IMG/VR virus record: IMGVR_UViG_3300019854_000029
Coordinates: 56,360-120,359 of that record
Length of the DNA: 64,000 nt
Direction: 5' to 3' (one strand)
From: a virus
Shown here: positions 1-64,000 of the stretch, in pieces
How the letters are laid out: each line of letters opens with the position of its first letter
How positions within the stretch are numbered: position 1 is the first letter of the stretch
Made by a program: the position numbers and the translations under genes
The notes under the pieces: model-generated
Databases searched by the model: none
Seen by the model: the letters and a program-made list of their open reading frames with translations, nothing else
What the model was told of the DNA's origin: nothing

Positions 1-1
1 C

Positions 2-1495
2 ACCTCCGGCATTCGTCGCACGTTCACGAAGTACGTTGTCGGCTGGGGCGTGCAGGAAACACTGTCCTACGGTGACCGTAACGCTGCTGCCGACCCCGAA
101 GAGGTTGAGAAGCCTACTCGCAAGTGGAACGTCATCTTTGACTTCCAGCCCGAAGGCACCTCGAACGTCGGTGAATCAAAGTACACCGACGGCAAGAACA
201 TTTCCGACACCCTGACCGCTTCCGCTAAGAAGGATTACGGTGACGGTAAGTGGCTCAAGATCGACGGCAAGAACGTCCCCGTCAAGTACGAAGGCACTGC
301 CTACTACACTGGCGAGAACGCTCCCACCGCCGCTAACGAGGTTCCCGCCGACGCTAAGGCCATTGGTACCGCAACCCTGACGTTCGACGGTGAAGGCACC
401 CAGACCGCCACCGTCACCCCCACCGAAGAACTCAAGCCCGGTTTCGTCACTTGGGTTTGGAAGGTCACCAAGAACAATCAGGGCGACTACTCGAAGTACA
501 TCCACGAGGACTGGACTGACGGTTACGCTGCCGCCAACGAGACGAACAGCTTCCGCCACAAGGCCAAGATCAACACTGCTGCGTCTATCCGCACCACTCA
601 GGGCGGCACCTACATGGTGGACGACATGTGGGTTGACGGCCTGCCCACCAACCACGGTGAGTTCACCGGCAACGCCGAGTTCGATAAGGACGGCGCAACC
701 CTGAAGCAGGACCTCTTGTTCTTCCCCAAGGGCACTGAGGTTAAGGAAGCCAACAAGGACAAGGCCGAGGTCATTTCCTCGACCACCATCCCCGCCAAGA
801 ACGGTTTCTACCCGTCGATTGGCACCAACGGCTTCAAGCTGAAGGAAGGCGCTTCCGGCACTTACGTGTTCGTCACCTCGTTCGAGGGCGACAGCCGCGT
901 TGAGGCTTACACCTCTAGCGTTGAGGACGTGACCGAACAGTACACGGTCGATACCCCCGAAGAGACCCCGACCATCGGAACCACCGCCACCGACACCAAG
1001 GATGGCGACAAGGAAATCAACCCCACCGGCCCCGTGTCGATCACTGACCGCGTGTGCTACGAGAACCTGAAGCCCGGTAAGGAATACACCCTGACCGGCA
1101 CTCTGATGGACAAGACCACTGGTGAGGCTTTCCGTAACGAGAAGGGTGAGGACATTTCGTCCTCGACCACTTTCACCGCTAAGGAAGCTAAGGGCTGTGA
1201 GAACGTTGTTTTCGAGACCACTGGTGAGACCCTGAAGGGCCACGACACTGTTGTTTTCGAGAACATGTTCTCTGACAACAAGCGCATCGCTGTCCACGCT
1301 GACATCAACGACGAGGGCCAGACCGTTCACCCGAAGGTCACCCCCTCGACCACTGCTCCTGCTGCTCCTGCCCCCAAGGGCGGTAAGCTCGCACACACTG
1401 GTGCTATCACTGGTGGCGTGCTCGCTGTTGCGGGTGCCTCCGCTATTGGTGGTGGCGTTCTGCTCATGAAGCGTCGCCGCAACGAGGAGGACTGA
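2..1495 (+). CDS. Cell-wall-anchored adhesin, C-terminal portion (5' end lies upstream of the window); Thr-Gln ester-bond / VaFE-type repeat plus LAHTG sortase signal
   Basis: The frame is open from nt 2, so the GTG at 50 in the ORF track is probably internal. The repeat IGTTATD...YENLKPGKEYTLTG...TVVFENMF...HADINDEGQTV carries the HxDxxDxxQ signature of ester-bond domains. The C-terminus is LAHTG + hydrophobic helix + KRRRNEED. Antisense ORF 176-1396 is treated as a shadow. Confidence 0.75.
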   Translation, partial: TSGIRRTFTKYVVGWGVQETLSYGDRNAAADPEEVEKPTRKWNVIFDFQPEGTSNVGESKYTDGKNISDTLTASAKKDYGDGKWLKIDGKNVPVKYEGTAYYTGENAPTAANEVPADAKAIGTATLTFDGEGTQTATVTPTEELKPGFVTWVWKVTKNNQGDYSKYIHEDWTDGYAAANETNSFRHKAKINTAASIRTTQGGTYMVDDMWVDGLPTNHGEFTGNAEFDKDGATLKQDLLFFPKGTEVKEANKDKAEVISSTTIPAKNGFYPSIGTNGFKLKEGASGTYVFVTSFEGDSRVEAYTSSVEDVTEQYTVDTPEETPTIGTTATDTKDGDKEINPTGPVSITDRVCYENLKPGKEYTLTGTLMDKTTGEAFRNEKGEDISSSTTFTAKEAKGCENVVFETTGETLKGHDTVVFENMFSDNKRIAVHADINDEGQTVHPKVTPSTTAPAAPAPKGGKLAHTGAITGGVLAVAGASAIGGGVLLMKRRRNEED

Positions 1496-1530
1496 GCTGA
1501 GGTAATCTCAGTTCTGAGAATCAGTTAAAG

Positions 1531-1580
1531 GGAACGCCCCGCTTACGTCTTTGTGAGCGGGGCGTTCCTGTATCTTCATT
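1531..1580 (+). terminator. Rho-independent-type terminator after the adhesin gene
   Basis: 13-bp perfect stem GGAACGCCCCGCT (1531-1543) / AGCGGGGCGTTCC (1556-1568), followed by a T-rich tail TGTATCTTCATT. Confidence 0.7.
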
Positions 1581-1656
1581 AAACCACTGGTTGTTGCGCG
1601 CGCACCCATAGAGGGAACGGCCCCCGCGAGTGGCCTACTGCGCGGGCAAACCCTAC

Positions 1657-1696
1657 GTGACACGCTCGGGCCATACTGCTACTATTTAGGTACAAC
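1657..1696 (+). promoter_or_regulatory. Promoter module copy P1 (GTGACA-N17-TACTAT followed by TTAGGTACAAC)
   Basis: The core GCCATACTGCTACTATTTAGGTACAAC is nearly identical to 50374-50399. TGc precedes the -10 (extended -10). It lies ~100 nt upstream of the ATG at 1797. Confidence 0.6.
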
Positions 1697-1796
1697 ACAA
1701 ACCCGTAGGGCGCACCAACATCAACACAAACCCTTAAAACGCGCCACCAACACGCATTCCTTAAACACATCACACCCAACAGGACAGGACACGGCA

Positions 1797-2654
1797 ATGA
1801 ACGTTTCGTTCCAGTTAGTACACTTCTCAGGCCACCGCGTAGACGCGGAAGCCGCAATCACCGCTAACGCGCTCAATGCAAGAGTCGATAAAGAGATCGT
1901 CCTACAAGGCACCATTGACTCGATAGCCTGCCGTAGTGACGGGGAGTTCGTAGACTCTCCCGTGCCGTTCACCGTGCAATACGTTGAGATCGCCGCCGTC
2001 ATCCCCGCATACATCATCCGCGTCTATGACAACGAACACCGCATTCTCCTCAAAGACCTGCAAGACGGGCGGCTCACAACAGGCTCAGAAGAACACCTAG
2101 TGCGCCTGCTCGTAGAACGCGCGGGAGAAACGTATCTACAGTGGGCCGACGACCCGCGTAAGCATCACTACTACAGGGGACTGCCCTACAAGGACACTTA
2201 CCGGGTACTTGATGGTAAGCTCGCGCAGGCGTGCCTCGTGCGCTACGGGAAGTCATTGCACCGCACTCTACGAGCCAACACGGGACTACACCATCAGGTC
2301 GTCACATGCCTGCTCACTATCCATAACCTCATGAGCGGCACGAAGAGTGACCTAGAGAAAGAACGCTACTGCCTGAGCCTCGTGCGCATCTACCAAGGCA
2401 AAGCACAAGTCATCCCCTACGGGAGCCGCGCCTACAACAACCCGCCAGCCGGTTCCATCGACATCGACTACGCGCTCATTCACACGCTGCCAATCCTGAA
2501 ATACTCCGCGCCAGTTGACCCACACGAACGCGGAACAGTCTCGATCATCCACAAGTACAAAGCACTCGGATACTCCAAGACCGATATCGCTTTCATCCTC
2601 GGCCTAGACGAAACCAGCGTCGAAAACGCGCTCAAAGAACAACCACGCTACTGA
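1797..2654 (+). CDS. Hypothetical protein, member 1 of a three-gene tandem paralog family with a C-terminal HTH-like segment
   Basis: 285-aa ORF. The C-terminus ...IIHKYKALGYSKTDIAFILGLDETSVENALKE aligns with the C-termini of the next two ORFs. Confidence 0.6.
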   Translation: MNVSFQLVHFSGHRVDAEAAITANALNARVDKEIVLQGTIDSIACRSDGEFVDSPVPFTVQYVEIAAVIPAYIIRVYDNEHRILLKDLQDGRLTTGSEEHLVRLLVERAGETYLQWADDPRKHHYYRGLPYKDTYRVLDGKLAQACLVRYGKSLHRTLRANTGLHHQVVTCLLTIHNLMSGTKSDLEKERYCLSLVRIYQGKAQVIPYGSRAYNNPPAGSIDIDYALIHTLPILKYSAPVDPHERGTVSIIHKYKALGYSKTDIAFILGLDETSVENALKEQPRY

Positions 2655-2684
2655 CCAAACCCAACCACAACAACAGGAAAAACA

Positions 2685-3548
2685 ATGCAAACACAAACCA
2701 CAAGCACGCCGTATGACCTCTATATGACGCTCTCCGAAATAGAGCTTTATTCAATAAGGGGGCAAATCCATTCATTCGTCAATCTCCGCACTGGCGTAAG
2801 GTCTCGACCTAAGCGCAACCTATACTTCACAGCTCGACGGGAAGATCGTTATGGGTTTACAACATGGGTTGTATCCTTGCGCACAGAAACCCCTCACTCA
2901 AAGACATTCTGGCGCATGAGCTTCAGTCCTCACCCCGGACACATGTATGAGCCGAGTAGCTACGAATCCCTCCAAGAGGCAAAAACGGCAGTTACCAAAG
3001 CATTTTCAGCGTTCATGGACATGGGTGACCATACTGCCACCGGACACGCAAAGTGGGGCCTGTGCTACACCAACGTCCGAGTGCTCCTTAAAGCCAAGAT
3101 TTTGCAGATGATTGCCCCTCAAGATGAGGTCGCAGCAAACATCAACAGCTCGATAGTTCAGCGCCTTAGAGAAGATGCTCTCTCTGAAATTGTTGAAAAG
3201 CTCGAACAAGTAGCGCGCTACACCAGAGAACCATCAGGGCTTCCCACCCGGAAGGCTATGTACCGTGCGCTGGGAGTACGCATTACAGCCGACGGCAAAA
3301 TCTCCGTCATCGGGGCCAGCCAACAGCAAACAAGAAATAAGAAACTTGGAATCGACTTCCGTTACGGCGAAGTCATGGACACGCCTATATATGCACTAGG
3401 CTGCTCTGACACCGACACAAGCATTTGGGCGTACACAAAAGAAGGGTATGCCGCGTCAGATATCTCCGCCGTACTCGGCCTCCCTACCGTGGCGGAAGTG
3501 AAGCGCATACAAAAACTTCCCGGCCTCACATGGAAGATGGGGGAGTGA
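2685..3548 (+). CDS. Hypothetical protein, tandem paralog 2 (C-terminal HTH-like)
   Basis: 287 aa. It shares the block EDRYGFTTWVVSL with NDRFGFTTWVITI of the next ORF, and the C-terminus YTKEGYAASDISAVLGLPTVAEVKRIQ. Confidence 0.65.
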   Translation: MQTQTTSTPYDLYMTLSEIELYSIRGQIHSFVNLRTGVRSRPKRNLYFTARREDRYGFTTWVVSLRTETPHSKTFWRMSFSPHPGHMYEPSSYESLQEAKTAVTKAFSAFMDMGDHTATGHAKWGLCYTNVRVLLKAKILQMIAPQDEVAANINSSIVQRLREDALSEIVEKLEQVARYTREPSGLPTRKAMYRALGVRITADGKISVIGASQQQTRNKKLGIDFRYGEVMDTPIYALGCSDTDTSIWAYTKEGYAASDISAVLGLPTVAEVKRIQKLPGLTWKMGE

Positions 3549-3552
3549 AACC

Positions 3553-4368
3553 GTGATTCGCATTGAAGATACTCAACGCTACACGTGCCAGCTCGGCCCT
3601 ATCGCGCAACGCTGCGGGCTTTACGAAGCGCCTATTGAAAGTTTCTGCGATACAGAAACCGGACTCAACGTCCGCCCCAATCAGAACAACACGCTATCGC
3701 TTGTCGCTAAGAGAAACGACCGATTCGGGTTCACAACATGGGTAATCACTATTAAGCGGAACAGAAAAATAGCGTTCCGAATGGGAGTCACCCCTCAGTT
3801 CCTAAGTGCGGTCAGCGACAAGAGACCCACCCTCGCAGAAAACGCCGATACCCTGCACCAGTGCGTGAACTTTGTGTTCAACACATACGTTCACGTAGCA
3901 AGTCGTGGAGAACTGAAAGCGATTCTTCTTTACGAAAACCCGCAGCTCCTATGGGAAGAAAAAGTACGCGCATATAGCACTCCCCGATATGCGCACCTCT
4001 TAGACGCTCCCCTCGGTGATTCCACCCCGCTAGAACAAATCGCCACGATCATGCGCGAAACGGCTGATGCGCTCTCAAACACCCCGAGAAGCAGGAACAC
4101 AAAGAAGCGCGCCACGCTACTAAGCGCCGGATGTGCTTTAGGGATAGACGGTTCACTGCTCCGTATTTTCAATCCCCTCACCCCCACAAGTAACGCACAC
4201 CTTGGCATCTACCAATACGGGCATGTTGTACGTGCTCCCATCCTTGCTGTGGGGTGCCCGAACGCTAAAGCAAGTGTCTTTGCGTTCGCAAAAGAAGGCT
4301 ACGGAAGAAGAATGATCTCTACACTAACCGGTATTCCTCTTAGCACTATCAGCGATTTCCTGCGTTAG
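3553..4368 (+). CDS. Hypothetical protein, tandem paralog 3 (C-terminal HTH-like)
   Basis: 271 aa with a GTG start 4 nt after the previous stop, preceded by GGGGGAG. The C-terminus is FAKEGYGRRMISTLTGIPLSTISDFLR. Confidence 0.65.
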   Translation: MIRIEDTQRYTCQLGPIAQRCGLYEAPIESFCDTETGLNVRPNQNNTLSLVAKRNDRFGFTTWVITIKRNRKIAFRMGVTPQFLSAVSDKRPTLAENADTLHQCVNFVFNTYVHVASRGELKAILLYENPQLLWEEKVRAYSTPRYAHLLDAPLGDSTPLEQIATIMRETADALSNTPRSRNTKKRATLLSAGCALGIDGSLLRIFNPLTPTSNAHLGIYQYGHVVRAPILAVGCPNAKASVFAFAKEGYGRRMISTLTGIPLSTISDFLR

Positions 4369-4380
4369 GCTAAGCGAAAT

Positions 4381-4425
4381 GGCCCTACTGCTTTTCGTTG
4401 CAGTGGGGCCGTTTTGGTTTATTTC
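4381..4425 (+). terminator. Rho-independent-type terminator after the paralog triplet
   Basis: 11-bp stem GGCCCTACTGC (4381-4391) / GCAGTGGGGCC (4400-4410, one G-U pair), followed by GTTTTGGTTTATTT. Confidence 0.7.
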
Positions 4426-4452
4426 GGCCTAGTTTTTCGGCGTTTTCAACGC

Positions 4453-4740
4453 CTTGGTCATGAACATTTTTCTTGGTCATATAGTTGTGTTTCTTGGTTA
4501 TGGAAATCGCGTTCCTTGGTTATGGGAATTATTTCCTTGGTTATATAGTTTCCATTTTTCACGCGGTCGTGTTTTTGGGGCGTGTTTTACGGCTTGGTCA
4601 TGAAGTTTCACTTCTTGGTCATGAAGATTCATTCCTTGGTCATATAGTTTCCGGTTTGTAGCACGATGCTTCGGTTGGTCACGTTTTGAGCGTCTAGTCC
4701 ACGTTTTGAGACGCTATAGCACGCTCGGCGGCTTGGTCAC
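4453..4740 (+). repeat. Iteron array: 8 exact CTTGGTYAT boxes plus 2 degenerate boxes, mostly at 19-22 bp spacing
   Basis: Exact boxes start at 4453, 4472, 4493, 4515, 4536 (cluster 1) and 4593, 4614, 4635 (cluster 2). Degenerate boxes are GTTGGTCAC at 4674 and CTTGGTCAC at 4732. The extended units are TYCTTGGTYAT followed by GAA, ATAGTT or GGRAA. CACGTTTTGAG also occurs twice (4680, 4700). Confidence 0.85.
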
Positions 4741-4816
4741 GGTCTCCCTTTTACAGCACGCTACCCCTAGAGACCTGTTTCGTTGGGAACACTAGCATCC
4801 CGGCGTGTTGATGACG

Positions 4817-4981
4817 TTTTTTGATGACTGATGTAAACTGATGTAAGAAAACTGATGAAAAACACCATCAGAAAACCCCCGCAACGACTTCCCAAACACC
4901 GGAGGTCTCCGAAAACACGGGGGTAAGACCAAACACCCGCCCCCGGTTGATGTGTTTTGACGACGAAAACCATCAACAAAA
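4817..4981. repeat. Left arm (IR-L) of a 165-bp inverted repeat; its partner is at 63836-64000
   Basis: The reverse complement of 63836-64000 matches 4817-4981 with about 6 mismatches by eye. The arm is rich in TGATG words and internal palindromes (CTGATG-N8-CATCAG; GTTGATG-N18-CATCAAC). It ends 25 nt upstream of the ATG at 5006. Confidence 0.9.
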
Positions 4982-5005
4982 TAGGCTACGAAAGACGCAA
5001 AACCC

Positions 5006-5404
5006 ATGAGTGAAGAGCTAGAAGAAACACCTGAGTACGGTTACATCGTCGGTTCGGGGGACGCGCGGCAAGAGCTGCGCTGGCGGTTCATCGTCGCTTT
5101 GGGCGCGTCCATGTCTAAAAACCCGCGTCGAGAACTAGCTGCCTACTGTCGCACGGTCGTTAAGAACGGGGAAGAGGCATTGACTGGTTCGAGCACGTTG
5201 CGTCTCCACCTGCTTGCTAGTGGCGTGGATGTTCTGCGTGAGTGTTTAGCCGATGAGGTCGATAGCGTGGAGACGTTAACTGGGGTCCTCATGGAAGCGA
5301 TGCCCGGTGGGCCGGAGTGTTGGAAGGCGTGGGATAAGACTGCGACAGGTGTTGACGGGGCGCGTAGCGTGGTCCCGTTGCTTTTGCGTGCGTTGCTTTT
5401 GTGA
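5006..5404 (+). CDS. Hypothetical protein (132 aa), first gene downstream of IR-L
   Basis: ATG ORF with GAAAGA upstream. No recognisable motif. Confidence 0.6.
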   Translation: MSEELEETPEYGYIVGSGDARQELRWRFIVALGASMSKNPRRELAAYCRTVVKNGEEALTGSSTLRLHLLASGVDVLRECLADEVDSVETLTGVLMEAMPGGPECWKAWDKTATGVDGARSVVPLLLRALLL

Positions 5405-5491
5405 CCGGCCTCGTTCGGCTGGCGCGTGGTGAGCGTTTAACTTAACTGTCGTGCGCGCGCGTAGTAAATGTTTCTTATCCAGTGAGGCTAA

Positions 5492-6334
5492 GTGTCGTTA
5501 GATCATGGAAGGACTTTTACTGTGTCGAGCGCGAATGTCATGCCGCCGTATATGCAGATGCAAGAGTGGGACCTTGATGAGCAAGACAAGGTTATTAAGC
5601 GCGCGTTTCGCGTGTGGAAGGAAACTCGTCCCTCAAGGTACTTGCAGAGCTTGTCGATGATTGTCCCGCAAGTGACACCGGAGGTGTTGCCTCCTGATAT
5701 GCGTCACCCGCGTGTGGAGATTAAAGAGACGTGGGATGAGTCCATTCACCCGGACTATAAGAAACTACTCGGTGCTCCTGCCGTGCTGTATGACGGGCCA
5801 CTGCTGCGCCCTAAGTTCAATGAGTATCGGAAGTACTTGGGGGATGAGGAAGTCCGTTGCCCGTCTGGTAGCGTCGCTGTACTGTCTGTTGATATTGGGC
5901 TTTCGCCCGAACAGTTTAAGAACCCGCCCGAGGGATACATGTATGTTCGCGCGGTCGGCCCGAACGCTGAGTATCCCGGTGGCGGCTGGGTGTACTGTAT
6001 TCCGAAAGTTTTCGTGAAAGAACAACCCCAGTACGCACTGTTCTTGTCTCGCCACACTCTGTCGGACACTGTTGACTCCTACAAGGTGTATATCGACGGG
6101 TATAGCGAGATGGTGTACTTGTCTATTGTCCGACAGTCCCCATACACAACTCGTTATGCGACTAAAGCTCCTATCGCTATTGCTGGGAGCTACGATCCGA
6201 ACGTTGTTCTCGCTTACGCTGAGGAAGTTCTACGCGGTTGGGAAGCGCATGGGATTATCCCCCCGCGAGCGCGATACACGCTTTCCACGCAAGAGTGCTT
6301 GTCGGTGTCTCACGCGAAACAGTTGGACGCTTGA
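5492..6334 (+). CDS. Hypothetical protein (280 aa)
   Basis: GTG start preceded by GAGG at 5 nt spacing. The overlapping frames 5712-6017 (+) and 5755-6069 (-) are shorter shadows. Confidence 0.65.
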   Translation: MSLDHGRTFTVSSANVMPPYMQMQEWDLDEQDKVIKRAFRVWKETRPSRYLQSLSMIVPQVTPEVLPPDMRHPRVEIKETWDESIHPDYKKLLGAPAVLYDGPLLRPKFNEYRKYLGDEEVRCPSGSVAVLSVDIGLSPEQFKNPPEGYMYVRAVGPNAEYPGGGWVYCIPKVFVKEQPQYALFLSRHTLSDTVDSYKVYIDGYSEMVYLSIVRQSPYTTRYATKAPIAIAGSYDPNVVLAYAEEVLRGWEAHGIIPPRARYTLSTQECLSVSHAKQLDA

Positions 6335-6360
6335 TGCAAGACGGCTTCTAGTTTCCTGAG

Positions 6361-6400
6361 AAAACCCGCTAGTGGTGGCATACGCGGCTGGCGGGTTTTT
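6361..6400 (+). terminator. Terminator-like hairpin with a T-run
   Basis: AAACCCGC (6362-6369) pairs with GCGGGTTT (6391-6398), followed by TTT. A second 8-bp hairpin, GTGGCGCT (6467-6474) / AGCGCCAC (6490-6497), lies in the leader of the next gene. Confidence 0.55.
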
Positions 6401-6578
6401 ATACTAATTAACAGGCACATGGGTAATGCCCTCCTTTCTGGTTGTTGTGCTTTTGGTTTGGAGCATGTGGCGCTGTCCTCTCAAGGGATAGCGCCACAGC
6501 TGTTTATGCGGCAGTGTGGTCGCGAGGTGGCGTTCTAAGCGTGAGTGTTGTTCCAAGCCGAGGAAGGAAAAGAGAAAA

Positions 6579-7688
6579 ATGGAACTGCTGATGATGGTTG
6601 TTCACCCGACTGCCACTAAGGATTACTTGGCTGTGTGGCGACTGTCGGGCGTTAACGCCTCGAAAGAGATCACGCCTGACAACGTGAGGGCTGCTGCGCT
6701 CAAGCACAAGGATGAGGCTTCTGGTGACGCGAAGAAAGTGATTGACGTTGTTGCTGACATTGAGGGCGCGGAAAGTGAAGTGCTTGGTGCCGGAGTACTG
6801 TTCACGCCTCAAGCTGTTAAGGGCATTGCCGAGAGCCACTTGAAGGAGCGCCCCGACTACGAGGAGTGCGTCGTCGTTGACTACTGTTCTTCCACGCTCC
6901 TTTGGGGCAAGGACGGCGAGTGGGAGACCATGCCGCTATTCACGGACGACGCGGGTAACGCGGACGACGCATCGGACACGCCCCTCGCTGAGCTATTGAA
7001 GCGCGTCGAGGTCTCAGACCTGACCGCGTTCACTGGCGAGAAGGCTCGTATTCGCACAGAACGATCAGTGAAGCGCCACTGGCCTTACGTGTTGAAGGTC
7101 AAGAAGGTCCGCGAGGTTCCCGATGAGGAACTTACCGGCCTGCGTAAAGACATTAAGGGCCTGCGCCTGTTGGATATTGCGCTTGAGACCGGCGTTGTTC
7201 ACCTGCTTGTCCCTAACTGTAAGGACGTGCGCGGGGGAGAGGCGCAACGTTACTTGTGGCATAAGCAACTGGCGCGCGCCATCTACGCTTTCGAGCGAGA
7301 TAGGGTTGCTCAAAAGAAGATGCAAGCCGGTCAGGAGAAAATCTTGATTCGCTACGGTGAGTCAGAAAACCCGGTGTGTGTGGCGATCACAGCGGAAGCG
7401 TTGAAGCGGGAGCTTACTATCGACGGCGAACCCGAAAAGGGCGCTACGAAGCACGTCTACACGGCAGATGGCATCACGATCATTCGCTACGGTGAGCGTG
7501 GCTGGGAATGGAGTTACTTCGATATTGGGGAGGGGAAGCACCTAGTGCAGCGCACCGGCCAGAACGGTGAAGGGATATTCGTTCTCAAACAGAGCGCATG
7601 GTGTCTGCTACGGGATGCCGTGGACTTCAAGGCCCCCGCAACCGAGGAAGAAATGCTCGCCTACATTCTCCGGTCGTTGAACAGCTAA
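6579..7688 (+). CDS. Hypothetical protein (369 aa)
   Basis: I prefer the ATG at 6579 (MELLMMVV...) because AGGAAGGAAAAGAG lies directly upstream. The ORF-track start at 6516 lacks an RBS. Confidence 0.65.
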   Translation: MELLMMVVHPTATKDYLAVWRLSGVNASKEITPDNVRAAALKHKDEASGDAKKVIDVVADIEGAESEVLGAGVLFTPQAVKGIAESHLKERPDYEECVVVDYCSSTLLWGKDGEWETMPLFTDDAGNADDASDTPLAELLKRVEVSDLTAFTGEKARIRTERSVKRHWPYVLKVKKVREVPDEELTGLRKDIKGLRLLDIALETGVVHLLVPNCKDVRGGEAQRYLWHKQLARAIYAFERDRVAQKKMQAGQEKILIRYGESENPVCVAITAEALKRELTIDGEPEKGATKHVYTADGITIIRYGERGWEWSYFDIGEGKHLVQRTGQNGEGIFVLKQSAWCLLRDAVDFKAPATEEEMLAYILRSLNS

Positions 7689-7740
7689 TAAGGCCACTAC
7701 AGCGCCTTGTCGTAAAGCAAGAGGCGGCGAGTAAAAGAGA

Positions 7741-7790
7741 GCGGGCCGAGACAGTCTGTGGTGACTGGTCTCGGCCCGCTCGTTTTTTGT
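7741..7790. terminator. Bidirectional terminator between convergent genes
   Basis: 12-bp perfect stem GCGGGCCGAGAC (7741-7752) / GTCTCGGCCCGC (7768-7779), followed by TCGTTTTTTGTG. Confidence 0.8.
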
Positions 7791-7801
7791 GTCTGCACGG
7801 T

Positions 7802-8101
7802 CTAGCTTGCAATGAGTTCTTGCCTACGAGCAAGAGTTTCACGCATTTCCTTGCGCTCCTTCATGGTGGTTCCACCCCAAATACCGCGTTCCTCGTCCTC
7901 TGAGGTGAGTGCGGCTTCTAGGCACTCGATACGCACGGGGCACTGTGAGCACAGTTCGATTGCCAGTCTGGCTTGTGCGGTCTGTCCCGCGCCGGGGAAC
8001 CAAATGTCCGGGTCAGTTTGGGAGCAGATTCCTTGCTGCCGCCATGATTCTTTGCTGTTGGTGATGATGATGTCGTTAACGAACTTGCGCATTGGTCGCA
8101 T
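7802..8101 (-). CDS. WhiB-like (Wbl) Fe-S transcription factor
   Basis: Four Cys in C-X24-C-X2-C-X5-C (CSQTD...CSQCPVRIEC), followed by the GIWGG turn and a basic tail. The start is set at 8101 (MRPMRKF) to avoid overlap with the HNH gene; the ORF extends to 8149. Confidence 0.8.
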   Translation of the reverse strand: MRPMRKFVNDIIITNSKESWRQQGICSQTDPDIWFPGAGQTAQARLAIELCSQCPVRIECLEAALTSEDEERGIWGGTTMKERKEMRETLARRQELIAS

Positions 8102-8135
8102 AATGGTGGGCTTTCTGGTTTGGGTTTGGTTTGGT

Positions 8136-8513
8136 TTACGCGAGTGCAATGTACGTGTAGGAGCCGTCCGGGAACAGGAAGCGCGGCCCGTCCGGGTAGG
8201 AGACGGGAATATCAGCGGGGTCAGACCATTGGGAGACGGCCCACCCGTGCTCTCGGGCTTCTTCCCGGTGGGTTTCCACGTACCCGTGACATCCGGTGGT
8301 GCCGCTTCCGCATAGGACGATGAGGTTCACGGGACTGTTGATTTCTTCGTCTTTCGTGCCGCCCATGCCACGCGCTTTACGGTGCTGGATAGAGGACTGA
8401 ATGTAGGTGATGTCTTTCCCGCACCGTGCGCACCGCCACCCGTCACGGTTGTACACCAACATGCGGGTTTCAGGGCTGGGGCCGGTAGACCTGTGAGACT
8501 TACGTGAGGCCAT
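8136..8513 (-). CDS. HNH endonuclease
   Basis: RDGWRCARCGK...IQHRKARGMGG...NLIVLCGSGTTGCHG (CxxC, H-N-H core, second Cys/His pair). Its start lies 1 nt after the RecT-like stop. Confidence 0.75.
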   Translation of the reverse strand: MASRKSHRSTGPSPETRMLVYNRDGWRCARCGKDITYIQSSIQHRKARGMGGTKDEEINSPVNLIVLCGSGTTGCHGYVETHREEAREHGWAVSQWSDPADIPVSYPDGPRFLFPDGSYTYIALA

Positions 8514-8514
8514 G

Positions 8515-9798
8515 TCAGATCAGTCCTTCTTCGCCGTCAAGCTCGTTCTCGTCGAGAGCGTCCTCGGGCATGTCTACGCCACCAAAGCCCAAGCGCTCGT
8601 GAATGTTGAGGAGCATCCGGCGCACTGTGTCGTCGTCGAGAGTGTGGACGGGCACGGGGTGTGCGAACCCAAAGTCGGCGTAGAGGTTTTCGGTTTCTAC
8701 GTAGTCGAGGCGCTGATCGAGGAGCTGGGCGAGTTCACGCTGTGCTGCGCTCAAAAGCGGGGGACGCTGCTGCTCGGGAGCTGGGGCGGGCTGGGGTGCG
8801 GGCTGCTGCATGACAGGAGCGGGAGTGGGCATGTTGCGCGGAGGTTGAGGCGCATACCCCTGAACGGGCGCGGGAGCATTGTCTTGCTTTACGGGGACGC
8901 TTTGCGCGTGAGCGCGCTGCTTTTCCATTTCCCTGAGCAATGCTGTTGCTTCACTGGGGCGCATCGTCTCATACGTGCGAGAAGGCGCGACGCACTTCTT
9001 AATGAGCGCGCGCTTAGCGCCGGGGGACATGCCGGTCAACGCTGCGGAGAGCGCTTCAATCTCGGCCTTAATGTCAACGGTTTCCGCCGCGTTGCGCTCG
9101 TGCTCGTAAGAGACAAGGGTGGGGAGGATTTCGGTTGCGAGTTCTTCTGCGGTGCGAGATTGCAGGTCGTCGAGCGTGAACCCGGTGAGGTTTTTGAGGG
9201 TTTCGTCGTCCAACTTGAGGTAGTCGATTTCAGCTTTCACGGGAGCAAATGCGTGCGCGAACTTCTTCTCGTGGTCGGAGGAGACTTCTTCGGGAGTGTA
9301 GATGAGGCCGTTCAGCACGTCGGCTGCGTGACGGCGGCACACTTCAGCGACAGCGCGGTTGGTGAGCATTTCCTGTGTGTGCTGAATCCAGAACGTGCTG
9401 GAACCCCACAAGTGAGCGCGGCGGGCGCGCTGTTCGTCCCACACGCTCGTGTAGGTCTGCTTCTTGGTGCCTGTCGCTGCGGGGCGAGTGAGAGTAACGG
9501 TCGCCGTGTGTGTGGCTTCGTCGTAGGTTTCTTCGAGCGTGAACCCGTGTTTGAGGACTGCTGCGGTCATCATGTTCACGCTGATAGTGGGCTTCACGTC
9601 GCCGGAAGAATCAGGGATGAGGTGGATGCCGTTAAGGACTGCGGAGATGTTAGCGAGTCCGGCGGCTTCGCCCATTTCCATTGCAAAGAGGATTGCGCCC
9701 GCGTTGTGGCGGTAAGCGGTGGGTAGGACGGTGTTGGTGTCTGCGAGAGCGAGGGCGTAGGCGAGACGCTGGTCGAAAGTGAGCTGCGAGAAGTCCAT
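8515..9798 (-). CDS. RecT-family single-strand annealing protein with a long Pro-rich/acidic C-terminal extension
   Basis: ...AILFAMEMGEAAGLANISAVLNGIHLIP...ISVNMMTAAVLKHG... and ...FWIQHTQEMLTNRAVAEVCRRH... resemble conserved RecT blocks. I prefer the start at 9798 (MDFSQL, AGGA upstream); the ORF extends to 9888. Confidence 0.55.
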   Translation of the reverse strand: MDFSQLTFDQRLAYALALADTNTVLPTAYRHNAGAILFAMEMGEAAGLANISAVLNGIHLIPDSSGDVKPTISVNMMTAAVLKHGFTLEETYDEATHTATVTLTRPAATGTKKQTYTSVWDEQRARRAHLWGSSTFWIQHTQEMLTNRAVAEVCRRHAADVLNGLIYTPEEVSSDHEKKFAHAFAPVKAEIDYLKLDDETLKNLTGFTLDDLQSRTAEELATEILPTLVSYEHERNAAETVDIKAEIEALSAALTGMSPGAKRALIKKCVAPSRTYETMRPSEATALLREMEKQRAHAQSVPVKQDNAPAPVQGYAPQPPRNMPTPAPVMQQPAPQPAPAPEQQRPPLLSAAQRELAQLLDQRLDYVETENLYADFGFAHPVPVHTLDDDTVRRMLLNIHERLGFGGVDMPEDALDENELDGEEGLI

Positions 9799-9895
9799 TG
9801 TTTCTGGTCCTAGTGGTTGTTGTGGTTTGGTGTGTGAAAGTTTTGGGGCGGCGGGCGCGCTTTTGGTTTGGGAGAGCACGCCCGCCACAGTGGGT

Positions 9896-10444
9896 TTACT
9901 TGGTGGGGAGTTCGTCGTCGCCCATCTTGAGAGTGGTCAGGAGGGACTTGACGGTGACGGCGGTGTCGAGTGCGTGAGCGCGCTGTTCCTCAGTGAGAGA
10001 GACGCGGAGCGTGCCGCGCATGGCTTCTTCGGACTTGACAGACACGCCTGCGGGGAGTTCCCCGCCTTCGCGTTCGATGATCGAGTCAAGTTCACGGTAT
10101 GCCTTAGATGCTGCGGGGAACGTTACGGTCATGACTGCGCCATGATCGTAAATCTCATGTTCTTCGCACCACGTGGCGAATGCTGCTGCGTCGTCGATCT
10201 TGTACGCGCTTCCGGGGCGAACCCACGTGATCGTGCCGGAGGTTCCCATTCCGTCGCCGCCGAACTTGTAGCCGCCCTTCTGCTTGGTTCCTGCGAAACG
10301 CTCGTCAAGATTGTCGAGGATATAGCCGGAGGCCATAGCGCGCGCGTTCTTCAATGCCTTTTCGAGGACGCTAACGATGATGAGAACCTTGGGTGCGAGG
10401 ATGTCCCACTTCTTAGAGGGACGGAGCTTCTTCACATCGGCCAT
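9896..10444 (-). CDS. Hypothetical protein (182 aa) upstream of the recT-like gene
   Basis: ATG with AAAGGAAA upstream. Its size and position would fit a Gam-like or other recombination accessory protein, but no motif was recognised. Confidence 0.5.
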   Translation of the reverse strand: MADVKKLRPSKKWDILAPKVLIIVSVLEKALKNARAMASGYILDNLDERFAGTKQKGGYKFGGDGMGTSGTITWVRPGSAYKIDDAAAFATWCEEHEIYDHGAVMTVTFPAASKAYRELDSIIEREGGELPAGVSVKSEEAMRGTLRVSLTEEQRAHALDTAVTVKSLLTTLKMGDDELPTK

Positions 10445-10507
10445 GATGATGTTTCCTTTCGATTGAACCGATACAGGTAAACGTATGGGTGTGGGGGAGG
10501 TTGGGAG

Positions 10508-10642
10508 CTAGTTCTTGCCGCCGCGTCGTACTGCGTGGGCTTCGGTCTTGTAAGCCTGAGCTTTCTTGCGGGCAATTGCGATCATGTGTCGCGCTTTTTC
10601 TCGCTCGTAGCGTTCTTGTGCTTTGGTTTGCGTGGTGGTCAT
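10508..10642 (-). CDS. Possible small basic protein (44 aa), not in the ORF track
   Basis: ATG...TAG ORF MTTTQTKAQERYEREKARHMIAIARKKAQAYKTEAHAVRRGGKN, lying between promoter copy P2 and the next gene. The RBS is weak. Confidence 0.3.
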   Translation of the reverse strand: MTTTQTKAQERYEREKARHMIAIARKKAQAYKTEAHAVRRGGKN

Positions 10643-10690
10643 TGGTTTGGTCTTTCGGTTTTTATTGGTGGCGTTGCAACCACCCTTATA

Positions 10691-10716
10691 GTGTACCTAA
10701 ATTATGCGACTATGGC
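10691..10716 (-). promoter_or_regulatory. Promoter module copy P2
   Basis: The minus-strand reading is GCCATAGTCGCATAATTTAGGTACAC (-10 CATAAT). It overlaps the TAG stop of the nuclease gene and lies ~50 nt upstream of 10642. Confidence 0.5.
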
Positions 10717-11462
10717 TAGTCGGTCAGGCCGCATTTTTGGAGCGTGTCAGCCAAGGCTTTCTTCTCAGCACTCGTCACGCTCAGCCCATACTTGGCTTTC
10801 ACTGCGACCTGCCTAGAGGCGTATGTGCAAGCGAACGCCTCGTTGGGGGGCATCCATTGGCTTGCGTCCTTGGAGCCTTTAGCTTGGTTGTCGCTGCCGT
10901 TTACTGCGAGCAGGTTCTCGGGGTCGTTTGCGAGGGCTTCGCGCTGGCCTTGGGTGAGCTTGTCAGCGCCACTACGCCATGCGTTCTCTAGAGCAACAAC
11001 ATGGTCGATTTGGACCTTGGAAGCGTTCTTCTTGGAGAAAACGATTTGGGTGCCCGAGTAGGGGTCTGCGAGGCTACCGGAGACGATGACGCACTTGTTT
11101 GCTTTCTTCGCTTCGTCTGTCCGGTAGGAGATGTTGGTTAGGTCGCGGGCGAGAATGTCATTGCGAGTGTCACACCCGTTGTGGTCTACGTCTTTCCATG
11201 CGGGGCCAAAGTCGGCTACGCGGTCGTATTTCCCGTTTGTTTTGGGGTTGTCTACGACTTTGAGGGAGTCGAGGGTTGAGAGTGTCCCGCCCTGTGCGGG
11301 GGTCGCTTGGATACTGACCGCATTGGTCGGGTTTGCCGTGGGGGTAGGCGAGTGGTGCTCCACTCCGATAGCCCAAAAGATTGCAAGCACGATGATGGCT
11401 GCGAGAGTGAAAACAAGCATTGCTTTCACATTGGACGCGGCAGGGCTTTTCTTTTTGCGCAT
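10716..11462 (-). CDS. Membrane-anchored extracellular DUF1524/HNH-type nuclease
   Basis: N-terminal TM segment (AMLVFTLAAIIVLAIFWAIG). Motifs are DHNGCDTRNDILARDL...DPYSG...QIDHVVALENAWRSGA...LANDPENLLAVNGSDNQAKGSKDASQWMPPN, typical of actinobacterial DUF1524 proteins. Confidence 0.75.
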   Translation of the reverse strand: MRKKKSPAASNVKAMLVFTLAAIIVLAIFWAIGVEHHSPTPTANPTNAVSIQATPAQGGTLSTLDSLKVVDNPKTNGKYDRVADFGPAWKDVDHNGCDTRNDILARDLTNISYRTDEAKKANKCVIVSGSLADPYSGTQIVFSKKNASKVQIDHVVALENAWRSGADKLTQGQREALANDPENLLAVNGSDNQAKGSKDASQWMPPNEAFACTYASRQVAVKAKYGLSVTSAEKKALADTLQKCGLTD

Positions 11463-11578
11463 TGCTTATGCTCCTATGTGGTTGTTGGTTGGTTTGGTGC
11501 CTTTAGACTAACAACCGTGACTGGCAGTTGCGTACAGTTTGAGACGGTTTCTACTGTCTGATATTTCATCCACGTGAT

Positions 11579-12109
11579 GTGCAGCACGCTTTCAGGGATG
11601 GTCCATACTCTGAGCACATGGTCCCACCACTTGAACTGGAAAAGTCTCCCCTCGACTTCCTCTCCCACACGTGCGCCGCACTGTCCGGCGATAGTGACAC
11701 GCTCATTCACTCTGAGGACGAATCCAGCCCAGAATGGCTGTGGCTACGCCTCATCAACGCTTCACCCTCCCCAATCGGGCGGACAGACTTCGCGCCCATG
11801 CTCATACAACAGCTCTGCGATGCTCCCACGGGTAATCCGCTTGGCTTCTACCGTGTCCGTATTCATGGCGGGTCCGTGTACTTCACGTGCGACACCACTA
11901 AGGGAGAAAGCGTCCCACGTCGTGCGGCTGCTGCTATCCGCAAAATGGTGGAAGCCGTAGACAAGGGACTCCCAAATCCTTTTTGGCCCGCTGAGTGGGA
12001 CCACCTTCTCACTCGCGGGGGAATAACGTTCACCCCGTGGGGAGAGTGCGCGCCACGCATGACACAAACATGGGAAGAAGCCATGCAAGACATGACACGG
12101 TGTGCCTAA
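11579..12109 (+). CDS. Hypothetical protein (176 aa), lone plus-strand gene in a minus-strand block
   Basis: Longest ORF in the region. The GTG start is uncertain (alternative ATG at 11618). Competing frames 11574-11960 (+) and 11762-12118 (-) are judged less likely. Confidence 0.45.
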   Translation: MQHAFRDGPYSEHMVPPLELEKSPLDFLSHTCAALSGDSDTLIHSEDESSPEWLWLRLINASPSPIGRTDFAPMLIQQLCDAPTGNPLGFYRVRIHGGSVYFTCDTTKGESVPRRAAAAIRKMVEAVDKGLPNPFWPAEWDHLLTRGGITFTPWGECAPRMTQTWEEAMQDMTRCA

Positions 12110-12215
12110 AAGGTACATTTTTGGCCAGGTGTGCTATTCTTGCGTTTAGTGGACATCCCCCGTCCACTCACACTGGTCTTTATGTCTAGTGGAACATTGT
12201 GATGTGATTGAACTA

Positions 12216-12266
12216 GAAACGGGGCCGTGACGCTTTCCTGTTGTCGTCATGGCCCCGTTTCTTTAT
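12216..12266. terminator. Bidirectional terminator
   Basis: 11-bp perfect stem GAAACGGGGCC (12216-12226) / GGCCCCGTTTC (12251-12261), with inner pairing TGACG/CGTCA and followed by TTTAT. It lies between convergent genes. Confidence 0.75.
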
Positions 12267-12284
12267 GCCCATTTTCCGCTAGTT

Positions 12285-12554
12285 CTAGGCTTTCACGGCC
12301 TCGTAGTATTCCTCAATCACGGCCTGTAAAAGATCGTTGTAGAACTTCTTATCGGTGGGGTGGAACAGTTCGTATTGTTTCCCGTCCGCACTGCGGCCCG
12401 TGGGCATTCTCAGGGAGTATCCGCCTGCGGTGAGTACCAGGCGCACGCCGGTGAGGAGCATGATTCCACTGACGTACACGCACGCTTCGCATAGGTAGTC
12501 ACTGGGGTCGGGGCTGACGTGGGCGATTTTGACTCGTTCAATGGCTGCGCTCAT
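12285..12554 (-). CDS. SpoVG-like protein
   Basis: MSAAIERVKIAHV...CEACVYVSGIMLLTGVRLV...GYSLRMPTGRSADGKQYELFHPTDKKFYNDLLQAVIEEY parallels the SpoVG pattern (V..V......A.a.i....f.v..irv.....g.fv.MPsrr..dG...di.hP......i..av...y). The ATG at 12554 overlaps the upstream stop (ATGA). Confidence 0.5.
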   Translation of the reverse strand: MSAAIERVKIAHVSPDPSDYLCEACVYVSGIMLLTGVRLVLTAGGYSLRMPTGRSADGKQYELFHPTDKKFYNDLLQAVIEEYYEAVKA

Positions 12555-13135
12555 AGGTTGAGTCGCCCCTTGCTCCATCGGACGCGACCGAGTTTGATTT
12601 CTTTCTCAATGGCCCTGCGGGGGAAGAACTGTTCGGCTTCTTGGATGGTTGCTCCGGGGTGTTCTTCTAGGAACGCTCTGAGCGTCGTAGGGGCCGTGTA
12701 CACGCTCTCGGTGACCTTCCGGGCCTCCGGGCGTTCTACGGGCTTCCTAGCGGGCATGTGAGGCTCTGTAGAGGCTTTACGTGCCACTTGCTCTACCGCG
12801 CGCGGTTGGATAGCTGGACGCGGCTTCGACGCTTCCGCCACAAGCTCATCTTCCGACAGTTCCCCAAGGAGCATTGTCAGCATGTCAGGAGTCAACAACT
12901 GTTCTTCTTGAGCCAGACGCAACGGCTTAAGGTACTTACTGCGATCAGCGGGGGTAATGCGACGCGGGTGGGAGAGGAAACTGAACCCTTGGGCGCGTTC
13001 CTTCGCCTCGAACTCAGCGAAAAACGCTGCTTTCACCTCGTCATAGTTCCATGTGCCGATCACGCGGCCCAGATGATACGGGCCTTGAAGATCGTTCAAG
13101 CGCTTACCCACCGTAGGGTCGAGTTCAAGATTCAT
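12551..13135 (-). CDS. Hypothetical protein (194 aa)
   Basis: The start is set at 13135 (MNLELDP), giving an ATGA overlap with the stop of the FtsK-like gene. Confidence 0.6.
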   Translation of the reverse strand: MNLELDPTVGKRLNDLQGPYHLGRVIGTWNYDEVKAAFFAEFEAKERAQGFSFLSHPRRITPADRSKYLKPLRLAQEEQLLTPDMLTMLLGELSEDELVAEASKPRPAIQPRAVEQVARKASTEPHMPARKPVERPEARKVTESVYTAPTTLRAFLEEHPGATIQEAEQFFPRRAIEKEIKLGRVRWSKGRLNL

Positions 13136-15288
13136 TGCAGGAGTCCCCAAATGCTAGACGAGTCCAGTTTTTCTGCGTCCGAGGCGCTGATCGCTGCCTC
13201 TTCCGTGGTCTCAGTGGTTTCTTCGACCAACAGGTCATCTTCTTCTTCCTCATCGTCGTCTGCCATGTCGTAGAACGTTGGCACGGTCATCGGCTGGTTG
13301 GAAGCAGGCTCAAAGCCGAGCTTTTCCCAGTAGGAGGAAATGTAGTCAGAGATCGCCGTGGTCTCGCTCTGGTCGGCTGCGAGCATCGCGGCTTTAATGA
13401 ACGTCGGCGCACCGTCTTGAACGAATGGGAACTTCGCTCCCATGTCGCCGGGATGCGACAAAGCGTAGGGGAACTCGCTTGCCGTGCGAATACCCAAAGC
13501 GCGTACAACGTCCTCAGCAACGTTCGTCCGCAATACTGCTGCTGCGCGTATCTGCTTAATAGCATCAGCGGGGAGGTGAGAGTTCACTGCGCGCTGCGGG
13601 GTCACAATGATGTAGATACCCAGCGACGCGAACGTGTTCGTCACCTTCTTGAACAATGCTTCATACTCAGACAGGTCACTGCCCATGCCGTCACTGATCG
13701 TGGAAAGCTCATCGAAAAGCATGTAAATGAACGGCAACTCCACATCCGGGTTGAGCTTCTTAAAGTCCAGAATGTTCACCTGACCAGACTCAGCAAACAT
13801 CTTGGAACGGCGGGGAACCTCAACGTTGGCAATGAACCGTAGAGTCTCCAAAATATCGCTCGACGTAAACGCCTTGCGGCGAATGTGCGGCAGGTTCAAC
13901 GACGCATAGTCAGAGGCTTCGCCCTTCGCGTCGCAAATAGCGAACTGAATCTCCGTCGGAGGCACATACGCTGCCATCTGGCACACGAGGTTCTTCGCGA
14001 ACACTGACTTACCTGAACGGGTAGGGCCAGCGACAAGAATCGAGTTCAACCCATACAGGGAGCCGTACTGTGGCTTGCCCATACTGTCTACGCCGATCAC
14101 GACAGGGAGCTTGTTTTGGGGGTTGAGAATAAAGTCTCGCACGCCCTTGTCCTGATACAGGTCGCCGGTTGAGAGCATGATTCCACCATCACCCTTGTAC
14201 AGGTGAATGAATGCTTTCGAGCCGGACTTGAAGCCAACGGCGCGCGCGTTCGGGTGTTCTTCCACGCCTCGCTCGTCGTAGCGGTAGATGTCTGCGAGTT
14301 CTTCTGCGAGCTTGTCATGAGACAGTCGAGAGCCGCGCGACACGGTGAACACGTACATGAACTGGTTTTCTTGCGCGCTCAGTAGTTCGGGCATTGAATC
14401 TTCTGGCGTGTTGATCTGCTTTGCTGCGCCGTAAATCATTTCAGCGAAGATGGCCCACTGTGACGTGTCCTTCTGGTAGGTCGTCCACGCGCTGATCGAC
14501 GGGTTGATGCGGGGGAGGATGGCCGAGAACTTCTCAAAGAGGAACCCGCGCGTGTACATGCCTTTCATGCCCTCGGGCACGTCGGCTTCGCGGGGGATTC
14601 CCGTTGAGACGGGCTGAGCGGGCAGGAGGTCACCCCAGCCCAAGTCCTCTTCCTCTGCTTCCACCGTGGGGGCGGCTTCTACTACCGGCTCACTGCTGAA
14701 AGCAGGCTCAACCGGGGCGGGCTGCGGCAAGGGAGCGGGGGTCTCGACAACCGGCTCGGGGGCGGGACGGTTCTTGCGCGCGCGCAATGTGCTTAGCGAG
14801 AACCCGCCAGTGAACAAGAGCGCGCCACACATGGCAGAAAACATGCCGCCCAAGAGGACATACGCGCCAAAAGACAAGACGGGAACAAAGATGCTGAGCA
14901 GCGTGAGGAGAGTGCCCGCAACGCACGTGCCCGCCGAGAACTTGAGCGCACTCAGCCCGGTCTCGGCAACGGTGTCAGCCGTATGGTCCTTGGAAGCCTT
15001 CACGGCTTCTTTCGTGAACTGCCATGAGGCTTGACCTGCTGCCATTGCCGCACGCTCTGCCGTGGACTGTGCGCTCGCGGTCTGGTCTTGCCCAATATGA
15101 GCAAAAGACATGCCGCCGGGTTGCCCTAAGCCGCTGGACGCATAGGGGGCAAGCTGAGGGCCGCTGATAGTCCGCTCAGGCATACCCCAATCCAAGTTAC
15201 TGTCACCCATTCCCGGAGCAAACGTCGGCTGGTGCGTGCGCTGCTGGTAGCGTCGCAACGCTTCATCATCATCAGAGTTAAAAGCCAC
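13132..15288 (-). CDS. FtsK/SpoIIIE-family DNA translocase, probable T4SS coupling protein (TcpA/ConQ-like)
   Basis: N-terminal TM helices, Walker A VAGPTRSGKS and Walker B PFIYMLFDELS. GTG start at 15288 preceded by GGTGAGG. Confidence 0.8.
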   Translation of the reverse strand: MAFNSDDDEALRRYQQRTHQPTFAPGMGDSNLDWGMPERTISGPQLAPYASSGLGQPGGMSFAHIGQDQTASAQSTAERAAMAAGQASWQFTKEAVKASKDHTADTVAETGLSALKFSAGTCVAGTLLTLLSIFVPVLSFGAYVLLGGMFSAMCGALLFTGGFSLSTLRARKNRPAPEPVVETPAPLPQPAPVEPAFSSEPVVEAAPTVEAEEEDLGWGDLLPAQPVSTGIPREADVPEGMKGMYTRGFLFEKFSAILPRINPSISAWTTYQKDTSQWAIFAEMIYGAAKQINTPEDSMPELLSAQENQFMYVFTVSRGSRLSHDKLAEELADIYRYDERGVEEHPNARAVGFKSGSKAFIHLYKGDGGIMLSTGDLYQDKGVRDFILNPQNKLPVVIGVDSMGKPQYGSLYGLNSILVAGPTRSGKSVFAKNLVCQMAAYVPPTEIQFAICDAKGEASDYASLNLPHIRRKAFTSSDILETLRFIANVEVPRRSKMFAESGQVNILDFKKLNPDVELPFIYMLFDELSTISDGMGSDLSEYEALFKKVTNTFASLGIYIIVTPQRAVNSHLPADAIKQIRAAAVLRTNVAEDVVRALGIRTASEFPYALSHPGDMGAKFPFVQDGAPTFIKAAMLAADQSETTAISDYISSYWEKLGFEPASNQPMTVPTFYDMADDDEEEEDDLLVEETTETTEEAAISASDAEKLDSSSIWGLLQ

Positions 15289-15291
15289 GGT

Positions 15292-15444
15292 TCACCTCAC
15301 CAAAAATAGAGACACAAGCACGGTCACAACAGCAATGAGCACGGCGACCACGTAAAAGCTATTCTTCGTGGACTCGTTCATATCAAGAGACTTCACCCAC
15401 GAGATCGACAGGATTAAAAACATCGTGATAAGCGTGACTAACAT
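15292..15444 (-). CDS. Small two-TM membrane protein (50 aa), not in the ORF track
   Basis: MLVTLITMFLILSISWVKSLDMNESTKNSFYVVAVLIAVVTVLVSLFLVR. Its ATG overlaps the upstream stop (TGATG), and its stop lies 4 nt before the FtsK-like GTG. Confidence 0.55.
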   Translation of the reverse strand: MLVTLITMFLILSISWVKSLDMNESTKNSFYVVAVLIAVVTVLVSLFLVR

Positions 15445-16397
15445 CAGCGCGCCCAATCCTTGTACTGGTCAATGATGTAGGACGCGGGGTCAACACCATC
15501 AGAGTCTTTCAGGAGATTGTCGAGGTCCTTGTCGATAGAGACAAGCCACCCGGTGTCTTGCGCGGGGTAACGCTGCACGGTGATATCGAACGACACCTCA
15601 CGCATGGGCACGTCACTATCACTCGTCGTACCGGTCTGAAGATGGTCAATGGACTGCTGGTAAGCGTTCGTCACGTACTGGTAAGCGATCTGCTGGCCTT
15701 TAGCCGAGTCAGCCTCACCCTTCATCGCGTCCTTGAGCTGCGCAAAGAGCTTGTCTTTGTCCTTGAGCCAGAAACTCTTATTGCTCATGTCGATCATCTT
15801 TGCGCGCACCGTGTATGACTCTTTATCGCCCGTAAAGTTCGCGCTACGAGACACGCTCTGCACCTGCAAGGACAGCAAACCAAGACGGTAGCGTTCCCGC
15901 TTGTACTGGTCCTTAAAGTCCGACGTTGACGCGGTAGAAGAATCAAAATAGTCCGCGTAAGTTGTCACGACGCTACTACGACGCGAATAGAACTGCGCGG
16001 TCGAAAAATCCAGCGTATTCAACGCGCGCATGTACGTGTACACGACCTCATCAGGAGCCGTGTCCTTGTTCCCCAACGACAGGGGCGTGCCGTCGGTGTC
16101 CCAAATGAACCCGTCCTTGGGGGTTCCGTACTTTTCGCGTAGTTTGTCTTGCTGGCGCATGAGAACTTGGTCTACGCCTTCGGGGCCGCTCGACGCGGAA
16201 GCATTGCTTTTCGCTGATGCGGACGCTGCGACTTCTGCGCGTACTTTATCGACGTTCGCTTGTGCGCTGCGTGACCTTACGAGACCGTATGTGCCGATCA
16301 ACAGTGCGATCACTAATGCGACGGCAATGCCCGCCGTGGTGCCCCGGTGGGTTTTCACCCACTGACCTACATTGTTTGGCTTTAGTTTCTCGTCCAC
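15444..16397 (-). CDS. Membrane-anchored extracytoplasmic protein (317 aa), T4SS-associated
   Basis: A single N-terminal TM segment (GIAVALVIALLIGTYGLV) is followed by a soluble domain. Its position between VirB4-like and FtsK-like genes fits a VirB8/TcpC-type role, but that is only a guess. Confidence 0.5.
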   Translation of the reverse strand: MDEKLKPNNVGQWVKTHRGTTAGIAVALVIALLIGTYGLVRSRSAQANVDKVRAEVAASASAKSNASASSGPEGVDQVLMRQQDKLREKYGTPKDGFIWDTDGTPLSLGNKDTAPDEVVYTYMRALNTLDFSTAQFYSRRSSVVTTYADYFDSSTASTSDFKDQYKRERYRLGLLSLQVQSVSRSANFTGDKESYTVRAKMIDMSNKSFWLKDKDKLFAQLKDAMKGEADSAKGQQIAYQYVTNAYQQSIDHLQTGTTSDSDVPMREVSFDITVQRYPAQDTGWLVSIDKDLDNLLKDSDGVDPASYIIDQYKDWAR

Positions 16398-16429
16398 TCC
16401 CTTAACCTTTCTAGGACCGTCTGAGATTT

Positions 16430-18706
16430 TTACTCGATGCCATTAAAGAAATCATCAGCACTCGGCTCACTATCGGCCTTATTTGGCATTGCCGCGTGCT
16501 TACCGCGCCCCAAAGCGGAGGGCAGTGTCGGTTCACTTGCGAGAATCTTATCGACTTCGCTTTCCAGAATCGTTGTCTCAAGGTGCGGGCCGTCGTCCAC
16601 GCTTTGCGAGAGTACGCCGTCGAGGACTGTTTCTTCAGGGTCTCGGCTCGTACCGGTCTTGAACAAGCTGCTCTCGGCAATGTAATCGGGGAGCATGACT
16701 TTACCGACCGTGAGGACAGCTTGATTCAGGCAGATGAGGAACGCGCGGTTATACGCACTCGATAGTTCACTGCTGAGACCGTTGTAGGCTTCAGCGGTGT
16801 TTGAGCTTGCTGCGATACGTTCAAGTTCACGTTCGATCACGTCTTGACTGAACCCGTTCTCACCACTGGACAGGGCGTGAGCAAGTCCCTTACGGTCCTC
16901 ACTACTACCCAAGTAACCGATAGCCCACGACTGGATGTTGCCGAGAATATCGAGACCGTTCGCCTTGTCGAGGAACTGGCCCGGCTCGTTGGAAACAATG
17001 AGGTTAATGTCGCCCATCTTTCGGCCACCCGTGAGGGCCGTGCCGATAATTTCCTTCGCACCGGGAATACGCGCCCAACGCTGCAATTCTTCCCACACTG
17101 TCGCGTTGAACTTGCCAGCGGCTTTACACGCCACAGAGCGAGCGTGGTGAACGACCGCCGTGGACAGGTGCGCGATCTGAACGCTGATGTCGTCCATCGT
17201 GTTTGAGGTTCGCGATGCCATACCCAAAGCGACAGACACGAACCGCGCGTCCTTCACGCTCTTGATCGACACTCGGTGGGAGAAGATGTGTCGGCTCGCG
17301 CCGTCTGGCTCAAAGAACTCTGCGAGCTGAGCGCGAATGAACGTGAGTGTTTGAGCGAACGCCGGGTCGGTGAGACGGTAGTCGTCACTGTGACCGCCCA
17401 CGATCATCTCGTGCTGCTGCTTAATGACCGCATACACGTCGAACAGGCTCAACCCTTCACTGCGATGCCACGTGTGCGGTTCAAGGGAGGACACCCCCGC
17501 GCGAGAGTAAGTCGTGGACACCGCGCTTTGGAGAATCTGCCGCGCCCACTCGCTCTCGGAGCCGCGCCCGACGAGTGCTGACAGGTATGCGAGCGTGTAC
17601 TGTGCGGACACGTCGTACATGGACATGTCGTCTGCGATACGGTCCTCAGAAACAGCGATTTCGAGGGGGTCAAAGTACTTCCCGTCATGCCCGCCCATAT
17701 CGACGATCACGACATCTTCCGGGTTTTGCGCGGCATATAGGGCGGCGATTGGTTCGTATTCGCTGCCTTCAACGTCGTTGACGGTGATGCGGATACGCGG
17801 GTCGTTGAGGAACCCGATCAGCCACGTTTTCACGATGTAGGACTTACCGCCACCGGTCTGCGCGATCACGAGAACGTTCTCAGCGCTCATGCCCGAGGCG
17901 TGGAAGAGCTTCAGAATCGGGTAGAGCGTGGAAATATCCGTCGCAATGTACATGCCACGGCTACCGATAATGCCTTGGTCGTAGCCGGAGAAACGGGAAA
18001 TGATCTCATCGGGGAGCGTCATCTTCCCGGTCCTACGGCCAATGCCACGCGACGCGGGACGCAACGCGCTTGAAGCCGACAGGAACGAGGCGATGTCATC
18101 TTCCACGCGGCTAATGTGAAGCCCGCACTCTGCGGCTTCCTTCACGATTGCTTCAAGAGCGCGATCAAAACCTTCCCCACGCGGCCCAGAAAGAGCCATG
18201 TAGGACTGGAACGTAAACACGCTGCGCCCGGCTTCGGTTTCTTCCTTGAAGAATCGCGTGCTGTGTGCGCGGCGGAGCTTACGGGCAACGTCTTGGGCTT
18301 CCTTCTCGGGAAGATTGTTCGTAGACGTTGGCATGTCTACTTTCCCGCTGAGGAGGTTGTCGCTCTGCGTGAGGAGGTTCTTCAATTTGCCTTTAGTCCA
18401 GTCCGCGTCAAACGGCGTGGCGGTCGTGAAGAACGCGAGCGTGTACTGCGAGGAGCCGAGACGCGCGCGGAGCCTGCTGCGCATGAACAGGGGCACCTCA
18501 TGGTCGTATGCGTCAATCGTGTAGAAAACGGTGACGTTTTGGGGGCCGGACATGAGAGCAAGATCGTCCGTGTACAAGGAGTGGTTGCGTGCGGGGAACC
18601 GCCCGGAAATATTACGGTTCGTCGAGCGTTGAATCATCCACTGCCAGAGCTTCCAAAACGGGATTTCTTGGACTTTCTTACGGCGCTTAGGGGTTTTGGT
18701 TGGCAT
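16430..18706 (-). CDS. VirB4-like T4SS ATPase
   Basis: 758 aa, Walker A IAQTGGGKSY and a Walker B-like FNATVWEELQRW. Its size and context (next to an FtsK-like coupling protein and an NlpC/P60 hydrolase) are typical of Gram-positive VirB4/TcpF/ConE. Confidence 0.7.
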   Translation of the reverse strand: MPTKTPKRRKKVQEIPFWKLWQWMIQRSTNRNISGRFPARNHSLYTDDLALMSGPQNVTVFYTIDAYDHEVPLFMRSRLRARLGSSQYTLAFFTTATPFDADWTKGKLKNLLTQSDNLLSGKVDMPTSTNNLPEKEAQDVARKLRRAHSTRFFKEETEAGRSVFTFQSYMALSGPRGEGFDRALEAIVKEAAECGLHISRVEDDIASFLSASSALRPASRGIGRRTGKMTLPDEIISRFSGYDQGIIGSRGMYIATDISTLYPILKLFHASGMSAENVLVIAQTGGGKSYIVKTWLIGFLNDPRIRITVNDVEGSEYEPIAALYAAQNPEDVVIVDMGGHDGKYFDPLEIAVSEDRIADDMSMYDVSAQYTLAYLSALVGRGSESEWARQILQSAVSTTYSRAGVSSLEPHTWHRSEGLSLFDVYAVIKQQHEMIVGGHSDDYRLTDPAFAQTLTFIRAQLAEFFEPDGASRHIFSHRVSIKSVKDARFVSVALGMASRTSNTMDDISVQIAHLSTAVVHHARSVACKAAGKFNATVWEELQRWARIPGAKEIIGTALTGGRKMGDINLIVSNEPGQFLDKANGLDILGNIQSWAIGYLGSSEDRKGLAHALSSGENGFSQDVIERELERIAASSNTAEAYNGLSSELSSAYNRAFLICLNQAVLTVGKVMLPDYIAESSLFKTGTSRDPEETVLDGVLSQSVDDGPHLETTILESEVDKILASEPTLPSALGRGKHAAMPNKADSEPSADDFFNGIE

Positions 18707-18708
18707 GG

Positions 18709-19911
18709 TTAGTCTTTCTGGTGGTGGAGTGAAGCAGCATCAATGCGTCTGTACATGTCGGTCCATTTTGCATAAGCAACGCGGCGCAATTGTTCGTTCG
18801 CCGGGTATTCGACGAGGGCGGGGACTGACAGGAGGAGACTGGGTGCCGCGCCCACGGACGTGAATGTGCGGGATTTGTCGAGTTTCGCGAGCCGGTTTGC
18901 GGTTCCTTCGCTTTCTAGCGCGTACAGGACCTTGCGGCGGTGTGGGCCGACGTGTTCAACGACATGCCAGTTCGCGTGGGTCGTGTAGTCCACGATGATA
19001 GCCGCGTCGAACGCGGTGGATGCGAGGAGCATGTCGTTAATGACGTTGCTTGTCGGGTGCTGGGTGAATACGACGCGGGCCGCGAGTTCGGGGGCTGCGA
19101 CTTCGGTTTCCGGCGTAACCCACGCATAGTTTTTGTACAGGGCCTTGTACGTGATTCCGGGAGGCATGACAAAGATGAGTCTGCATCGCACGTGTTCAGC
19201 GGACTCTAGGTAGTTCTGGAAGCCCATCATGAATGACTTGAGGTACTTCATGGAGCCGAGAACTTTCACGCGGTACAGGGTTTTCGCGCCCGAGTATTCG
19301 ACACGGGGGAATACCTTCACAGACACGGAAGAGTCCGCTGCGCGACCGGTTTTCGTTCGCTTCGCGCTCTGCCTCAGAACAGCGTTTTCTTTTGAGAAGC
19401 GCGCGTATCCGGCTGCGAGTTCAAGAACAGCGTCTAATGCTGCGCTCCCGTCCTCTGTTTGAGTGTCGTCGAGTTTCTTGTATTCGCTGATGAGGGTTTG
19501 GGCTGCGCGTGACAGGTGGGGGGCGATGTCTGTAGCGCCGTTGAGGACGCTGATAGCGCCGTCTGCGGGGCTTTCATTACCGAATAGGGTGACAGCCTCA
19601 AGGAACCCGTTAAGAGCGTCCTCAGAGTCCATGTAGGAGCCGTTAGTGACGATTCCCCCACACGTGGACACGGCGATACGCACCAACGGTGATGGAGTGT
19701 CCGACGGGTAGATGATCGTCGCATCGGGGGCTTCTTTACGCGCGTCGCGCACGAACTGGGCGATGGTTACGGGAGCGTCGTCACTGTGGTGGATGACAAG
19801 TGCGTCCAATGACAGGGAACCCAAGGCGCGTCGCGCGTCCTCCACGTTCGTGTACGTCACCCATGAGGGGAACCCTCTCGCGGGGGCTGTGTTTGAGATG
19901 AGCATTTTCAT
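18709..19911 (-). CDS. Hypothetical protein (400 aa): N-terminal receiver-like segment, coiled coil, C-terminal alpha/beta domain
   Basis: Overlaps its neighbours by 4 nt or less. No intact P-loop. The architecture resembles 19908-21233 and 58093-59358 (see findings). Confidence 0.55.
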   Translation of the reverse strand: MKMLISNTAPARGFPSWVTYTNVEDARRALGSLSLDALVIHHSDDAPVTIAQFVRDARKEAPDATIIYPSDTPSPLVRIAVSTCGGIVTNGSYMDSEDALNGFLEAVTLFGNESPADGAISVLNGATDIAPHLSRAAQTLISEYKKLDDTQTEDGSAALDAVLELAAGYARFSKENAVLRQSAKRTKTGRAADSSVSVKVFPRVEYSGAKTLYRVKVLGSMKYLKSFMMGFQNYLESAEHVRCRLIFVMPPGITYKALYKNYAWVTPETEVAAPELAARVVFTQHPTSNVINDMLLASTAFDAAIIVDYTTHANWHVVEHVGPHRRKVLYALESEGTANRLAKLDKSRTFTSVGAAPSLLLSVPALVEYPANEQLRRVAYAKWTDMYRRIDAASLHHQKD

Positions 19912-21233
19912 GCCGATACCTCGGTGGGTTGTGCGAGGAAGCGGAGCTGGCGGAACATCGGGTCACGGTTCCACACGAACTTTTGCCCAAGCCGCGTAGC
20001 GTTCATTGCGAGTTCTTCACTCGGTTCGCCCGCATACAGCCAGCCATTAGAGGCGACGATTTCTTGGAGGTCGTCGTCAAAGCGCTCGCGTGACACGAAA
20101 TTGTTCAGCATCGTGGCGATTGCTTTAACTCGCGGGGAAGCGTCAAGGAACGCGGTTCCGCTCACCCAGTGGATAGACGCGGGGAACGCTTTAGAGATCG
20201 CTTTGATCTGCGTCGCATAGTCGTTGTCTCCACTGAGGAACACGGGAATGATCGTGTAGTCGAAACGGGGGATGAGGCCGGTGAGTTCATCGAGGCCACC
20301 GGGGGTGAGTGTTTCTCCCGCGTTGGGGCTGGTCACGTACAGGGTTTGTGTCTGCTGGTATGGGGTGCTGATGGGGAGTGAGCGGTGGAACTCGGTGTAA
20401 AAGTCCGGGTTGCTCGTCACGTGGGACAGGAATGCTTCATTGTTGACGGTACTGGCGATGAGCGTGCTGTAACCGCGCTGCGAGTAGTAGTCAGCGAGAG
20501 TGCGCGTGTAGGTGAAGAGCCGGTTCGGTGTGGAGCCGATGATGATGTTGACGCGCGCCCCGGTGTTGAGCACGGGGAACGCCCCGCCTTGGGCTTCAAC
20601 GTAGGTGGGGAACGCTTCAGACAACGCGGGGAAATCGTTGAGCTTTAGTTGCGGGTATTCGCTCAGTTCCGCACTGTCCTCGTCGTCGGAGTCAAAGTAC
20701 ATCGTGTCCGAGTGGGCCACACCCAATGATGCGAAATCCTGCTCTGCGACCATTGTGGGGGCCGCGTACTGGCGGGTTTCTTCGGGGGCCTGCGAGGTGA
20801 TGGTGGGCAGCTCGTTACTGTAGGTCTTGTGTGCGTCTTGGAACTCGACGAACGACATTGACCCCGCGTCCTTGAAGAACTGGGGCCACGACAATGCGGT
20901 GGACTCCAACGCGCACGCCAGCGGGTAGGTGATGCCACGGACGAAACCTAGTGCAACCTGCTCGTTCTGTGCGAAACAGATCACGTCGATCTGCTGGACG
21001 ACGTTTTCACGCTGCGCGTCTGCGAGGTACGTGTCGAGGAGGCGTAGTTCGCTTGCTGCGATTTCCTTGTTTGCGAGGACAAGAATACGGTCGAAAGACT
21101 CGTTCTTGATCGCAATGGTCTCGTAGAACTCTTTGATGGTGTGGTATGCGGAAAACTCTGCTGCGTCAGCGTTGCCGCGCGCAAAGTTGAGTACCTTTTC
21201 GGGCGACATGTCCGCGATGATGCAAATCTTCAC
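19908..21233 (-). CDS. Hypothetical protein (441 aa), possible TadZ/CpaE-like protein with a degenerate P-loop
   Basis: The N-terminus MKICIIADMS...FDRILVLANKE looks receiver-like. The C-terminal RVNIIIGSTPNRLFTYTRTLADYYSQRGYSTLIAST parallels the ParA/MinD strand-loop-helix but lacks GKT. Confidence 0.4.
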   Translation of the reverse strand: MKICIIADMSPEKVLNFARGNADAAEFSAYHTIKEFYETIAIKNESFDRILVLANKEIAASELRLLDTYLADAQRENVVQQIDVICFAQNEQVALGFVRGITYPLACALESTALSWPQFFKDAGSMSFVEFQDAHKTYSNELPTITSQAPEETRQYAAPTMVAEQDFASLGVAHSDTMYFDSDDEDSAELSEYPQLKLNDFPALSEAFPTYVEAQGGAFPVLNTGARVNIIIGSTPNRLFTYTRTLADYYSQRGYSTLIASTVNNEAFLSHVTSNPDFYTEFHRSLPISTPYQQTQTLYVTSPNAGETLTPGGLDELTGLIPRFDYTIIPVFLSGDNDYATQIKAISKAFPASIHWVSGTAFLDASPRVKAIATMLNNFVSRERFDDDLQEIVASNGWLYAGEPSEELAMNATRLGQKFVWNRDPMFRQLRFLAQPTEVSA

Positions 21234-22225
21234 TTTGTAACCCTTCCTTGTGAAGTTTCGTCACCGGTATAACGTTTTTGGCCGCTTGCTGTTTCCACGT
21301 AAATCGGGTGAATGCTCCCAGAGTAGGAAGCGGAAACGGAGCTGTTGAGAGCGTCTGCGACAGAGAAGTTGTCAATCCCGTAGATCGTTTCGGTGAGCTG
21401 ACCGAGGAGCGTGCGATCAAGGGGTTGGACGCTCATCCAGTTACCCCGGCTGATGAGGATAGAAGAGAACGCTCGGTAGCCTTCGATGAGGGCTTCTGCG
21501 GACGCGCGGGAAGCGTCCATTGATAGACAGAACACGTCACTGGGGGTGCGGGAGGCGCGTTGCTCTTCTTCGAGGTTCGCGATGATCGCGGTCCCGATGT
21601 TACGGAAGTCCTCATTGGGGGCTTGTGCGAGGTCGGTGTACATGCGCTCAAAGCGTGGCCGGTCGTCGAGGGTACCCATGAAGTCGATGTGTCGGACGGC
21701 GATGTTGCGTTTACCGGCTTCTTGGTATGCATCGGCTAGTCCGTCCCAGTTCGCGCTCACGTCTCTGCCTTGCGTGCGGCCCACGGTCATGCCTTTGTGG
21801 GCGAGGAGGTAGATGCCGATTTGACCACCTACGAAATAGCAAATGTAGGGAGCGTCGTCGTCGATACGGTAAATGCCCCAGAGTCTACCTTCGGGCATGA
21901 TGAGGTCTCGTTCGTTCATGCCTTTCCATGCGCGGCGCACGGTGCGTTCGTCGAGGAGGAGGAACCGGCAAGCGTAGAGAACAGCGAGGGGAATGATTGC
22001 GAGGAACAAGGGGACTTTAATGAGCGCGGCCATCGGAACCCACGCGAGGCAGGCGAGGCAGACAACGGCGGTCACAGGCATTGCGATCATTGCTGCGATG
22101 CGGCGCTGGTGTTTTGAGTCAGCCATTGTGACTGCTGGCTGAAACTCTAGGCCAAGGGGGATGCGTAGGGTTTCGTCCCCGGTGCGGGGATGGTAGTCGT
22201 ATTGGTCTGTGAGGTTGTCGCTCAT
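21230..22225 (-). CDS. Membrane protein (331 aa), first gene of the VirB4 operon
   Basis: Two TM helices (IAAMIAMPVTAVVCLACLAWV / PLFLAIIPLAVLYACRFLLL) are followed by a cytoplasmic domain. Promoter copy P3 lies upstream. Confidence 0.6.
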   Translation of the reverse strand: MSDNLTDQYDYHPRTGDETLRIPLGLEFQPAVTMADSKHQRRIAAMIAMPVTAVVCLACLAWVPMAALIKVPLFLAIIPLAVLYACRFLLLDERTVRRAWKGMNERDLIMPEGRLWGIYRIDDDAPYICYFVGGQIGIYLLAHKGMTVGRTQGRDVSANWDGLADAYQEAGKRNIAVRHIDFMGTLDDRPRFERMYTDLAQAPNEDFRNIGTAIIANLEEEQRASRTPSDVFCLSMDASRASAEALIEGYRAFSSILISRGNWMSVQPLDRTLLGQLTETIYGIDNFSVADALNSSVSASYSGSIHPIYVETASGQKRYTGDETSQGRVTK

Positions 22226-22283
22226 TCTTATGCTTTCGGTTGATGTGATGGTTCGTTGAGTCTATGTAACATACTAACCTATA

Positions 22284-22309
22284 GTGTACCTATTTTATAG
22301 GAGTATGGC
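22284..22309 (-). promoter_or_regulatory. Promoter module copy P3
   Basis: The minus-strand reading is GCCATACTCCTATAAAATAGGTACAC (-10 TATAAA), ~60 nt upstream of the ATG at 22225. Confidence 0.5.
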
Positions 22310-22450
22310 CGGGTGCGTAGCAGTGGGTTTCCTTTGGGGGCTTCGATGCGGGACGGGATGAACTCTGCGCGTAACTATGCACCATATATGCGCTATCCAA
22401 GGTCTCGGCCCCGTGCATTTTGAGCCTTTTATGCATCTGCGCCTCCATTC

Positions 22451-22466
22451 GCGTATAGCTATACGC
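22451..22466. repeat. Perfect 16-bp palindrome GCGTATAGCTATACGC
   Basis: Located 10 nt downstream of the NlpC/P60 stop, in the 250-bp gap that splits the T4SS genes into two units. It could be an operator or a weak hairpin. Confidence 0.6.
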
Positions 22467-22475
22467 TTCTAGTGG

Positions 22476-23369
22476 TCACTCAAACCGGAGATAATGCGTC
22501 ACCCACTGCGTCAAATACCCCTGCTGGAAGCCAACATCGGAAATATCCTCAGAGTCAGCCGAGGGGCCTTTCTTCACGTGAGCGCCTTGCGTGGAAGCGT
22601 GGCTAATCCACCCGTCACCAATGTAGACACCCACGTGGCCGGGGCCGCTGATAATGTCTCCCGGCTTCAGGGAGTTCACGTCACCGTTGAACGGGCGGGA
22701 CACCGCGCGGAATGTGCCAGACGACGCTGAGAGCTTGCTTGTCACTTGGTCGGCGCTCGACTTGCCGACGATAACGCGGTCTTGGTCAGCGGGAAGCTGC
22801 ACGGCTTTACCGGAGCCGTCCATCGTCCACCCGCTCATGAGGAGAAGGGCGGACACCCAGCCGGAACAGTCGTAACCGTTTGGCCCGCGAGCGCCCCAGT
22901 CGTAGGTGTAGTTTTTCTGGCTGCTTGCCCATTTCGCGTTAGCGGCAATCGCTGAGCCAATCTGATTGGGGGAGGCTGCGACAGCGGGTACGCCTTGCCC
23001 ACTGGAATACTCTCCGCCTTGGTTCCCGCCCTTCTGGCTGCTCTTTACGCCAGCCGACGTGGAACCAAGCTGTTTGAGTACTTCAGGGTCTTGTGTCAGG
23101 AGGAAAACGCTTGTGTTCACTGCGAGGAGCGCTGCCATGACAGCGGCAACGAACGTAAGCCACGAGGCGACAATCAGAGCGTTCAGGGCATCCACGAGGC
23201 GCGAAAAGAACCGTAGGAGCTTCCACACGCCCGCACGAGCACTTCGCAGCACGCCGCTAGGGGCTTGCTCGCCCCCAGCCGCCAAAGCGACGTTAAACGC
23301 CGCTCTGGAAGCTAGGGACGCGCATTTAAGCCCCAGCGACAGGATGAACAATAAGAACGCGATCAGCAC
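22476..23369 (-). CDS. NlpC/P60 (C40) cell-wall hydrolase with N-terminal TM segments
   Basis: Catalytic Cys context GYDCSGWVSALL and His context GPGHVGVYIGDG, with membrane helices at the N-terminus. This is the VirB1/CwlT-type function of Gram-positive T4SS. Confidence 0.8.
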   Translation of the reverse strand: MLIAFLLFILSLGLKCASLASRAAFNVALAAGGEQAPSGVLRSARAGVWKLLRFFSRLVDALNALIVASWLTFVAAVMAALLAVNTSVFLLTQDPEVLKQLGSTSAGVKSSQKGGNQGGEYSSGQGVPAVAASPNQIGSAIAANAKWASSQKNYTYDWGARGPNGYDCSGWVSALLLMSGWTMDGSGKAVQLPADQDRVIVGKSSADQVTSKLSASSGTFRAVSRPFNGDVNSLKPGDIISGPGHVGVYIGDGWISHASTQGAHVKKGPSADSEDISDVGFQQGYLTQWVTHYLRFE

Positions 23370-23371
23370 GG

Positions 23372-26300
23372 TTACGCCTTCTTAAAATCAGCGTTCGACT
23401 GAATGGTCCTACGACCCTTAGAAATACTCGATTCGATGACCTGCTTCTTTTCCTTCTTCTTCGCCGGGTCGTTCGCACTGTCGCCCTTAAGGGTCTGCTT
23501 ATTGAAGTCAGCGGCCTTCGTCTTATCGCGAGGCTCTTCCGACTCAGCTTGGACAGCGGTAGCGGCCTTCACGCGGCTAGAAACACCCTGAGCGCCACGA
23601 ACCGCCGCGCTACCGGCACCACGGCCCGCCGCGACAGCAACGCCAGCGCCAGCCGCCATGCCACCACCGAACGAACGCATACGGCTCATGCCGCTACGTG
23701 CCATGTCAGCGAGGCTTGAACCCGCAGCCGCAAGGCTGGAACCAATGACCTTAGCGGACGCGACAATTTCCTTCGTAGACGCGCGTAGCAGGATGAAATA
23801 GACGATAGAGATAGCCACGTTCAGCGCAGCGACCGTGAGCAGGAGCAACACCGGGTCACCGACAGCGATACTGCTACCCAACTGGCCGGTCACGCCACTC
23901 GCGGGACTACCGATCAGGAGGGAAATAATGCCGACGTGAATGAAACCAATCACGCCGATAGCGAGGATAGGCCGCAACACGTGCTTCCACAGTCCACTTG
24001 TTGCCTTCTCGTCACTCACGCGGCACGCAGAGGCCATAGACCGCAGGATCGCCACCAAAACAATCGCGATGATCGCACCGTACTTGAGGAGCGGAACCAC
24101 GTAGATACTGGTCACGTCCACCGCGAGGAGCATGATAACGGTCGTAATCGACGACTCTTGCATGACCTGTTGGTAGAAGTTCGTATCATTCGACGACAGC
24201 AATGCGGGCTTTTGCAGCGAGTTCGCCAGCATCAGGCGCATGTAAGCGTCGAAACTGAAGTTCTTCAACTCATATGCCTGCGGGTAGAGCTGGCTACCGG
24301 TCTGAACGCCCAAAACAGTAGCGTCTGAGAACACTTGATTGAACTCGAACGTGGTCATCATCGCGGCAGACGAATTGAGCACGTTGTCTTGGAACGTGTA
24401 GTAGTTCAACAGGTCCAAGAACGGGGTCTTAGTGTTCCGCAAGACGCGCATGATGCGAGACTCAACGGGAGTCAGGTCAGACTCGGTAAGACCGTAAGCA
24501 GTCATCTCGGAGGGGGAGAACACCATCGGACGCTCAGCCGGGTAGGAAGCGGGGTCCAAGGGGTCTTTCACCGTGTAGGTCACGCCGTTCGCGTAAACCT
24601 TCGTCGGGGCCGCGTAACCGGCCTCGTACATTTGGTCTACCCACGGACTGTACATCGCCGCGAGCTGCGAGACGTTCACGTTCTGCCAGTACTTTTGACG
24701 GTTCTCGGGATTGTCCTTGTACTCATCGTCGTGGCCCGGCTCGAACGGGAGGTTACTGTAGGTGCGCAGACTGTACTTCTTGTCGTATTCGACAACGACA
24801 TTGTTAGCGGCCTTCAGGTAAGGAATCGTGTAGGTGAACAGTTCCTTCATACCGAGGTAGTCTTTCAACTCCCCGTTATTGTCGATGGTCGCGTCCGCGT
24901 CCTTATCGCCGGACTTGTTGTTGTAGAAGTACCCCTGATCTGGGGCAGACAGCAGCATGTCTTTCCAGCCGTTAGAGGCGTTCGGTGCGGCTGACAGCCC
25001 GTGGTCGAAGTTGTACCACGAGAAGTGGTAGTACGGGGACTCGGTGAACAATCCGAACGCGCCGAGACTGTTGTAGTCAGCGTCCGTATATGGCTCGTTG
25101 TCCGGGTTGTAGCCAGCGGGGTTTTGTTCCTTGATCTGGTCGCGCGCGCTCTTGCCTTGCGTGTACACGCCGAGGCTGAACTGGTATGCGCCGGTGGGGA
25201 TACCCACGTTCTGACCATACGTGAGGTTGTCGAGCTTCGATGCGTCACCGATGTGGTCGTTGACGATCTTGGAAGCCATGACGGGCGTGATGTACGACAG
25301 GGTGGTGGGGTCACTGTTACCGGAGGGCTTGTTCGCGTATCCAGTGCCCGCGTATGCGGTCAACGTGTCCGGGTACTTGTCGTAAGCGTCCTTCATGCTT
25401 TCAGTCCACGTACTCATGTCAGGAGTCTTGTTGTACGCGGCTTTACCGTCACCACGGGTCTTAGAGAGTCCGAGGTACGTGTAGCGGGACTGGTTAGCGA
25501 TATCCACGTAGGAGCGGTACAGGTACGTCGAGTTCGGGTCACTCAGGAACGTTTCACCGCCGTATGCGCTCTGCGTGGAGGACTTCAACAGGCGAGACAG
25601 GGAGTCAGAGGAAGCGACAGCGCGGCTCAGGTCAGAACCGAACTCGACAGCGGTGCGCTTCTTCGGGGACTGCCACTTGAGGAGAATGTTCTCCCCACCA
25701 CGGTTAGAAATCTCGTTTTCTTTCCCGTCGCTACCGTCACTCACCCAGCCGGACATGTCGGCTGCGTTATTGAACACGGTTTGCAGGTAGTTCCCGTAAT
25801 CGTCACCGGTAGCGGCCTTGTCGATTTCAGATGAATACGCTTGATGGGTGACGAGCGCCCAGTAGGTGAACTTCTCGCTGAGAACCTTACCGCTGTAAGC
25901 GTTCGTCTGGTCGATCACGTAGTTCAACGTGGGGATAGCGCCCGCTGCGACGATGAAGAAAATGATGAAGCTCATGACCGCTCGCCGGATGGAAACCATC
26001 TGCACGAGAGCGAACACGCCGAGCATCGCTGCGACGAACACGAGCATGTACGACAAGTATCGGTTGTACAGGGTCACAATCGAGTCAGTCCACGACAAGT
26101 CATGCAGGTTCGGCGTGGACACGTAGCCAGCGAAACCGACGTATTTCGTGGTTCCCTGATTCACGCCGATAGTCTGCGTTCCGGTCATGTCCGAGTGCCA
26201 GCGGAGCATGAAGCTACCGGCGATCATCGTGAGGAGCTGCGACTTGTAGGCCGTGTGGCTCCAATTCGGAGACAACAGGGCAAGCGAGTAGTCAGTCAAG

Positions 26301-28162
26301 TTCGCCAGCTTCTCATTCGCTGCGGTCTGCTCATCGACAGTGAGCTTCAAGTTCGACTGCACGGGAGGCAGGTCACTGTTGTACTTCCAACCGAGCTTCT
26401 GCAAAGCGCTGGTGTCACCAAACGCTGCGAGCACGTAAGACGAGTAGAGGCTGACAGCGGTCGGCTTAGGCATAGCCGATGCGGTTTGCGTGAGATTCGA
26501 CGAGGGGTCAAGAACCTTCTCCCACGCGCTAGACACAGCCTTAGAGTCAATGTCCCTAGCCTTCGCGAACGGCTTCCCGTCGCTACCGATAGCGTCTTGA
26601 TACATGCCGTCAGCGGGGACATCACCCTTGAACGCTTGGATATCGTCGAGGACGATCATCTTGTTCACGGTTTTCACGGGGTCCGAGTTGTTCCCCGGAT
26701 GCGCGCCAACCCACATGATGTCAGAGGGAGTCGTCGAGGACGCACCAGCGCTGGGGGTGAGGACTTCACCGCCGACGCGCAGCATGGTCATAGTGTTGCG
26801 CTTGCCATTAAAAAGGCCGCTAGAAACGTCGTTGAGGCCAGCCTTCTTAAGCTGCTCACCCCAGCCGGTTTTAACTCCGTCCAAGAACGTGTCCCACGAG
26901 TCAGCGCCTTGGAAGAACCACTTATCGTTCGGGAAGTTCCATTCGCTTGTCCCGACCTGAACAGTGGAGTGGAACGCGCCGAAAGGCTTGTATGAGGGCG
27001 CGTCAATGAGGCTTTCCGTAATGCGCTTTTGCGCGTACTCAAGGTTGAACGTGCTCTGCCCACTCGATGCGCTTACCAACTGGATAGCTTGGTTTGAGAG
27101 CACGAGGTTTTGGAAACTGACGGTGTTGTATGCGCCGCCCGGCTTGGAGATGTTCGAGCCTTCCACCTTCATCCACGTGGAGGGGTTCATGGACGCGGGG
27201 ATAGCAACCCACGTGTGGTTGGGGCCGCGATACACGAGGTCACCGAACGGGCTGATCGCCATTTTCCCGCTGTATGCGGTGAGCGCCACGGCTTTGCTTG
27301 CGTCTTGGAAAGCGCTCTTGACAGCTTCAATGTCAATACTGTCGCTCTGCTGGTCTGCGCCCTTCGTGAAGTCGAGGTCACTCTGGTACAAGTCAACGAG
27401 GGAAGAACCATATCCCTGCTTGAGGTTCGCCATAGAGAGCGCCTGATAGAGGGCGATCACGCTGGGGGTGAGGTTCTTACCCGAGGGGTCCCACACGAAC
27501 GCGGGGATGGTCTTACCGCCAGCGTTGTAGACGAGAGCATTCCACTTTGCCTTGTAAGCGGGGGAGTTCTTAGGAAGCACGGTATCTTCCATGACATCCT
27601 CGCCGCCAGCGCCACCGGACACCATAGCGAGGAACGTGCGCCAGTCAGTCGGGTAGTTCTCGGTCGTCCAGTTTGCGTCTGACGCATAGTCTCCGTTCGT
27701 GTAAGCGAACTGTAGGTCTGCGCCGCCCTTCCAGACGTTCCCGATCACATAGTTCGCGACGCTTTCCGCCGCGTCCTTACTCATGCCCACAGTGTTCTGT
27801 AGGGCAGTGGTCATGTTTTCTTTGGTCTTGTCCTGCTGTTCCTTGTCCTTCTTTTGGATACTGCCGTTGTAGTTGAACTGCGACTGGAACGGGACGTAGA
27901 AGTTAGACACGTAAGTGCCGAGAATGCGTAGTTCTTCGGGCTTGAGGTTCGCGACACCGGAGTCAGCGAGGCTCTTATTCTTCGCAAGGTTAATGACCGC
28001 TGCGGTACGGCTCGACGCGCTACCGCCCGTGGGGGCATCGTCCGCGAGCGCGCCGGGGACGATCACCATTCCCAGTGCGATAACTGTTGCGGTTGTTGCG
28101 GTCACCATGCGCACAGCGCCCTTACGGGCCATGCGTAGAGCATTTTTTGCGGTGATATTCAT
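23372..28162 (-). CDS. Giant polytopic membrane protein (1596 aa), candidate VirB6/TcpH/ConG-type channel component
   Basis: Signal-anchor, a ~690-aa extracytoplasmic region, a TM cluster (YLSYMLVFVAAMLGVFALV..FIIFFIVAAGAIPTL), a second large loop and a C-terminal TM cluster. Several long plus-strand ORFs here are antisense shadows. Confidence 0.5.
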   Translation of the reverse strand: MNITAKNALRMARKGAVRMVTATTATVIALGMVIVPGALADDAPTGGSASSRTAAVINLAKNKSLADSGVANLKPEELRILGTYVSNFYVPFQSQFNYNGSIQKKDKEQQDKTKENMTTALQNTVGMSKDAAESVANYVIGNVWKGGADLQFAYTNGDYASDANWTTENYPTDWRTFLAMVSGGAGGEDVMEDTVLPKNSPAYKAKWNALVYNAGGKTIPAFVWDPSGKNLTPSVIALYQALSMANLKQGYGSSLVDLYQSDLDFTKGADQQSDSIDIEAVKSAFQDASKAVALTAYSGKMAISPFGDLVYRGPNHTWVAIPASMNPSTWMKVEGSNISKPGGAYNTVSFQNLVLSNQAIQLVSASSGQSTFNLEYAQKRITESLIDAPSYKPFGAFHSTVQVGTSEWNFPNDKWFFQGADSWDTFLDGVKTGWGEQLKKAGLNDVSSGLFNGKRNTMTMLRVGGEVLTPSAGASSTTPSDIMWVGAHPGNNSDPVKTVNKMIVLDDIQAFKGDVPADGMYQDAIGSDGKPFAKARDIDSKAVSSAWEKVLDPSSNLTQTASAMPKPTAVSLYSSYVLAAFGDTSALQKLGWKYNSDLPPVQSNLKLTVDEQTAANEKLANLTDYSLALLSPNWSHTAYKSQLLTMIAGSFMLRWHSDMTGTQTIGVNQGTTKYVGFAGYVSTPNLHDLSWTDSIVTLYNRYLSYMLVFVAAMLGVFALVQMVSIRRAVMSFIIFFIVAAGAIPTLNYVIDQTNAYSGKVLSEKFTYWALVTHQAYSSEIDKAATGDDYGNYLQTVFNNAADMSGWVSDGSDGKENEISNRGGENILLKWQSPKKRTAVEFGSDLSRAVASSDSLSRLLKSSTQSAYGGETFLSDPNSTYLYRSYVDIANQSRYTYLGLSKTRGDGKAAYNKTPDMSTWTESMKDAYDKYPDTLTAYAGTGYANKPSGNSDPTTLSYITPVMASKIVNDHIGDASKLDNLTYGQNVGIPTGAYQFSLGVYTQGKSARDQIKEQNPAGYNPDNEPYTDADYNSLGAFGLFTESPYYHFSWYNFDHGLSAAPNASNGWKDMLLSAPDQGYFYNNKSGDKDADATIDNNGELKDYLGMKELFTYTIPYLKAANNVVVEYDKKYSLRTYSNLPFEPGHDDEYKDNPENRQKYWQNVNVSQLAAMYSPWVDQMYEAGYAAPTKVYANGVTYTVKDPLDPASYPAERPMVFSPSEMTAYGLTESDLTPVESRIMRVLRNTKTPFLDLLNYYTFQDNVLNSSAAMMTTFEFNQVFSDATVLGVQTGSQLYPQAYELKNFSFDAYMRLMLANSLQKPALLSSNDTNFYQQVMQESSITTVIMLLAVDVTSIYVVPLLKYGAIIAIVLVAILRSMASACRVSDEKATSGLWKHVLRPILAIGVIGFIHVGIISLLIGSPASGVTGQLGSSIAVGDPVLLLLTVAALNVAISIVYFILLRASTKEIVASAKVIGSSLAAAGSSLADMARSGMSRMRSFGGGMAAGAGVAVAAGRGAGSAAVRGAQGVSSRVKAATAVQAESEEPRDKTKAADFNKQTLKGDSANDPAKKKEKKQVIESSISKGRRTIQSNADFKKA

Positions 28163-28214
28163 TAGGTTTATGCCTTTGCTGGTTTAGAGGTTTGTCGCGC
28201 GGAAACTTCTACGT

Positions 28215-29015
28215 TTAGAACATTCCCATGAAAGCGTCGAACATCTTTAATACCCATCCCATGACGGTCAGGAGGCCACCGGATACGAGGAGCGCGGTGA
28301 CGAAGAATGCTGCCATGAGGACCGGGAGGCGTTTCATCGCCCAGTAGGCCATTGGGTTGCGTCCGTTTGCTGCGCCTTCACTGGCCGCGTTGATCGCGGC
28401 GCTACTGAATAGTTTCGACCTGATTTTCCCGCCGTTTTCCCGGTAGGACTGTACGCCGGGGAAAGTCAGATAAGCCATGTCGAGGAGTGCTGACAGGTAG
28501 ATGAGGGCTTCAACGACTAGCGCGATAGCGCCGAGTAGGACTCCGACGGGAGCGAGCCACGGGCGAGCCAGCGTGAGGGCTTGATCTTGGTTGCCGGAGG
28601 CTTCTGCTTTAACGGTGTCAATGCTCTTCGTGATCTTCGTGTCTTGCTGCTTGATGAAGTTGTAGAGCTTTGCTTTGCGGGGGGTTGCGAGGCCGCTTTG
28701 TGCTGTGGCGTTGAGAGCGGTCTGCATGAACTTTGTTTTGTCAGTGTTCGTGAGCTGGTTGTAGGTCGCGTAGTCGAAACTGACGGTACCGGCTTTAGCG
28801 TCGTATTCGAGGATGTTGATGCTGCGCTTTTTCAGCGAGTCGTTACTGATAGAGACGATGCCTTGAATGTTTGCGTCGTTTTGGGCGATAGCGACCACTG
28901 ATTTCACTGCGTCATCAGCGTGTGCGGGGACGCTGGACATGAGGAAGCCGCCCACCATGAGGAGGAGGGCGAGAATGATGCGGGGGAATCGTTGCACTTT
29001 GGTTTGTGTGTTCAT
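28215..29015 (-). CDS. Secreted/membrane protein (266 aa): signal peptide, soluble domain, C-terminal TM helices
   Basis: Signal peptide ILALLLMVGGFLMSSVPAHADD; C-terminal helices WLAPVGVLLGAIALVVEALIYL and LPVLMAAFFVTALLVSGGLL. Confidence 0.6.
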   Translation of the reverse strand: MNTQTKVQRFPRIILALLLMVGGFLMSSVPAHADDAVKSVVAIAQNDANIQGIVSISNDSLKKRSINILEYDAKAGTVSFDYATYNQLTNTDKTKFMQTALNATAQSGLATPRKAKLYNFIKQQDTKITKSIDTVKAEASGNQDQALTLARPWLAPVGVLLGAIALVVEALIYLSALLDMAYLTFPGVQSYRENGGKIRSKLFSSAAINAASEGAANGRNPMAYWAMKRLPVLMAAFFVTALLVSGGLLTVMGWVLKMFDAFMGMF

Positions 29016-29051
29016 GGGATTTGTGGAGCTTTCACCTACATGCGGGTAGCC

Positions 29052-29095
29052 GCATGGCTTCCCCAGTTTCCTGTGCTAAACCGGGGAAGCCATGC
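29052..29095 (-). terminator. Strong intra-operon hairpin (possible attenuator or mRNA stabiliser)
   Basis: 13-bp perfect stem GCATGGCTTCCCC (29052-29064) / GGGGAAGCCATGC (29083-29095), with no clear U-tract. It lies between two co-oriented genes. Confidence 0.4.
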
Positions 29096-29103
29096 GAGGA
29101 AAA

Positions 29104-29976
29104 TCAGCCGATACCCTGACCGATTGAAGTAATCACGTCGATTGCCCAAGCGAAGAACTTGGAGAACATTCCGCTGGTCACGCCAGTGACAATGAAGATC
29201 ACAACGAACGTGGTGATACCCATTTCCTTCACGAGAATCAGGAGGGGGTTCTTGCTGTTCTGGTTGCCCTTCTCGAATGCGCGGGTAGCGAAGTAGCCGA
29301 CCTTCGACACTGCTGTGCCGACCTTGCCGCCGCTACCAATGAAGCCCGAGAGGACAAGGAGGATAGCGAGGTTCCATACCCACAGGAACGACACAAGAGC
29401 CATGACGAAATACACGAGGGCACCCGAACCGGTTGAGATACCACCGAGGAGCGGGAAGATCGCGTTACGACCGTTCTCCAAGTCAACGGGGTTGTAGGAG
29501 CTATTGATCGCGTTCGTCCACGCGGTTGCCATACCGGAAGTGTTCTTCAACTGGCTAATCCAGTTGGACGCGGTTTCCTTGGTCACGCCGTCGCTCTTAG
29601 AAAGCGAGTCATCGTAGCCACGTGCCTGCGGGTTCGTGTAAACCTCAGTGCGAGCGCGGAGGTCACCTGCGAACTTGGTACGAGCATCGCCAGTGAGCCT
29701 GCCAAACATGGCTTCGTTGACGTTGCCTTCAGTGTCAATCAGGTCGCTACCGTTAACGGTTCCGCCACCTTCGAGCGCGTACTTGTTGCCCTGAACTTCC
29801 TTACTGACCGTAGTGCGAAGAGCCTGGTCGGCCTGATCGGAAGCATCCTTGTTGGCTGCGAACGCGCCAACACTGGTCAGGAGAGTGAGGACAATCGCGA
29901 GGATTGTCGTCAGAATCATGGAACGGTAGAGCGCACGAGACTGGTCTCGCCTACTCACCGCAAGAGTCGTAGTCAT
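29104..29976 (-). CDS. Secreted/membrane protein (290 aa): signal peptide, soluble domain, C-terminal TM helices
   Basis: Signal peptide ILAIVLTLLTSVGAFAANKD and several C-terminal TM helices. It has the same topology class as 28215-29015 and 31523-32365. Confidence 0.6.
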   Translation of the reverse strand: MTTTLAVSRRDQSRALYRSMILTTILAIVLTLLTSVGAFAANKDASDQADQALRTTVSKEVQGNKYALEGGGTVNGSDLIDTEGNVNEAMFGRLTGDARTKFAGDLRARTEVYTNPQARGYDDSLSKSDGVTKETASNWISQLKNTSGMATAWTNAINSSYNPVDLENGRNAIFPLLGGISTGSGALVYFVMALVSFLWVWNLAILLVLSGFIGSGGKVGTAVSKVGYFATRAFEKGNQNSKNPLLILVKEMGITTFVVIFIVTGVTSGMFSKFFAWAIDVITSIGQGIG

Positions 29977-29999
29977 TTTCGTTTGGTTTCCTTTCCGGT

Positions 30000-30761
30000 T
30001 CAGACCACTAGAGATGGGAGAGCAAAGCCCGTGAGCTTAGCTACAGTCACAATTAAAAGAACTATGTTGATTGCATGTAACGCATTAAAAACGATCTTTG
30101 TTTCCCACGTGCCGCCCGTTGAGAAAAATCCGGGCTTTCCCTTTTGTGTTGGAGGGACGTGGGGAATGATCTTGATGCGTTCGGGGAGCACATGCTTACG
30201 CAAGATGAACTTGTTGATGAACAAGCCGGTTGCGAACGGTAGTCCTTCTGGTGTGAGTAAATCCAGAATAAGGTGCGCGACGAGACCAAAGCCAATACCC
30301 ATGAGTATGAGCTGCGTCAAAGCCGAGCTGAGGTTCCCCGTTGTTGGGTCGAGTTTTGATAGGAAATAGAGGATTACAGCGAGGGGGAGTTCACTGTGTG
30401 TCTGCCACGAGCGGTGCTTACAGTCGAGGACGCTCACCACTTGGCTTACGCGGCTTCCTTTGGGGAATACGCCGCGTAGGGGCTTAGTGGCGTGGAGGAC
30501 GTGACTGATTGCGCGTGACACTACGTCTTGTGAGGGGAGGGACTGGCCGGAGCGCTGCCCGATGGGCTTGAGTTCGTCCCACAGTCCGCCGGGAGCGTGG
30601 TCGAGGTCTGAGGCTGTTGCTCCCCATACTGCGAACGGGTAGAGGCACGCGAGGGAGGCTACGGGGGCTGCTGCGACGAGCGGGGAGCCAGTGTAGACGA
30701 GGAGTGAGTAGCCTGCGAGGCACGCGGTTACGCCGCCCGCGCGGTGTGTTACACCCTGCAT
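30000..30761 (-). CDS. Polytopic membrane protein, possibly YdjM/DUF457-type metal-dependent hydrolase
   Basis: N-terminal MQGVTHRAGG, ...SDLDHAPGG... and ...LILDLLTPEGLP... are reminiscent of DUF457. The assignment is weak. Confidence 0.35.
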   Translation of the reverse strand: MQGVTHRAGGVTACLAGYSLLVYTGSPLVAAAPVASLACLYPFAVWGATASDLDHAPGGLWDELKPIGQRSGQSLPSQDVVSRAISHVLHATKPLRGVFPKGSRVSQVVSVLDCKHRSWQTHSELPLAVILYFLSKLDPTTGNLSSALTQLILMGIGFGLVAHLILDLLTPEGLPFATGLFINKFILRKHVLPERIKIIPHVPPTQKGKPGFFSTGGTWETKIVFNALHAINIVLLIVTVAKLTGFALPSLVV

Positions 30762-30764
30762 GTG

Positions 30765-31247
30765 CTATTCACCGTCCTCTTCTTCGTTGCGGGCCGTGTT
30801 GTAGCGCTGCCGAATACCCTTGTTAACTTCACAACGGTAGTCGTAGCCTTCCTGCCCATGAACAGCACTGCGGAGGAACCTGAGCGCCCCATCGTCGGTA
30901 ATCCTAAAGACACCAACACCACGCAAGACGAGCTTCTTCTCAGCTTCTAGGGCCTCTAGGCAGGTCTGCGCATAGTAGGAGAGCACCGTTTCCGCCTTGT
31001 GGACGTTGTAGCCGTTTTCGCGGGCGAACTGCTTGTACTGGGCCGCGAGAGGCTGACGATGCGCCAGACCATAGTTCGCTGGGCCGCAAGACATTTCAAC
31101 CAGCCCAAGATAAGAAACGGTTTCCCCACCCTTGAGCACCCTATCGAGCGTCCACTGGGTGTAGGTGGTCAACATGTCCTCAACTTGGACGATGGGGACA
31201 CCCGTTTTCTGGGCTGTTTCCCGCATGTTTAGGTTAATGAAACTCAA
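30765..31247 (-). CDS. Possible HU/IHF-like DNA-binding protein with two HU-like halves
   Basis: ETAQKTGVPIVQVEDMLTTYTQWTLDRVLKGGETVSYLGLVEM and QFARENGYNVHKAETVLSYYAQTCLEALEAEKKLVLRGVGVFRI both follow the HU helix-helix-G.G.F pattern. Confidence 0.35.
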   Translation of the reverse strand: MSFINLNMRETAQKTGVPIVQVEDMLTTYTQWTLDRVLKGGETVSYLGLVEMSCGPANYGLAHRQPLAAQYKQFARENGYNVHKAETVLSYYAQTCLEALEAEKKLVLRGVGVFRITDDGALRFLRSAVHGQEGYDYRCEVNKGIRQRYNTARNEEEDGE

Positions 31248-31519
31248 AGTAGTTCCCTTGTTTGTACAAGAAACTCAGTAGGGTCGTTTTCGCTTTGCTC
31301 GATAATGTAGTTCTGCGTGATTACAGGGTCGTAGAACGCTTCAATCGCATAAGCGAGAACGTCTCGGTCGATACGGATATGCAACGTGTCGCCGGGCTTA
31401 ATGTTGGCTTCTTGGAAGGTTTTCAGAAGGTCAGCGACGATAGCAGCAGCTTTCTGTGCGTCAGCACTGACCGTGGAGACTCGGAAGAATCGGTCTTTAA
31501 CATAATCGACAATCCACAC
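31244..31519 (-). CDS. Hypothetical protein (91 aa)
   Basis: GTG start 4 nt after the upstream stop, with a 4-nt overlap with the downstream gene. Confidence 0.55.
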   Translation of the reverse strand: MWIVDYVKDRFFRVSTVSADAQKAAAIVADLLKTFQEANIKPGDTLHIRIDRDVLAYAIEAFYDPVITQNYIIEQSENDPTEFLVQTRELL

Positions 31520-31522
31520 GGC

Positions 31523-32365
31523 TTAGTGTCCAATCGTGACTTCGACGAGGTAGTCAACGAGGTTCGCGAGGACCGCACCAAGGTTAAGACCGAGGTCTTG
31601 CACGTAGCTGCCAATCACGAACAGGACGATGACAACAACCGTGGCAATAATCGTCTTAAAACGCTTCCGCGCGTAGATCATTGCCGCACTCTTAGCGGAG
31701 CCGTTAGCGCGAGCACCCGGCATTTGCACTTGTCCGCCGGTTTCTGCGAGGTCCACTGCACTGATTGCGTCTGAGGTCACCCACGTAATGCCCTGCTTGC
31801 CGCCAGGTGATGAGGACATTGGCGCGGGGCCACCCATACCGCCAATACCGCCAACGGGCATGGGTGAACCGCCGGAGGCGTTGTGCCCGCCACCAAGGAA
31901 CGAGCGCGTAAAGCCAAAGTTGATGTACACGAGGTCGATCATCGTAATGAGCGCGAACGAGCCAAAGACGAGCGCGACGAGCCAGCCAACGACGTAGCTA
32001 ATCCGCCACAGGGTAGCGTTTCCGCCCGCATAACCTTCGTGGAACTTCTGCTTGTCAATCGCCCCGCCCTTCAGGAACTCTAAGTCCTTCTTGTACTTGT
32101 CGTCGGTCTTAACAAGCGGGGTACGTGAGGGGTTTGAGCGCAGGTCAACGCTCATAGGGCTGCGGCTCGACTGTGGGGTCGCCTGCTGGGTGGGGGCCTG
32201 CGGGGCGGGTGTCGTGTCAGCGTCGCTCGTGTAGTCCACTCGGACAATCCCCGCGTCAACGGGAGTTTGTGCCGCGTAGGACGTTTGAGCGAGACCAACG
32301 AACGCTGTTAGGGCAATGCCCGCCGACAGCATGGGAGCTGCCACCTTGTGCATGATGGTTTTCAC
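31523..32365 (-). CDS. Secreted/membrane protein (280 aa)
   Basis: Signal peptide MLSAGIALTAFVGLAQTSYA, a Gly-rich segment and TM helices (ISYVVGWLVALVFGSFALITMI; IIATVVVIVLFVIGSYV). Confidence 0.6.
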   Translation of the reverse strand: MKTIMHKVAAPMLSAGIALTAFVGLAQTSYAAQTPVDAGIVRVDYTSDADTTPAPQAPTQQATPQSSRSPMSVDLRSNPSRTPLVKTDDKYKKDLEFLKGGAIDKQKFHEGYAGGNATLWRISYVVGWLVALVFGSFALITMIDLVYINFGFTRSFLGGGHNASGGSPMPVGGIGGMGGPAPMSSSPGGKQGITWVTSDAISAVDLAETGGQVQMPGARANGSAKSAAMIYARKRFKTIIATVVVIVLFVIGSYVQDLGLNLGAVLANLVDYLVEVTIGH

Positions 32366-32411
32366 GGCTGTGCCTTTCGTGGAAGAACTCGGTTACTGGT
32401 GAAACGTTTGG

Positions 32412-33089
32412 TCAGTCAACGTCTGGGAGGGTAATCCCCAAAGTGTTGCGCGTATAGTCAGCGAGCTTATTGGCTGCTTCTTCCGCGAGCGCGCGCCGAC
32501 GCTCTTCGGGGGTGCGTGCGGAACCAGCCGAGTAGGGGCCGCGTCGAAGAGCGAGAGGAGCGAACTTCGTGCCCTCAAACTCGGGGGCGAGATCGCGCTT
32601 CACGCGCATGTTAACTGCGCCCACAGCATCATCGAGGGGGATGCGCTCACAGGTGAGAACGTTGATCTTCGGGTAGGTGGAGCGCACAGACCGGAATACA
32701 CTGCCGCGTGCGGGAGCGAGCTTCACGGCGGGGATGCCGCCGCGTTCACGCAACACGACAGACAAGTGCTGTTCTACGCCGATCTCAGGGTTCTGGCCGT
32801 CGATAGAGCAACTGATTTCAGGCAGGGACGCAAAGATGATGAGTTCATACAAGGTGAGGTCAAAATCTTCGCCCGCGTTGACGGTGCGCCACTGGTCTTG
32901 ATTCTCGTAGTCGTACAGGTTGTTGAGGCTGAACGCGCCAGTGGTCCCAAAGTTGGGGACTCGGGGGAGGTCTCGGATTGCGTGGAAGCGGTATCCAACG
33001 ATGTTGGGTTCTGCTCCGCGTCGCGCGCGTGAGGGGTCCACAAGGAGGGCCTTCAAGTACACGCTGTCAGAGAGTGCGAACTTTTCCAT
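32412..33089 (-). CDS. Hypothetical cytoplasmic protein (225 aa)
   Basis: ATG ORF directly downstream of promoter copy P4. No motif recognised. Confidence 0.6.
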   Translation of the reverse strand: MEKFALSDSVYLKALLVDPSRARRGAEPNIVGYRFHAIRDLPRVPNFGTTGAFSLNNLYDYENQDQWRTVNAGEDFDLTLYELIIFASLPEISCSIDGQNPEIGVEQHLSVVLRERGGIPAVKLAPARGSVFRSVRSTYPKINVLTCERIPLDDAVGAVNMRVKRDLAPEFEGTKFAPLALRRGPYSAGSARTPEERRRALAEEAANKLADYTRNTLGITLPDVD

Positions 33090-33125
33090 GTCTTAACTTG
33101 ATGCTTTCTTTCTTACAGGCAGGTG

Positions 33126-33151
33126 GTGTGCCTGAATTATCGGATAATGGC
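33126..33151 (-). promoter_or_regulatory. Promoter module copy P4
   Basis: The minus-strand reading is GCCATTATCCGATAATTCAGGCACAC. The -10 GATAAT overlaps the TAA stop of 33137-33964 and lies ~47 nt upstream of the ATG at 33089. Confidence 0.5.
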
Positions 33152-33964
33152 AATGTTACCGTGCTGGTCTACTCGGTAGGTGACTTCAATGAGGTCCCCG
33201 GACTTATAGCCGTCGTATTGGCCCTTGGGGATGACGTAGTTAATCGTTGGCCGATTGCTGTCTGGGACAGACAGGTGGACGGTGAACATGAGGTTCCCGC
33301 CGGTTTCCATGATCGACTTTGATACCACGAGGCCCGTAACTGTCTTAGGTTCAGAGAACTGTAGCGAGTCGGGGTCGATGGTGGCCCGGTCGGTCGGGGA
33401 TGCGGGCTGTGGGGACGTGCTCACGGTCGGAGTTGCCGCCTGCGTAGTGGGGGCCGCTGTAGTGGTTTCTACCGGCTTAGGAGTAGGAGTCGGGGTAGTT
33501 GCGGGGGCTTGCGTCGTAGGAGACGCACACTCGGTGACAACAACACTCGGAGTCGCGTCTTGTGTTGCCTGATGGTTCTTCACGGCGACAAAACATGTTG
33601 CGAGGAGCGCGCACACTGCGATCACACCCAAGCTCCCAGCGATAACCTTGCCCGGTTCGTTCGGTTGGGACTGGTCTACTGCTGGGGCGGGTTCTGCCGT
33701 GGGCTGTGGGGCCTGTGACTGGGGTGCCGCACTGGCCTGCGGGGCTTCTTCCGCGTAGTAGCGGGGCCGGTAGGGTTCATCGTCCTCGCCGTACCCGGCG
33801 CGCTCAGCGTAACGCCTGCGACGCATAGGGCTTTCGCGGGGAAAATAGGGTTCGTCCCCGCCAGAGTCGTCGGTATCGTCTGAAAAGCCGGGTTCAGAGA
33901 ACGTTTCTTCGTCGTCACCGTCGTCAGAGATTCCCGAAACCTTGTTCCAAAAATCGTCATCCAT
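33137..33964 (-). CDS. Single-pass membrane protein (275 aa) with a Pro/Thr-rich linker and a C-terminal beta-rich domain
   Basis: Acidic/Pro-rich N-terminus, TM segment GVIAVCALLATCFVAV, then a PT-rich linker. The start overlaps the upstream stop (TGATG). Confidence 0.6.
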   Translation of the reverse strand: MDDDFWNKVSGISDDGDDEETFSEPGFSDDTDDSGGDEPYFPRESPMRRRRYAERAGYGEDDEPYRPRYYAEEAPQASAAPQSQAPQPTAEPAPAVDQSQPNEPGKVIAGSLGVIAVCALLATCFVAVKNHQATQDATPSVVVTECASPTTQAPATTPTPTPKPVETTTAAPTTQAATPTVSTSPQPASPTDRATIDPDSLQFSEPKTVTGLVVSKSIMETGGNLMFTVHLSVPDSNRPTINYVIPKGQYDGYKSGDLIEVTYRVDQHGNIAIIR

Positions 33965-34239
33965 CAGTGGCTCACTTTCACTCGCGTGGCTTGGGTGGGC
34001 TTGGGGGTGAGTCGCCCGTATCTACGTTGTTTGCGGCTTTCTTCGAGGTATTCTTCCCACGCTTTGTCGCGTAGCTGCGCTCGCGGGTCGATGCGCGCTT
34101 CAGGGGAGAGAACTTCGAGGGCTTCCACGAGTTCTGGGACGCTGCCTTGTTCTTCGGCTGCGATTCCCGGTAGGTCATGTTCGACGAGGCGTGCGACGTA
34201 TAGTGACGCGGTTTGTTTCTTCAATTCCTCTGGTGTCAT
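33964..34239 (-). CDS. Hypothetical protein (91 aa)
   Basis: I use the ATG at 34239 (MTPEELKK), 5 nt after the upstream stop. The ORF-track version (to 34458) would overlap the upstream gene by >200 nt. Confidence 0.55.
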   Translation of the reverse strand: MTPEELKKQTASLYVARLVEHDLPGIAAEEQGSVPELVEALEVLSPEARIDPRAQLRDKAWEEYLEESRKQRRYGRLTPKPTQATRVKVSH

Positions 34240-34243
34240 GGGG

Positions 34244-35008
34244 TTAGTCCTTCCTGTATTCGGTGATCGCCATTTGGGTTTGCAAGAATCGAATGACTTG
34301 CTCGCTTGTCGTGTAGTCACGGTGAGACAGTGCGATAGCGGCGAGGATGGGCAGGGGGATAGGTCGTTCCCCGGTGGACATTCCTTCCACCCATGCGCTG
34401 AACGTGTACTCTTCCCTGCGGTAGTACGCCAAGCTGAGGACTTCCCGGTCTGTGGCATCTTCTAGCGTCGCGCACCTGACTCCACTCTCGATGAGCGCGT
34501 TGAGTTGGCCTTGGAGAGACTGGGCAACGATTTCGCGTCGCTTTGAGGACATGAACGCCCACTTCAGCAAGTCGCGTTCTAATGCGAGGACTGGTTCAGC
34601 CATGTCCGCCCACGTGAACAACCCGGCGTAGGTTCCTTCCAATACTTGGCCGAGGAGCGCGCTCATGGCTTCGTGGTAGTAGGAGCCGACGGGCGCGGTG
34701 GCTCGGGGGACAAACCCGGTTGGGAGTCCAACGAGGCTTCCGCTGTTGCGTTCAAGGAAGTAGAACTCGCCGCGTAGGAGTGCTGTTGCTTCACCGTAGG
34801 GGCGTGCTTGAACGTCGAGGACGGCTTCTTGGGCTTTGAGGAGCGCCTGAGTGTCCTTCTTGTCGTTGTGGGCCGCTGCGGGCGTTAGGAGGCGCTTAGA
34901 GGCCGTGTCGCTCACCTTGAGGGCCGGGAGCTGGGTGTCAGTAGTTAAGGGACGCATACTGCCTCTCTGTTGCTTCAACGGGCATCGTGTAAACGATGAT
35001 TCTGTCAT
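34244..35008 (-). CDS. Hypothetical protein (254 aa; alternative start at 34957)
   Basis: Long ORF co-oriented with its neighbours. Either start overlaps the 3' end of the upstream gene (by 20 or 71 nt). Confidence 0.55.
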   Translation of the reverse strand: MTESSFTRCPLKQQRGSMRPLTTDTQLPALKVSDTASKRLLTPAAAHNDKKDTQALLKAQEAVLDVQARPYGEATALLRGEFYFLERNSGSLVGLPTGFVPRATAPVGSYYHEAMSALLGQVLEGTYAGLFTWADMAEPVLALERDLLKWAFMSSKRREIVAQSLQGQLNALIESGVRCATLEDATDREVLSLAYYRREEYTFSAWVEGMSTGERPIPLPILAAIALSHRDYTTSEQVIRFLQTQMAITEYRKD

Positions 35009-36005
35009 CCTCAGACTGAGGGGGAACAGTGACCTGTCGGAACTCGATAGGTAGATCGTCTACCGGTTCCGCGTCACCGCTTTCCCCCGTTAAATCGAGG
35101 TCTTTAACGGATACTTCTAAATTGCCAAGTTCTAGTGAAATAGGGCCTAAACTCAGGTTTCCCACGAGGCCCATGTTGACGAACGGGGGTTCTCCAAACA
35201 GGTCAGCCGAGGGGAGTGTGGACGCGCGGGCGGGGAACGCTACGAGTTCGCGTCCCCGCGTGGGGTCAATCTGCCAGTAGCCGCCCGTCGTGTACCAGCA
35301 GCCCTCTGGGGTGAGGTTACCGAGTTGGAGGTCACGATTTTGGTAGTAGGCTTCCACCCATTTGGTCCACGACTTACCGGTGAGGTTCATCCATTCGACA
35401 GAGGCCCGCGTCACCGGGTGGTCGAGGCCCATGTTGTACTCTCCGTCGAGACTGTTCCACATGTCCCACTTGGGGTGGGCGTTCACCCAGTCTTGGAGAG
35501 ACTGATTGTCTTTACCGATAGTGTCAAAGAACAAGGCTTGGATGTCTGGAATGTCCCACATGGAGTGGAACACGGGCATTCCTTCCCCGAACGTGCGGTT
35601 TTCAGTAACCCAGATCAGGTTCGCGTCGTTTTCCGTATAGCGTTTGAGCCTGCTCTTTTCCCCGGCTTCATCTTCGAGGGTTTCAACGAGGAGTTCACGC
35701 CAAAAAGCCGCTTCGCAAATGTAGGTGAGAATGTCTTTGTTTTCCCCGTCTATGGGGAACATTTCGTCGAGTGCTGCTCGCGCGGTGAGTCGGAGGTGGC
35801 GGGGGTTAAGTGTTGCGGTGCCGTCGAGCTTCCATGCGCAGACGGGCGCTAGGTCATTGAGTGTTTGGTATAGGGCCGCTTCATCCCACGCATAGGGGAG
35901 AGCCTGAACGTAATGGGAGTACAAGCGCGTCAACGCGAGCTTGTAACGCCCGATATACGTCAGGGTGCTGATTGTGCGCTTTTCGCGCACCTGCGGGGTA
36001 AGCAT
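34938..36005 (-). CDS. Hypothetical protein (355 aa), first gene after the adhesin terminator
   Basis: ATG preceded by TAGGAAAC. Trp-rich, with no recognisable motif. Confidence 0.6.
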   Translation of the reverse strand: MLTPQVREKRTISTLTYIGRYKLALTRLYSHYVQALPYAWDEAALYQTLNDLAPVCAWKLDGTATLNPRHLRLTARAALDEMFPIDGENKDILTYICEAAFWRELLVETLEDEAGEKSRLKRYTENDANLIWVTENRTFGEGMPVFHSMWDIPDIQALFFDTIGKDNQSLQDWVNAHPKWDMWNSLDGEYNMGLDHPVTRASVEWMNLTGKSWTKWVEAYYQNRDLQLGNLTPEGCWYTTGGYWQIDPTRGRELVAFPARASTLPSADLFGEPPFVNMGLVGNLSLGPISLELGNLEVSVKDLDLTGESGDAEPVDDLPIEFRQVTVPPQSEDDRIIVYTMPVEATERQYASLNY

Positions 36006-36047
36006 CGTTTCCTATGGTCTGCGTTATTGGTTTGGTTTGGTATGAGT

Positions 36048-36093
36048 TGAGGCAGGTACCGGCTGGACTTGCTGGTTGCCGGTACCTGCCTCA
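36048..36093 (-). terminator. Strong hairpin downstream of the giant surface-protein gene (terminator without a U-tract)
   Basis: 16-bp perfect stem TGAGGCAGGTACCGGC (36048-36063) / GCCGGTACCTGCCTCA (36078-36093). Confidence 0.6.
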
Positions 36094-36195
36094 CTTCGTA
36101 GCCTACCATAGGCATGAGCATGGTGTATGCGGTTACATCATGTTTTTATCGTCTAAAACACGATGTTACGCGATGCGCACGCATGTACTTCACGC

Positions 36196-39100
36196 TCATT
36201 CTTCGTCATCACCACGCTTCTTGCGGGCCGCAAGGAGAATCCAACCCGCAACGAGGGCCATCACGCCGAACAATCCGCCCGCGACGATACCGATGTGGCG
36301 ACCAGTCCAGTTAAGGGCCTGACGGAACCACGAGGCGTTCACGTACACGTCCTTCACGGTGACCTCGCTGACGTTGCCAGCCTGATCGGTTGCCTTGAAG
36401 TGGACGTTATGCGCGGATGCGGACTGAGGAATGATGAGCGTGTACGTGTCATCCCCGCTCTTGGTTGCCTTCACGTCCTTACCGTCAAGGGTTGCAATGA
36501 GTTCCGTTGCGGTCATGTCACGCAAAGTCACTGTGGCAGTAACCTGAGTCTTACGGTACGAGCCGCCGTCAGTGATTCCACTGACCTGAATCTCAGGCTT
36601 CACGCTATCGACAACGAACGAGTAGGACAGGCGCGAAAGCTGGTCTTTGCCGCCCTCGGTTTGGGAGAACACCTGAACCGTGTAGGCACCGTCCTCCTTG
36701 AACACGCTCTTGTCCACGTGGTAGTGGTACACGTAATCCCCGTTTTCGCCTCCGGTGACGGTGACGCTCACGGCGTTCTTGGGTACCTCAATGGTCTTAC
36801 CGTTCAAGGTGACGCGGATTTCGAGCTTGTCATCGCGGAGTTTTTCAACGGTGATTTCGCTCAGGTCCACGTCGATAGGGGCCTTCACGTACTTGCCTTG
36901 GTAGGACGTTCCTTCAACGTCCACGGTGGAGCCGAAACGGTTCAAGATGAACTGGACTTTAGCGGTGTTACTGTTGCCCGCGAGGTCGGATACGGCTGCG
37001 TCCATCGTGTAGAGGTCGTCGGACTTGGCTTCATTGGGAATGACAGACAAGTCGAGGTGGCCGTTGACGACGGGGACCTTGAATGTGGTGCCTTTACGTC
37101 CCGTGAGAGTGACCGAGAGGCTACCGAGATCAAGGTTCGTATCCGAGTAGGACAAGCGAATCTCAGGGGTCTGGTAGTAGGCCGCTCCCTGAGTCACGCC
37201 TTCGATAGACAGCTCGGGCTTCGTCGTATCGACAACGAACTCTGGTTCGTTCACCGCGTTCGACTCATTGCCAGCCTGATCGGAGCTTGTTACGGCGAAC
37301 GTGTTCACTCCCTCGGGGAATGAAACGGTGGCCGTGTGAATGTTGCCCGCGTGCGACCAGCCGGAGACGAGGCCGGTGCCCGTGAAGCGCACGAGCGAGG
37401 GGTCAAAGTGGTCCTCAGTGATGGTCACTGTCGCACTGCGGGGCTGGTTGTAGTAGCGGCCCGAACGCGCGTCGTAGGTGTTCCACGATACTGCGATAAC
37501 CGGGGGAACCTTATCGACCGTGAACTGCTCAGAGTGGAAGCCCTGCGCCGCGTGTCCAACGGTGTCGGAAGCGTCCAGAGAGAACTCGTAGTCACGGTTG
37601 TCTGCGAACGTCATGGTGTTGGTCCACATGTCGCCGGTCTGGGTCCATGCGCCAAGCTCACCGGCCTGCCCGCTGATCTTGAACAGGTCGGGGCTGAAGT
37701 TCGCGTCCAAGACCTTGATCGTCGCGTGGCGGTCGGTGTTGTACATGTTGTTCGCGTTGTTCACGTCGAACGTGACGCTCATTTCGGGGGCGGTAGCGTC
37801 GATAGAGAACTGGACTCGCTTCTCAGCGGAGCCGCCAGCGTTATCTTCTACGCGCACCCATGCTTCAGTGTTCTCGTGGTCGCCGTTCACTTCGAGGGGG
37901 ATAGTGATGCCGGTGACGAGGTTCTTGTCTGTGCGAGTGACGTGTACTTGCGGGTTGGACACGTGGCCGTCAATGTCTACGGTCGCGTCCCCGAGAGTGT
38001 CAGCGCCAATACCCCAAGCGACGTGACGTAAACCGGAGTGGCCTGCGCTCGCTTCGAGGTTTGCCTTCACACTGTCGCGGTACAAGCCAAGCCCACTGCG
38101 GGTGTGAGTAACCGGCTCGGGGAGGGCAATGTTCACGTCGTTAGCGGTGATGGTCGTGTTCCCGTTTTCAGACACGAGACCGTCAGGCTGGGCGACGAGA
38201 GACAGGTTGCGCGCCTTGTCGGAGGCCACTGCTGAAACGAATCCCTTGAACCCGTCAGGAATGTCGATAGTGGCACCTTCGGCGGCTTCCACAGTGTGAG
38301 TCGTGCCGTCCGAGGAGCGGAGCGTGTAGGTGATCTTGTCTACGCCGGAACCGGTTTCAGTAACGTGCGCTGCGACCTTCATTTTTCCGGTGACAAAGAA
38401 CCCGTAACGAGAATCAGAGCCGCCGATGGTCTTACCGGGCGCATACGTCGGGTCAGTGATCGTGAACCCAGAGACAACGGGAGGAGTGCTGTCAATGGTG
38501 ACGGTGGCGATACTGGTCGAGGTTGAGCCAGCAAGGTTAGTGACATCAAACGTGATCTGGTACGTGCCGTCGGGCAGTCCCGCTGCACGCGCATAATCCA
38601 AAGTGACCTGCTTGACAGGGACAGGCTTGTTTTCTTCCGCACTGGGCTTACCTTCAGCGAGGGTAATACCGTTGACGGACACCTTGAACTTCTTGATGCC
38701 CTTCGCGTCACGCATGGTCGCCGTCTTAGGGGCGAAATCCACGAGGGACTTCGCATACGGGAGGTAACTGTCACTATCGAGGCTGAACGTGGGAGCGTTC
38801 GACGAGTAAATGAACTTGTGGGGCCAGCCGAGAATGTCACCAATGTTGAGGCGCTTTTCGCGTCCCACAGCGTCACGGACAGTAACCTCAACATTGTCCA
38901 CGTCCCCGTTATGGATGGTGAGCGTGTTCCCACTGATGTCAAGGTTTGCGCCCTGATTCTTCACGCCGCTCGCGTCTTTCAGCGTGTACGGCATGGGGGA
39001 ACCGTCAGTGGGAGTGAACGTCACGCTAATGCCCTTCTTGTTCGTGTACACGCCCCACGGGGTAGGGGTGAACACGTCACTAGAGCCTGTCGTGAGCTTG

Positions 39101-40221
39101 TAGTCCGACTGTGCGGGCGAGTACGCGAGGTTCGCGCTCCATGAGACAGTGTTTCCCGCACGATCATGGCCGGTGAATGAGAGCACGTGAGCGTGCTTAT
39201 CTTCCAGCGTGGACTGGGGAACCTTGAACTTGTACTCGGTTGCACTTGCTCGCTCGGGGGTGAGGGCAACACCGTCAAGGGTGAACGTCATGTACGAGGG
39301 CTTGAGGGCACCATCGTCGTGGAACTTGAACTCAAGGTCGCCAGTGAGCTGGTCGGTAATGTACTTCACGCCGTCAATTTCGCGTGCGCCAGCGACCTGC
39401 GCGGGCAAGTCGAGAACGGGGTTCACTGCGTCCGGGGGAATGACTTGGCCTTGCGGGAAGTCGATGGTGGATTCCTTACCCGCGTTGTCGAATGCTCGGA
39501 CCTTGTAGGAGCCGGGAGCGGTGATGGACAGGCTTGTGACCTTATCAGTGTTGCCAGACAGGTCTACGGTCTGGACAACGTTCCCGTCTTTCAAGAGTTC
39601 GGCTCGGGCGAGGCCAGATGAGCCGGTGGTTGATGCGTCGTTGACGCGCACAGTCCACGTGACAGCAGAGGTGGAGAGTTCACAGTCGTCCGCGTTGTTT
39701 GCGCCGCACCCACTGGCCGAGATGCTGCTGATGGTGGGGGCAATCGTGTCGTACATGTGGCCGATAGCGGTACTCAGCGTCCACTTGAGGTTCGCTCGTT
39801 TGGGCAGACCGCCAGCGGTCGTGGTGGTGTGTACGGCGATAGCTGCTTCATCAAAGTTCTGGATGGGAGCGTTAGCGAGGTTCACGGTCACCGTGTCGCC
39901 GTCTACGGGCAGCGGGTTTTCGTCCCCGTTGAATGTGACCTTGGACAGGGTTTGCCCTGCGGGGAGCGTGAGTTTGACCTTCAGCGTGGGGGCTTGCGCG
40001 TATGCGGTGAGCGGGGCCGCTGGCGCGTCGGGGGTCACGTCGGTAATGGTGCCGACCACGCCGTTGTCTGTTGCTGTGCGCGCTGTTTCAGGCGTGGATG
40101 GGGCGCTTGCGGGCGCTAGGCCGAACGCGGTGGTTGCGGGGAGCGCGGTCGCGGGTAGCGTGGTTGCGACTGTGGCGAAAAGTGCGAGCGCCGCTGTGGT
40201 GCGCGTCGAGTACTTCATCAT
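36196..40221 (-). CDS. Giant surface protein (~1340 aa) with ~9-10 bacterial Ig-like repeats and a C-terminal membrane anchor
   Basis: Signal peptide MMKYSTRTTAALALFATVATTLPATA. A recurring D.AGN motif ends the repeats (FDNAGKES, HDRAGNTV, SDQAGNES, SDLAGNSN, TDQAGNVS...). The C-terminus is LNWTG-like + a hydrophobic helix + ARKKRGDDEE. I prefer the start at 40221 (AAGGAC upstream). Confidence 0.7.
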   Translation of the reverse strand: MMKYSTRTTAALALFATVATTLPATALPATTAFGLAPASAPSTPETARTATDNGVVGTITDVTPDAPAAPLTAYAQAPTLKVKLTLPAGQTLSKVTFNGDENPLPVDGDTVTVNLANAPIQNFDEAAIAVHTTTTAGGLPKRANLKWTLSTAIGHMYDTIAPTISSISASGCGANNADDCELSTSAVTWTVRVNDASTTGSSGLARAELLKDGNVVQTVDLSGNTDKVTSLSITAPGSYKVRAFDNAGKESTIDFPQGQVIPPDAVNPVLDLPAQVAGAREIDGVKYITDQLTGDLEFKFHDDGALKPSYMTFTLDGVALTPERASATEYKFKVPQSTLEDKHAHVLSFTGHDRAGNTVSWSANLAYSPAQSDYKLTTGSSDVFTPTPWGVYTNKKGISVTFTPTDGSPMPYTLKDASGVKNQGANLDISGNTLTIHNGDVDNVEVTVRDAVGREKRLNIGDILGWPHKFIYSSNAPTFSLDSDSYLPYAKSLVDFAPKTATMRDAKGIKKFKVSVNGITLAEGKPSAEENKPVPVKQVTLDYARAAGLPDGTYQITFDVTNLAGSTSTSIATVTIDSTPPVVSGFTITDPTYAPGKTIGGSDSRYGFFVTGKMKVAAHVTETGSGVDKITYTLRSSDGTTHTVEAAEGATIDIPDGFKGFVSAVASDKARNLSLVAQPDGLVSENGNTTITANDVNIALPEPVTHTRSGLGLYRDSVKANLEASAGHSGLRHVAWGIGADTLGDATVDIDGHVSNPQVHVTRTDKNLVTGITIPLEVNGDHENTEAWVRVEDNAGGSAEKRVQFSIDATAPEMSVTFDVNNANNMYNTDRHATIKVLDANFSPDLFKISGQAGELGAWTQTGDMWTNTMTFADNRDYEFSLDASDTVGHAAQGFHSEQFTVDKVPPVIAVSWNTYDARSGRYYNQPRSATVTITEDHFDPSLVRFTGTGLVSGWSHAGNIHTATVSFPEGVNTFAVTSSDQAGNESNAVNEPEFVVDTTKPELSIEGVTQGAAYYQTPEIRLSYSDTNLDLGSLSVTLTGRKGTTFKVPVVNGHLDLSVIPNEAKSDDLYTMDAAVSDLAGNSNTAKVQFILNRFGSTVDVEGTSYQGKYVKAPIDVDLSEITVEKLRDDKLEIRVTLNGKTIEVPKNAVSVTVTGGENGDYVYHYHVDKSVFKEDGAYTVQVFSQTEGGKDQLSRLSYSFVVDSVKPEIQVSGITDGGSYRKTQVTATVTLRDMTATELIATLDGKDVKATKSGDDTYTLIIPQSASAHNVHFKATDQAGNVSEVTVKDVYVNASWFRQALNWTGRHIGIVAGGLFGVMALVAGWILLAARKKRGDDEE

Positions 40222-40235
40222 GTCTGGTTTGTCCT

Positions 40236-40817
40236 TTAGTTTGCGGTCCAACTGGACAGTTCTTCTATTAGTAATACGCGCTCAAGGGGATTCTCGGGAG
40301 TTACGTGAGCGCTTTCGTCAAGGAAGTTCGTGTGTTCTTCTTCATTCCCTACGCCTTGTGGGGCTTCTAGGAACGAGGTGGGGAGTTCTTCGTAATCGCT
40401 TGGGGTCTCCTCTTGCACTGGGACGGTTGTTGGCTTGGGTTCGGGTTGCACCTGCGGTTCAGGCACGGACTGTACCTGCACGGGCGGGAGCGTGGGTTCT
40501 ACCCGTGGAGGCTCTTGCTGCGGGATAGTGACGACGGGCGGAGGCGTGATGTCACCGGTCGTGGGGGCAAGATTGCCTGTTGTCAGGTGAGGCATTTGCT
40601 CACCCGCGCTGCGTGCCGCGAGCCGCGTGTACGTGTCGGTTGCGCTTTGGGTTTGCACCATGCGCGTAATGTCGCTGACTGCATCACGGTATGTTGCGCC
40701 AGAAATGCGCTTACGCATGGCTTTAAGGTCCCAGCGGATACTGAGGAACGCTGCCGTGAACAAGAACGCGAGAGCGAGGAATACGAGGATGAGCGCCGTG
40801 ATCGTGTAGGTCGTCAT
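40236..40817 (-). CDS. Single-pass membrane protein (193 aa) with a Pro-rich region
   Basis: N-terminal TM segment ALILVFLALAFLFTAAFL. 4-nt overlap with the kinase gene. Confidence 0.6.
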   Translation of the reverse strand: MTTYTITALILVFLALAFLFTAAFLSIRWDLKAMRKRISGATYRDAVSDITRMVQTQSATDTYTRLAARSAGEQMPHLTTGNLAPTTGDITPPPVVTIPQQEPPRVEPTLPPVQVQSVPEPQVQPEPKPTTVPVQEETPSDYEELPTSFLEAPQGVGNEEEHTNFLDESAHVTPENPLERVLLIEELSSWTAN

Positions 40818-42520
40818 TTTTGGTCCCCGTTCTCTTGGAAGAGCGTCGCAATGGTTGCTTTCGTCTTGTCGATCTTCCCCGCGAGTTCTTTAGCGAGTTC
40901 TTGGGGGCGACCGGCCTTAAAACCTTGGTGCTGCGAGAGGTAGGTTTGCGCTCGCTGCATTTGCTTGTCCATATCGTCCTTCGTCACGCCGTCACTTTTA
41001 AGACCATACGGGTTAGAGGTGATGGAGTCGAGAATATAGTTCAACACCGTGAGCTGGATGACCTCACTACTTGAGGACGTGTCGAGGCCCGTGAGGTTGT
41101 TCCAATACGTGCGGTACATGCCGGTGTCGCCGCCGGTTTGTACGGCTGAGGCGATATCACGGTTGAACGAGGCGAGGTTGTACAGGGCGGTTGCCTGCTG
41201 CGTGTTGTATCCGCCGTCGATAGCGTCCTTGAACCACGGTGCCGACAAGGTGAGACCGGAGGCTCCGCCGTCCCCTTGGTAGAAGAACCAATATGCCTCT
41301 CCGATACGGTATGCGAGTTCGGGGTAGCGCTTGTTCTTTTGGATTTCGTTCACGTTGTCGCGGACGAGGGGGATGAGGGTGCTTTCTTCTTGTGACGTGA
41401 AAACGCCGTCCCCTTGGATTGCCGCGTCGATAGCGTGGAAATAATTGTCAATGTCGCCGGGCTTAGCTTCAATGGCTTTCGCCCATCCGTCTACGGTTCC
41501 AGCTTTCTCGGCGGACGCGACGAGGGCCGTGTAGGAACTGGATTCCACGCTGTACCCATAGGCGAGGGACGCGCCCGCGCCACCAAAGCACAGTAAGCCA
41601 GCCACGGCGAACGCGATGATCGCGCGCACGCGGCTTTTCGCTGCTTTCACATGCTTTTCGTCGGTCTGCTTGTAGGTGGAGAGCGCGGCGACGACTTCCG
41701 TCATGGACTGGTAGCGTCGTTCGGGCTGCGTTGCGACGCACCGTGCGATGACGCGCGACAGTGCGGGGGACACGTTGGGGTTGATGACGCTCGCGTTCAC
41801 GGGGCCAAGAGGAACACCTTGAGCATCCATCTGCGGGAGACGGCCCGTGAGGAGCACGAACATCGTCATGCCGAACGCATAAATGTCACTACGCGGGTCT
41901 AGTGGTGCGCCGGTTGTCCGCTGTTCGGGGGGCGCGTACCCGCGAGTTCCGACAGCTTGGGGGTTCGTGTAGTTGTTTGGGGTGATCTGCTCGCTGATAC
42001 CAAAGTCCAAGAGCTTGATCGCACCGTTGTCGAGCATGACGTTACCGGGTTTGAGATCGCGGTAGATGATCGGCTCGGGCAGTGAGTGTAGGTAGATCAA
42101 GATGAGCGCGAGCTGCGTCATTTTGGAGACGACGAAATCTTCGGGGAGTTGCCCACCGGGAGCGTTTTTTGCGACCTTATCGAGGGAGGTTCCCGCAACA
42201 AAGTCCATGAGGACGCTGTACAAGCCGCCCGGCGTGTTGGTGTCGTCTTGCACGTCGATGATGTGGGGGATTCCCGCGTGGGAGAGTCCCTGCATGAGCT
42301 GGGTTTCAGCTTTCAGACTGTCGAGGACTTTCTGGGCTTGGAGGAGTTGCCGCCCACGGTAGGAGCCGTCGGGGGCTGCGACTTCTTTGAGTGCGACGGG
42401 TTTTTGGAGTTTCGTGTCGTAAGCACGGTAAACGCGGCTGAACGTGCCGTCGTGCATGAGCGCGTCGATCTGGTAGCGCCCGTGGAGGAACGTTGTTCCT
42501 ACTTGTCTCGGCGTGGTCAT
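40814..42520 (-). CDS. Hanks-type Ser/Thr protein kinase with a TM segment and a ~250-aa extracytoplasmic domain
   Basis: VALKEV (catalytic Lys), YRDLKPGNVML, LLDFGIS, GTRGYAPPE. TM segment AIIAFAVAGLLCFGGAGASLA followed by a helical-repeat-looking C-terminal domain. Confidence 0.85.
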   Translation of the reverse strand: MTTPRQVGTTFLHGRYQIDALMHDGTFSRVYRAYDTKLQKPVALKEVAAPDGSYRGRQLLQAQKVLDSLKAETQLMQGLSHAGIPHIIDVQDDTNTPGGLYSVLMDFVAGTSLDKVAKNAPGGQLPEDFVVSKMTQLALILIYLHSLPEPIIYRDLKPGNVMLDNGAIKLLDFGISEQITPNNYTNPQAVGTRGYAPPEQRTTGAPLDPRSDIYAFGMTMFVLLTGRLPQMDAQGVPLGPVNASVINPNVSPALSRVIARCVATQPERRYQSMTEVVAALSTYKQTDEKHVKAAKSRVRAIIAFAVAGLLCFGGAGASLAYGYSVESSSYTALVASAEKAGTVDGWAKAIEAKPGDIDNYFHAIDAAIQGDGVFTSQEESTLIPLVRDNVNEIQKNKRYPELAYRIGEAYWFFYQGDGGASGLTLSAPWFKDAIDGGYNTQQATALYNLASFNRDIASAVQTGGDTGMYRTYWNNLTGLDTSSSSEVIQLTVLNYILDSITSNPYGLKSDGVTKDDMDKQMQRAQTYLSQHQGFKAGRPQELAKELAGKIDKTKATIATLFQENGDQK

Positions 42521-43230
42521 AGGAGTTCTCCGGCGTTGATGAGGATTGCTGTGATGTTGTCGCTTTCCCCGTTCGCAATGGCCCTGCCTGCGAGGGTTTC
42601 AAGGCCGGTTTGCGCATTGCCGGGGAGGTAGTTGTTTTCTCGCTCAAACTCATGCCAGAACCCGTCCGAACACAGGAGGAAACTATCGCTGGCAGAGTAT
42701 TCACCGACGTAGGTGTCGGGTCGGGCTTTCTCACTGTTACGGTGGCCGAGGCCACGGGTGATGCTACTGCGGTATTTCGCGTGAATCTGGGGGGTGATTT
42801 CAACGCCGCGTTCACGTAGTTCAGCGAGTTTACTGTGGTCTCGGGTGAGTTGGAGGGCTTGGCTACCTGCTTTAAGCATGTATGCGCGCGAGTCTCCAAC
42901 ATGAACGATGGTGTAGCGGCCCATGTAAGCACGCAACACGGTCAGGGTCGTGTTCCCGGCTGCTTCGCGTGCTTTCTGGTGCGCGCGGGCGACAGCTTGG
43001 ACGAGTTGCCCGTCTGAGACGTTCCCGGTTGCTACGAGGTCGAGGAATGTTTGCCCCGCGCCGATGGACGCGAGGCGACCGTTGGGACCTTCACCACCAA
43101 CACCGTCTGCGACGAGCGCGACTATGCCGGTATGCCCTGCGGCCTCAAACAGTGCTGCCGCGTAACTGTCTTGGTTTTCTCGCCTGCCGTTAACGTTCGT
43201 GTAGGTGGAGACAATGTCGGTGATGCTCAC
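42517..43230 (-). CDS. PP2C-family Ser/Thr phosphatase
   Basis: NQDSY..., ALVADGVGGEGPNGRLAS, VHVGDSRAYM, LLCSDGFW, SDNITAILI. ATGA overlap with the kinase gene. Confidence 0.85.
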   Translation of the reverse strand: MSITDIVSTYTNVNGRRENQDSYAAALFEAAGHTGIVALVADGVGGEGPNGRLASIGAGQTFLDLVATGNVSDGQLVQAVARAHQKAREAAGNTTLTVLRAYMGRYTIVHVGDSRAYMLKAGSQALQLTRDHSKLAELRERGVEITPQIHAKYRSSITRGLGHRNSEKARPDTYVGEYSASDSFLLCSDGFWHEFERENNYLPGNAQTGLETLAGRAIANGESDNITAILINAGELL

Positions 43231-44318
43231 AGTTCCTCCATGATCTCGAATGGGATGTCTCCAAGAAGAAGAGAGTGTACGGGGAGACTGGTTTCCACGG
43301 GCACGTTGGGGGAGAGCACGTGTGAGCCGAGTTTCGTTTTGTTCGTGGAGCCAAGGTCGGTGATCGTGATGGTTCCGCGCTGGGGGTTGATGTCGAGGCG
43401 CGCGTGGTGGCGGCTGATGACTCGCTTCGCGTCACCGTGTCCGACGGGGATTTCACTGGACGTGGGGGAACGTCCGATGATCGCCGGGTGCGTGGGAACC
43501 GGGTAGGTTTCCCCGGTGACGAGGTTGCGGAGCACCCACTGTGAAGTGTCTGCTTCTTCGTCGAGGAACCCGGTGAGTTCGTCTGCGTCGCTGTAGGTGA
43601 CGGGCGCGGGCTGCGGGGGTGGCATGTGGATGGGCATGTCGGTGGGTGCGGGCATCACGGGAACCTGCGGGGTGGGTGCTGTTGCCGGTTCCACCACCGG
43701 CTGAGGCATGGGAGGTGCCTGTTCGATGACGGGTTCAGGTACCACGACGGGGGCTTCTTCAACCACGGGCATCATGGGTTGCGGGGGCATGATAGGCTCC
43801 GGCTCTACCACAGGCATAGGCTCGGGCTGTGGGGGCATAACAGGTTCCGGCTCGGGTTCCATCACGGGCATAGGAGCGGGCTGCATGGGTTCTTGCGGGG
43901 CGGGGCCACCGTAAGCTGCGATGAGGTTCGCCGGAGCGCACGCGGGGAACGTTTGGATGGGCATATCGACAACGAGGTCACTGATGGACGCGGGAGAGGG
44001 CGCATCGAGGAGGGGCTTGCGCTTATTGCGCGCAAGATACTTCGTGATGCTGTCCCACTGGGCTGCGATGTCTTTGGAAATGAAGTCCCACAGGTCGAAT
44101 CCTGTGTTCGCGCCGGGGTTGACGACAACCCACACGTGGCCTTCACTGTTGGCTGCGAAACCTACTGCGTCACGCCAGTTCCCGCCTTCCTTACGGAAAG
44201 CGTTCCATGCTGCGACGACACTGTTCAGTGCGTCGGGTGTGGGGCATCCGTTGATGGGGGTGAGGCCAATGTTTCGCGCGTCTTTGGCGAGTACTGCGGT
44301 GTTGATGGGAGCGTTCAT
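43227..44318 (-). CDS. FHA-domain protein (unknown N-terminal domain, Pro-rich repeat linker, C-terminal FHA)
   Basis: The C-terminal ...AIIGRSPTSS...VISRHHARLDINPQRGTITITDLGSTNKTKL... is a canonical FHA core. The linker repeats PEPxMPPQPxMPVVE. Confidence 0.8.
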   Translation of the reverse strand: MNAPINTAVLAKDARNIGLTPINGCPTPDALNSVVAAWNAFRKEGGNWRDAVGFAANSEGHVWVVVNPGANTGFDLWDFISKDIAAQWDSITKYLARNKRKPLLDAPSPASISDLVVDMPIQTFPACAPANLIAAYGGPAPQEPMQPAPMPVMEPEPEPVMPPQPEPMPVVEPEPIMPPQPMMPVVEEAPVVVPEPVIEQAPPMPQPVVEPATAPTPQVPVMPAPTDMPIHMPPPQPAPVTYSDADELTGFLDEEADTSQWVLRNLVTGETYPVPTHPAIIGRSPTSSEIPVGHGDAKRVISRHHARLDINPQRGTITITDLGSTNKTKLGSHVLSPNVPVETSLPVHSLLLGDIPFEIMEEL

Positions 44319-44323
44319 CGGTG

Positions 44324-44527
44324 TTAGTCCTTTTCCGTTTGGACGACGGTTAGGAGCTTTTCTGGGTCGATGTCAGCTTCCCTGTAGTACCAATGCCCTC
44401 CGGGGGACTGGTATGCGGTGAGTTTTCCTTGTCGAGTCCAGTTTTTAAGTGTCTCTCGACTGATTCCTAGTTTTTCGGCTGCTTCCGCGACGGTGAGCAG
44501 GCCCTCAAAAAGTTGTGCCATGCCCAC
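44324..44527 (-). CDS. Excisionase/MerR-type helix-turn-helix DNA-binding protein (67 aa)
   Basis: LLTVAEAAEKLGISRETLKNWTRQGKLTAYQSPGGHWYYREADID matches the excisionase-family HTH pattern. Confidence 0.7.
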   Translation of the reverse strand: MGMAQLFEGLLTVAEAAEKLGISRETLKNWTRQGKLTAYQSPGGHWYYREADIDPEKLLTVVQTEKD

Positions 44528-44569
44528 AATGTTAGCAACAGATGGTAGTGTTTTGCGGTTTTTGCAGTT

Positions 44570-45655
44570 TTAGGCGGCGACGGGTGTTTTCGCGAGGTGT
44601 TCGGCAACGAGAATGTTCGCCGCTGCGCCCACACGGCGGGGCGACATAGAGGGGTTAGCGGAGCGTACTTGCTCATAGAACATGTCGAACAGTCGGCTGC
44701 GTTCACGCGATTCTGCGTCCTCTTCGGCATCGAGCATGGCTTCTACGGCAGCGTCTTGCCTGCTGCGAGCTTCTTCTGCCTGCTTGCGGGCCGCTTCCTG
44801 CTTCTGGGCGGGCGACACGTCGGGGTTGATCTTGTTTTCCATGCGGAAACGGAGGAAAGCGAACATGTTATGCACGTTGGACGGCATACCCTCGCTGAGG
44901 ATTGACGCGATTTCTACGTGCATCCACCCGATGTTGAGGCGAGCTTGGACAAGCTGGTACATTTCCTCGATCTGCGTGTCAGTCCACGCTTCTACGCCCA
45001 CGCCTTGAGGCATACACGAGGCGACGATCTCACGCTTAGAACGCCCATTACGGGCACGGGCCTGCATCGCTGCTTCCGCTTTGAGAACACGTTCACGCTT
45101 ACGAGCATTCATACGCTTTTCGCGCTTACGGGCACGGGCTTCCTTAATCGCCGCGCGCTCTTCGCTAGTGGAGCGAACGTAGGCAACAGCGTCACGAACA
45201 GTGGAAGCAACCTGCTCAATGGGAGACTCGATCTCTTCCTCAGCAACAGGCTCAAGGAGAATAAGCTCAGGGGCTTGCGGTTCCCACGGGCCGAAACGGT
45301 TAATGGTTACAGGCTTACGGGTAGAGCCGTCATAACGGTAGCCTTCAAGCCACATTTCAATGGTCGGAATGTGAATCGTGTGTACTGCGCTAGTGCGGTG
45401 CTTCACGCCGCGAGCGTCCGTCCAGTACCGGTGCTGGGTGTGCATGAGACCGAGTTCCCTGAAGCGCTTGAGTACTTTCTCAAGGTAGCTTTTTGAGCAT
45501 CCGATCTCGCGGGACATCGTGTCTAGGCTCTTCCAAATCTGCCACGAGTTCTCGTTAGCGTTTTTAACGAGATAGAAGAGAATATCTTGTTCCTTGAACG
45601 TCATTGCGATGACGGTGACGATGCTTTTAGCTGCACGGATTAGTGCGCGGGACAT
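44570..45655 (-). CDS. Winged-helix DNA-binding protein (361 aa), candidate replication initiator or replication-relaxation protein
   Basis: AAGGAG RBS. The N-terminal domain ...SREIGCSKSYLEKVLKRFRELGLMHTQHRYWTDARGVKHRTSAVHTIHIPTIEMWLEGYRYDGSTRKPV is paralogous to 46181-46597. The function is inferred from architecture and position only. Confidence 0.4.
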   Translation of the reverse strand: MSRALIRAAKSIVTVIAMTFKEQDILFYLVKNANENSWQIWKSLDTMSREIGCSKSYLEKVLKRFRELGLMHTQHRYWTDARGVKHRTSAVHTIHIPTIEMWLEGYRYDGSTRKPVTINRFGPWEPQAPELILLEPVAEEEIESPIEQVASTVRDAVAYVRSTSEERAAIKEARARKREKRMNARKRERVLKAEAAMQARARNGRSKREIVASCMPQGVGVEAWTDTQIEEMYQLVQARLNIGWMHVEIASILSEGMPSNVHNMFAFLRFRMENKINPDVSPAQKQEAARKQAEEARSRQDAAVEAMLDAEEDAESRERSRLFDMFYEQVRSANPSMSPRRVGAAANILVAEHLAKTPVAA

Positions 45656-45750
45656 AAAAAATACTCCTTGGTATTAAGAAGAATCATTGCGTGCTTCATA
45701 GGCTATAGCCGCTCTCCCGGTCTGTCAAACACGGGGAGGAAAAAATTTTT

Positions 45751-45816
45751 AGGCCCAGTTGGAATGAACCAACCGGGCCTAACGCAAATTCTTCTTAACT
45801 CACGAGGAGTTAAGAA
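45751..45816. other. Two adjacent strong hairpins in the divergent intergenic region (ori/oriT candidate)
   Basis: AGGCCCAGTTGG (45751-45762) / CCAACCGGGCCT (45769-45780), 12 bp with 1 mismatch. TTCTTAACTC (45792-45801) / GAGTTAAGAA (45807-45816), 10 bp perfect. Confidence 0.6.
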
Positions 45817-46054
45817 AATAATCCCACGTAACCACAGTGTTTGCAACTGTTACCACGCGATTCCAGCTAAGAGTTTCCTGCAATCTGCCATGACGAGACC
45901 TTGACGCGCGCCACTACCTGTTCGCCAACTCTAAAAGCATTTGAGAAAATATTTCCCCCGCCGTTAGGCGGTAGATCTATCAGTCGCACTGCGTCCACAC
46001 ATGGGGGGAGGGGGTTATTCTTCATTATTCTTCTTCTATTCACTAAAGGTATAT

Positions 46055-46090
46055 ATAGTGCTCTTCCCTATAGTGCTCTTCCCTATAGTT
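46055..46090 (+). repeat. Tandem 15-bp direct repeat ATAGTGCTCTTCCCT x2.4, preceded by an AT-rich ATTCTTC-repeat tract
   Basis: Copies at 46055-46069 and 46070-46084, plus a partial copy at 46085-46090. The upstream 46016-46040 reads TTATTCTTCATTATTCTTCTTCTATTC. Confidence 0.8.
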
Positions 46091-46180
46091 CTACTCCGGT
46101 TTTACCAGTTGTCCCAATAAAAACACGCGACTAATCCGCCCCGTGTAAACACGTAACAACAGTCAGTAAGGAAGTACCCC

Positions 46181-46597
46181 ATGTGCGTACAACAGCTCAT
46201 CAACGCGGGTGAACTAGCTCCATATATCGGACTAAGGCCACGACTCACTAGGCTCTTAGAACTTCTTGCTAAATATGCCGGTGAAAAAACACAACAGCTT
46301 TGCTGTAGCCAAGAAACCCTCGCCGCGCACCTGTCATGCTCTGTTAGGACTATTTCTCGCGACCTTCACACGCTTTCGTCTCTAGGTCTCATCCACGTGC
46401 AGCCCCGGTACTTGGAGGATCGTAAGCACGTTAAGCACCGCACGACTGATGTCATCACGGTTCATATCCCTACCGTCGCTGAGTGGGACGCGGGCGTTCG
46501 CTATGACGGTTCTACTAGGCCAGCAATTAAAAACGCTAACTACTGGCGTGCTGGCGCTCCCGACATCATTGAAGTTCCTATGGCTCCCGAGAAATAA
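46181..46597 (+). CDS. Winged-helix DNA-binding protein (138 aa), paralog of the N-terminal domain of 44570-45655
   Basis: AAGGAAG RBS. ...LSCSVRTISRDLHTLSSLGLIHVQPRYLEDRKHVKHRTTDVITVHIPTVAEWDAGVRYDGSTRPA aligns with the Rep-like protein on the other side of the intergenic region. Confidence 0.6.
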   Translation: MCVQQLINAGELAPYIGLRPRLTRLLELLAKYAGEKTQQLCCSQETLAAHLSCSVRTISRDLHTLSSLGLIHVQPRYLEDRKHVKHRTTDVITVHIPTVAEWDAGVRYDGSTRPAIKNANYWRAGAPDIIEVPMAPEK

Positions 46598-46853
46598 ACA
46601 GACCCCCTCGCAACGCGAAACCTAATCGCACACAAACTAAGGGGCCGTTCGACACGAAACCGAACAGCCCCTGTAAGTATTACCTTTACCTTTCTAGTCG
46701 CCTCTGTAGCTTGTAGCAGATTAGGAAAAACTCTTACAAGTAGCTACACCGCGTTCTCATCGCTCAATGCGTGAACGGGCATCGAGATAAAAAGAACCGC
46801 CCGGCACGAAAACATCTTGAAAATAGCGCGCTAATATGCTTCGCTTCTATATA

Positions 46854-46926
46854 GCGGCTGTAGTTCAGTTGGTAGAGCACCCGGATATGGACCGGGAGGT
46901 CGCGGGTTCGAGTCCCGCCATCCGCG
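46854..46926 (+). tRNA. Atypical tRNA gene; anticodon reads AUG (His codon CAU) in a manual cloverleaf
   Basis: Acceptor GCGGCTG/CATCCGC (C5-U68 mismatch), D stem GTTC/GAGC, anticodon stem CCCGG/CCGGG with loop ATATGGA, variable AGGTC, T arm GCGGG-TTCGAGT-CCCGC, discriminator G, no encoded CCA. Confidence 0.6.
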
Positions 46927-46980
46927 CTGATGAAAGTCTCAAAGCCTTTGCAACGATTACAAGCAAAGACCGCTGTTCGC

Positions 46981-47385
46981 CTACATCTTTTTACCGGCTA
47001 GGGCCTCTAGCATCCGCAGCATTTCTTCTTCAGAGACCTCGGCTTCTTTTGCGATTGCCTTAAACTCCTCCGTGTTACCTGCGGCGTAGTCGAGGAGGAG
47101 CCGCGCACCTTTCGGGGTAATCTGCACCATTTCTTCGCAGCGGATACTCTCGTGGAAGGAATCGGGCAGTTCAATCCTTCCGCGTTTTTCGAGGCTGAGG
47201 AGCGCTTCGATCACATCATGTTCAGTACTGCCAATTACTCGCGCGATATCTTCCGGGTGGTCAAGGATGCGGGTGAACGAGCCAGTTGAGCCTCCGGTTA
47301 GATAGTAGAGGACTCTTTCTTCGACTGGCGAGAGCGGTGACTGTGGGCGGCGGGCGCGGTTTTTACGTGAGGGGCGCACTGACAT
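46981..47385 (-). CDS. Winged-helix (MarR/ArsR-like) transcription regulator (134 aa)
   Basis: LSPVEERVLYYLTGG...FTRILDHPEDIARVIGSTEHDVIEALLSLEKRGRIEL follows a wHTH pattern. It is divergent from 47543-47959. Confidence 0.45.
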   Translation of the reverse strand: MSVRPSRKNRARRPQSPLSPVEERVLYYLTGGSTGSFTRILDHPEDIARVIGSTEHDVIEALLSLEKRGRIELPDSFHESIRCEEMVQITPKGARLLLDYAAGNTEEFKAIAKEAEVSEEEMLRMLEALAGKKM

Positions 47386-47507
47386 TGAGGTTCCTTTTCT
47401 TGCGAAAGCGGTGTCTTTATTGAATGTTACGTGGCGTGTCAGTGAGGTTTCTAAACGCTAACTGCTTATTGCGAGAGGCTTGTGTTGAAACGAGTCAACG
47501 AATAGTG

Positions 47508-47536
47508 TTGCACGTTCCTATAACTGGTAGTATCAT
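47508..47536 (+). promoter_or_regulatory. Sigma-70-type promoter TTGCAC-N17-TATCAT, positioned for a leaderless transcript
   Basis: The -10 ends 6 nt before the ATG at 47543, so the expected start site falls at or next to the start codon. No SD is present. Confidence 0.5.
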
Positions 47537-47542
47537 GAGCGT

Positions 47543-47959
47543 ATGAGCCGAAACCGAAACCACACTAACCAGCAAATTAAAGCGTGGGTACTCGCCTACT
47601 ACAAGGCCTACGGATGCTGGCCCACCCAACGCGAAACGCGCGTCGCACTCCGATGCTCTATTGATCGCGCAGTCATTGCGATCAAGGAAGCTAAAAACGA
47701 CCTCGCTAACGGGGCGGAACAAAGGTTCGCTAAAGCCCTTGCCATATACGCCGGGTTCCGTAGCTTAGAGGACGCTTTTACACACATTGACACTTTGACC
47801 GAGAAGCCGGTAAGTCGCCAGAGAAAGAACGACCTGCGGGCCTTAGTCACAATCCTCACTGGCACTGCCCCAAGTTACAGCCTCACCAGCGAGGAGCTGC
47901 GCGACATAATCCGTGCCAATACCAAACCAACACCAATAACCAACACTGAACAGGAATAA
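47543..47959 (+). CDS. Hypothetical protein (138 aa), possible DNA-binding regulator
   Basis: First gene of the plus-strand accessory block. N-terminal QQIKAWVLAYYKAYGCWPTQRETRVALRCSIDRAVIAIKEAK is vaguely LexA-N/wHTH-like. Confidence 0.5.
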   Translation: MSRNRNHTNQQIKAWVLAYYKAYGCWPTQRETRVALRCSIDRAVIAIKEAKNDLANGAEQRFAKALAIYAGFRSLEDAFTHIDTLTEKPVSRQRKNDLRALVTILTGTAPSYSLTSEELRDIIRANTKPTPITNTEQE

Positions 47960-47963
47960 AACC

Positions 47964-48479
47964 ATGTCCCTGACAACTATCTTCTTCCCACCGCAGCCGG
48001 TGCTACTCGGTCTCACTATCGCGCTCCCAATTCTCGTGCTGGTCGCGTTCGTCTCGCGGAAGATCGCCGTAAATCTCAATGAGAAGCAAGAAGCGCCGTC
48101 CATCGCAGAAGTGATCTTGTATGGCATTTCCTCTGTCAGCAAGCTGCTGGTAGCGCCGCTCGCAGTGTACGTTCTCTACACTGGTGGGTTCTGGCTATTC
48201 ACGAACGCTAGTACCGATTTCTGCCACACACTTGGTCAAATCGGCAGAGTCTTGTTGGTACTACTTTTTGCAGCAGCTCTAGTTCTATCAGTTGTAGCGG
48301 CCTCCGTGGGTGCGGGGTTGCACAACATTGAGGCGGATGCAGAGCTTGAGGACTTGGAAAACAACCGCGAATACAAAGCCCTAAAGGCCATAGATAAGGC
48401 TCTTCCTCCCGTAGAGGTGCGCGTGAGCGCAGCTCTTGCTCTCGGCCCGCTTTTCTTTGCCATTGTCGCCGTATTTTAA
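47964..48479 (+). CDS. Small polytopic membrane protein (171 aa)
   Basis: About four hydrophobic helices. It starts 5 nt after the upstream stop. Confidence 0.6.
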   Translation: MSLTTIFFPPQPVLLGLTIALPILVLVAFVSRKIAVNLNEKQEAPSIAEVILYGISSVSKLLVAPLAVYVLYTGGFWLFTNASTDFCHTLGQIGRVLLVLLFAAALVLSVVAASVGAGLHNIEADAELEDLENNREYKALKAIDKALPPVEVRVSAALALGPLFFAIVAVF

Positions 48480-48499
48480 CCACTAAAGGACACTAAAAA

Positions 48500-48826
48500 A
48501 TGAGTCGCCGTAAATACACGAACCTGATGATCGTCACCTCGATCAAGCAGTTAATCTCTTCCCGCGTCTCGCGGCCCACACCTGAGCTTGTCGCTGAGAC
48601 AGAACGCTTCCTCAAACAGTGGCGTGACCCGGAAGAAATCGAACCAGCCGAAGGGCTACTTCTCAGCCGGGAAAAGCTCTATGCAATCCGCGCAGCCTAC
48701 AAGCGCAGTGGTTACGCGGGGCCGCTCATCGGCTTGTTCGACGAACTGGAACGCAACGTTGAGGCCGCTTTCAACGTCAAGCGAGGGAAGAAGGGACTAC
48801 CAGCATGGGTGCTAGGCGCGGCATAG
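48500..48826 (+). CDS. Hypothetical protein (108 aa)
   Basis: ATG preceded by AAAGGA. No motif recognised. Confidence 0.55.
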   Translation: MSRRKYTNLMIVTSIKQLISSRVSRPTPELVAETERFLKQWRDPEEIEPAEGLLLSREKLYAIRAAYKRSGYAGPLIGLFDELERNVEAAFNVKRGKKGLPAWVLGAA

Positions 48827-49284
48827 CCCGCGAACTCCACGCTTACAGTGCCGACAGTGAGTTCACTGACCTGCTGAAAGGCCGCTACATCACTGACATT
48901 GTTGACGATGAAATCCTCGTCCTCGACAACGGCATGTGGCTCCACATTCAGACAGAGAATGAGGACTGTAAGGGTGGCACGTTCATCCAGTACCTCAACA
49001 TTTGTGGCAGGAATGATGCGCGTATCATGTCCGCGCGCCTCGTCGATGACTACGAGGAAAACTCGCGCTCGTTCACCACAGATTTAGTGACATATACGTT
49101 GTTCGTCATGGTCAACGACATGGAACGCCCCGTCCTCAAAATCGCCCGAGAGGACGCGCCCTACTACCCGCGTGGCTTCACGATCACCGCCTACGTCTCC
49201 CAAGACGCTTACATAGATCGCTGGTACCACATGCGCGAACACTCCAACACGTCGAGCAGCCGTTTCAAGTGGCTGAAACGCTAA
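48805..49284 (+). CDS. Hypothetical protein (159 aa), paralog of the N-terminal domain of 54879-55943
   Basis: LLKGRYITDIVDDEILVLDNGMWLHI...DARIMSARLVDD...YTLFVMV...GFTITAYV aligns with LLRGRYVTSIDNDVITLDNGIELHI...KARIMSAYVDCD...YTIFVIV...GFTLTATI. Confidence 0.6.
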   Translation: MGARRGIARELHAYSADSEFTDLLKGRYITDIVDDEILVLDNGMWLHIQTENEDCKGGTFIQYLNICGRNDARIMSARLVDDYEENSRSFTTDLVTYTLFVMVNDMERPVLKIAREDAPYYPRGFTITAYVSQDAYIDRWYHMREHSNTSSSRFKWLKR

Positions 49285-49300
49285 ACCGAAAGCACCCAGA

Positions 49301-49780
49301 ATGTTTTTCCCTACGCTCGCGACAGAAACACGCATTTTCCTCACTGTGAGCATCATGCTCCTCGGACTAGCAGGCACACTATCGCTGGCAAACGTCTACC
49401 ACTTGTATGACCAGAAAGACGTGGCGTGGACGCTCAATAACTTCCACATGCCGCTTAATCTAACGAGCAAGATCACGGCGGTATTGATCTGGTTGGGAAT
49501 CGTCCTAAACGCAGTGTATCTAGTGCTAACGTACCGGACTAACGCGGGCGTGCCGGGAGAAAACCTGTCCCACATTTCCATGATCGCCGCGCTCACGTGT
49601 TTCGCTGTCCCGCCAGCGTTAACTCGGCTACTGATCGACCTCACCGCAAAGCGCAGTAAGCACGTGAAGCAGTGTTTCGAGTTCCCGAAATGGTTGAACT
49701 GGCTGGCTTACGCGCCCTCCGTCATCATCACAACAGCAGCGTATGTGACTCTCTGGTTCGCATACCTGCACGAAATCTAA
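49301..49780 (+). CDS. Small polytopic membrane protein (159 aa)
   Basis: Four hydrophobic helices. Confidence 0.6.
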   Translation: MFFPTLATETRIFLTVSIMLLGLAGTLSLANVYHLYDQKDVAWTLNNFHMPLNLTSKITAVLIWLGIVLNAVYLVLTYRTNAGVPGENLSHISMIAALTCFAVPPALTRLLIDLTAKRSKHVKQCFEFPKWLNWLAYAPSVIITTAAYVTLWFAYLHEI

Positions 49781-49811
49781 ACCAAACAAAACCCGGAAAG
49801 GACAACCAATC

Positions 49812-50300
49812 ATGACTCTCTCTGTTAAGCGTCGTGACGACATTCGCGTCTCTAATCTCGTTGAGATGCTGCCGCTCATCGAAATTCCGGACACCGAACC
49901 GCTGTGGGACGACCTAAAGAAAGCGCGTCTAATCGACTCAATCTTGAACAATATTCCCATCGGCCAGATTTTCCTCATGCCCCATCCGCGTCAAACCATC
50001 GGCCCAAGCGGCTGGGCGTATGAGTATCGGATTCTCGACGGCCACGACCGACTCAACGCCATTGCAGACTTCGTGAACGGAAACCTCCTATTGGAGGACG
50101 ACTTCAAGCTCTTTGAGAATGAGTTCGTCCAAGCGCGAGGAATGACGTTCAAGGACCTCAAGGAGGCATATCCGAGGCTTGCAACGCGCTTCGTGAACTA
50201 CCAGCTCGATATTCAGGTCGTTGAAGCGAGTAGCAAGCTCGAAATCGCCCGCATGTTCGAGCGAATGGGCATCGACAGTTACTGTTTTGGACGAGAGTAG
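49812..50300 (+). CDS. DUF262 (ParB/GmrSD N-terminal)-like protein, 162 aa
   Basis: ...WDDLKKARLIDSILNNIPIGQIFLM...YRILDGHDRLNAIADFVNG... matches the DUF262 pattern with DGQQR changed to DGHDR. No DUF1524 partner domain is present. Confidence 0.5.
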   Translation: MTLSVKRRDDIRVSNLVEMLPLIEIPDTEPLWDDLKKARLIDSILNNIPIGQIFLMPHPRQTIGPSGWAYEYRILDGHDRLNAIADFVNGNLLLEDDFKLFENEFVQARGMTFKDLKEAYPRLATRFVNYQLDIQVVEASSKLEIARMFERMGIDSYCFGRE

Positions 50301-50360
50301 ACAAGGGGAGCCGTCGTGAGAGATCGCGGCGGTCCTCTTGGTTTTGCTGCTAAAAGACAT

Positions 50361-50399
50361 TTGCTTGCACGCTGCCATACTGCTACAATTTAGGTACAC
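50361..50399 (+). promoter_or_regulatory. Promoter module copy P5 (TTGCTT-N17-TACAAT followed by TTAGGTACAC), the best copy
   Basis: Near-consensus -35/-10 with TGc as an extended -10. The core GCCATACTGCTACAATTTAGGTACAC (50374-50399) is shared with five other operon heads. Confidence 0.65.
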
Positions 50400-50460
50400 G
50401 GCTAGTGTAAAGAAAGCCGATAAACTCAATCCACGCAAACCACATAAAGGCAATAAGACC

Positions 50461-50682
50461 ATGAGCGACACCCCCAAGCCCGAGCGCCACATCGAGGTAA
50501 AACTCATTAACTCAGGCCGCGTCCTCCGCACTCAAGCACTAGGTGAATACGCCGACAAGATGTTCGATTCTATGATGAGGAGCATTCTTAACCTGTCCAT
50601 GCTCCACGGCCCAGCGTGCGACCTGGGGGACATTTTTATTCCGGCTCACGCTATCGAGTGGATTGAAATCGTCGAGGATTAA
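50461..50682 (+). CDS. Small protein (73 aa), paralog of 51889-52128
   Basis: I use the ATG at 50461 (MSDTPKPERHIEVKLINSGRVLRT...HAIEWIEIVED). It aligns with MYHIEIGIIGSSRVIRT...HAVAWVQIVKD. The ORF-track start at 50338 lies upstream of the promoter. Confidence 0.6.
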   Translation: MSDTPKPERHIEVKLINSGRVLRTQALGEYADKMFDSMMRSILNLSMLHGPACDLGDIFIPAHAIEWIEIVED

Positions 50683-50713
50683 AAAGTGAACGCGGCAAGT
50701 AGTTGCCGCAAAT

Positions 50714-50786
50714 GCTCCTATAGCTCAACTGGCAGAGCAACGGACTTTTAATCCGTGGGTTCAGGGTTCAAGTCCCTGTGGGAGCA
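50714..50786 (+). tRNA. tRNA-Lys (anticodon UUU)
   Basis: Acceptor GCTCCTA/TGGGAGC (one G-U), D arm GCTC-AACTGGCA-GAGC, anticodon stem ACGGA/TCCGT with loop CTTTTAA, variable GGGTT, T arm CAGGG-TTCAAGT-CCCTG, discriminator A followed by CC. Confidence 0.85.
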
Positions 50787-50831
50787 CCGCCACAAACCAA
50801 AACATAAAACAACAACAGGAAAGAGAAGATC

Positions 50832-51326
50832 ATGGACTACTACACGACACTCAGGCGCGAAACCGTTAAATCAGCTCGCTTTGACCCGCTTATTTTCTTA
50901 TATGCACACCTCGGGGATGAAGGCGCGTTCGACGGTCACGTTTTCTCTCCTAACCTAAAAAACGTTCCGGTACTCATGCGTCTAACAAACGACGACCACA
51001 TTTCCTTGTCCATCACCGAGTGGTACGACGAAATAAGCGTTTTTGATAAGCACACAAGCACGGCGCACAGTACCCCAGTTGAAAGCGGAGAACTTCTGTG
51101 GGAATTTGACGGCGATGCTTGGGAACGCAGCGACTACATGCCAGACAGTGCAGAACGATTCTCGGAGGAAATTATGATCGCCAACGCCCTCAGTGATTGG
51201 GAAAACCTCGTATGCAGGCTCGACGCTCGCAAAGGCCCGGAAGAACACGCATGGTTCTTCCCGCTCGGACTTGAATCGGCCTCAAAGCACCCGGGGCTGA
51301 TGATGTACACCAGTAACCGAAACTAA
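50832..51326 (+). CDS. Hypothetical protein (164 aa), paralog of 51360-51860
   Basis: MDYYTTLRRETVKSARFDPLIFLYAHLGDEGAFDGH...AWFFPLGL... versus MDYQTLKRDTIEQARRDPASFLYAMLGKEGAFDGH...AWFFPVGL... Confidence 0.65.
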   Translation: MDYYTTLRRETVKSARFDPLIFLYAHLGDEGAFDGHVFSPNLKNVPVLMRLTNDDHISLSITEWYDEISVFDKHTSTAHSTPVESGELLWEFDGDAWERSDYMPDSAERFSEEIMIANALSDWENLVCRLDARKGPEEHAWFFPLGLESASKHPGLMMYTSNRN

Positions 51327-51359
51327 CAGCCCAGAAAACGCGGAAAGAAAACCAGACCA

Positions 51360-51860
51360 ATGGACTACCAGACACTCAAACGCGACACTATCGAACAGGC
51401 CCGCCGAGACCCCGCTAGTTTCCTGTACGCAATGCTCGGGAAAGAAGGCGCATTTGACGGCCATGCTCCCGCCTCATCAGTGGGCTACCAGCCGACGATC
51501 ATGCATGTAGTGGACGACGGCGACCACGTTTCACTATCTGTCACCGTATGGAAAGAAGCAAAGTTTCTTACTTTCGAGAAAACCACATACAAAGCACACA
51601 GCGTGCTAAGCGAAAACGGGGCGATTTCATGGGAGTTCGACGAGCGTACCTGCGCCCGTGGCTATGACTACGAATACAACGAGGCAGAACGCTTTACGGA
51701 CAAGCTCATCCTCGGTGAAGCCTTCAGCGAGTGGGAGGACCTTGCGAATAGCGTCGCGGCCCGCGAAGATTCCCAAGAATACGCATGGTTCTTCCCTGTC
51801 GGGCTAAATGCAGCATTTAAGCTCTCGGGCATGACAATGTTCGCCAGTAACCAAAACTAA
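51360..51860 (+). CDS. Hypothetical protein (166 aa), paralog of 50832-51326
   Basis: See the previous feature; roughly 40 percent identity by eye. Confidence 0.65.
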   Translation: MDYQTLKRDTIEQARRDPASFLYAMLGKEGAFDGHAPASSVGYQPTIMHVVDDGDHVSLSVTVWKEAKFLTFEKTTYKAHSVLSENGAISWEFDERTCARGYDYEYNEAERFTDKLILGEAFSEWEDLANSVAAREDSQEYAWFFPVGLNAAFKLSGMTMFASNQN

Positions 51861-51888
51861 CAACGGAGAGGAACACGGAGGCTAAACA

Positions 51889-52128
51889 GTGAACAGTGAA
51901 AGCGAAAACATGTACCACATTGAGATTGGAATTATCGGCTCAAGCCGCGTCATTCGCACTTTGTCAATGGAACAGTACAAAGCAAACGTTAAGTATGCTG
52001 ACATCTGCTATGGCATCTCGTGCAGGCGTGGAATATTTGAGATTTGTGAGGATGGGTCTCGCGTTTCTATTCCAGATCACGCCGTCGCGTGGGTGCAAAT
52101 CGTAAAAGACGAAGAACAAGCAGACTAG
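51889..52128 (+). CDS. Small protein (79 aa), paralog of 50461-50682
   Basis: GTG start preceded by GGAGG at 7 nt. Confidence 0.6.
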   Translation: MNSESENMYHIEIGIIGSSRVIRTLSMEQYKANVKYADICYGISCRRGIFEICEDGSRVSIPDHAVAWVQIVKDEEQAD

Positions 52129-52182
52129 CTATAGAACATAGGCCATACGAAAAAACAGCCACACCAAGCAAGGAAGGCGATC

Positions 52183-52614
52183 ATGCACACCTACTACGCA
52201 AACAAAGTCCGTCACCAATTACAAGACGTGCTACGCATGACCGATGCAAACCCGGCATTTGTGACAGCTTGGGCAGAGGCCATAGCCTATGCGGCAAGGA
52301 ATGAGGGTGACACTCTTACGGCTCGCCGCATTGAGCATCATGGCGTATTGGTCGATAGAGATGGAACGATCTACGGCTACACGGAATCAACGCCGCTCGT
52401 AGGTGAACTTGGAAGTATTAGGTGGAGCGGCTACACGCTCACGCCAGAGACATGCTTAGCAATTGGGGTATCTCCTACACGACGCATAAGCGCAGGTCGC
52501 GGCTACTGGTTCAAGCACCCCAATCTCGCAGGAGGCCGCTCGCTCGCACACGTGAAGTTCTCCGAGGTCGGTATGGGGTCAGCCCTTGATGAACGAGGCA
52601 AGCTGAGGCGGTAG
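52183..52614 (+). CDS. Hypothetical protein (143 aa)
   Basis: ATG preceded by AAGGAAGG. No motif recognised. Confidence 0.6.
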   Translation: MHTYYANKVRHQLQDVLRMTDANPAFVTAWAEAIAYAARNEGDTLTARRIEHHGVLVDRDGTIYGYTESTPLVGELGSIRWSGYTLTPETCLAIGVSPTRRISAGRGYWFKHPNLAGGRSLAHVKFSEVGMGSALDERGKLRR

Positions 52615-52617
52615 TAA

Positions 52618-53142
52618 ATGCATATCACGCTAGTAGCCGCGCTCACTGTCGCGATGGTGGTTTGCCTGTTAATCTCACTCGCCACTGAGGAAGCAGCCAA
52701 CAGGCTAGAGGAAAATGCGGAAGCACATGTTAAAAGCGAAACAGCGTTACGTGTCGCCCACTTTCTTGCTTACGCGGCAGCGGTCCTCATCCTCCCCGTG
52801 CTATTGATATTGCTCATTGACGAAAACCTCCCATTGAGTCCAAGCGAGGAAACGCTAGGAAACGCAGGTAATCGTGGGAACGTTTTCTTGCAACTACTGT
52901 GCGCAGCAGGAATCGCGCTTCTTGCGTCTGATGTTGCGGTCCACAATCGCGCGTTGAAAGAAAAGCGGCCCCGAGTTTTTCGTGTCCTAACCAACGTGCG
53001 TGAGGTATGCGGAGTGGTGGTCGTTGCGGCAATTGCCGGACTTGTTGCTTGGTACATATCGGACACACTCATACAGTGCCTGATCGACACGCACGAAAAG
53101 TTTTCACAAAGCATCAGCCAATACTGCAAAGGCGCGTGCTAA
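52618..53142 (+). CDS. Small polytopic membrane protein (174 aa)
   Basis: Four hydrophobic helices. It starts 4 nt after the upstream stop. Confidence 0.6.
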   Translation: MHITLVAALTVAMVVCLLISLATEEAANRLEENAEAHVKSETALRVAHFLAYAAAVLILPVLLILLIDENLPLSPSEETLGNAGNRGNVFLQLLCAAGIALLASDVAVHNRALKEKRPRVFRVLTNVREVCGVVVVAAIAGLVAWYISDTLIQCLIDTHEKFSQSISQYCKGAC

Positions 53143-53193
53143 CACAACACGCTTAACCCAATCCATCAGACCAAACCAGAGGAGCACACTGAA

Positions 53194-53589
53194 ATGGGCG
53201 CATTGATTAGTACAGTCGTATGGGTTGCGATAACTCTACTAGGAGTATTTGTTCTTGTTAATACCGTAGCTTCAGTACGTAATGGTGATACTGATGCCGT
53301 GCGTAATGGGCTTCTGCTGGACATCGTGTATTTGCTCTTACTGTTGCTACTAAAGATGTACGGCCCGACCGTGCAATGGGGAGAAAGCATTGAAGAAGTA
53401 AAAACGTTCTTTGCCCAACATCTAGTTTTTACCACCGTTTGCATGTGGACGGTTTTCCTACTAGAAGCGTTCGCTTTCGTTGATTTCTTTGTCGCAGCCC
53501 ACCGCACTGACCCAAAGAGGCTAAAACGCGACGTTTATTTGTTGCTCTTTACAGGGCTGCTTTCAGTGTTGCTACTTAGCACCATGTAA
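53194..53589 (+). CDS. Small polytopic membrane protein (131 aa)
   Basis: Four hydrophobic helices with a GAGGAG RBS. Local GC is ~40-47 percent in the two 60-nt lines I counted. Confidence 0.6.
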   Translation: MGALISTVVWVAITLLGVFVLVNTVASVRNGDTDAVRNGLLLDIVYLLLLLLLKMYGPTVQWGESIEEVKTFFAQHLVFTTVCMWTVFLLEAFAFVDFFVAAHRTDPKRLKRDVYLLLFTGLLSVLLLSTM

Positions 53590-53646
53590 CTAATCGCTTT
53601 TAAGACAAGCACTCTTCCCTAGTGCGACGGAAAGAAGATACCGAAA

Positions 53647-53880
53647 ATGCGTGATTTTGTTATCACCTATCCGGCGGTCAGTATTGCCGCTGGCCTCACG
53701 CTGCTTACAGCAATGGTGCTTAGCGATGTGGCGATCATGGCACCGTTCTGGTTCTCAGAAAAACGGCTGAAAACATTCACTCGCTGTTTGACTGTTAGTC
53801 GCGTCGCGGCAGTGGCTACTGCTCTGGTTTTCGCTATCGCATTTTTCGCGTTCACAGTAAATAAGCTCATCCAAGGCTAG
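53647..53880 (+). CDS. Small membrane protein (77 aa)
   Basis: Two hydrophobic helices. Confidence 0.55.
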   Translation: MRDFVITYPAVSIAAGLTLLTAMVLSDVAIMAPFWFSEKRLKTFTRCLTVSRVAAVATALVFAIAFFAFTVNKLIQG

Positions 53881-53899
53881 AGGAAGGAAGGGCCTCGAA

Positions 53900-54247
53900 A
53901 TGTTTACCGCTGTTATCCTCACCGCTACCGGTATCGTGTCCGTGTTCTTTATGTGTATGGCCTACGCTGCGAACACTGACAGTAAGACGAATGCTTACGA
54001 GATCGCGTGCTCTGTCACCGTCATCGCTGGCGTAACGATCATGGTCTACTTCCAAGCTGCCATGCACCTACACCACATGGCAGCTTACGACCTAGCGTCC
54101 ATTGTCATGCTTACAAGCGCCACAGCATTGGTCTTAAAGCGCCCCATTAAAGGCGATCTAACCGTTTTGGGACTGCGTGCCGCGATCCTCGTCATCTGTC
54201 TACCGGCAATCGCCTGCCTCCTGCTCAGCTTCAGTATCCACGTCTAA
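53900..54247 (+). CDS. Small polytopic membrane protein (115 aa)
   Basis: Three to four hydrophobic helices, with GGAAGGAAGG upstream. Confidence 0.6.
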   Translation: MFTAVILTATGIVSVFFMCMAYAANTDSKTNAYEIACSVTVIAGVTIMVYFQAAMHLHHMAAYDLASIVMLTSATALVLKRPIKGDLTVLGLRAAILVICLPAIACLLLSFSIHV

Positions 54248-54308
54248 CCCGAGACGACGAAACAAAAAATAAAGAAACTAACCTAACAACCATCGAAAGG
54301 ACCGCTTT

Positions 54309-54404
54309 ATGCAGCGCTTACTGCCCGCCCTAATCGCTGACCTGCTCCTATGCCTACTCCTTCCCTCATACGTCATCTTTATCGTCATTCACAATCTTCT
54401 TTGA
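54309..54404 (+). CDS. Possible 31-aa hydrophobic peptide, not in the ORF track
   Basis: MQRLLPALIADLLLCLLLPSYVIFIVIHNLL, with AAAGGA 8 nt upstream. It continues the run of membrane proteins. Confidence 0.3.
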   Translation: MQRLLPALIADLLLCLLLPSYVIFIVIHNLL

Positions 54405-54441
54405 TCTAAGCCACGCCAAAGCGCACAAAAGGAGGTGCCTT

Positions 54442-54855
54442 ATGGTTACGAAAACCGTGCGGCGTGTGGCCCTCATGTCCATTCACCCGCGCTACGCGCA
54501 CGCTATCCTCGACGGGCGCAAAGCCGTTGAGTTCCGTAAGCGTCCTCTCGCTTCTGACGTGTCGCATGTCGTTGTTTACTCCACGGCTCCCGATCAGAAA
54601 GTTCTTGGCTACTTTGAGATCGACAAGCAGGTTGAGCTGTCTCCCGAAGCCTTGTGGGAACAATACGGAAACCAAGGAATCATCGAGAAAGACCGTTTCT
54701 TCTCCTACTACGAGGGCAGAGAAACAGGCGTGGGCATCCTAGTTAAGCGAGTATTCCGGTGTGAACAGTCGCGTTCTTTAAGTGACATCGGCGTGGCAAC
54801 GCCGCCCCAAAGTTTCCAGTACCTCTCTGAGGACGCACTACAAGTTCTCGCTTAA
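54442..54855 (+). CDS. ASCH (PUA-like) domain protein
   Basis: VALMSIHPRYAHAILDGRKAVEFRKRP...HVVVYSTAPDQKVLGYFEI follows the ASCH N-terminal pattern. AAGGAGG RBS. Confidence 0.6.
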   Translation: MVTKTVRRVALMSIHPRYAHAILDGRKAVEFRKRPLASDVSHVVVYSTAPDQKVLGYFEIDKQVELSPEALWEQYGNQGIIEKDRFFSYYEGRETGVGILVKRVFRCEQSRSLSDIGVATPPQSFQYLSEDALQVLA

Positions 54856-54878
54856 AACCTGATTAAGGACCGACCAAC

Positions 54879-55943
54879 ATGACCACCAGAGAAATCACGC
54901 TAAACCAGAGCAGTAGCGACGGCTTCTACACGAAGCTCCTTCGAGGCCGCTACGTCACCAGCATCGACAACGATGTAATTACCCTCGATAACGGGATAGA
55001 ACTCCACATTTGGGGTAACGACGGCTGCATGAACTGCGCGAACGGCAGCTATTGGCTCGAACAGGTTTTCAAGCGCGGCAGTAGCAAAGCGCGCATCATG
55101 AGCGCCTACGTGGACTGCGACGAAGATGACGGAAACCCCTCAACCGTGTACACGATTTTCGTGATAGTGGACGGAAACCCCCATCACCTGCCTCTCGCAA
55201 CCGTCAGGGGTGATGACGGTAATGGCTACTACGGCACCGGGTTCACGCTCACTGCCACCATTGAAACATCCTCAGCGCCGCCCACCACGGTCACGCCCCG
55301 TGACATTATCAACGCGGTCGCGGGCGGGAAAACACCCCCGCCTATCCCCGGTATTTCTGACCGCGAAAGCCTTCTCAACGCTGTTGCCTACACTATCCAG
55401 CAAACGCGAGGCTTCGACTCACCTCTACGCATTACCGGCCCCGAAGCTCAGCTTTTCCACAAGCTAACCGCTGTCCCATACGGCGGGCAGTATGGTCCTT
55501 ACTACGCGCTCAATTGGAGTGGCTTTAATCAAAAAACCCTGTTCTGGTTCGCTGACATGGAGGACGGCGTATCTTTCGTCCTGCGTGATCTCTCCAACGG
55601 GACGGAAGCCTACGCCGCGAAACTACGCGCCTTCACAGACCGAGTGCGCGCTTCCGAGGGCGCCATTAAGACTTTCGTCACCGACTACGCGCTGAAGGGT
55701 AATACGGCCACCATCAACGGAGTCCGAGTGCCCGCCACCGACTTCCTTCTCTCTGAAGTTTGCGGCTTCCACGGGAACAAAATTGGCCCCAAGTGGACCT
55801 ACATCCACGACTACTACTTCTTTAGCTACGCGAGCTACAGTGCGCGCATTATTAAGCATCGTGAAGGTGGGCGCGGAGACGTTGTGATCTGGTCAGACTC
55901 CCAGAACGTGTGGGCAGTAAACCCGCAAGTAAGCCGTTCGTAA
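54879..55943 (+). CDS. Hypothetical protein (354 aa); its N-terminal domain is paralogous to 48805-49284
   Basis: See 48805-49284. The C-terminal ~200 aa are unique. Confidence 0.65.
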   Translation: MTTREITLNQSSSDGFYTKLLRGRYVTSIDNDVITLDNGIELHIWGNDGCMNCANGSYWLEQVFKRGSSKARIMSAYVDCDEDDGNPSTVYTIFVIVDGNPHHLPLATVRGDDGNGYYGTGFTLTATIETSSAPPTTVTPRDIINAVAGGKTPPPIPGISDRESLLNAVAYTIQQTRGFDSPLRITGPEAQLFHKLTAVPYGGQYGPYYALNWSGFNQKTLFWFADMEDGVSFVLRDLSNGTEAYAAKLRAFTDRVRASEGAIKTFVTDYALKGNTATINGVRVPATDFLLSEVCGFHGNKIGPKWTYIHDYYFFSYASYSARIIKHREGGRGDVVIWSDSQNVWAVNPQVSRS

Positions 55944-55950
55944 CTAAAAA

Positions 55951-55992
55951 ACTGAAGCGCCCTCACGGAATGTCTTGTGGGGGCGCTTCAGT
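55951..55992. terminator. Bidirectional terminator between convergent blocks
   Basis: 12-bp perfect stem ACTGAAGCGCCC (55951-55962) / GGGCGCTTCAGT (55981-55992), with an A-run on the 5' side. Confidence 0.7.
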
Positions 55993-56034
55993 ATCCATCC
56001 GAGAGTGGTTGGCTCTCTGTTATGAGTCTACCGA

Positions 56035-57579
56035 TTATTTTGCTGCGAGGACCTTGAACCACACGGGGTTCATGTCTCTGGGGAAGTCGCTTCCCCAAAT
56101 CAGGTAGAGGCTTTCTAGGCGCGTCGAGGATGTCCATGACTCTAACTGTCCACTCTCGCCGGGTTTGAGCGTGAGAGACGTTTTCAGGCCGTACACGGTG
56201 CCTGTGCGGACGCTTACTGTCCGGTTAGCGTCTACGAGAGCGTCCCTACTGGTAATAGTCACCTCCTTGTCGGAGAGGTTACGCACCGTGAAAGCGTAGT
56301 AAGCGTATTTCACGTCGCTGGTCGGGCTGAATCCACGGTTCTGTTCGCTCTTTTGTTCCATGATTTGATGAGCGTCTGTTCCGATCACGAACTTTGAGAG
56401 CGTCACTTCGATGGGCTGTTTCTGGTCGCCGTCAATGTAGCTGGTGACAATCGGCGTGCCTAAGCCTGCTGGCTGGTTGAATGAGCCGTCTCCTACGTGC
56501 GGCATTACAGCGCCGTCCGTACTGGTTTCCATCTTGTGAGCGCCAATCCACGGTTCGAGATACCTGTTCGCGTCGAACTTACGTTCACCGTTGTTGGGAA
56601 CGATCTGAATCGTCTCATGCTTAGCGTCGAGGATAGACGCGGCTTGTTCAGCGAACTGGTCTTGCAACGAGGACAGTTCAGGCGCGGCAAACAACGTGTC
56701 GTCCATGTACACGTCCTCATCAGTGGACAAGGCGCACGAGGACTTCACGCCCACACCATTGCACGTGAACGCGGGCGCACGGTTCACGGTTTTCGTCGGC
56801 AAATCGCTCTGCGCGGCAATGTAGGAAGCGAAAGCGTCCGTGAGCTTCTTCTGATACTCCACGTCTTTCGCATCCTGCAAACCGGCGGCTGCGAGAGCGG
56901 TTTTCACTTGGGACACGTCGAGCTTGATCTTGCTGTAATCCACGACCTGTAGGCTCACGCTTTCCCCGTTGTTCAGCGTGGACGGGGCTTGAGTGATCTT
57001 CCACGTGAACGGGCTGCGGTGCGCGGTGTTTCTCCACGTGAGCTGCGGACTGTCAGGCACAGAGTAAGACACCGCGCCGGTAATGGCCTGCACGGCTTTA
57101 ATGCGCGTCTGATTACCGTTCAAGTACGCGGATTCTTTCGCAACATACGAGTCGGGGATAACCGAGTTCAACCCGTCAGCGTTAAACCCAGCGAGAGCCG
57201 TCATGTACGCGCTGTACGAGGTGATACCACGGTTCTCGGCGGGAATGTCTTTCACCGGGGGAACGAGGAAACCGAAATAGAACGCGAGCACGCTCAGGGT
57301 CGCGGTCCCCGCAATGACGGGACGCGCCCACCGACGCTTCTTTTTAGGTTTCGTCTGTTGGCCCCATGCTGCGCCGCCGAGACCGACCTGCCCCATAGCT
57401 TCACCCCACGACTGGGTTTGAGTGGGGGCGGGTTCACCCCACCCTCCGGTGTCACTGTTACCCCACGCGGGGGTGGTGGTTTGGTTTGCGGGGGCGGGTT
57501 CTTCACCCCAGCCGCCGCCCCAGCTTTGAGGCTGTGGGCTTCCGGTGGGTTCCATGCCCCACCCGTAATCGTTACTCAT
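56035..57579 (-). CDS. Single-pass membrane protein (514 aa): disordered GW-rich cytoplasmic N-terminus and a large extracytoplasmic domain
   Basis: Repeated GWG/SWG motifs, TM segment VIAGTATLSVLAFYFGFLV, and a beta-rich C-terminal domain. Confidence 0.6.
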   Translation of the reverse strand: MSNDYGWGMEPTGSPQPQSWGGGWGEEPAPANQTTTPAWGNSDTGGWGEPAPTQTQSWGEAMGQVGLGGAAWGQQTKPKKKRRWARPVIAGTATLSVLAFYFGFLVPPVKDIPAENRGITSYSAYMTALAGFNADGLNSVIPDSYVAKESAYLNGNQTRIKAVQAITGAVSYSVPDSPQLTWRNTAHRSPFTWKITQAPSTLNNGESVSLQVVDYSKIKLDVSQVKTALAAAGLQDAKDVEYQKKLTDAFASYIAAQSDLPTKTVNRAPAFTCNGVGVKSSCALSTDEDVYMDDTLFAAPELSSLQDQFAEQAASILDAKHETIQIVPNNGERKFDANRYLEPWIGAHKMETSTDGAVMPHVGDGSFNQPAGLGTPIVTSYIDGDQKQPIEVTLSKFVIGTDAHQIMEQKSEQNRGFSPTSDVKYAYYAFTVRNLSDKEVTITSRDALVDANRTVSVRTGTVYGLKTSLTLKPGESGQLESWTSSTRLESLYLIWGSDFPRDMNPVWFKVLAAK

Positions 57580-57617
57580 GGGTTGTCCTCACTCTTTGGT
57601 TTAGCGTTTCGTTTCGA

Positions 57618-58124
57618 TTACTCGAAGCTATCGAGGCCAGCGAAGAAACTGTCCATCGCATCTGCATCTTCTAGGTCGATATCAATGTTGTATCCGTCCG
57701 TATCGACGGTTTCTTCCACGGGCGGGAGCGTCGGCCCCACAGTCTCAACGGGAGCTTCTTCCCGAGGCTCTACAGTGGGTTCTTCTTCCACTGGTTCAAC
57801 ACTGTCAGCGTCTACCGTGGGGACAAGACCACCTTGCGCAACGAGAGTAGCCATCCACGCGCGAATATCCGCGAGTTCCGCTTCCAACTGCTCAACGTTC
57901 GACACGGCGGGGGCACTTGCCGCAACCTGCTCAACGCTAGGTTCAGTGCTTGTCCCGAGAGCTTTCTCCACGTAAGCGCGCACGCCCTCATCGTTTTGGT
58001 AGCCCTCAAGGAGAGCAATCACAAGACGAGTGAGACGCTTGCTTGACGCGAACGGCACAAGCACCTCGCTTGCGAGACGCGGGGGGACGTTACTAATGGT
58101 GATAGTCCAACGGTTTTTGCTCAT
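57618..58124 (-). CDS. Possible ribbon-helix-helix DNA-binding protein with an acidic tail (ParR-like adaptor candidate)
   Basis: The N-terminal WTITISNVPPRLASEVLVPFASSKRLTRLVIALLEGY has a beta-alpha-alpha pattern. The C-terminal half is very acidic. AGGAAGG RBS; 32-nt overlap with the upstream gene. Confidence 0.4.
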   Translation of the reverse strand: MSKNRWTITISNVPPRLASEVLVPFASSKRLTRLVIALLEGYQNDEGVRAYVEKALGTSTEPSVEQVAASAPAVSNVEQLEAELADIRAWMATLVAQGGLVPTVDADSVEPVEEEPTVEPREEAPVETVGPTLPPVEETVDTDGYNIDIDLEDADAMDSFFAGLDSFE

Positions 58125-59358
58125 TTCCGGGCCTTCCTAAAGTCTGTACTTGAACGGTTTTCACGAACTCTTGATATGCACTCGGCCTGCCCTCAGTATT
58201 CTTCAACGCTTGGGGGTGTACAACGTCCAAGACCACTGTCTCGGGACGGTACTGCAACGCGGGGATAGTGAGGAACGCGAGACGGAAGAACTGCGTGAAC
58301 CGCATGGTCGTCGCCGCAACGTAAGGGCGGGACACCCCACCCAGAGCGTTGTAGAGCGCTCGCGGGATATCGTGCGTGAGAGGCCCGCCGACAACGACAA
58401 CGTGATACCCGTCAGCGACGATCTGAGAGAGCCGCGCGTTCCAGTCAACGTTTAACAGTGTGCCTTCAGTGAAAGCGATTCCCTCCGCTGCGACGAGCAA
58501 CATGAGGTCCTTTTCTTTCGTGAGAGCATACGGGGGGTTCCCCACGCCATTCACGAGCCAGTCAGCGCACGACGAGGCGCGCGAACCGAGCTTATAAGTA
58601 GCGATACTCTCCGGGTTCACATCGAGCACGCACACGCGCTCAGCGTTGATCTTTGGCAGCACGTAGGACGTGAGAGACCGATACAGCATGTCACCCAAAG
58701 TCCCATCGTTCCCGGCGAACAAGAAAGTAACTTTCGCCCGGTCAATCTGAGACACAGCGAGCGCCACCGACGGGAACTGCGTAGGGGACTGGACTGCGTT
58801 CGCATAGCGGGGCAGCATGAAACTCACGCTACGCGGCCCACTGTCACCCGTGGGCTGCTGACGCTTAAGATCAAGGTTTTCTTTCGTCAAGCGAGCGTTT
58901 TGCACCTGTAGTGACCTGATCTCATCGACCTGTGTCTTACTGGTTTTCAACGCGGTTGCGAGTTCAGCTTTAACGCGCTCAAGTTCATCAAAATCAGCGG
59001 TCGTTGCGCCCGCCCCAAGTCCCTTTGCGAGCAGCGCAAGCAGAGCTTCGGTATCAACCTTCACGCCGCCCGTAGACGCGGGAGGCTCAAGGGACGCGCC
59101 CCGCGCGTTCAACGATTCAACGAGCTTCGCGTCCCCCACGTAGGGGATAGTCACCCCACTGTCAGAGGACACGTACTGTTCGGGGGCGACAAGGAACACG
59201 ACGTTCGCGCGGTTCATGTTCGCGGCAGCTTGGAGAGCTGAAACGCTCACTTCCATGACGCTCACGTTCCCAGCGCCGTAAATCTGATCGCACGCTTGGC
59301 TAAGCAAGTCAACAGCAGTCTTTGGAAGCCCAGCGTGTAGGGCCTTAAATGTTCCCAC
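58093..59358 (-). CDS. Hypothetical protein (421 aa): N-terminal domain, coiled coil, C-terminal ParA/TadZ-like fold with a degenerate P-loop
   Basis: GTG start with AAAGGTGG upstream. Coiled coil ELERVKAELATALKTSKTQVDEIRSLQVQNARLTKENLDLKRQ. AKVTFLFAGNDGTLGDMLYRSLTSYVL lies where a deviant Walker A would be. Confidence 0.4.
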   Translation of the reverse strand: MGTFKALHAGLPKTAVDLLSQACDQIYGAGNVSVMEVSVSALQAAANMNRANVVFLVAPEQYVSSDSGVTIPYVGDAKLVESLNARGASLEPPASTGGVKVDTEALLALLAKGLGAGATTADFDELERVKAELATALKTSKTQVDEIRSLQVQNARLTKENLDLKRQQPTGDSGPRSVSFMLPRYANAVQSPTQFPSVALAVSQIDRAKVTFLFAGNDGTLGDMLYRSLTSYVLPKINAERVCVLDVNPESIATYKLGSRASSCADWLVNGVGNPPYALTKEKDLMLLVAAEGIAFTEGTLLNVDWNARLSQIVADGYHVVVVGGPLTHDIPRALYNALGGVSRPYVAATTMRFTQFFRLAFLTIPALQYRPETVVLDVVHPQALKNTEGRPSAYQEFVKTVQVQTLGRPGNEQKPLDYHH

Positions 59359-59380
59359 GGTTTCACCACCTTTCTGGGAA

Positions 59381-59430
59381 GCTCACGCGCGCCCACTACT
59401 GAGTGAGGGACGCGGCAGGCGCGCGTGAGC
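59381..59430 (-). terminator. Strong intra-operon hairpin after the actin-like gene
   Basis: 13-bp perfect GC-rich stem GCTCACGCGCGCC (59381-59393) / GGCGCGCGTGAGC (59418-59430), with no U-tract. Confidence 0.4.
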
Positions 59431-59445
59431 GGCTAGGGGGAAGGC

Positions 59446-60621
59446 TTACTTCTTCGCCTTCAGTTTCTTAGCGAGCTTGACGCGCGCCGCGTTCGCTGCG
59501 CCTCGAATATTGAGCAACCGCACGTCCGTAGACGAGTAAGGGAACAACTCAATGTAAGGGGCAATAGAACGCAATTCCTCAACGACCGCTTCAGCGAACG
59601 ACGTGTCAGCCTTACCGCGCGGGAGGCTACCACCGCCAACAATCAGCACGTAGTTGAGTTCTTGCGGGTCAATACTGATACGAGTGAACGTCTGCTTAAT
59701 CTGAGCAGCAGCCTTCGCGACAGTCTCACGAGTAGCAGACTCAATGAGCGGAGTAATGTCATCACGCTTAGACGCACCAGACGTGAGATACCCAGTAGAG
59801 AGAGCTTCTTCAAGCGCGTGACGAGATACGCGCCGCCCGAGCTTCAAGTCGATCAAGTTAGCGACGCGGCTCGCGATATTGTTTCCGCCAATCGGATACG
59901 AGTCGTAACTACCGGCGACCGGCTGCATCTGGTCAATGAACGTCAGGTCGGTAGTGCCCGCACCCACGTCAATGACGAGAATCTTCGAGTCCGCGTACTT
60001 TGAGCGTTCACTTGCCGGGGTGCCGTTCGTGAATGCAAGCGCAGCGAACGCCATCATTCCCTCGGGGCGGACAGTGAGACTATCAATGTCGATAGGGATA
60101 GTCAGGGTTGAGGGGCATGACACGGTGAACGAGTCGGTCTTAGTGAACAACGCGCGGAACATATCAGCGTGATCGCGACTGGTTTCTGTAGCGGGGGCAA
60201 GAATCGTCACGTCCCACGTGACATGAAGATTCCCAACAGCGCGCTTCACGACAGCAGCGATCTGCTTTTGCGCGACATACAGGGCGTAGCGGAACGACAG
60301 GAGCGTTGCGTGAGCCGCGTACTTGCGGCTTGTTGCGGTCGGTCGGATAGCTTCGACAGCGAACTCTCGCTCGACAATCGGCCCGGCGGCGAACCGGACG
60401 ATAGGAGCATCGTCCGCTAGGGAAGCGGGAGCATCAAAAACGATAGATTCCAGCGGCCCGGACGTGTACTGGTCGGGGACAACGTAATCATCGGGGAGCT
60501 GTGCGAAGGCGTTCGACAATCGCACGATCTCTTGGAGGGACGCGCGGTGCAGGCTGCATACGCGGGTCTCGGAGTTACCGAAATCAATGATGATTCCAGC
60601 ACTGGTCTTTTCCTCACTCAT
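59446..60621 (-). CDS. Actin-like ATPase (ParM/Alp family)
   Basis: Phosphate-1 IIIDFGNSETRV, phosphate-2 ILVIDVGAGTTDLTF, adenosine motif YVLIVGGGS. 391 aa. Confidence 0.75.
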   Translation of the reverse strand: MSEEKTSAGIIIDFGNSETRVCSLHRASLQEIVRLSNAFAQLPDDYVVPDQYTSGPLESIVFDAPASLADDAPIVRFAAGPIVEREFAVEAIRPTATSRKYAAHATLLSFRYALYVAQKQIAAVVKRAVGNLHVTWDVTILAPATETSRDHADMFRALFTKTDSFTVSCPSTLTIPIDIDSLTVRPEGMMAFAALAFTNGTPASERSKYADSKILVIDVGAGTTDLTFIDQMQPVAGSYDSYPIGGNNIASRVANLIDLKLGRRVSRHALEEALSTGYLTSGASKRDDITPLIESATRETVAKAAAQIKQTFTRISIDPQELNYVLIVGGGSLPRGKADTSFAEAVVEELRSIAPYIELFPYSSTDVRLLNIRGAANAARVKLAKKLKAKK

Positions 60622-60677
60622 ATTTCATTTGCCTTTCTGGGCTGACAACGGTCTGTTGTAATCTAATAATACTTGTG

Positions 60678-60703
60678 CTGTACCGAAATTATCGGTTAAT
60701 GGC
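60678..60703 (-). promoter_or_regulatory. Promoter module copy P6
   Basis: The minus-strand reading is GCCATTAACCGATAATTTCGGTACAG. The -10 GATAAT overlaps the TAA stop of 60689-61525 and lies ~65 nt upstream of the ATG at 60621. Confidence 0.5.
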
Positions 60704-61525
60704 CGGTTTCGATAACCGCTGGTTCAAGATGATGTCGTTCACCAGCGACGCGGACAAGGTTGGCTCAAGCAGCGGACCAACGTCTAACCCTTCCTCGCAC
60801 GCTTCTTGCACTCTTTGCATGTGGAACGCGCTGTAAATGAACGCGCCCGTTTCGTCTTGTGCGCTCAGGGCTTCCACGATGTCGCGGTGTTTGACGTACA
60901 TGTCGCTTTGGTAGATGTCCGCGAGCGCTTCGAGTGCGTCTGCTTGGGTTGCGCGCGTGAGAGTCAGGTATGACAGTGCGGGCGCGCGGCTGATAGCGGA
61001 TAACTGTTCCTCAGTGAGGTTCTTGCTCAGGAGCGAGGGGCGCGCTAAGCGGAGGAGGGACTGTAGGGCAGCGTTGCTGGCTGCGCCGCTCTTGAGGTAG
61101 GGGCGAATGTCGATGCCTTGCGCGAGAGCCGACTCGTAGAGGGGGATTTGGCTGCGCTTCATTCCCCTGAAGTCACAGTCTTGAATGGGGTAGCCGCGTC
61201 GCGCCCACGTGATGATCGCGCTCAATGCTTCCTCAGACAAGCCTTGCGTGACGAATGGTTTGAGGACGTTGAGGTTGAGTCCTTCTTGCATATACTCGCG
61301 TACTTGCTTCAACACGGGGGCGGGGAGGACAAAAAACACGTCTGGGACGGTTTCGATCATCGCGAGCCTGATCTGATGCAAGTCCTCTGGGGAGCGCTCA
61401 ATGTAGGGCAGGATTGGTGTCCCACGAAACAGTGCGCTTCTGATTTCTTCGCGAGTGTCGAGACTATACCCGGCAAAGATTGCGTCGAGGTTTTCTAGCG
61501 TGATTTCACGGCCACAGTATTCCAA
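60689..61525 (-). CDS. Hypothetical helical-repeat protein (278 aa)
   Basis: Apparent TTG start. It contains an internal repeat G(L/I)(N/D)(L/I/V)..(L/Y)L(K/E) three times. Confidence 0.55.
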   Translation of the reverse strand: MEYCGREITLENLDAIFAGYSLDTREEIRSALFRGTPILPYIERSPEDLHQIRLAMIETVPDVFFVLPAPVLKQVREYMQEGLNLNVLKPFVTQGLSEEALSAIITWARRGYPIQDCDFRGMKRSQIPLYESALAQGIDIRPYLKSGAASNAALQSLLRLARPSLLSKNLTEEQLSAISRAPALSYLTLTRATQADALEALADIYQSDMYVKHRDIVEALSAQDETGAFIYSAFHMQRVQEACEEGLDVGPLLEPTLSASLVNDIILNQRLSKPAINR

Positions 61526-62216
61526 GGGTGATGCCTTTCTGTGTGGATAGGATTTTGGGGAGCATGGGGACAGAGCGCGAGACTTTCATGAGCCTACGCA
61601 AAGACTTATCAGAGGGAGGATGCCCGAGGGCTTGCAACCAGCCGGTGCTGGCGGCGGGTTTCCCGGAGGGCATGACCATGAGGGACGCTAAACCCATCTG
61701 GTCGAGTGTCGCCTGATAGGAGGCGTTCGCCGCCATTATCGGGAGACGATAGTAGGACGCTGACACCACGTGGCCCACGCCGAGCGGCCCCGCGTATTGG
61801 AACCGGAAGCCGCCTTGAGTGACGAATGCTTCCACGCTGGTCATGTCAAGCACGATGGAGTCAAACAATATGCCGCCCGACGTTGAGGGACGCGCCCGGT
61901 AATGCTCGTTGTCTACGGGCACCCCGTATGTTGCCGACAATCCGGTGCGACGGTTCTGGATGCAACACAAGGCGTGCTGGAAGTACACGGCACTGCGCGT
62001 CCCGCGAGAATCTATACGCGGCAGAGGGATGATGCACAGTTGGTTTAATGCTTCCAGCCAGCGGTGCTGGTCGTCTTTACGTGAGCCAATCCGATACCTG
62101 CGGAACACGTTGTCCTCGCTGCGCGCGTAGATGATTTCCCGGCGCTGCGGGTCTACCTGATAGTAGGACAAGCACATTTGTTCCATGATCGCGCTCACCG
62201 TCATGGCCCTACGCAT
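61506..62216 (-). CDS. Hypothetical protein (~236 aa)
   Basis: I prefer the start at 62216 (MRRAMTV, GAAGGAA upstream). Alternatives are 62204 or the ORF-track 62333. Confidence 0.5.
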   Translation of the reverse strand: MRRAMTVSAIMEQMCLSYYQVDPQRREIIYARSEDNVFRRYRIGSRKDDQHRWLEALNQLCIIPLPRIDSRGTRSAVYFQHALCCIQNRRTGLSATYGVPVDNEHYRARPSTSGGILFDSIVLDMTSVEAFVTQGGFRFQYAGPLGVGHVVSASYYRLPIMAANASYQATLDQMGLASLMVMPSGKPAASTGWLQALGHPPSDKSLRRLMKVSRSVPMLPKILSTQKGITLGILWP

Positions 62217-63162
62217 AGAAGCGTGTTCCTTCAAGGACGAGCGCACGCCTCTGGGTTTCGTCGATACTCTCCCCGCAGGTCTCCCACGAGGGGGACGCGA
62301 GGTTGTACTCGCGCTTAAAGCGTTCATCGTCAAATGGGATACCTCGCTGTTTGAGAATCCAATACATGCCGTCCGGCTCAGTGAACGTTCGACTCACCGG
62401 CTCGCCGCCGCTGGTCACGATCATTTCCACGCTCACCGTCTCATCTAGGGGAGTGACGAGGAATGGTTCTTGGTAGCCCAAGAAGTTAATAGCCGTGTCC
62501 CTGAAGTCGAATGTTTTCTCACTGCCCTCAACGGGAGCCGCCACGATATCGACAAACGAACTCGCGGTCTCAGGACTGCGGGCAAGAAGTTCGCGATATG
62601 CTGCCATGTCCTCTTCGAGCGTGTACATCACCGGGTAAGCCAAGCCAGTGAACCCACTGTCAGTCACCGACGATACGACCATGACAACAGAGGAGAAGAT
62701 TTGCCCGATAGCGTTCTCCCCGGCGCGTATCTGCTTACGAGAATGAACGACGACGACGCTACCCGGCCCAAACCAAGCGGCCTCGCGTTTTTCTTTCACG
62801 CTCGCCACACGAAACAAGCCATGTAGTCGCGCCCGTTCGATATGAAGCCGGTAGTCCATGTCCGTTGAACGCTTCGTGTCATCCTCAACGATGAACACGC
62901 CGCCGGTTTCAACGCACGCCGCTTCAATGGGATACACGAACGACGGTAGGCGCTTTTGTTCATCGTCCAACTCGACAACGAGCGGCTTGTCTTTCCCCGC
63001 TGCTTCCCACTGGGCGATCCCCGTCAGGTATCGGAACACTGCTTCCGAGGACGTGTCAGACGGAACCGTGAGCGCATAGTTGTCGCCCACGTCGAGCGCC
63101 ACCACATCACCAACGGCAGTGAGTTCATCTGCACGCTTACGCGCGTCCTCCCACATACTCAT
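62209..63162 (-). CDS. Hypothetical protein (317 aa)
   Basis: I prefer the ATG at 63162 (MSMWEDARK), 5 nt after the upstream stop. The ORF-track TTG at 63243 overlaps the upstream gene. Confidence 0.55.
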   Translation of the reverse strand: MSMWEDARKRADELTAVGDVVALDVGDNYALTVPSDTSSEAVFRYLTGIAQWEAAGKDKPLVVELDDEQKRLPSFVYPIEAACVETGGVFIVEDDTKRSTDMDYRLHIERARLHGLFRVASVKEKREAAWFGPGSVVVVHSRKQIRAGENAIGQIFSSVVMVVSSVTDSGFTGLAYPVMYTLEEDMAAYRELLARSPETASSFVDIVAAPVEGSEKTFDFRDTAINFLGYQEPFLVTPLDETVSVEMIVTSGGEPVSRTFTEPDGMYWILKQRGIPFDDERFKREYNLASPSWETCGESIDETQRRALVLEGTRFYA

Positions 63163-63166
63163 CTGG

Positions 63167-63814
63167 CTACGCCTGCTTCGGAGCGGACTTAATGAATGCC
63201 CGGTAGTCCTCAACCTGACTGGACGAACCGATCTCACCCTCAAGGAGCTTCAACGCGAACGCCAACTGAACGGGCGGAACCTTTTCAAGCGTGGCAAGGA
63301 ACACGCTCTTACGAGCATCAGCAAGGAGCTGCATACCGGCAATGGCCTCAACGTGACTCATCGACTCACTCACCGGAGTATCACCCGCACGGAAACGAAT
63401 CTCTTGCAGCATGTACGGGTCAAACAAATCCGACAAGTCCTCGCGCCCCGTGTTCTCACACGCATCTAACGCGCGCTCACACGCATCCCACGCGCTACCC
63501 CCATTAAGGAAGTCACGGAAGAACCCAGCACCGAGCTTACGGGATGCTTCACGCAACCCAGCATCCCTGAGCTGGCGAACCGTGTTCGGCTTACGGCCAA
63601 CAGCTTGAGCGAGAGCATCAACGTCCGTGTAGCCGTCAAGATAAAGCGAGATGACTTGACGATAGAGCGGCTTGTCATAGTAAGAGCCGCCTCGAATGAA
63701 CGCGAGCGTGCGCTTCGCGATCTTCTGACCGCGTGCGCCCACGAGCGGTTTGCCGTCCGTATCGACCTCAGCGATCTTGAATCGCATTGCGTCGATATCC
63801 TGCCTGATACCCAT
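63167..63814 (-). CDS. Protein with a sigma-70 region-4-like HTH (215 aa), first gene downstream of IR-R
   Basis: ...YRQVISLYLDGYTDVDALAQAVGRKPNTVRQLRDAGLREASRKLG resembles region 4.2 of ECF-type sigma factors. No region 2 was recognised. Confidence 0.35.
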   Translation of the reverse strand: MGIRQDIDAMRFKIAEVDTDGKPLVGARGQKIAKRTLAFIRGGSYYDKPLYRQVISLYLDGYTDVDALAQAVGRKPNTVRQLRDAGLREASRKLGAGFFRDFLNGGSAWDACERALDACENTGREDLSDLFDPYMLQEIRFRAGDTPVSESMSHVEAIAGMQLLADARKSVFLATLEKVPPVQLAFALKLLEGEIGSSSQVEDYRAFIKSAPKQA

Positions 63815-63835
63815 TTCATCCTCTCTTTCACCCTG

Positions 63836-64000
63836 TTTTGTTGATGGTTTTCGTCGTCAAAACACATCAACCGGGGGTGTGTGTTTGGTCTAACCCCCGT
63901 GTTTTCGGAGACCTACCGGGTTTGGGAAGTCGTTGCGGGGGTTTTCTGATGGTGTTTTTCATCAGTTTTCTTACATCAGTTTACATCAGTCATCAAAAAA
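63836..64000. repeat. Right arm (IR-R) of the 165-bp inverted repeat (cut by the window end)
   Basis: Reverse complement of 4817-4981 with ~6 mismatches. It ends 22 nt upstream of the ATG at 63814 (minus strand). Confidence 0.9.

What the first reader, a model, noticed from the sequence alone, without database searches (positions are those of the whole stretch)
46854..46926. Aberrant element-borne tRNA with anticodon AUG
Seen: a 73-nt cloverleaf with a canonical T arm (GCGGG-TTCGAGT-CCCGC) and D loop. It has a C5-U68 mismatch in the acceptor stem, a G-U pair in the D stem and the anticodon loop A-U-AUG-G-A. By my fold the anticodon is AUG (it would read the His codon CAU). The His identity elements are missing, since position -1 is A and the discriminator is G. 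Established: in bacteria A34 is normally confined to tRNA-Arg(ACG), and HisRS relies on G-1/C73. His/Tyr/Asn/Asp tRNAs with G/Q34-U35 are the substrates of colicin E5-type anticodon nucleases. Inference: this is either a decaying tRNA pseudogene or former att-site remnant, or a functional decoy/replacement tRNA whose G34-to-A change escapes an anticodon nuclease. The second option would be an anti-defence or anti-toxin function carried by the element.
Basis: partly seen in the sequence, partly recalled or inferred. Interest (0 to 1): 0.6.

Follow-up and report, generated by a model that had tools for sequence, protein, structure and literature searches.

The report
Hybrid His/Gly tRNA with AUG anticodon
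A widespread plasmid-like element from human-associated (apparently oral) actinobacteria carries a well-conserved, intact tRNA that pairs a histidine-tRNA-like core and a never-used AUG anticodon with the acceptor end of a glycine tRNA, so it is probably not a histidine tRNA and may be a natural dual-identity tRNA.

Summary
Window 46854-46926 (+) is a real 73-nt tRNA (ARAGORN His-AUG; Rfam 60.7 bits, against 62-71 for genuine actinobacterial tRNA-His). It has the C5.U68 mismatch, U11.G24, loop AUAUGGA, A at -1 and G73.

New findings:
1. **Mosaic body.** The D arm and anticodon arm are tRNA-His-like. The 30 best matches in 301 Actinomycetes genomes are all tRNA-His(GUG).
2. **His identity removed.** It differs from 31 such tRNA-His genes only at positions that are invariant in them: -1, 2:71, 32, 34, 38, 65 and 73.
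3. **Gly-type acceptor.** The acceptor stem matches actinobacterial tRNA-Gly(GCC) at 13 of 14 positions. All 20 other copies have U73, which completes the bacterial GlyRS acceptor set (U73, G1-C72, C2-G71, G3-C70). The window's G73 is a singleton.
4. **Widespread but dispensable.** The tRNA occurs in 20 related metagenome loci (18 distinct contigs) and is missing from three diverged relatives.
5. **Under constraint.** It has 1 segregating site in 72, against 26 in 168 just upstream (p = 6.5e-4).
6. **No dedicated enzymes.** The element encodes no synthetase, Thg1, deaminase, CCA enzyme or recombinase.

A decaying pseudogene or an active att site is unlikely. A histidine-charged replacement tRNA is hard to reconcile with the acceptor end. 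My best reading (about 0.3) is a dual-identity tRNA, Gly-type acceptor with a CAU-reading A34 anticodon, analogous to tRNAProX. Expression and charging are untested.

The parts
46854..46926 (+). 73-nt tRNA gene, anticodon AUG, no encoded CCA
   Evidence: ARAGORN; Rfam RF00005 60.7 bits; cloverleaf MFE
46853..46853 (+). Position -1 = A. It is G in 31 of 31 actinobacterial tRNA-His genes. It is invariant in all 21 copies while -2 to -5 vary, and could pair with U73 in the other copies.
46854..46860 (+). 5' acceptor strand (G1 C2 G3 G4 C5 U6 G7). Gly-type C2; C5 faces U68.
46863..46878 (+). D arm with U11.G24. The 19 nt of positions 8-26 are identical to the tRNA-His of genomes G207, G301, G127 and others.
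46880..46896 (+). Anticodon arm. The stem is identical to the tRNA-His of L066. The loop differs from the His loop at positions 32, 34 and 38, all changed to A.
46887..46889 (+). Anticodon A34 U35 G36, followed by G37 (G36-G37 is the TrmD-type context, from general knowledge)
46902..46925 (+). T arm plus 3' acceptor strand. Together with U73 of the other copies it is 25/25 identical to chromosomal tRNA-Gly(GCC) of L040 and of L037, L041, L046 and L048.
46926..46926 (+). Discriminator: G in this window, U in all 20 other copies
46813..46980 (+). Segment present here but absent from the related 123-kb element G001. It holds 41 nt upstream, the tRNA and the 3' spacer.
46686..46853 (+). Conserved non-coding block upstream of the tRNA, used as the neutral comparator. 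It has a TAATAT hexamer at 46832-46837 but no consensus sigma-70 promoter and no significant copy of the element's reused promoter module.
46181..46597 (+). Upstream neighbour, an HTH_36 winged-helix protein. It is inverted in several relatives.
46981..47385 (-). Convergent downstream neighbour, a small HTH protein. It was used to retrieve related loci.

Best explanation
This is a selected, structurally intact, non-canonical tRNA of mixed identity, not a tRNA-His in function. The following is shown. Its D and anticodon arms are of the actinobacterial tRNA-His type. Every nucleotide that is invariant and identity-defining in tRNA-His has been replaced: G-1, U2:A71, C73 and G34, plus U32, U38 and U65. 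The acceptor stem with U73 is that of bacterial tRNA-Gly. The following is inferred. After RNase P cleavage and CCA addition by host enzymes, the host glycyl-tRNA synthetase charges it through the acceptor determinants U73, G1-C72, C2-G71 and G3-C70, and less efficiently than real tRNA-Gly because C35 and C36 are absent. With an unmodified A34 it pairs with the minor histidine codon CAU. That would make it a dual-identity tRNA (Gly acceptor, His-codon reader) like the tRNAProX family of Streptomyces. It would give low-level His-to-Gly substitution, or at least compete at CAU codons, in cells carrying the element.
For: - It is a real tRNA with an intact core.
- The 30 best matches among 301 Actinomycetes genomes are all tRNA-His(GUG).
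- It differs from 31 tRNA-His genes only at positions 2, 32, 34, 38, 65, 71, 73 and -1, all invariant in that set.
- Acceptor stem: 13/14 plus U73 identical to the tRNA-Gly(GCC) of the genomes that have the closest tRNA-His. T arm plus 3' strand plus position 73 are 25/25 to the tRNA-Gly of L040.
- Published identity sets (PMC9976931, Table 1): bacterial Gly is U73, G1-C72, C2-G71, G3-C70, C35, C36, and T. thermophilus GlyRS also uses C50-G64, G10 and U16. All items outside the anticodon are present in 20 of 21 copies. Bacterial His is G-1, C73, G34, U35, G36, and only U35 and G36 are present.
- Purifying selection: 1/72 against 26/168 segregating sites, Fisher p = 6.5e-4. The anticodon loop, the C5.U68 mismatch and the acceptor end are unchanged in all 21 copies.
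- Precedent: tRNAProX species carry A34 and a foreign anticodon, keep the Pro acceptor determinants, and are charged by housekeeping ProRS and mostly aminoacylated in vivo even when both anticodon determinants are lost (PMC10404621).
- In Streptomyces tRNA-Asp(AUC), A34 stays unmodified (97% A). That tRNA also has a purine at position 32 (PMC9262613).
Against: - C35 and C36 are determinants for GlyRS in all systems studied and both are absent, so charging may be very poor.
- The window's own copy has G73, which removes the U73 determinant.
- The element encodes no dedicated synthetase, unlike most tRNAProX loci.
- There is no evidence of transcription. No consensus promoter was found, and the reused promoter module is not significantly present upstream.
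- The tRNA is missing from three related elements, so it is dispensable.
- One copy (L089) has changed at about the flank rate, 4/72 against 9/168.
- The Gly-like features amount to few nucleotides (2, 71, 73, 65, 68) and could be coincidental or the by-product of one recombination event.
- No selective benefit of His-to-Gly substitution for a plasmid is evident.
Confidence: 0.3

Rival explanations
1. It is a working histidine tRNA specialised for CAU, possibly also insensitive to anticodon nucleases that recognise G34-U35. RNase P leaves A-1 because A-1 pairs with U73, recreating the 8-bp acceptor helix peculiar to tRNA-His. HisRS accepts it, and unmodified A34 reads CAU by Watson-Crick pairing instead of G:U wobble.
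For: The core and the U35, G36, G37 nucleotides are His-type. A at -1 is invariant in 21 copies while -2 to -5 vary, and 20 of 21 copies have U73, so a -1:73 pair is possible. The review notes that G-1 recognition by T. thermophilus HisRS is largely non-specific for the base, that A-1 or C-1 work for A. pernix HisRS, and that viral tRNA-like ends with other N-1:N73 pairs are HisRS substrates. There is a direct precedent for an A34 version of a queuosine-family tRNA in Actinobacteria, with a purine at position 32 (PMC9262613). The element also carries tRNA-Lys(UUU), tRNA-Ser(GCU) and RNA-healing genes, which fits the published idea that element tRNAs resist anticodon nucleases through loop changes (PMC10264068).
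Against: G-1 and C73 are present in 31 of 31 actinobacterial tRNA-His genes and absent here. A G-1.U73 tRNA-His loses His identity in E. coli. G34 is itself a HisRS determinant. The window copy has G73, which cannot pair with A-1. CAU is the minor His codon on the element (169 CAU against 502 CAC), so demand is weak and an A34 tRNA could not replace tRNA-His at CAC. The element encodes no Thg1 or HisRS.
Confidence: 0.2
2. It is a tRNA-shaped RNA that is not aminoacylated to a useful extent and acts by shape. It could be a decoy or sponge for a tRNA-His-directed nuclease, toxin or modification enzyme, or a regulatory uncharged tRNA.
For: It matches no complete identity set, since His lacks the acceptor items and Gly lacks the anticodon items. 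The fold and elbow are strictly conserved. All three loop changes fall at or beside the anticodon-nuclease recognition region (PMC10264068). Earlier notes report that the element carries Ro60/Y-RNA and RNA-healing genes, an RNA-damage theme (those notes are unchecked).
Against: No cognate nuclease or toxin was identified near the gene. No precedent for a stoichiometric tRNA decoy was found in the papers read. This reading does not explain why the acceptor end was converted precisely to the Gly set and then conserved.
Confidence: 0.2
3. It is a non-functional relic: a chimeric tRNA created by recombination between a tRNA-His and a tRNA-Gly gene within their shared T arm, for example during an old integration or excision. 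It was then disabled in the anticodon and is carried along passively.
For: A crossover inside the T-arm stretch shared by tRNA-His and tRNA-Gly would explain positions 65, 68, 71 and 73 in one step, and the C5.U68 mismatch as a His 5' strand facing a Gly 3' strand. Recombination breakpoints cluster at the gene: the deletion in G001 starts 41 nt upstream, L031 diverges 4 nt after the 3' end, the upstream gene is inverted in several relatives, and an IS605-family gene sits next to it in L094. It is absent from three relatives. Copy L089 is drifting. No promoter was found.
Against: Variation is significantly lower than in flanking non-coding DNA. C2 is compensated to pair with G71. The Rfam score is close to the range of genuine tRNA-His. 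The element has no recombinase and no repeat of the tRNA halves. The diverged copy changes positions 15 and 48 together, the tertiary Levitt pair.
Confidence: 0.2

Closest known systems
tRNAProX family (tRNAProA, tRNAProN, tRNAProT) of Streptomyces and Kitasatospora (PMC10404621)
   Same: Actinobacterial tRNAs that annotation names by their anticodon, that lack the determinants of the matching synthetase, and that keep the acceptor determinants of a different amino acid. They also have A34. They are charged by the housekeeping synthetase through the acceptor end.
   Different: Here the pairing is a Gly acceptor with a His-codon anticodon, not Pro with Ala, Asn or Thr. U33 is normal here (A33 in tRNAProX), as are the G15:C48 pair and A21. 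No dedicated synthetase isoform lies nearby. The gene sits on a mobile plasmid-like element. Nothing has been tested experimentally.
Streptomyces tRNA-Asp(AUC) (PMC9262613)
   Same: It is a G34-to-A34 version of a queuosine-family (NAY box) tRNA in Actinobacteria, with a purine at position 32. It has a low covariance score yet is functional, its A34 is not deaminated, and it lies next to remnants of an integrative element.
   Different: That tRNA is reported to decode GAU and presumably inserts Asp. Here the cognate (His) acceptor determinants are absent and replaced by those of Gly.
Canonical actinobacterial tRNA-His(GUG)
   Same: The D arm (19/19), the anticodon stem, U33, U35, G36, G37 and the T arm (16/17). 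Overall 60/73 identity to the closest example used in the region comparison (L057).
   Different: G-1, U2:A71, U32, G34, U38, U65 and C73 are all replaced, and there is no encoded CCA.
Bacterial tRNA-Gly(GCC)
   Same: The acceptor stem (13/14), U73 in 20 of 21 copies, and a T arm identical to that of some Actinomycetota and Chloroflexota tRNA-Gly genes.
   Different: The anticodon arm is only 4/17 identical, and C35 and C36 are absent.
Phage tRNAs with anticodon-loop changes proposed to resist anticodon nucleases (PMC10264068)
   Same: An element-borne tRNA whose loop differs from host tRNAs at and beside the cleavage region. It travels with tRNA-Lys(UUU) and tRNA-Ser(GCU).
   Different: Those phage tRNAs keep their anticodon and their cognate identity. 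This one changes the anticodon itself and loses the cognate acceptor determinants.

Membership tests
tRNA (Rfam RF00005) | Cloverleaf with conserved D and T loop nucleotides, scoring above the gathering score | tested here: met
   60.7 bits against a gathering score of 29; ARAGORN; MFE cloverleaf
Bacterial tRNA-His (HisRS substrate) | Encoded G-1 paired with C73 | tested here: not met
   A at -1, and G73 (window) or U73 (20 other copies); 31 of 31 actinobacterial tRNA-His genes have G-1 and C73
Bacterial tRNA-His (HisRS substrate) | Anticodon G34 U35 G36 | tested here: not met
   A34 is present, U35 and G36 are kept. All 150 listed matches to the same frame in 401 Actinomycetes genomes have G34; 182 further matches were not listed.
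Bacterial tRNA-His (HisRS substrate) | Body similarity to tRNA-His | tested here: met
   The 30 best hits in 301 genomes are all tRNA-His; 66 of 73 positions lie within His variation
Bacterial tRNA-Gly (GlyRS substrate) | U73 with G1-C72, C2-G71 and G3-C70 | tested here: met
   The three pairs are present in all 21 copies. U73 is present in 20 of 21 but not in the window copy, which has G73. The identity set is from PMC9976931.
Bacterial tRNA-Gly (GlyRS substrate) | C35 and C36 | tested here: not met
   U35 and G36
Bacterial tRNA-Gly (GlyRS substrate) | T. thermophilus-type extras: C50-G64, G10, U16 | tested here: met
   All three can be read from the sequence; they are not specific, since tRNA-His shares them
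Dual-identity mistranslating tRNAs (tRNAProX type) | Acceptor determinants of one amino acid combined with the anticodon of another, with the cognate determinants for the anticodon's amino acid absent | tested here: met
Dual-identity mistranslating tRNAs (tRNAProX type) | Adjacent dedicated synthetase isoform; A33, A15:A48, G21 | tested here: not met
   No class IIa or HisRS-like gene on the element; U33, G15:C48 and A21 here
Dual-identity mistranslating tRNAs (tRNAProX type) | Demonstrated aminoacylation with the non-cognate amino acid and codon reassignment | not testable with these tools
   Needs aminoacylation assays and reporter mass spectrometry
A34 wobble-avoiding tRNA (tRNA-Asp-AUC type) | A34 in an NAY box tRNA, with the cognate identity otherwise kept | tested here: not met
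   A34 and a purine at 32 are present, but the His acceptor determinants are absent. CAU is only 25% of His codons on the element.
tRNA-gene attachment site (attP or att scar) | Site-specific recombinase on the element and a repeat of the tRNA 3' part | tested here: not met
   No Phage_integrase or Resolvase match; no second copy of either tRNA half. The 3' 25-29 nt are nevertheless identical to some chromosomal tRNA-Gly genes.
Nuclease-resistant element tRNA (PMC10264068) | Loop substitutions relative to host tRNA with decoding and charging kept | tested here: inconclusive
   Loop changes at positions 32, 34 and 38 are shown. Retention of His charging is doubtful. No nuclease was identified.

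The most novel reading that the evidence does not exclude
A mobile element common in human-associated (apparently oral) Actinomycetota carries a natural Gly-accepting tRNA that reads the histidine codon CAU. That would be a second, independent family of dedicated mistranslation tRNAs. It would be the first on a transmissible plasmid-like element, and the first to use the housekeeping GlyRS without anticodon recognition.
Probability: 0.25. Interest if true: 0.85.

Novelty: new variant of a known kind. Interest (0 to 1): 0.6.

Why it matters
Annotation by anticodon calls this gene tRNA-His, but the identity nucleotides say otherwise. If the RNA is made and charged, a common plasmid-like element of human-associated bacteria would be altering how a sense codon is read in its host. 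So far that is known only from the chromosomal tRNAProX genes of Streptomyces. If it is charged with His instead, it would show that an A-1:U73 pair can stand in for the near-universal G-1:C73 mark and would extend the A34 wobble-avoidance idea to histidine. Either way it gives a short, cloneable test object for tRNA identity rules in Actinobacteria. It also shows that element-borne tRNAs should be classified by their body, not only by their anticodon.

Tried and rejected
- **17-nt stem-loop scan.** An exact-match scan of the anticodon stem-loop in viral contigs gave 16 hits, none of them a tRNA. They are chance matches to a near-palindrome.
- **First similarity searches.** BLAST against phage genomes suggested tRNA-Pro (82%), and BLAST against E. 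coli suggested tRNA-Asp. Both reflect shared D and T arms and were superseded by the actinobacterial comparison.
- **Plasmid and genome collections.** No relative was found in the plasmid collection or, through the Rep-like gene, in the species genomes. The host therefore remains unnamed, and host tRNAs could not be compared directly.
- **Other AUG tRNAs.** A scan for His-like AUG tRNAs in viral contigs found none.
- **Codon compensation for CAU.** Rejected as the main driver, because CAU is 25% of His codons.
- **Inosine at position 34.** Considered unlikely or harmful on a His-charged tRNA. CAA is 44% of Gln codons, the element has no deaminase, position 35 is U rather than the C35 seen in tRNA-Arg(ACG) (L052; that TadA needs C35 is from general knowledge), and A34 stays unmodified in tRNA-Asp-AUC.
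- **Alternative fold.** No fold giving a conventional anticodon was found.
- **Reused promoter module.** It does not score above background upstream of this tRNA.
- **Neighbouring genes.** They are HTH proteins, unknowns and one GmrSD_N protein, with no recognisable tRNA-directed toxin.
- **Literature.** No paper describing a bacterial tRNA-His with an AUG anticodon was found in the library.

Full report
**1. The object**

ARAGORN finds a tRNA at window 46854-46927 with anticodon AUG. The Rfam tRNA model matches 46854-46926 end to end at 60.7 bits (E 1.1e-10, gathering score 29). The minimum-free-energy fold is the cloverleaf. All tertiary-core nucleotides are canonical. For scale, genuine chromosomal tRNA-His genes of Actinomycetes score 62.2-71.2 bits and tRNA-Gly scores about 74.

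**2. Context**

The window is the second half of a 120,359-bp record with direct terminal repeats. Earlier notes of this scan read it as a conjugative plasmid-like element of uncultured human oral Actinomycetota (unchecked here). It carries three tRNAs: Ser-GCU, this one, and a canonical Lys-UUU. The immediate neighbours are small HTH proteins, and no toxin-like domain lies within about 4 kb. Six-frame Pfam searches of the whole element find no HisRS or class IIa synthetase core, Thg1, cytidine/adenosine-deaminase fold, CCA-adding enzyme, tyrosine recombinase or serine recombinase.

**3. What the body is**

Early BLAST hits to phage tRNA-Pro and E. coli tRNA-Asp reflected only generic arms. 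I searched 301 genomes sampled across the class Actinomycetes. The 30 best matches (85-88% over positions 3-70) are all tRNA-His(GUG) by ARAGORN.

I compared the tRNA with 31 such genes. All 31 have G-1, U2:A71, U32, G34, U38, U65 and C73. The window tRNA differs from the set only at those positions. At the other 66 positions it carries a base that occurs in real tRNA-His. The U11.G24 pair and G37 are native to subgroups of tRNA-His.

A scan of species genomes for the T arm plus 3' acceptor strand returned chromosomal tRNA-Gly(GCC or CCC) genes of Actinomycetota and Chloroflexota. By region:

| Region | Best match to tRNA-His | Match to tRNA-Gly (L040) |
|---|---|---|
| D arm (positions 8-26) | 19/19 | 17/19 |
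| Anticodon arm | 14/17 (differences at 32, 34, 38) | 4/17 |
| T arm + 3' acceptor strand + position 73 | lower | 25/25 |

In the very genomes whose tRNA-His is closest, tRNA-Gly(GCC) has an acceptor stem matching ours at 13 of 14 positions, plus U73. The C5.U68 mismatch is a His-type C5 facing a Gly-type U68.

**4. Identity sets**

The Giege-Eriani compilation (PMC9976931) gives these sets:
- Bacterial Gly: U73, G1-C72, C2-G71, G3-C70, C35, C36. T. thermophilus GlyRS also uses C50-G64, G10 and U16.
- Bacterial His: G-1, C73, G34, U35, G36.

The majority form of this tRNA has every Gly item outside the anticodon. Of the His items it has only U35 and G36. It is therefore a mixed-identity molecule, and naming it His from the anticodon is misleading.

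**5. Distribution and constraint**

- A metagenome scan with the anticodon loop left free found the same tRNA, with the same loop, on 9 contigs.
- The downstream gene has 55 homologues, mostly 90-98% identical, on contigs up to 136 kb.
- Of 13 further loci fetched through these, 11 carry the tRNA. One of them, L097, is the same contig as L031. One contig has a G15A change (seen as L031 and L097). L089 has a more diverged copy with G15A, G43A, G46A and a deletion at 47/48. The 15 and 48 changes together keep a possible Levitt pair.
- Three relatives with diverged alleles of the flanking genes lack the tRNA (G001, L088, L090).
- All 20 non-window copies have U73, and A at -1 is invariant.
- Among comparable copies, tRNA positions 1-72 have 1 segregating site. 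The 168 bp of upstream non-coding DNA has 26 (Fisher p = 6.5e-4). With L089 included the figures are 4 against 29 (p = 0.014).
- The anticodon loop, the acceptor stem and the mismatch never vary.

This argues for function, or at least for constraint on the RNA.

**6. What it is not**

- **An active att site.** There is no recombinase and no repeated tRNA half.
- **A response to codon demand.** CAU is 169 of 671 His codons.
- **An inosine tRNA, most likely.** An inosine at 34 would read CAA, which is 44% of Gln codons. The closest precedent keeps A34 unmodified.
- **A common chromosomal type.** All 150 listed tRNAs that fit the same D-arm and T-arm frame in 401 genomes have G34. The other 182 matches were not listed. 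That sample and the one include a few unpublished genomes (G009, G026, G032, G034, G038, G045, G265, G306, G375). None of the 31 tRNA-His sequences analysed comes from them, and no claim here depends on them.

**7. Mechanism**

Three published cases frame the options:
- tRNAProX (PMC10404621). These are A34 tRNAs with a foreign anticodon that keep the Pro acceptor determinants. Housekeeping ProRS charges them and they are mostly aminoacylated in vivo, even tRNAProN, which lacks both anticodon determinants.
- tRNA-Asp(AUC) (PMC9262613). This odd, low-scoring A34 tRNA with a purine at position 32 is functional, and its A34 stays unmodified.
- The proposal that element tRNAs escape anticodon nucleases through loop changes (PMC10264068).

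I rank the readings as follows:
1. Gly-accepting CAU reader (dual identity), about 0.3.
2. His-charged CAU reader using an A-1:U73 eighth pair, possibly nuclease-insensitive, about 0.2.
3. Uncharged mimic or decoy, about 0.2.
4. Chimeric relic, about 0.2.

Shown: the fold, the mosaic ancestry, the replaced identity positions, the conservation and the distribution. Inferred: transcription, processing, which synthetase (if any) charges it, and what it does on the ribosome. No consensus promoter was found. The element's reused promoter module is not significantly present upstream.

**8. Origin**

One crossover inside the T-arm stretch that tRNA-His and tRNA-Gly share would account for positions 65, 68, 71 and 73 together. 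A compensatory U2-to-C change would then restore pairing with G71. The locus is recombinogenic: the upstream gene is inverted in some relatives, breakpoints fall at the tRNA ends, and an IS605-family gene lies beside it in one relative. This is an inference. Convergent point changes are not excluded.

**9. Verdict**

The finding is a new variant of a known kind (non-canonical A34, dual-identity tRNAs of Actinobacteria), carried on a mobile element. Function is untested.

Other first-stage notes of this scan mention AUG-anticodon tRNA-like RNAs on unrelated genomes. They share no sequence with this one and were not checked.

Noticed in passing
window 46181-46597 and relatives L021, L026, L028, L033: The HTH_36 gene upstream of the tRNA lies in the opposite orientation in several related elements and is only 75-78% identical there, while the block next to it is about 98% identical. 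This is a local inversion or allele-swap hotspot beside a candidate origin region.
   Followed up: partly
L094:2769-4073: In one relative an IS605-family OrfB/TnpB (Cas12f-like) gene is inserted directly beside the tRNA, in place of the usual upstream genes.
   Followed up: no
L036:3431-3507 (Nonomuraea pusilla) and L050: A 77-nt chromosomal tRNA-like gene that ARAGORN calls tRNA-Pro(AGG), with the anticodon at an unusual position. It shares the same T arm and 3' acceptor strand as this tRNA and is another A34 oddity in an actinomycete.
   Followed up: no
L035, L038, L039, L042, L045, L047: Six chromosomal loci from diverse phyla share the T arm and a similar 3' acceptor strand, but ARAGORN reports no tRNA or tmRNA there. 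They may be tRNA-like 3' domains of another RNA.
   Followed up: no
L020, L027 (soil metagenome contigs): tRNA-Trp-like genes with the same anticodon stem and T arm, but with C instead of the universal U at position 33 (loop UCCCAAC).
   Followed up: no
whole element (G000): Codon usage is split. NAY boxes strongly prefer C (75-83%), while the purine-ending boxes are A-rich (GAA 59%, CAA 44%, AAA 33%). The Lys-UUU tRNA fits this pattern; the AUG tRNA does not.
   Followed up: partly
window 46704-46749: An imperfect inverted repeat built on TGTAGC/GCTACA words lies in the conserved block upstream of the tRNA. It is also kept in the relative that lacks the tRNA, so it looks like an operator for the neighbouring HTH genes, not part of the tRNA unit.
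   Followed up: no
other genomes (scan notes e1-5352617, e1-5674878, e1-5674850): First-stage notes report tRNA-like RNAs with an AUG anticodon and an AUGGA loop segment on unrelated genomes. A34 His-type mimics on mobile DNA could therefore be a recurring theme.
   Followed up: no

Follow-up and report, generated by a model that had tools for sequence, protein, structure and literature searches.

Results

The P5 locus and its carrier element

The DNA analyzed here, referred to as the window, is a stretch of 64,000 nucleotides from an IMG/VR record. A promoter-like module of about 26 bp is located at 50374-50399 on the plus strand, and this copy, called P5, is surrounded by the following features:

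50310-50333, plus strand: terminator of the operon before P5, a hairpin with a T-rich tail, 40 nt before P5
50361-50399, plus strand: P5, with the -35 hexamer TTGCTT (50361-50366) and a 17-nt spacer that contains GCCAT (50374-50378) and a TG
50384-50399, plus strand: the -10 hexamer TACAAT (50384-50389) of P5, and TTAGGTACAC across the predicted +1 (A at 50396)
50461-50788, plus strand: first products of the P5 unit, a 73-aa ORF (50461-50682) and a tRNA-Lys(UUU) gene (50714-50788)

The pairing of the terminator stem upstream of P5 was kept through changes on both arms in related elements. In 2 of the relatives (L047 and L042), unrelated sequence took the place of the window DNA ahead of P5, with homology resuming just before the -35 hexamer. 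It was also noted that some relatives (L047) contained an additional tRNA gene just upstream of P5, and that the window encodes a second tRNA (46854-46927, plus strand), which was called as His with the unusual anticodon AUG.

IMG/VR classifies the carrier as viral, and it has been seen only in metagenomes, among them samples from the Human Microbiome Project. The relatives used for comparison were L032-L063, L068-L091, and L198-L204. Related contigs of 117-130 kb were circular permutations of one another with a GC content of about 56%, and the carrier looks like a circular, conjugative, plasmid-like element of roughly 120 kb.

Scans against Pfam and PHROGs identified genes in the window for an LPXTG/T-Q-ester adhesin, an FtsK/SpoIIIE protein, a DUF87/VirB4-like ATPase, an NlpC/P60 hydrolase, a secreted membrane protein of 1596 aa, a trio of Ser/Thr kinase, PP2C and FHA proteins, a winged-helix replication-like protein, a ParM/Alp7A-like partition ATPase, SpoVG, and several small HTH proteins, while most other ORFs had no domain match. 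Only 11 homologs of the VirB4-like ATPase were found among 5.8 billion protein clusters, none of which was from an NCBI genome. The best PLSDB matches of the VirB4-like protein (31%) and of the Ser/Thr kinase (32%) were both located on plasmid pXO16 of Bacillus thuringiensis, with which the element shares the gene order YdjM-like, giant membrane protein, VirB4-like, FtsK-like, SpoVG. The carrier contained the pXO16-type conjugative gene set, consisting of the DUF87 ATPase, FtsK/SpoIIIE, the giant membrane protein, the YdjM-like protein, and SpoVG. The conjugation system of pXO16 has been described as a distant relative of type IV secretion systems (PMC6199540).

The host probably belongs to the Actinomycetota, as suggested by 3 markers: an LGFP-repeat protein that matched only plasmids from Actinomycetota, a single-stranded DNA-binding protein (SSB) for which the best host-labelled matches were actinophage proteins (2 unannotated human-fecal phage contigs scored slightly better), and the LPXTG anchor of the adhesin, which is listed as an actinobacterial host marker. 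The kinase, PP2C, and FHA genes (40814-44318, minus strand), which were also counted among the actinobacterial host markers of the carrier, are located directly downstream of the genes for the replication-like protein and a 67-aa HTH_17 protein. Since the best PLSDB match of the kinase was on pXO16, these signalling genes seem to be characteristic of the family.

An iteron-like array of about 8 repeats of (T)TCYTGGTYATRDA was identified at 4420-4660 on the plus strand, within 640 nt of non-coding DNA that follow a strong terminator (4375-4416). The entire segment of ~556 bp (4440-4995) was duplicated at 87-92% identity at the opposite side of the window, with the second copy extending from about 63946 past the window end (L050 8273-8826, L062 5755-6308). 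The array is a candidate for the centromere of the ParM-like system or for origin iterons.

Six copies of the module in the window

The initial annotation had described 6 sites in the window as a promoter module reused at operon heads, in which a -10-like hexamer is followed by a conserved box. All 6 were present with the letters exactly as quoted, and the hexamer and the box were confirmed in each of them, at module positions 11-16 and 17-25, respectively. Besides P5 (50374-50399), the sites and their surroundings are:

1530-1568, plus strand: terminator upstream of P1, a hairpin after the LPXTG/T-Q-ester adhesin gene
1657-1695, plus strand: P1, with the -35 hexamer GTGACA (1657-1662), an N17 spacer with TG and the -10 hexamer TACTAT (1680-1685); module at 1670-1695 (quoted as 1670-1696)
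10691-10716, minus strand: P2, with the -10 hexamer CATAAT; its first base completes the stop codon of the GmrSD_C gene (10716-11462)
10642-10508 and 10444-9896, minus strand: genes headed by P2, a 44-aa ORF and a 182-aa gene
22284-22309, minus strand: P3, with the -10 hexamer TATAAA or TAAAAT, between the NlpC/P60 gene and a 331-aa gene (start 22225)
33126-33151, minus strand: P4, with the -10 hexamer GATAAT, heading a unit that starts at 33089
60678-60703, minus strand: P6, with the -10 hexamer GATAAT, heading the ParM/Alp7A-like partition gene (60621-59446)

The pattern GCCATNNNNNNANNANTNNGGYACA gave 5 matches in the window versus 0 in 100 dinucleotide shuffles. In a weight-matrix scan of the window the 6 sites scored 35-44 bits (33-44 bits overall) and the next best site 14.2 bits, as compared to maxima of at most 9.2 bits in 20 Markov shuffles. 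All 6 sites were oriented in the sense direction of the next gene, and the -35 boxes that had been reported for P1 and P5 were found at the expected distance (GTGACA-N17-TACTAT and TTGCTT-N17-TACAAT). The distance to the first start codon, previously given as 45-105 nt, was similar in our measurements, 36-100 nt from the module end.

The next best site in the scan with the first matrix (12100-12125, minus strand, 14.2 bits) was rejected as a seventh copy. It is antisense to the 3' end of a real plus strand gene, in which 44 of 62 substitutions affect codon position 3, and it scored below 10 bits with a matrix built from 10 sites. This gene (11579-12109, 176 aa, no domain match) is the lone plus strand gene within a long minus strand block, with convergent orientation, and is located between the SpoVG terminator and the GmrSD_C gene. 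Nor could we recover the degenerate relatives suggested at 6400-6420, 4976-4993, and 36095-36112: none was within the top 30 matrix scores, and the 11-mer TAGGCTACGAA, common to 2 of them, was not significant. A scan of the window with the generic sigma-70 consensus was unhelpful, with counts at or below those in shuffles and only P1 flagged.

The description of the sites as 6 operon heads applies to P1 and P5, which are located behind terminators; the hairpin upstream of P1 has undergone a compensatory G/T to C/A change in relatives. The overlap with stop codons reported for P2, P4, and P6 was confirmed, the first base of the P2 module being the G of a TAG stop. P3 occupies a gap of 64 nt between genes of the conjugation cluster and is not preceded by a terminator; its orthologs were conserved in 6 of 6 cases. 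Since P2, P4, and P6 are placed on the 3' ends of co-directional genes and P3 in a gap of the conjugation cluster without a terminator, these 4 sites are predicted to be internal promoters rather than terminator-bounded operon heads. The genes downstream of P1, which had been labelled as a recombination module, were without detectable domains.

The P4 module contains the last 4 codons and stop (GCC ATT ATC CGA TAA) of the gene at 33137-33964 on the minus strand, and the P6 module likewise those (GCC ATT AAC CGA TAA) of the gene at 60689-61525 on the same strand, with the TAA stop at module positions 13-15 in both cases. The 2 upstream genes are unrelated, yet both end with A-I-I/N-R-stop (33137-33151 and 60689-60703, minus strand), and the genes downstream of P4 and P6 are unrelated to each other as well. 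The presence of the same module codons at the ends of unrelated genes indicates that the module does not travel with a duplicated gene. At P4 and P6, the module is either grafted onto coding 3' ends or constrains them.

Further copies in related elements

By walking round the circular element in the relatives, 5 additional sites were identified outside the window:

P7: upstream of a tRNA-Ser(GCU) gene, at a distance of about 100 nt; a Ro60/TROVE-vWA gene comes next
P8: 3.6 kb upstream of P1, ahead of adhesin genes
P9: starts right after a stop codon
P10: present in one variant only, heads a TnpB-like gene
P11: overlaps the 3' end of the upstream gene

The 6 sites first described thus represent a partial count, with 10 sites in a typical full-length element and 11 kinds of paralogous sites in all, each of which is in sense orientation to the downstream gene. 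Because P7 precedes the gene for tRNA-Ser and P5 the gene for tRNA-Lys, the signal is expected to act on transcription and not on translation.

The P7 locus corresponds to L050 305-2231, about 8 kb beyond coordinate 64000, and its tRNA-Ser(GCU) gene is 92 nt long. Bacterial Ro60 genes usually adjoin genes for Y RNAs with tRNA-like domains; the only Rfam match of the P7-headed RNA gene beside the Ro60/TROVE-vWA gene was "tRNA". The variant module at P10, TCCATAGTGCTACAATTTCGGTACAC, heads a TnpB/OrfB_IS605-like gene at L088 15980-17344 (IMG/VR 7000000653_000010), where a 1532-aa gene has been replaced. Another relative contained a pair of genes for an IS607-type resolvase and TnpB (L085 2121-3991). 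We also observed that the 9-mer AGTGGCCTA is located equally far upstream of P1 and P7, at about -63 to -55 (window 1614-1622, plus strand; L085 20385-20393), with AGTGGCTGG as its counterpart at P9. The 9-mer may be left over from a common origin or may serve as an additional upstream element.

Anatomy of the module

The module starts with GCCAT at positions 1-5, followed by the -10-like hexamer at positions 11-16 (TACAAT, TACTAT, CATAAT, TATAAA, and, twice, GATAAT) and by TTAGG-T-ACA at positions 17-25. If the hexamer serves as the -10 element, A-11 would correspond to position 12 and T-7 to position 16, and the A of position 23 is predicted as the most likely transcription start. This would place GCCAT at -22 to -18, TTAGG-T-ACA at -6 to +3, and GGTACA at -3 to +3. 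A-11 was present in all 11 paralogs and T-7 in 10, the exception being P3 with TATAAA, for which TAAAAT is an alternative register. The positions -1/+1 read T/A. The bases invariant in the 11 paralogs were CCAT, A12, A15, G21, and A23-C24, while the canonical sigma contact T-12 was a T in only 6 of the 11. The shared operator proposed in the initial annotation agrees with this pattern, in that the most conserved positions (CCAT at -21 to -18, G at -2, AC at +1/+2) are located outside the normal sigma contacts.

At a distance of 16-18 nt, -35-like hexamers were identified in P1 and P8 (GTGACA), P5 and P7 (TTGCTT), and P10 (TTGATG), and the -35s of these 5 sites were conserved in the orthologs. 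P11 contained TTGATA at 15 nt, and none of the sites P2, P3, P4, P6, and P9 among the 11 had a -35-like hexamer at 15-18 nt. A TG was found at -15/-14 in P1, P5, P8, P9, and P10, and a weak A-tract near -44 to -41. This anatomy fits the pattern of the actinobacterial housekeeping sigma-A factor: in Corynebacterium glutamicum, 97% of start sites have TAnnnT but only 28% a weak ttgnca -35 (PMC3890552).

The paralogs were divided into the subfamilies {P1, P5, P9}, {P3, P7, P11}, {P4, P6}, and {P2, P8, P10}. Even the variable spacer bases are common within subfamilies, as exemplified by ACTGCTAC in P1/P5/P9, TTAnCCGATAATT in P4/P6, and ACTCC in P3/P7/P11, but from one subfamily to another the spacer is nearly randomized, unlike the boxes. 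The subfamily structure suggests that the module has spread by duplication or conversion.

No dyad symmetry was detected: in a consensus reading, the left half matched the reverse complement of the right half at 3 of 13 positions, which does not agree with a palindromic operator of the KorA type. The resemblance to several other known sites was also rejected. The DtxR/IdeR box TTAGGTTAGCCTAACCTAA is a 19-bp palindrome made of 2 TWAGGTWAG half-sites, of which the module contains only one half-site-like TTAGGTA, with no second box downstream. The statistics likewise gave no support for a second TAGG-like box 11-13 nt downstream (combined p = 0.42). For the sigma-28/FliA promoter, TAAA-N15-GCCGATAA, we found CCGATAA only in P4 and P6, neither of which has TAAA 15 nt upstream, and the other 9 sites were without the motif. 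The resemblance to the CATA motifs of sporulation sigma factors fails a defining feature, and the idea of a GTAC or methylation site was discarded, as each box alone is not enriched in the element.

An RNA-level role as a structured RNA is excluded: the RNAalifold energy was -0.36 kcal/mol with 0 compensatory pairs and no covariation, the only pairing found in the module was 3 bp (GCC with GGT), and the tRNAs were the only Rfam matches. It is also highly improbable that the module serves primarily as something other than a promoter, be it a site of recombination or processing, an RNA structure, or a binding site of the centromere or iteron type. The replacement of the flank exactly at the P5 module and the TnpB-like gene behind the variant copy P10 could be taken in favour of such roles; however, all alignments were colinear, with no inversion or deletion between modules in any relative, the real iteron arrays at 4420-4660 look different, and no RNA fold was found. 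Such roles would also leave the fixed -10 register, the -35 and TG elements, and the strict sense orientation unexplained. The promoter part of our interpretation is well supported, because of the orientation, the fixed -10 register, the -35 and TG elements at the intergenic sites, the preceding terminators, and the tRNA product.

Conservation and distribution of the module

Among the relatives, 5 of 182 module columns were variable (2.7%), versus 201 of 697 (29%) in the non-coding sequence next to it (Fisher p = 2e-17) and 24 of 180 in coding upstream flanks, in a set that had been gathered with the motif pattern and is therefore biased. For this reason, the census was repeated with the flanks as anchors, and 138 of 141 orthologous sites were intact. 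The exceptions were one P1 with GCCGT and two P6 with GACACA instead of GGTACA, a variant represented by contig ERZ773015 NODE-11. Since the ParM-like gene was intact in the P6 lineage that has lost the 3' box, this box is not indispensable. Changes in the orthologs were confined to positions that are degenerate among the paralogs too (13, 14, 19, 22, and 26). These comparisons indicate strongly purifying selection on the module, with part of the conservation attributable to shared ancestry, since all carriers are close relatives with nucleotide identities of 85-97%.

A search for the strict motif in 185,579 species genomes yielded 31 singleton matches and no genome with more than one. Because about 35 matches are expected by chance, as estimated from the degeneracy of the pattern and the size of the collection, we consider the 31 matches as background. 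In IMG/VR and metagenomes, the contigs with multiple matches all belonged to a single family, 85-97% identical to the window. The more distant relatives L065 (37% identity in VirB4), L066, and pXO16 contained neither this module nor one of their own in the 22-42 kb scanned of each, where the genes are packed without internal gaps; the best score in the 42 kb of pXO16 was 10.8 bits. In L065, a scaffold from the Human Microbiome Project, many copies of the octamer (A)GGGTATT(C/G) were seen within the conjugation genes, on their coding strand (1-22454); it may be a strand-skewed oligomer. A nucleotide search of PLSDB with window positions 44000-64000 gave no match, and we found no account of pXO16-like elements or of such a module in the literature. 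As judged from these searches, the module is specific to one element family known only from metagenomes.

The earlier interpretation as a whole was thus borne out with regard to the promoter-like character and element specificity, for which the constant orientation, the fixed register of the -10, the purifying selection, and the absence, beyond chance matches, from cellular genomes all argue, but not with regard to the scope of operon heads, the recombination label, and the degenerate relatives.

The same data bear on whether a dedicated factor is needed at all. The module could be a plain promoter cassette for the housekeeping sigma factor, copied by duplication, gene conversion, or recombination at module boundaries and kept as a strong promoter, with boxes that are spacer and start features suiting the host polymerase. 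We consider this doubtful, although the subfamilies that are alike even in variable spacer bases, the mosaic junction right at the P5 module, the persistence of the P6 variant without the 3' box, and the failure to find a regulator among 108 ORFs would all be expected of such a cassette, as would T-1/A+1, which is a general start-site preference. The conservation is the reverse of what sigma contacts predict, however, with CCAT (-21 to -18) and G-2 more conserved than T-12 or the -35, and the boxes have been kept between subfamilies with near-random spacers. Host chromosomes should also carry the composite if it merely suited the host polymerase, yet no species genome has more than one match.

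Discussion

A promoter core with a proposed site for an element-encoded factor

We propose that the modules are promoters for the housekeeping sigma factor in which two flanking boxes form an asymmetric site recognized by a factor of the element itself, most likely a repressor, and judge the chances of this explanation to be about even. Where transcription starts, that such a factor exists and whether it represses or activates, and that the operons are co-regulated, are inferences. That the strongest conservation falls outside the sigma contacts and that the module is absent from cellular genomes suggest a specific, element-encoded partner. The location of the boxes over the -10 and start, together with 5 copies that look strong on their own, favours a repressor, by analogy with RP4 KorA and the R388/RP4 networks, although the lack of dyad symmetry makes a classical dimeric helix-turn-helix repressor unlikely.

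According to this model, each module would provide the promoter core for the host RNA polymerase with its housekeeping sigma factor, while (G)CCAT (about -22 to -18) and (T)TAGG-T-ACA (-6 to +3) would form one asymmetric composite site, at which a putative bound repressor would occlude the -10 and the start point. Roughly 10 operons with genes for conjugation, ParM-like partition, a surface adhesin, accessory functions, and tRNAs would then form one regulon, which would be silent in established hosts and expressed in a burst after entry into a new cell. The intergenic copies P1, P5, P7, P8, and P10 would be complete, strong promoters with a -35 and, in all but P7, a TG, whereas P2, P4, P6, P9, and P11, located on the 3' ends of upstream genes, would be reduced to the -10 plus the boxes and serve as boosters within transcription units.

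Among the 108 ORFs scanned, which come from all but about 1.4-4.6 kb of the element, depending on the contig, and many of which had no domain match, we identified neither a sigma factor or RNA polymerase nor a regulator tied to the motif. The only trace of a sigma factor was a sub-threshold region-4 match in the 67-aa HTH_17 protein. The candidate binders are the HTH_17 (44324-44527, minus strand), HTH_36 (46181-46597, plus strand), and other HTH (46981-47385, minus strand) proteins encoded at 44.3-47.4 kb, SpoVG (12285-12578, minus strand), and an HU-like protein (30765-31247, minus strand), and none of their own promoters carries the module. The short ORFs that come first behind P2 (10642-10508) and P5 (50461-50682) are further candidates. 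SpoVG from Staphylococcus aureus prefers TAATT(T/A), which is similar to ATAATTT in some modules; this motif is AT-rich and generic, the specificity of SpoVG differs between species, and SpoVG remains only a candidate. Two other options were dismissed. The 1596-aa protein is not a hidden RNA polymerase, with its signal peptide and transmembrane segments, no DxDGD motif, and no relative in PDB. A promoter for a single-subunit RNA polymerase of the phage type, which would be conserved contiguously from about -17 to +6 and have neither -35 nor TG, is at odds with the conserved -35 and TG and with the lack of a polymerase among the 108 ORFs.

The boxes might alternatively be read by an element-encoded activator or sigma-like factor that replaces the -35 at P2, P3, P4, P6, and P9, so that the modules would be "late" or transfer-competence promoters, as in SetCD/AcaCD regulons or with phage-encoded sigma factors. 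With 5 of the 11 sites lacking a -35-like hexamer at 15-18 nt, and 4 having a base other than T at -12, these copies would be weak on their own, and the 4 internal sites in the window without a recognisable -35 might need an activator. Direct readout by a polymerase or sigma factor requires a contiguous, asymmetric site with a set orientation, which is what we observe, and the regulator genes at 44.3-47.4 kb are without the module, as expected of a master switch. We nevertheless regard such a factor as unlikely, given that the 108 ORFs encode no sigma-70 region 2 or 4 domain above threshold and no RNA polymerase, that -22 to -18 and -6 to +3 are unusual activator positions, and that P1, P5, P7, P8, and P10 look strong unaided. 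The likeness of P4 and P6 to sigma-28 promoters (CCGATAA) comes without a TAAA -35 and is absent elsewhere.

A more unusual variant would be that the module is the recognition sequence of an unfamiliar specificity factor, encoded by an orphan gene, and at the same time a portable joint for the swapping of operons between relatives. The role as a joint was suggested by the flank replacement at the -35 of P5, the module-encoded codons in 2 unrelated genes, and the TnpB-like gene under the variant module. We think this quite improbable; if true, the plasmid would be transcriptionally self-contained.

Comparison to known regulatory systems

The stoperators of mycobacteriophage L5 and other cluster A phages are asymmetric sites of about 13 bp, present in many copies with transcription-locked orientation and bound by a single element-encoded repressor; they have no -10 hexamer coupled to them and act mostly by blocking elongation. 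The modules are likewise asymmetric, multi-copy, and locked in orientation, but every copy contains a promoter core. In SXT/R391 and IncC elements, one master factor, SetCD or AcaCD, acts on boxes at many transfer-gene promoters. These activator boxes replace the -35, whereas the boxes studied here flank the -10 and the start. To our knowledge, an asymmetric operator that brackets the -10 is not a textbook arrangement.

A further parallel is found in the IncP-1 plasmid RK2/RP4, where KorA with its operator OA, together with KorB/TrbA, also makes use of one cis element at many core promoters. The operator of RP4 KorA is present at 7 promoters (PMC2665229), as compared to about 10 modules in the element studied here, and operons for replication/partition, transfer, and accessory functions are joined in one circuit, as in the proposed regulon. 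However, OA, a perfect palindrome of 12 bp, is recognized by a helix-turn-helix repressor that binds as a dimer, while the module is asymmetric, about 26 bp long, and brackets the -10, with a binder that is only putative; the KorA system is found in Proteobacteria and the present host is probably an actinobacterium. R388 and RP4 have repressor-only networks, in which plasmid-encoded repressors control strong promoters (PMC3937220), and the IncW plasmid R388 resembles our proposal in that strong promoters are held down and give a burst after transfer (PMC3937220), which for the element studied here is proposed only. In R388, 6 repressors act on different operators, rather than a single type of module at about 10 promoters. 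The nearest described relative of the conjugation genes, pXO16 (350 kb; PMC6199540), is a Bacillus plasmid with a GC content of 34%, for which no promoter module has been described.

The reuse of one cis element at many plasmid promoters is thus known from RP4 KorA and the design of R388. What appears to be new is the sequence of the module, the asymmetric bracket round the -10, and the carrier, an actinobacterial relative of pXO16 known from metagenomes only. The arrangement suggests that one plasmid factor may switch the genes for transfer, partition, adhesin, and tRNAs together.

The carriers are a family of ~120-kb conjugative elements that recur in metagenomes, with an uncultured host and mostly domain-less genes. 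For these elements the 26-bp module offers an experimental handle: it delimits transcription units, allows co-regulated genes to be predicted, and can serve as bait in the search for the regulator. Should the boxes prove to be an operator, they would represent an actinobacterial counterpart of the "global repressor" design of RP4 and R388, built on an asymmetric site that brackets the -10.
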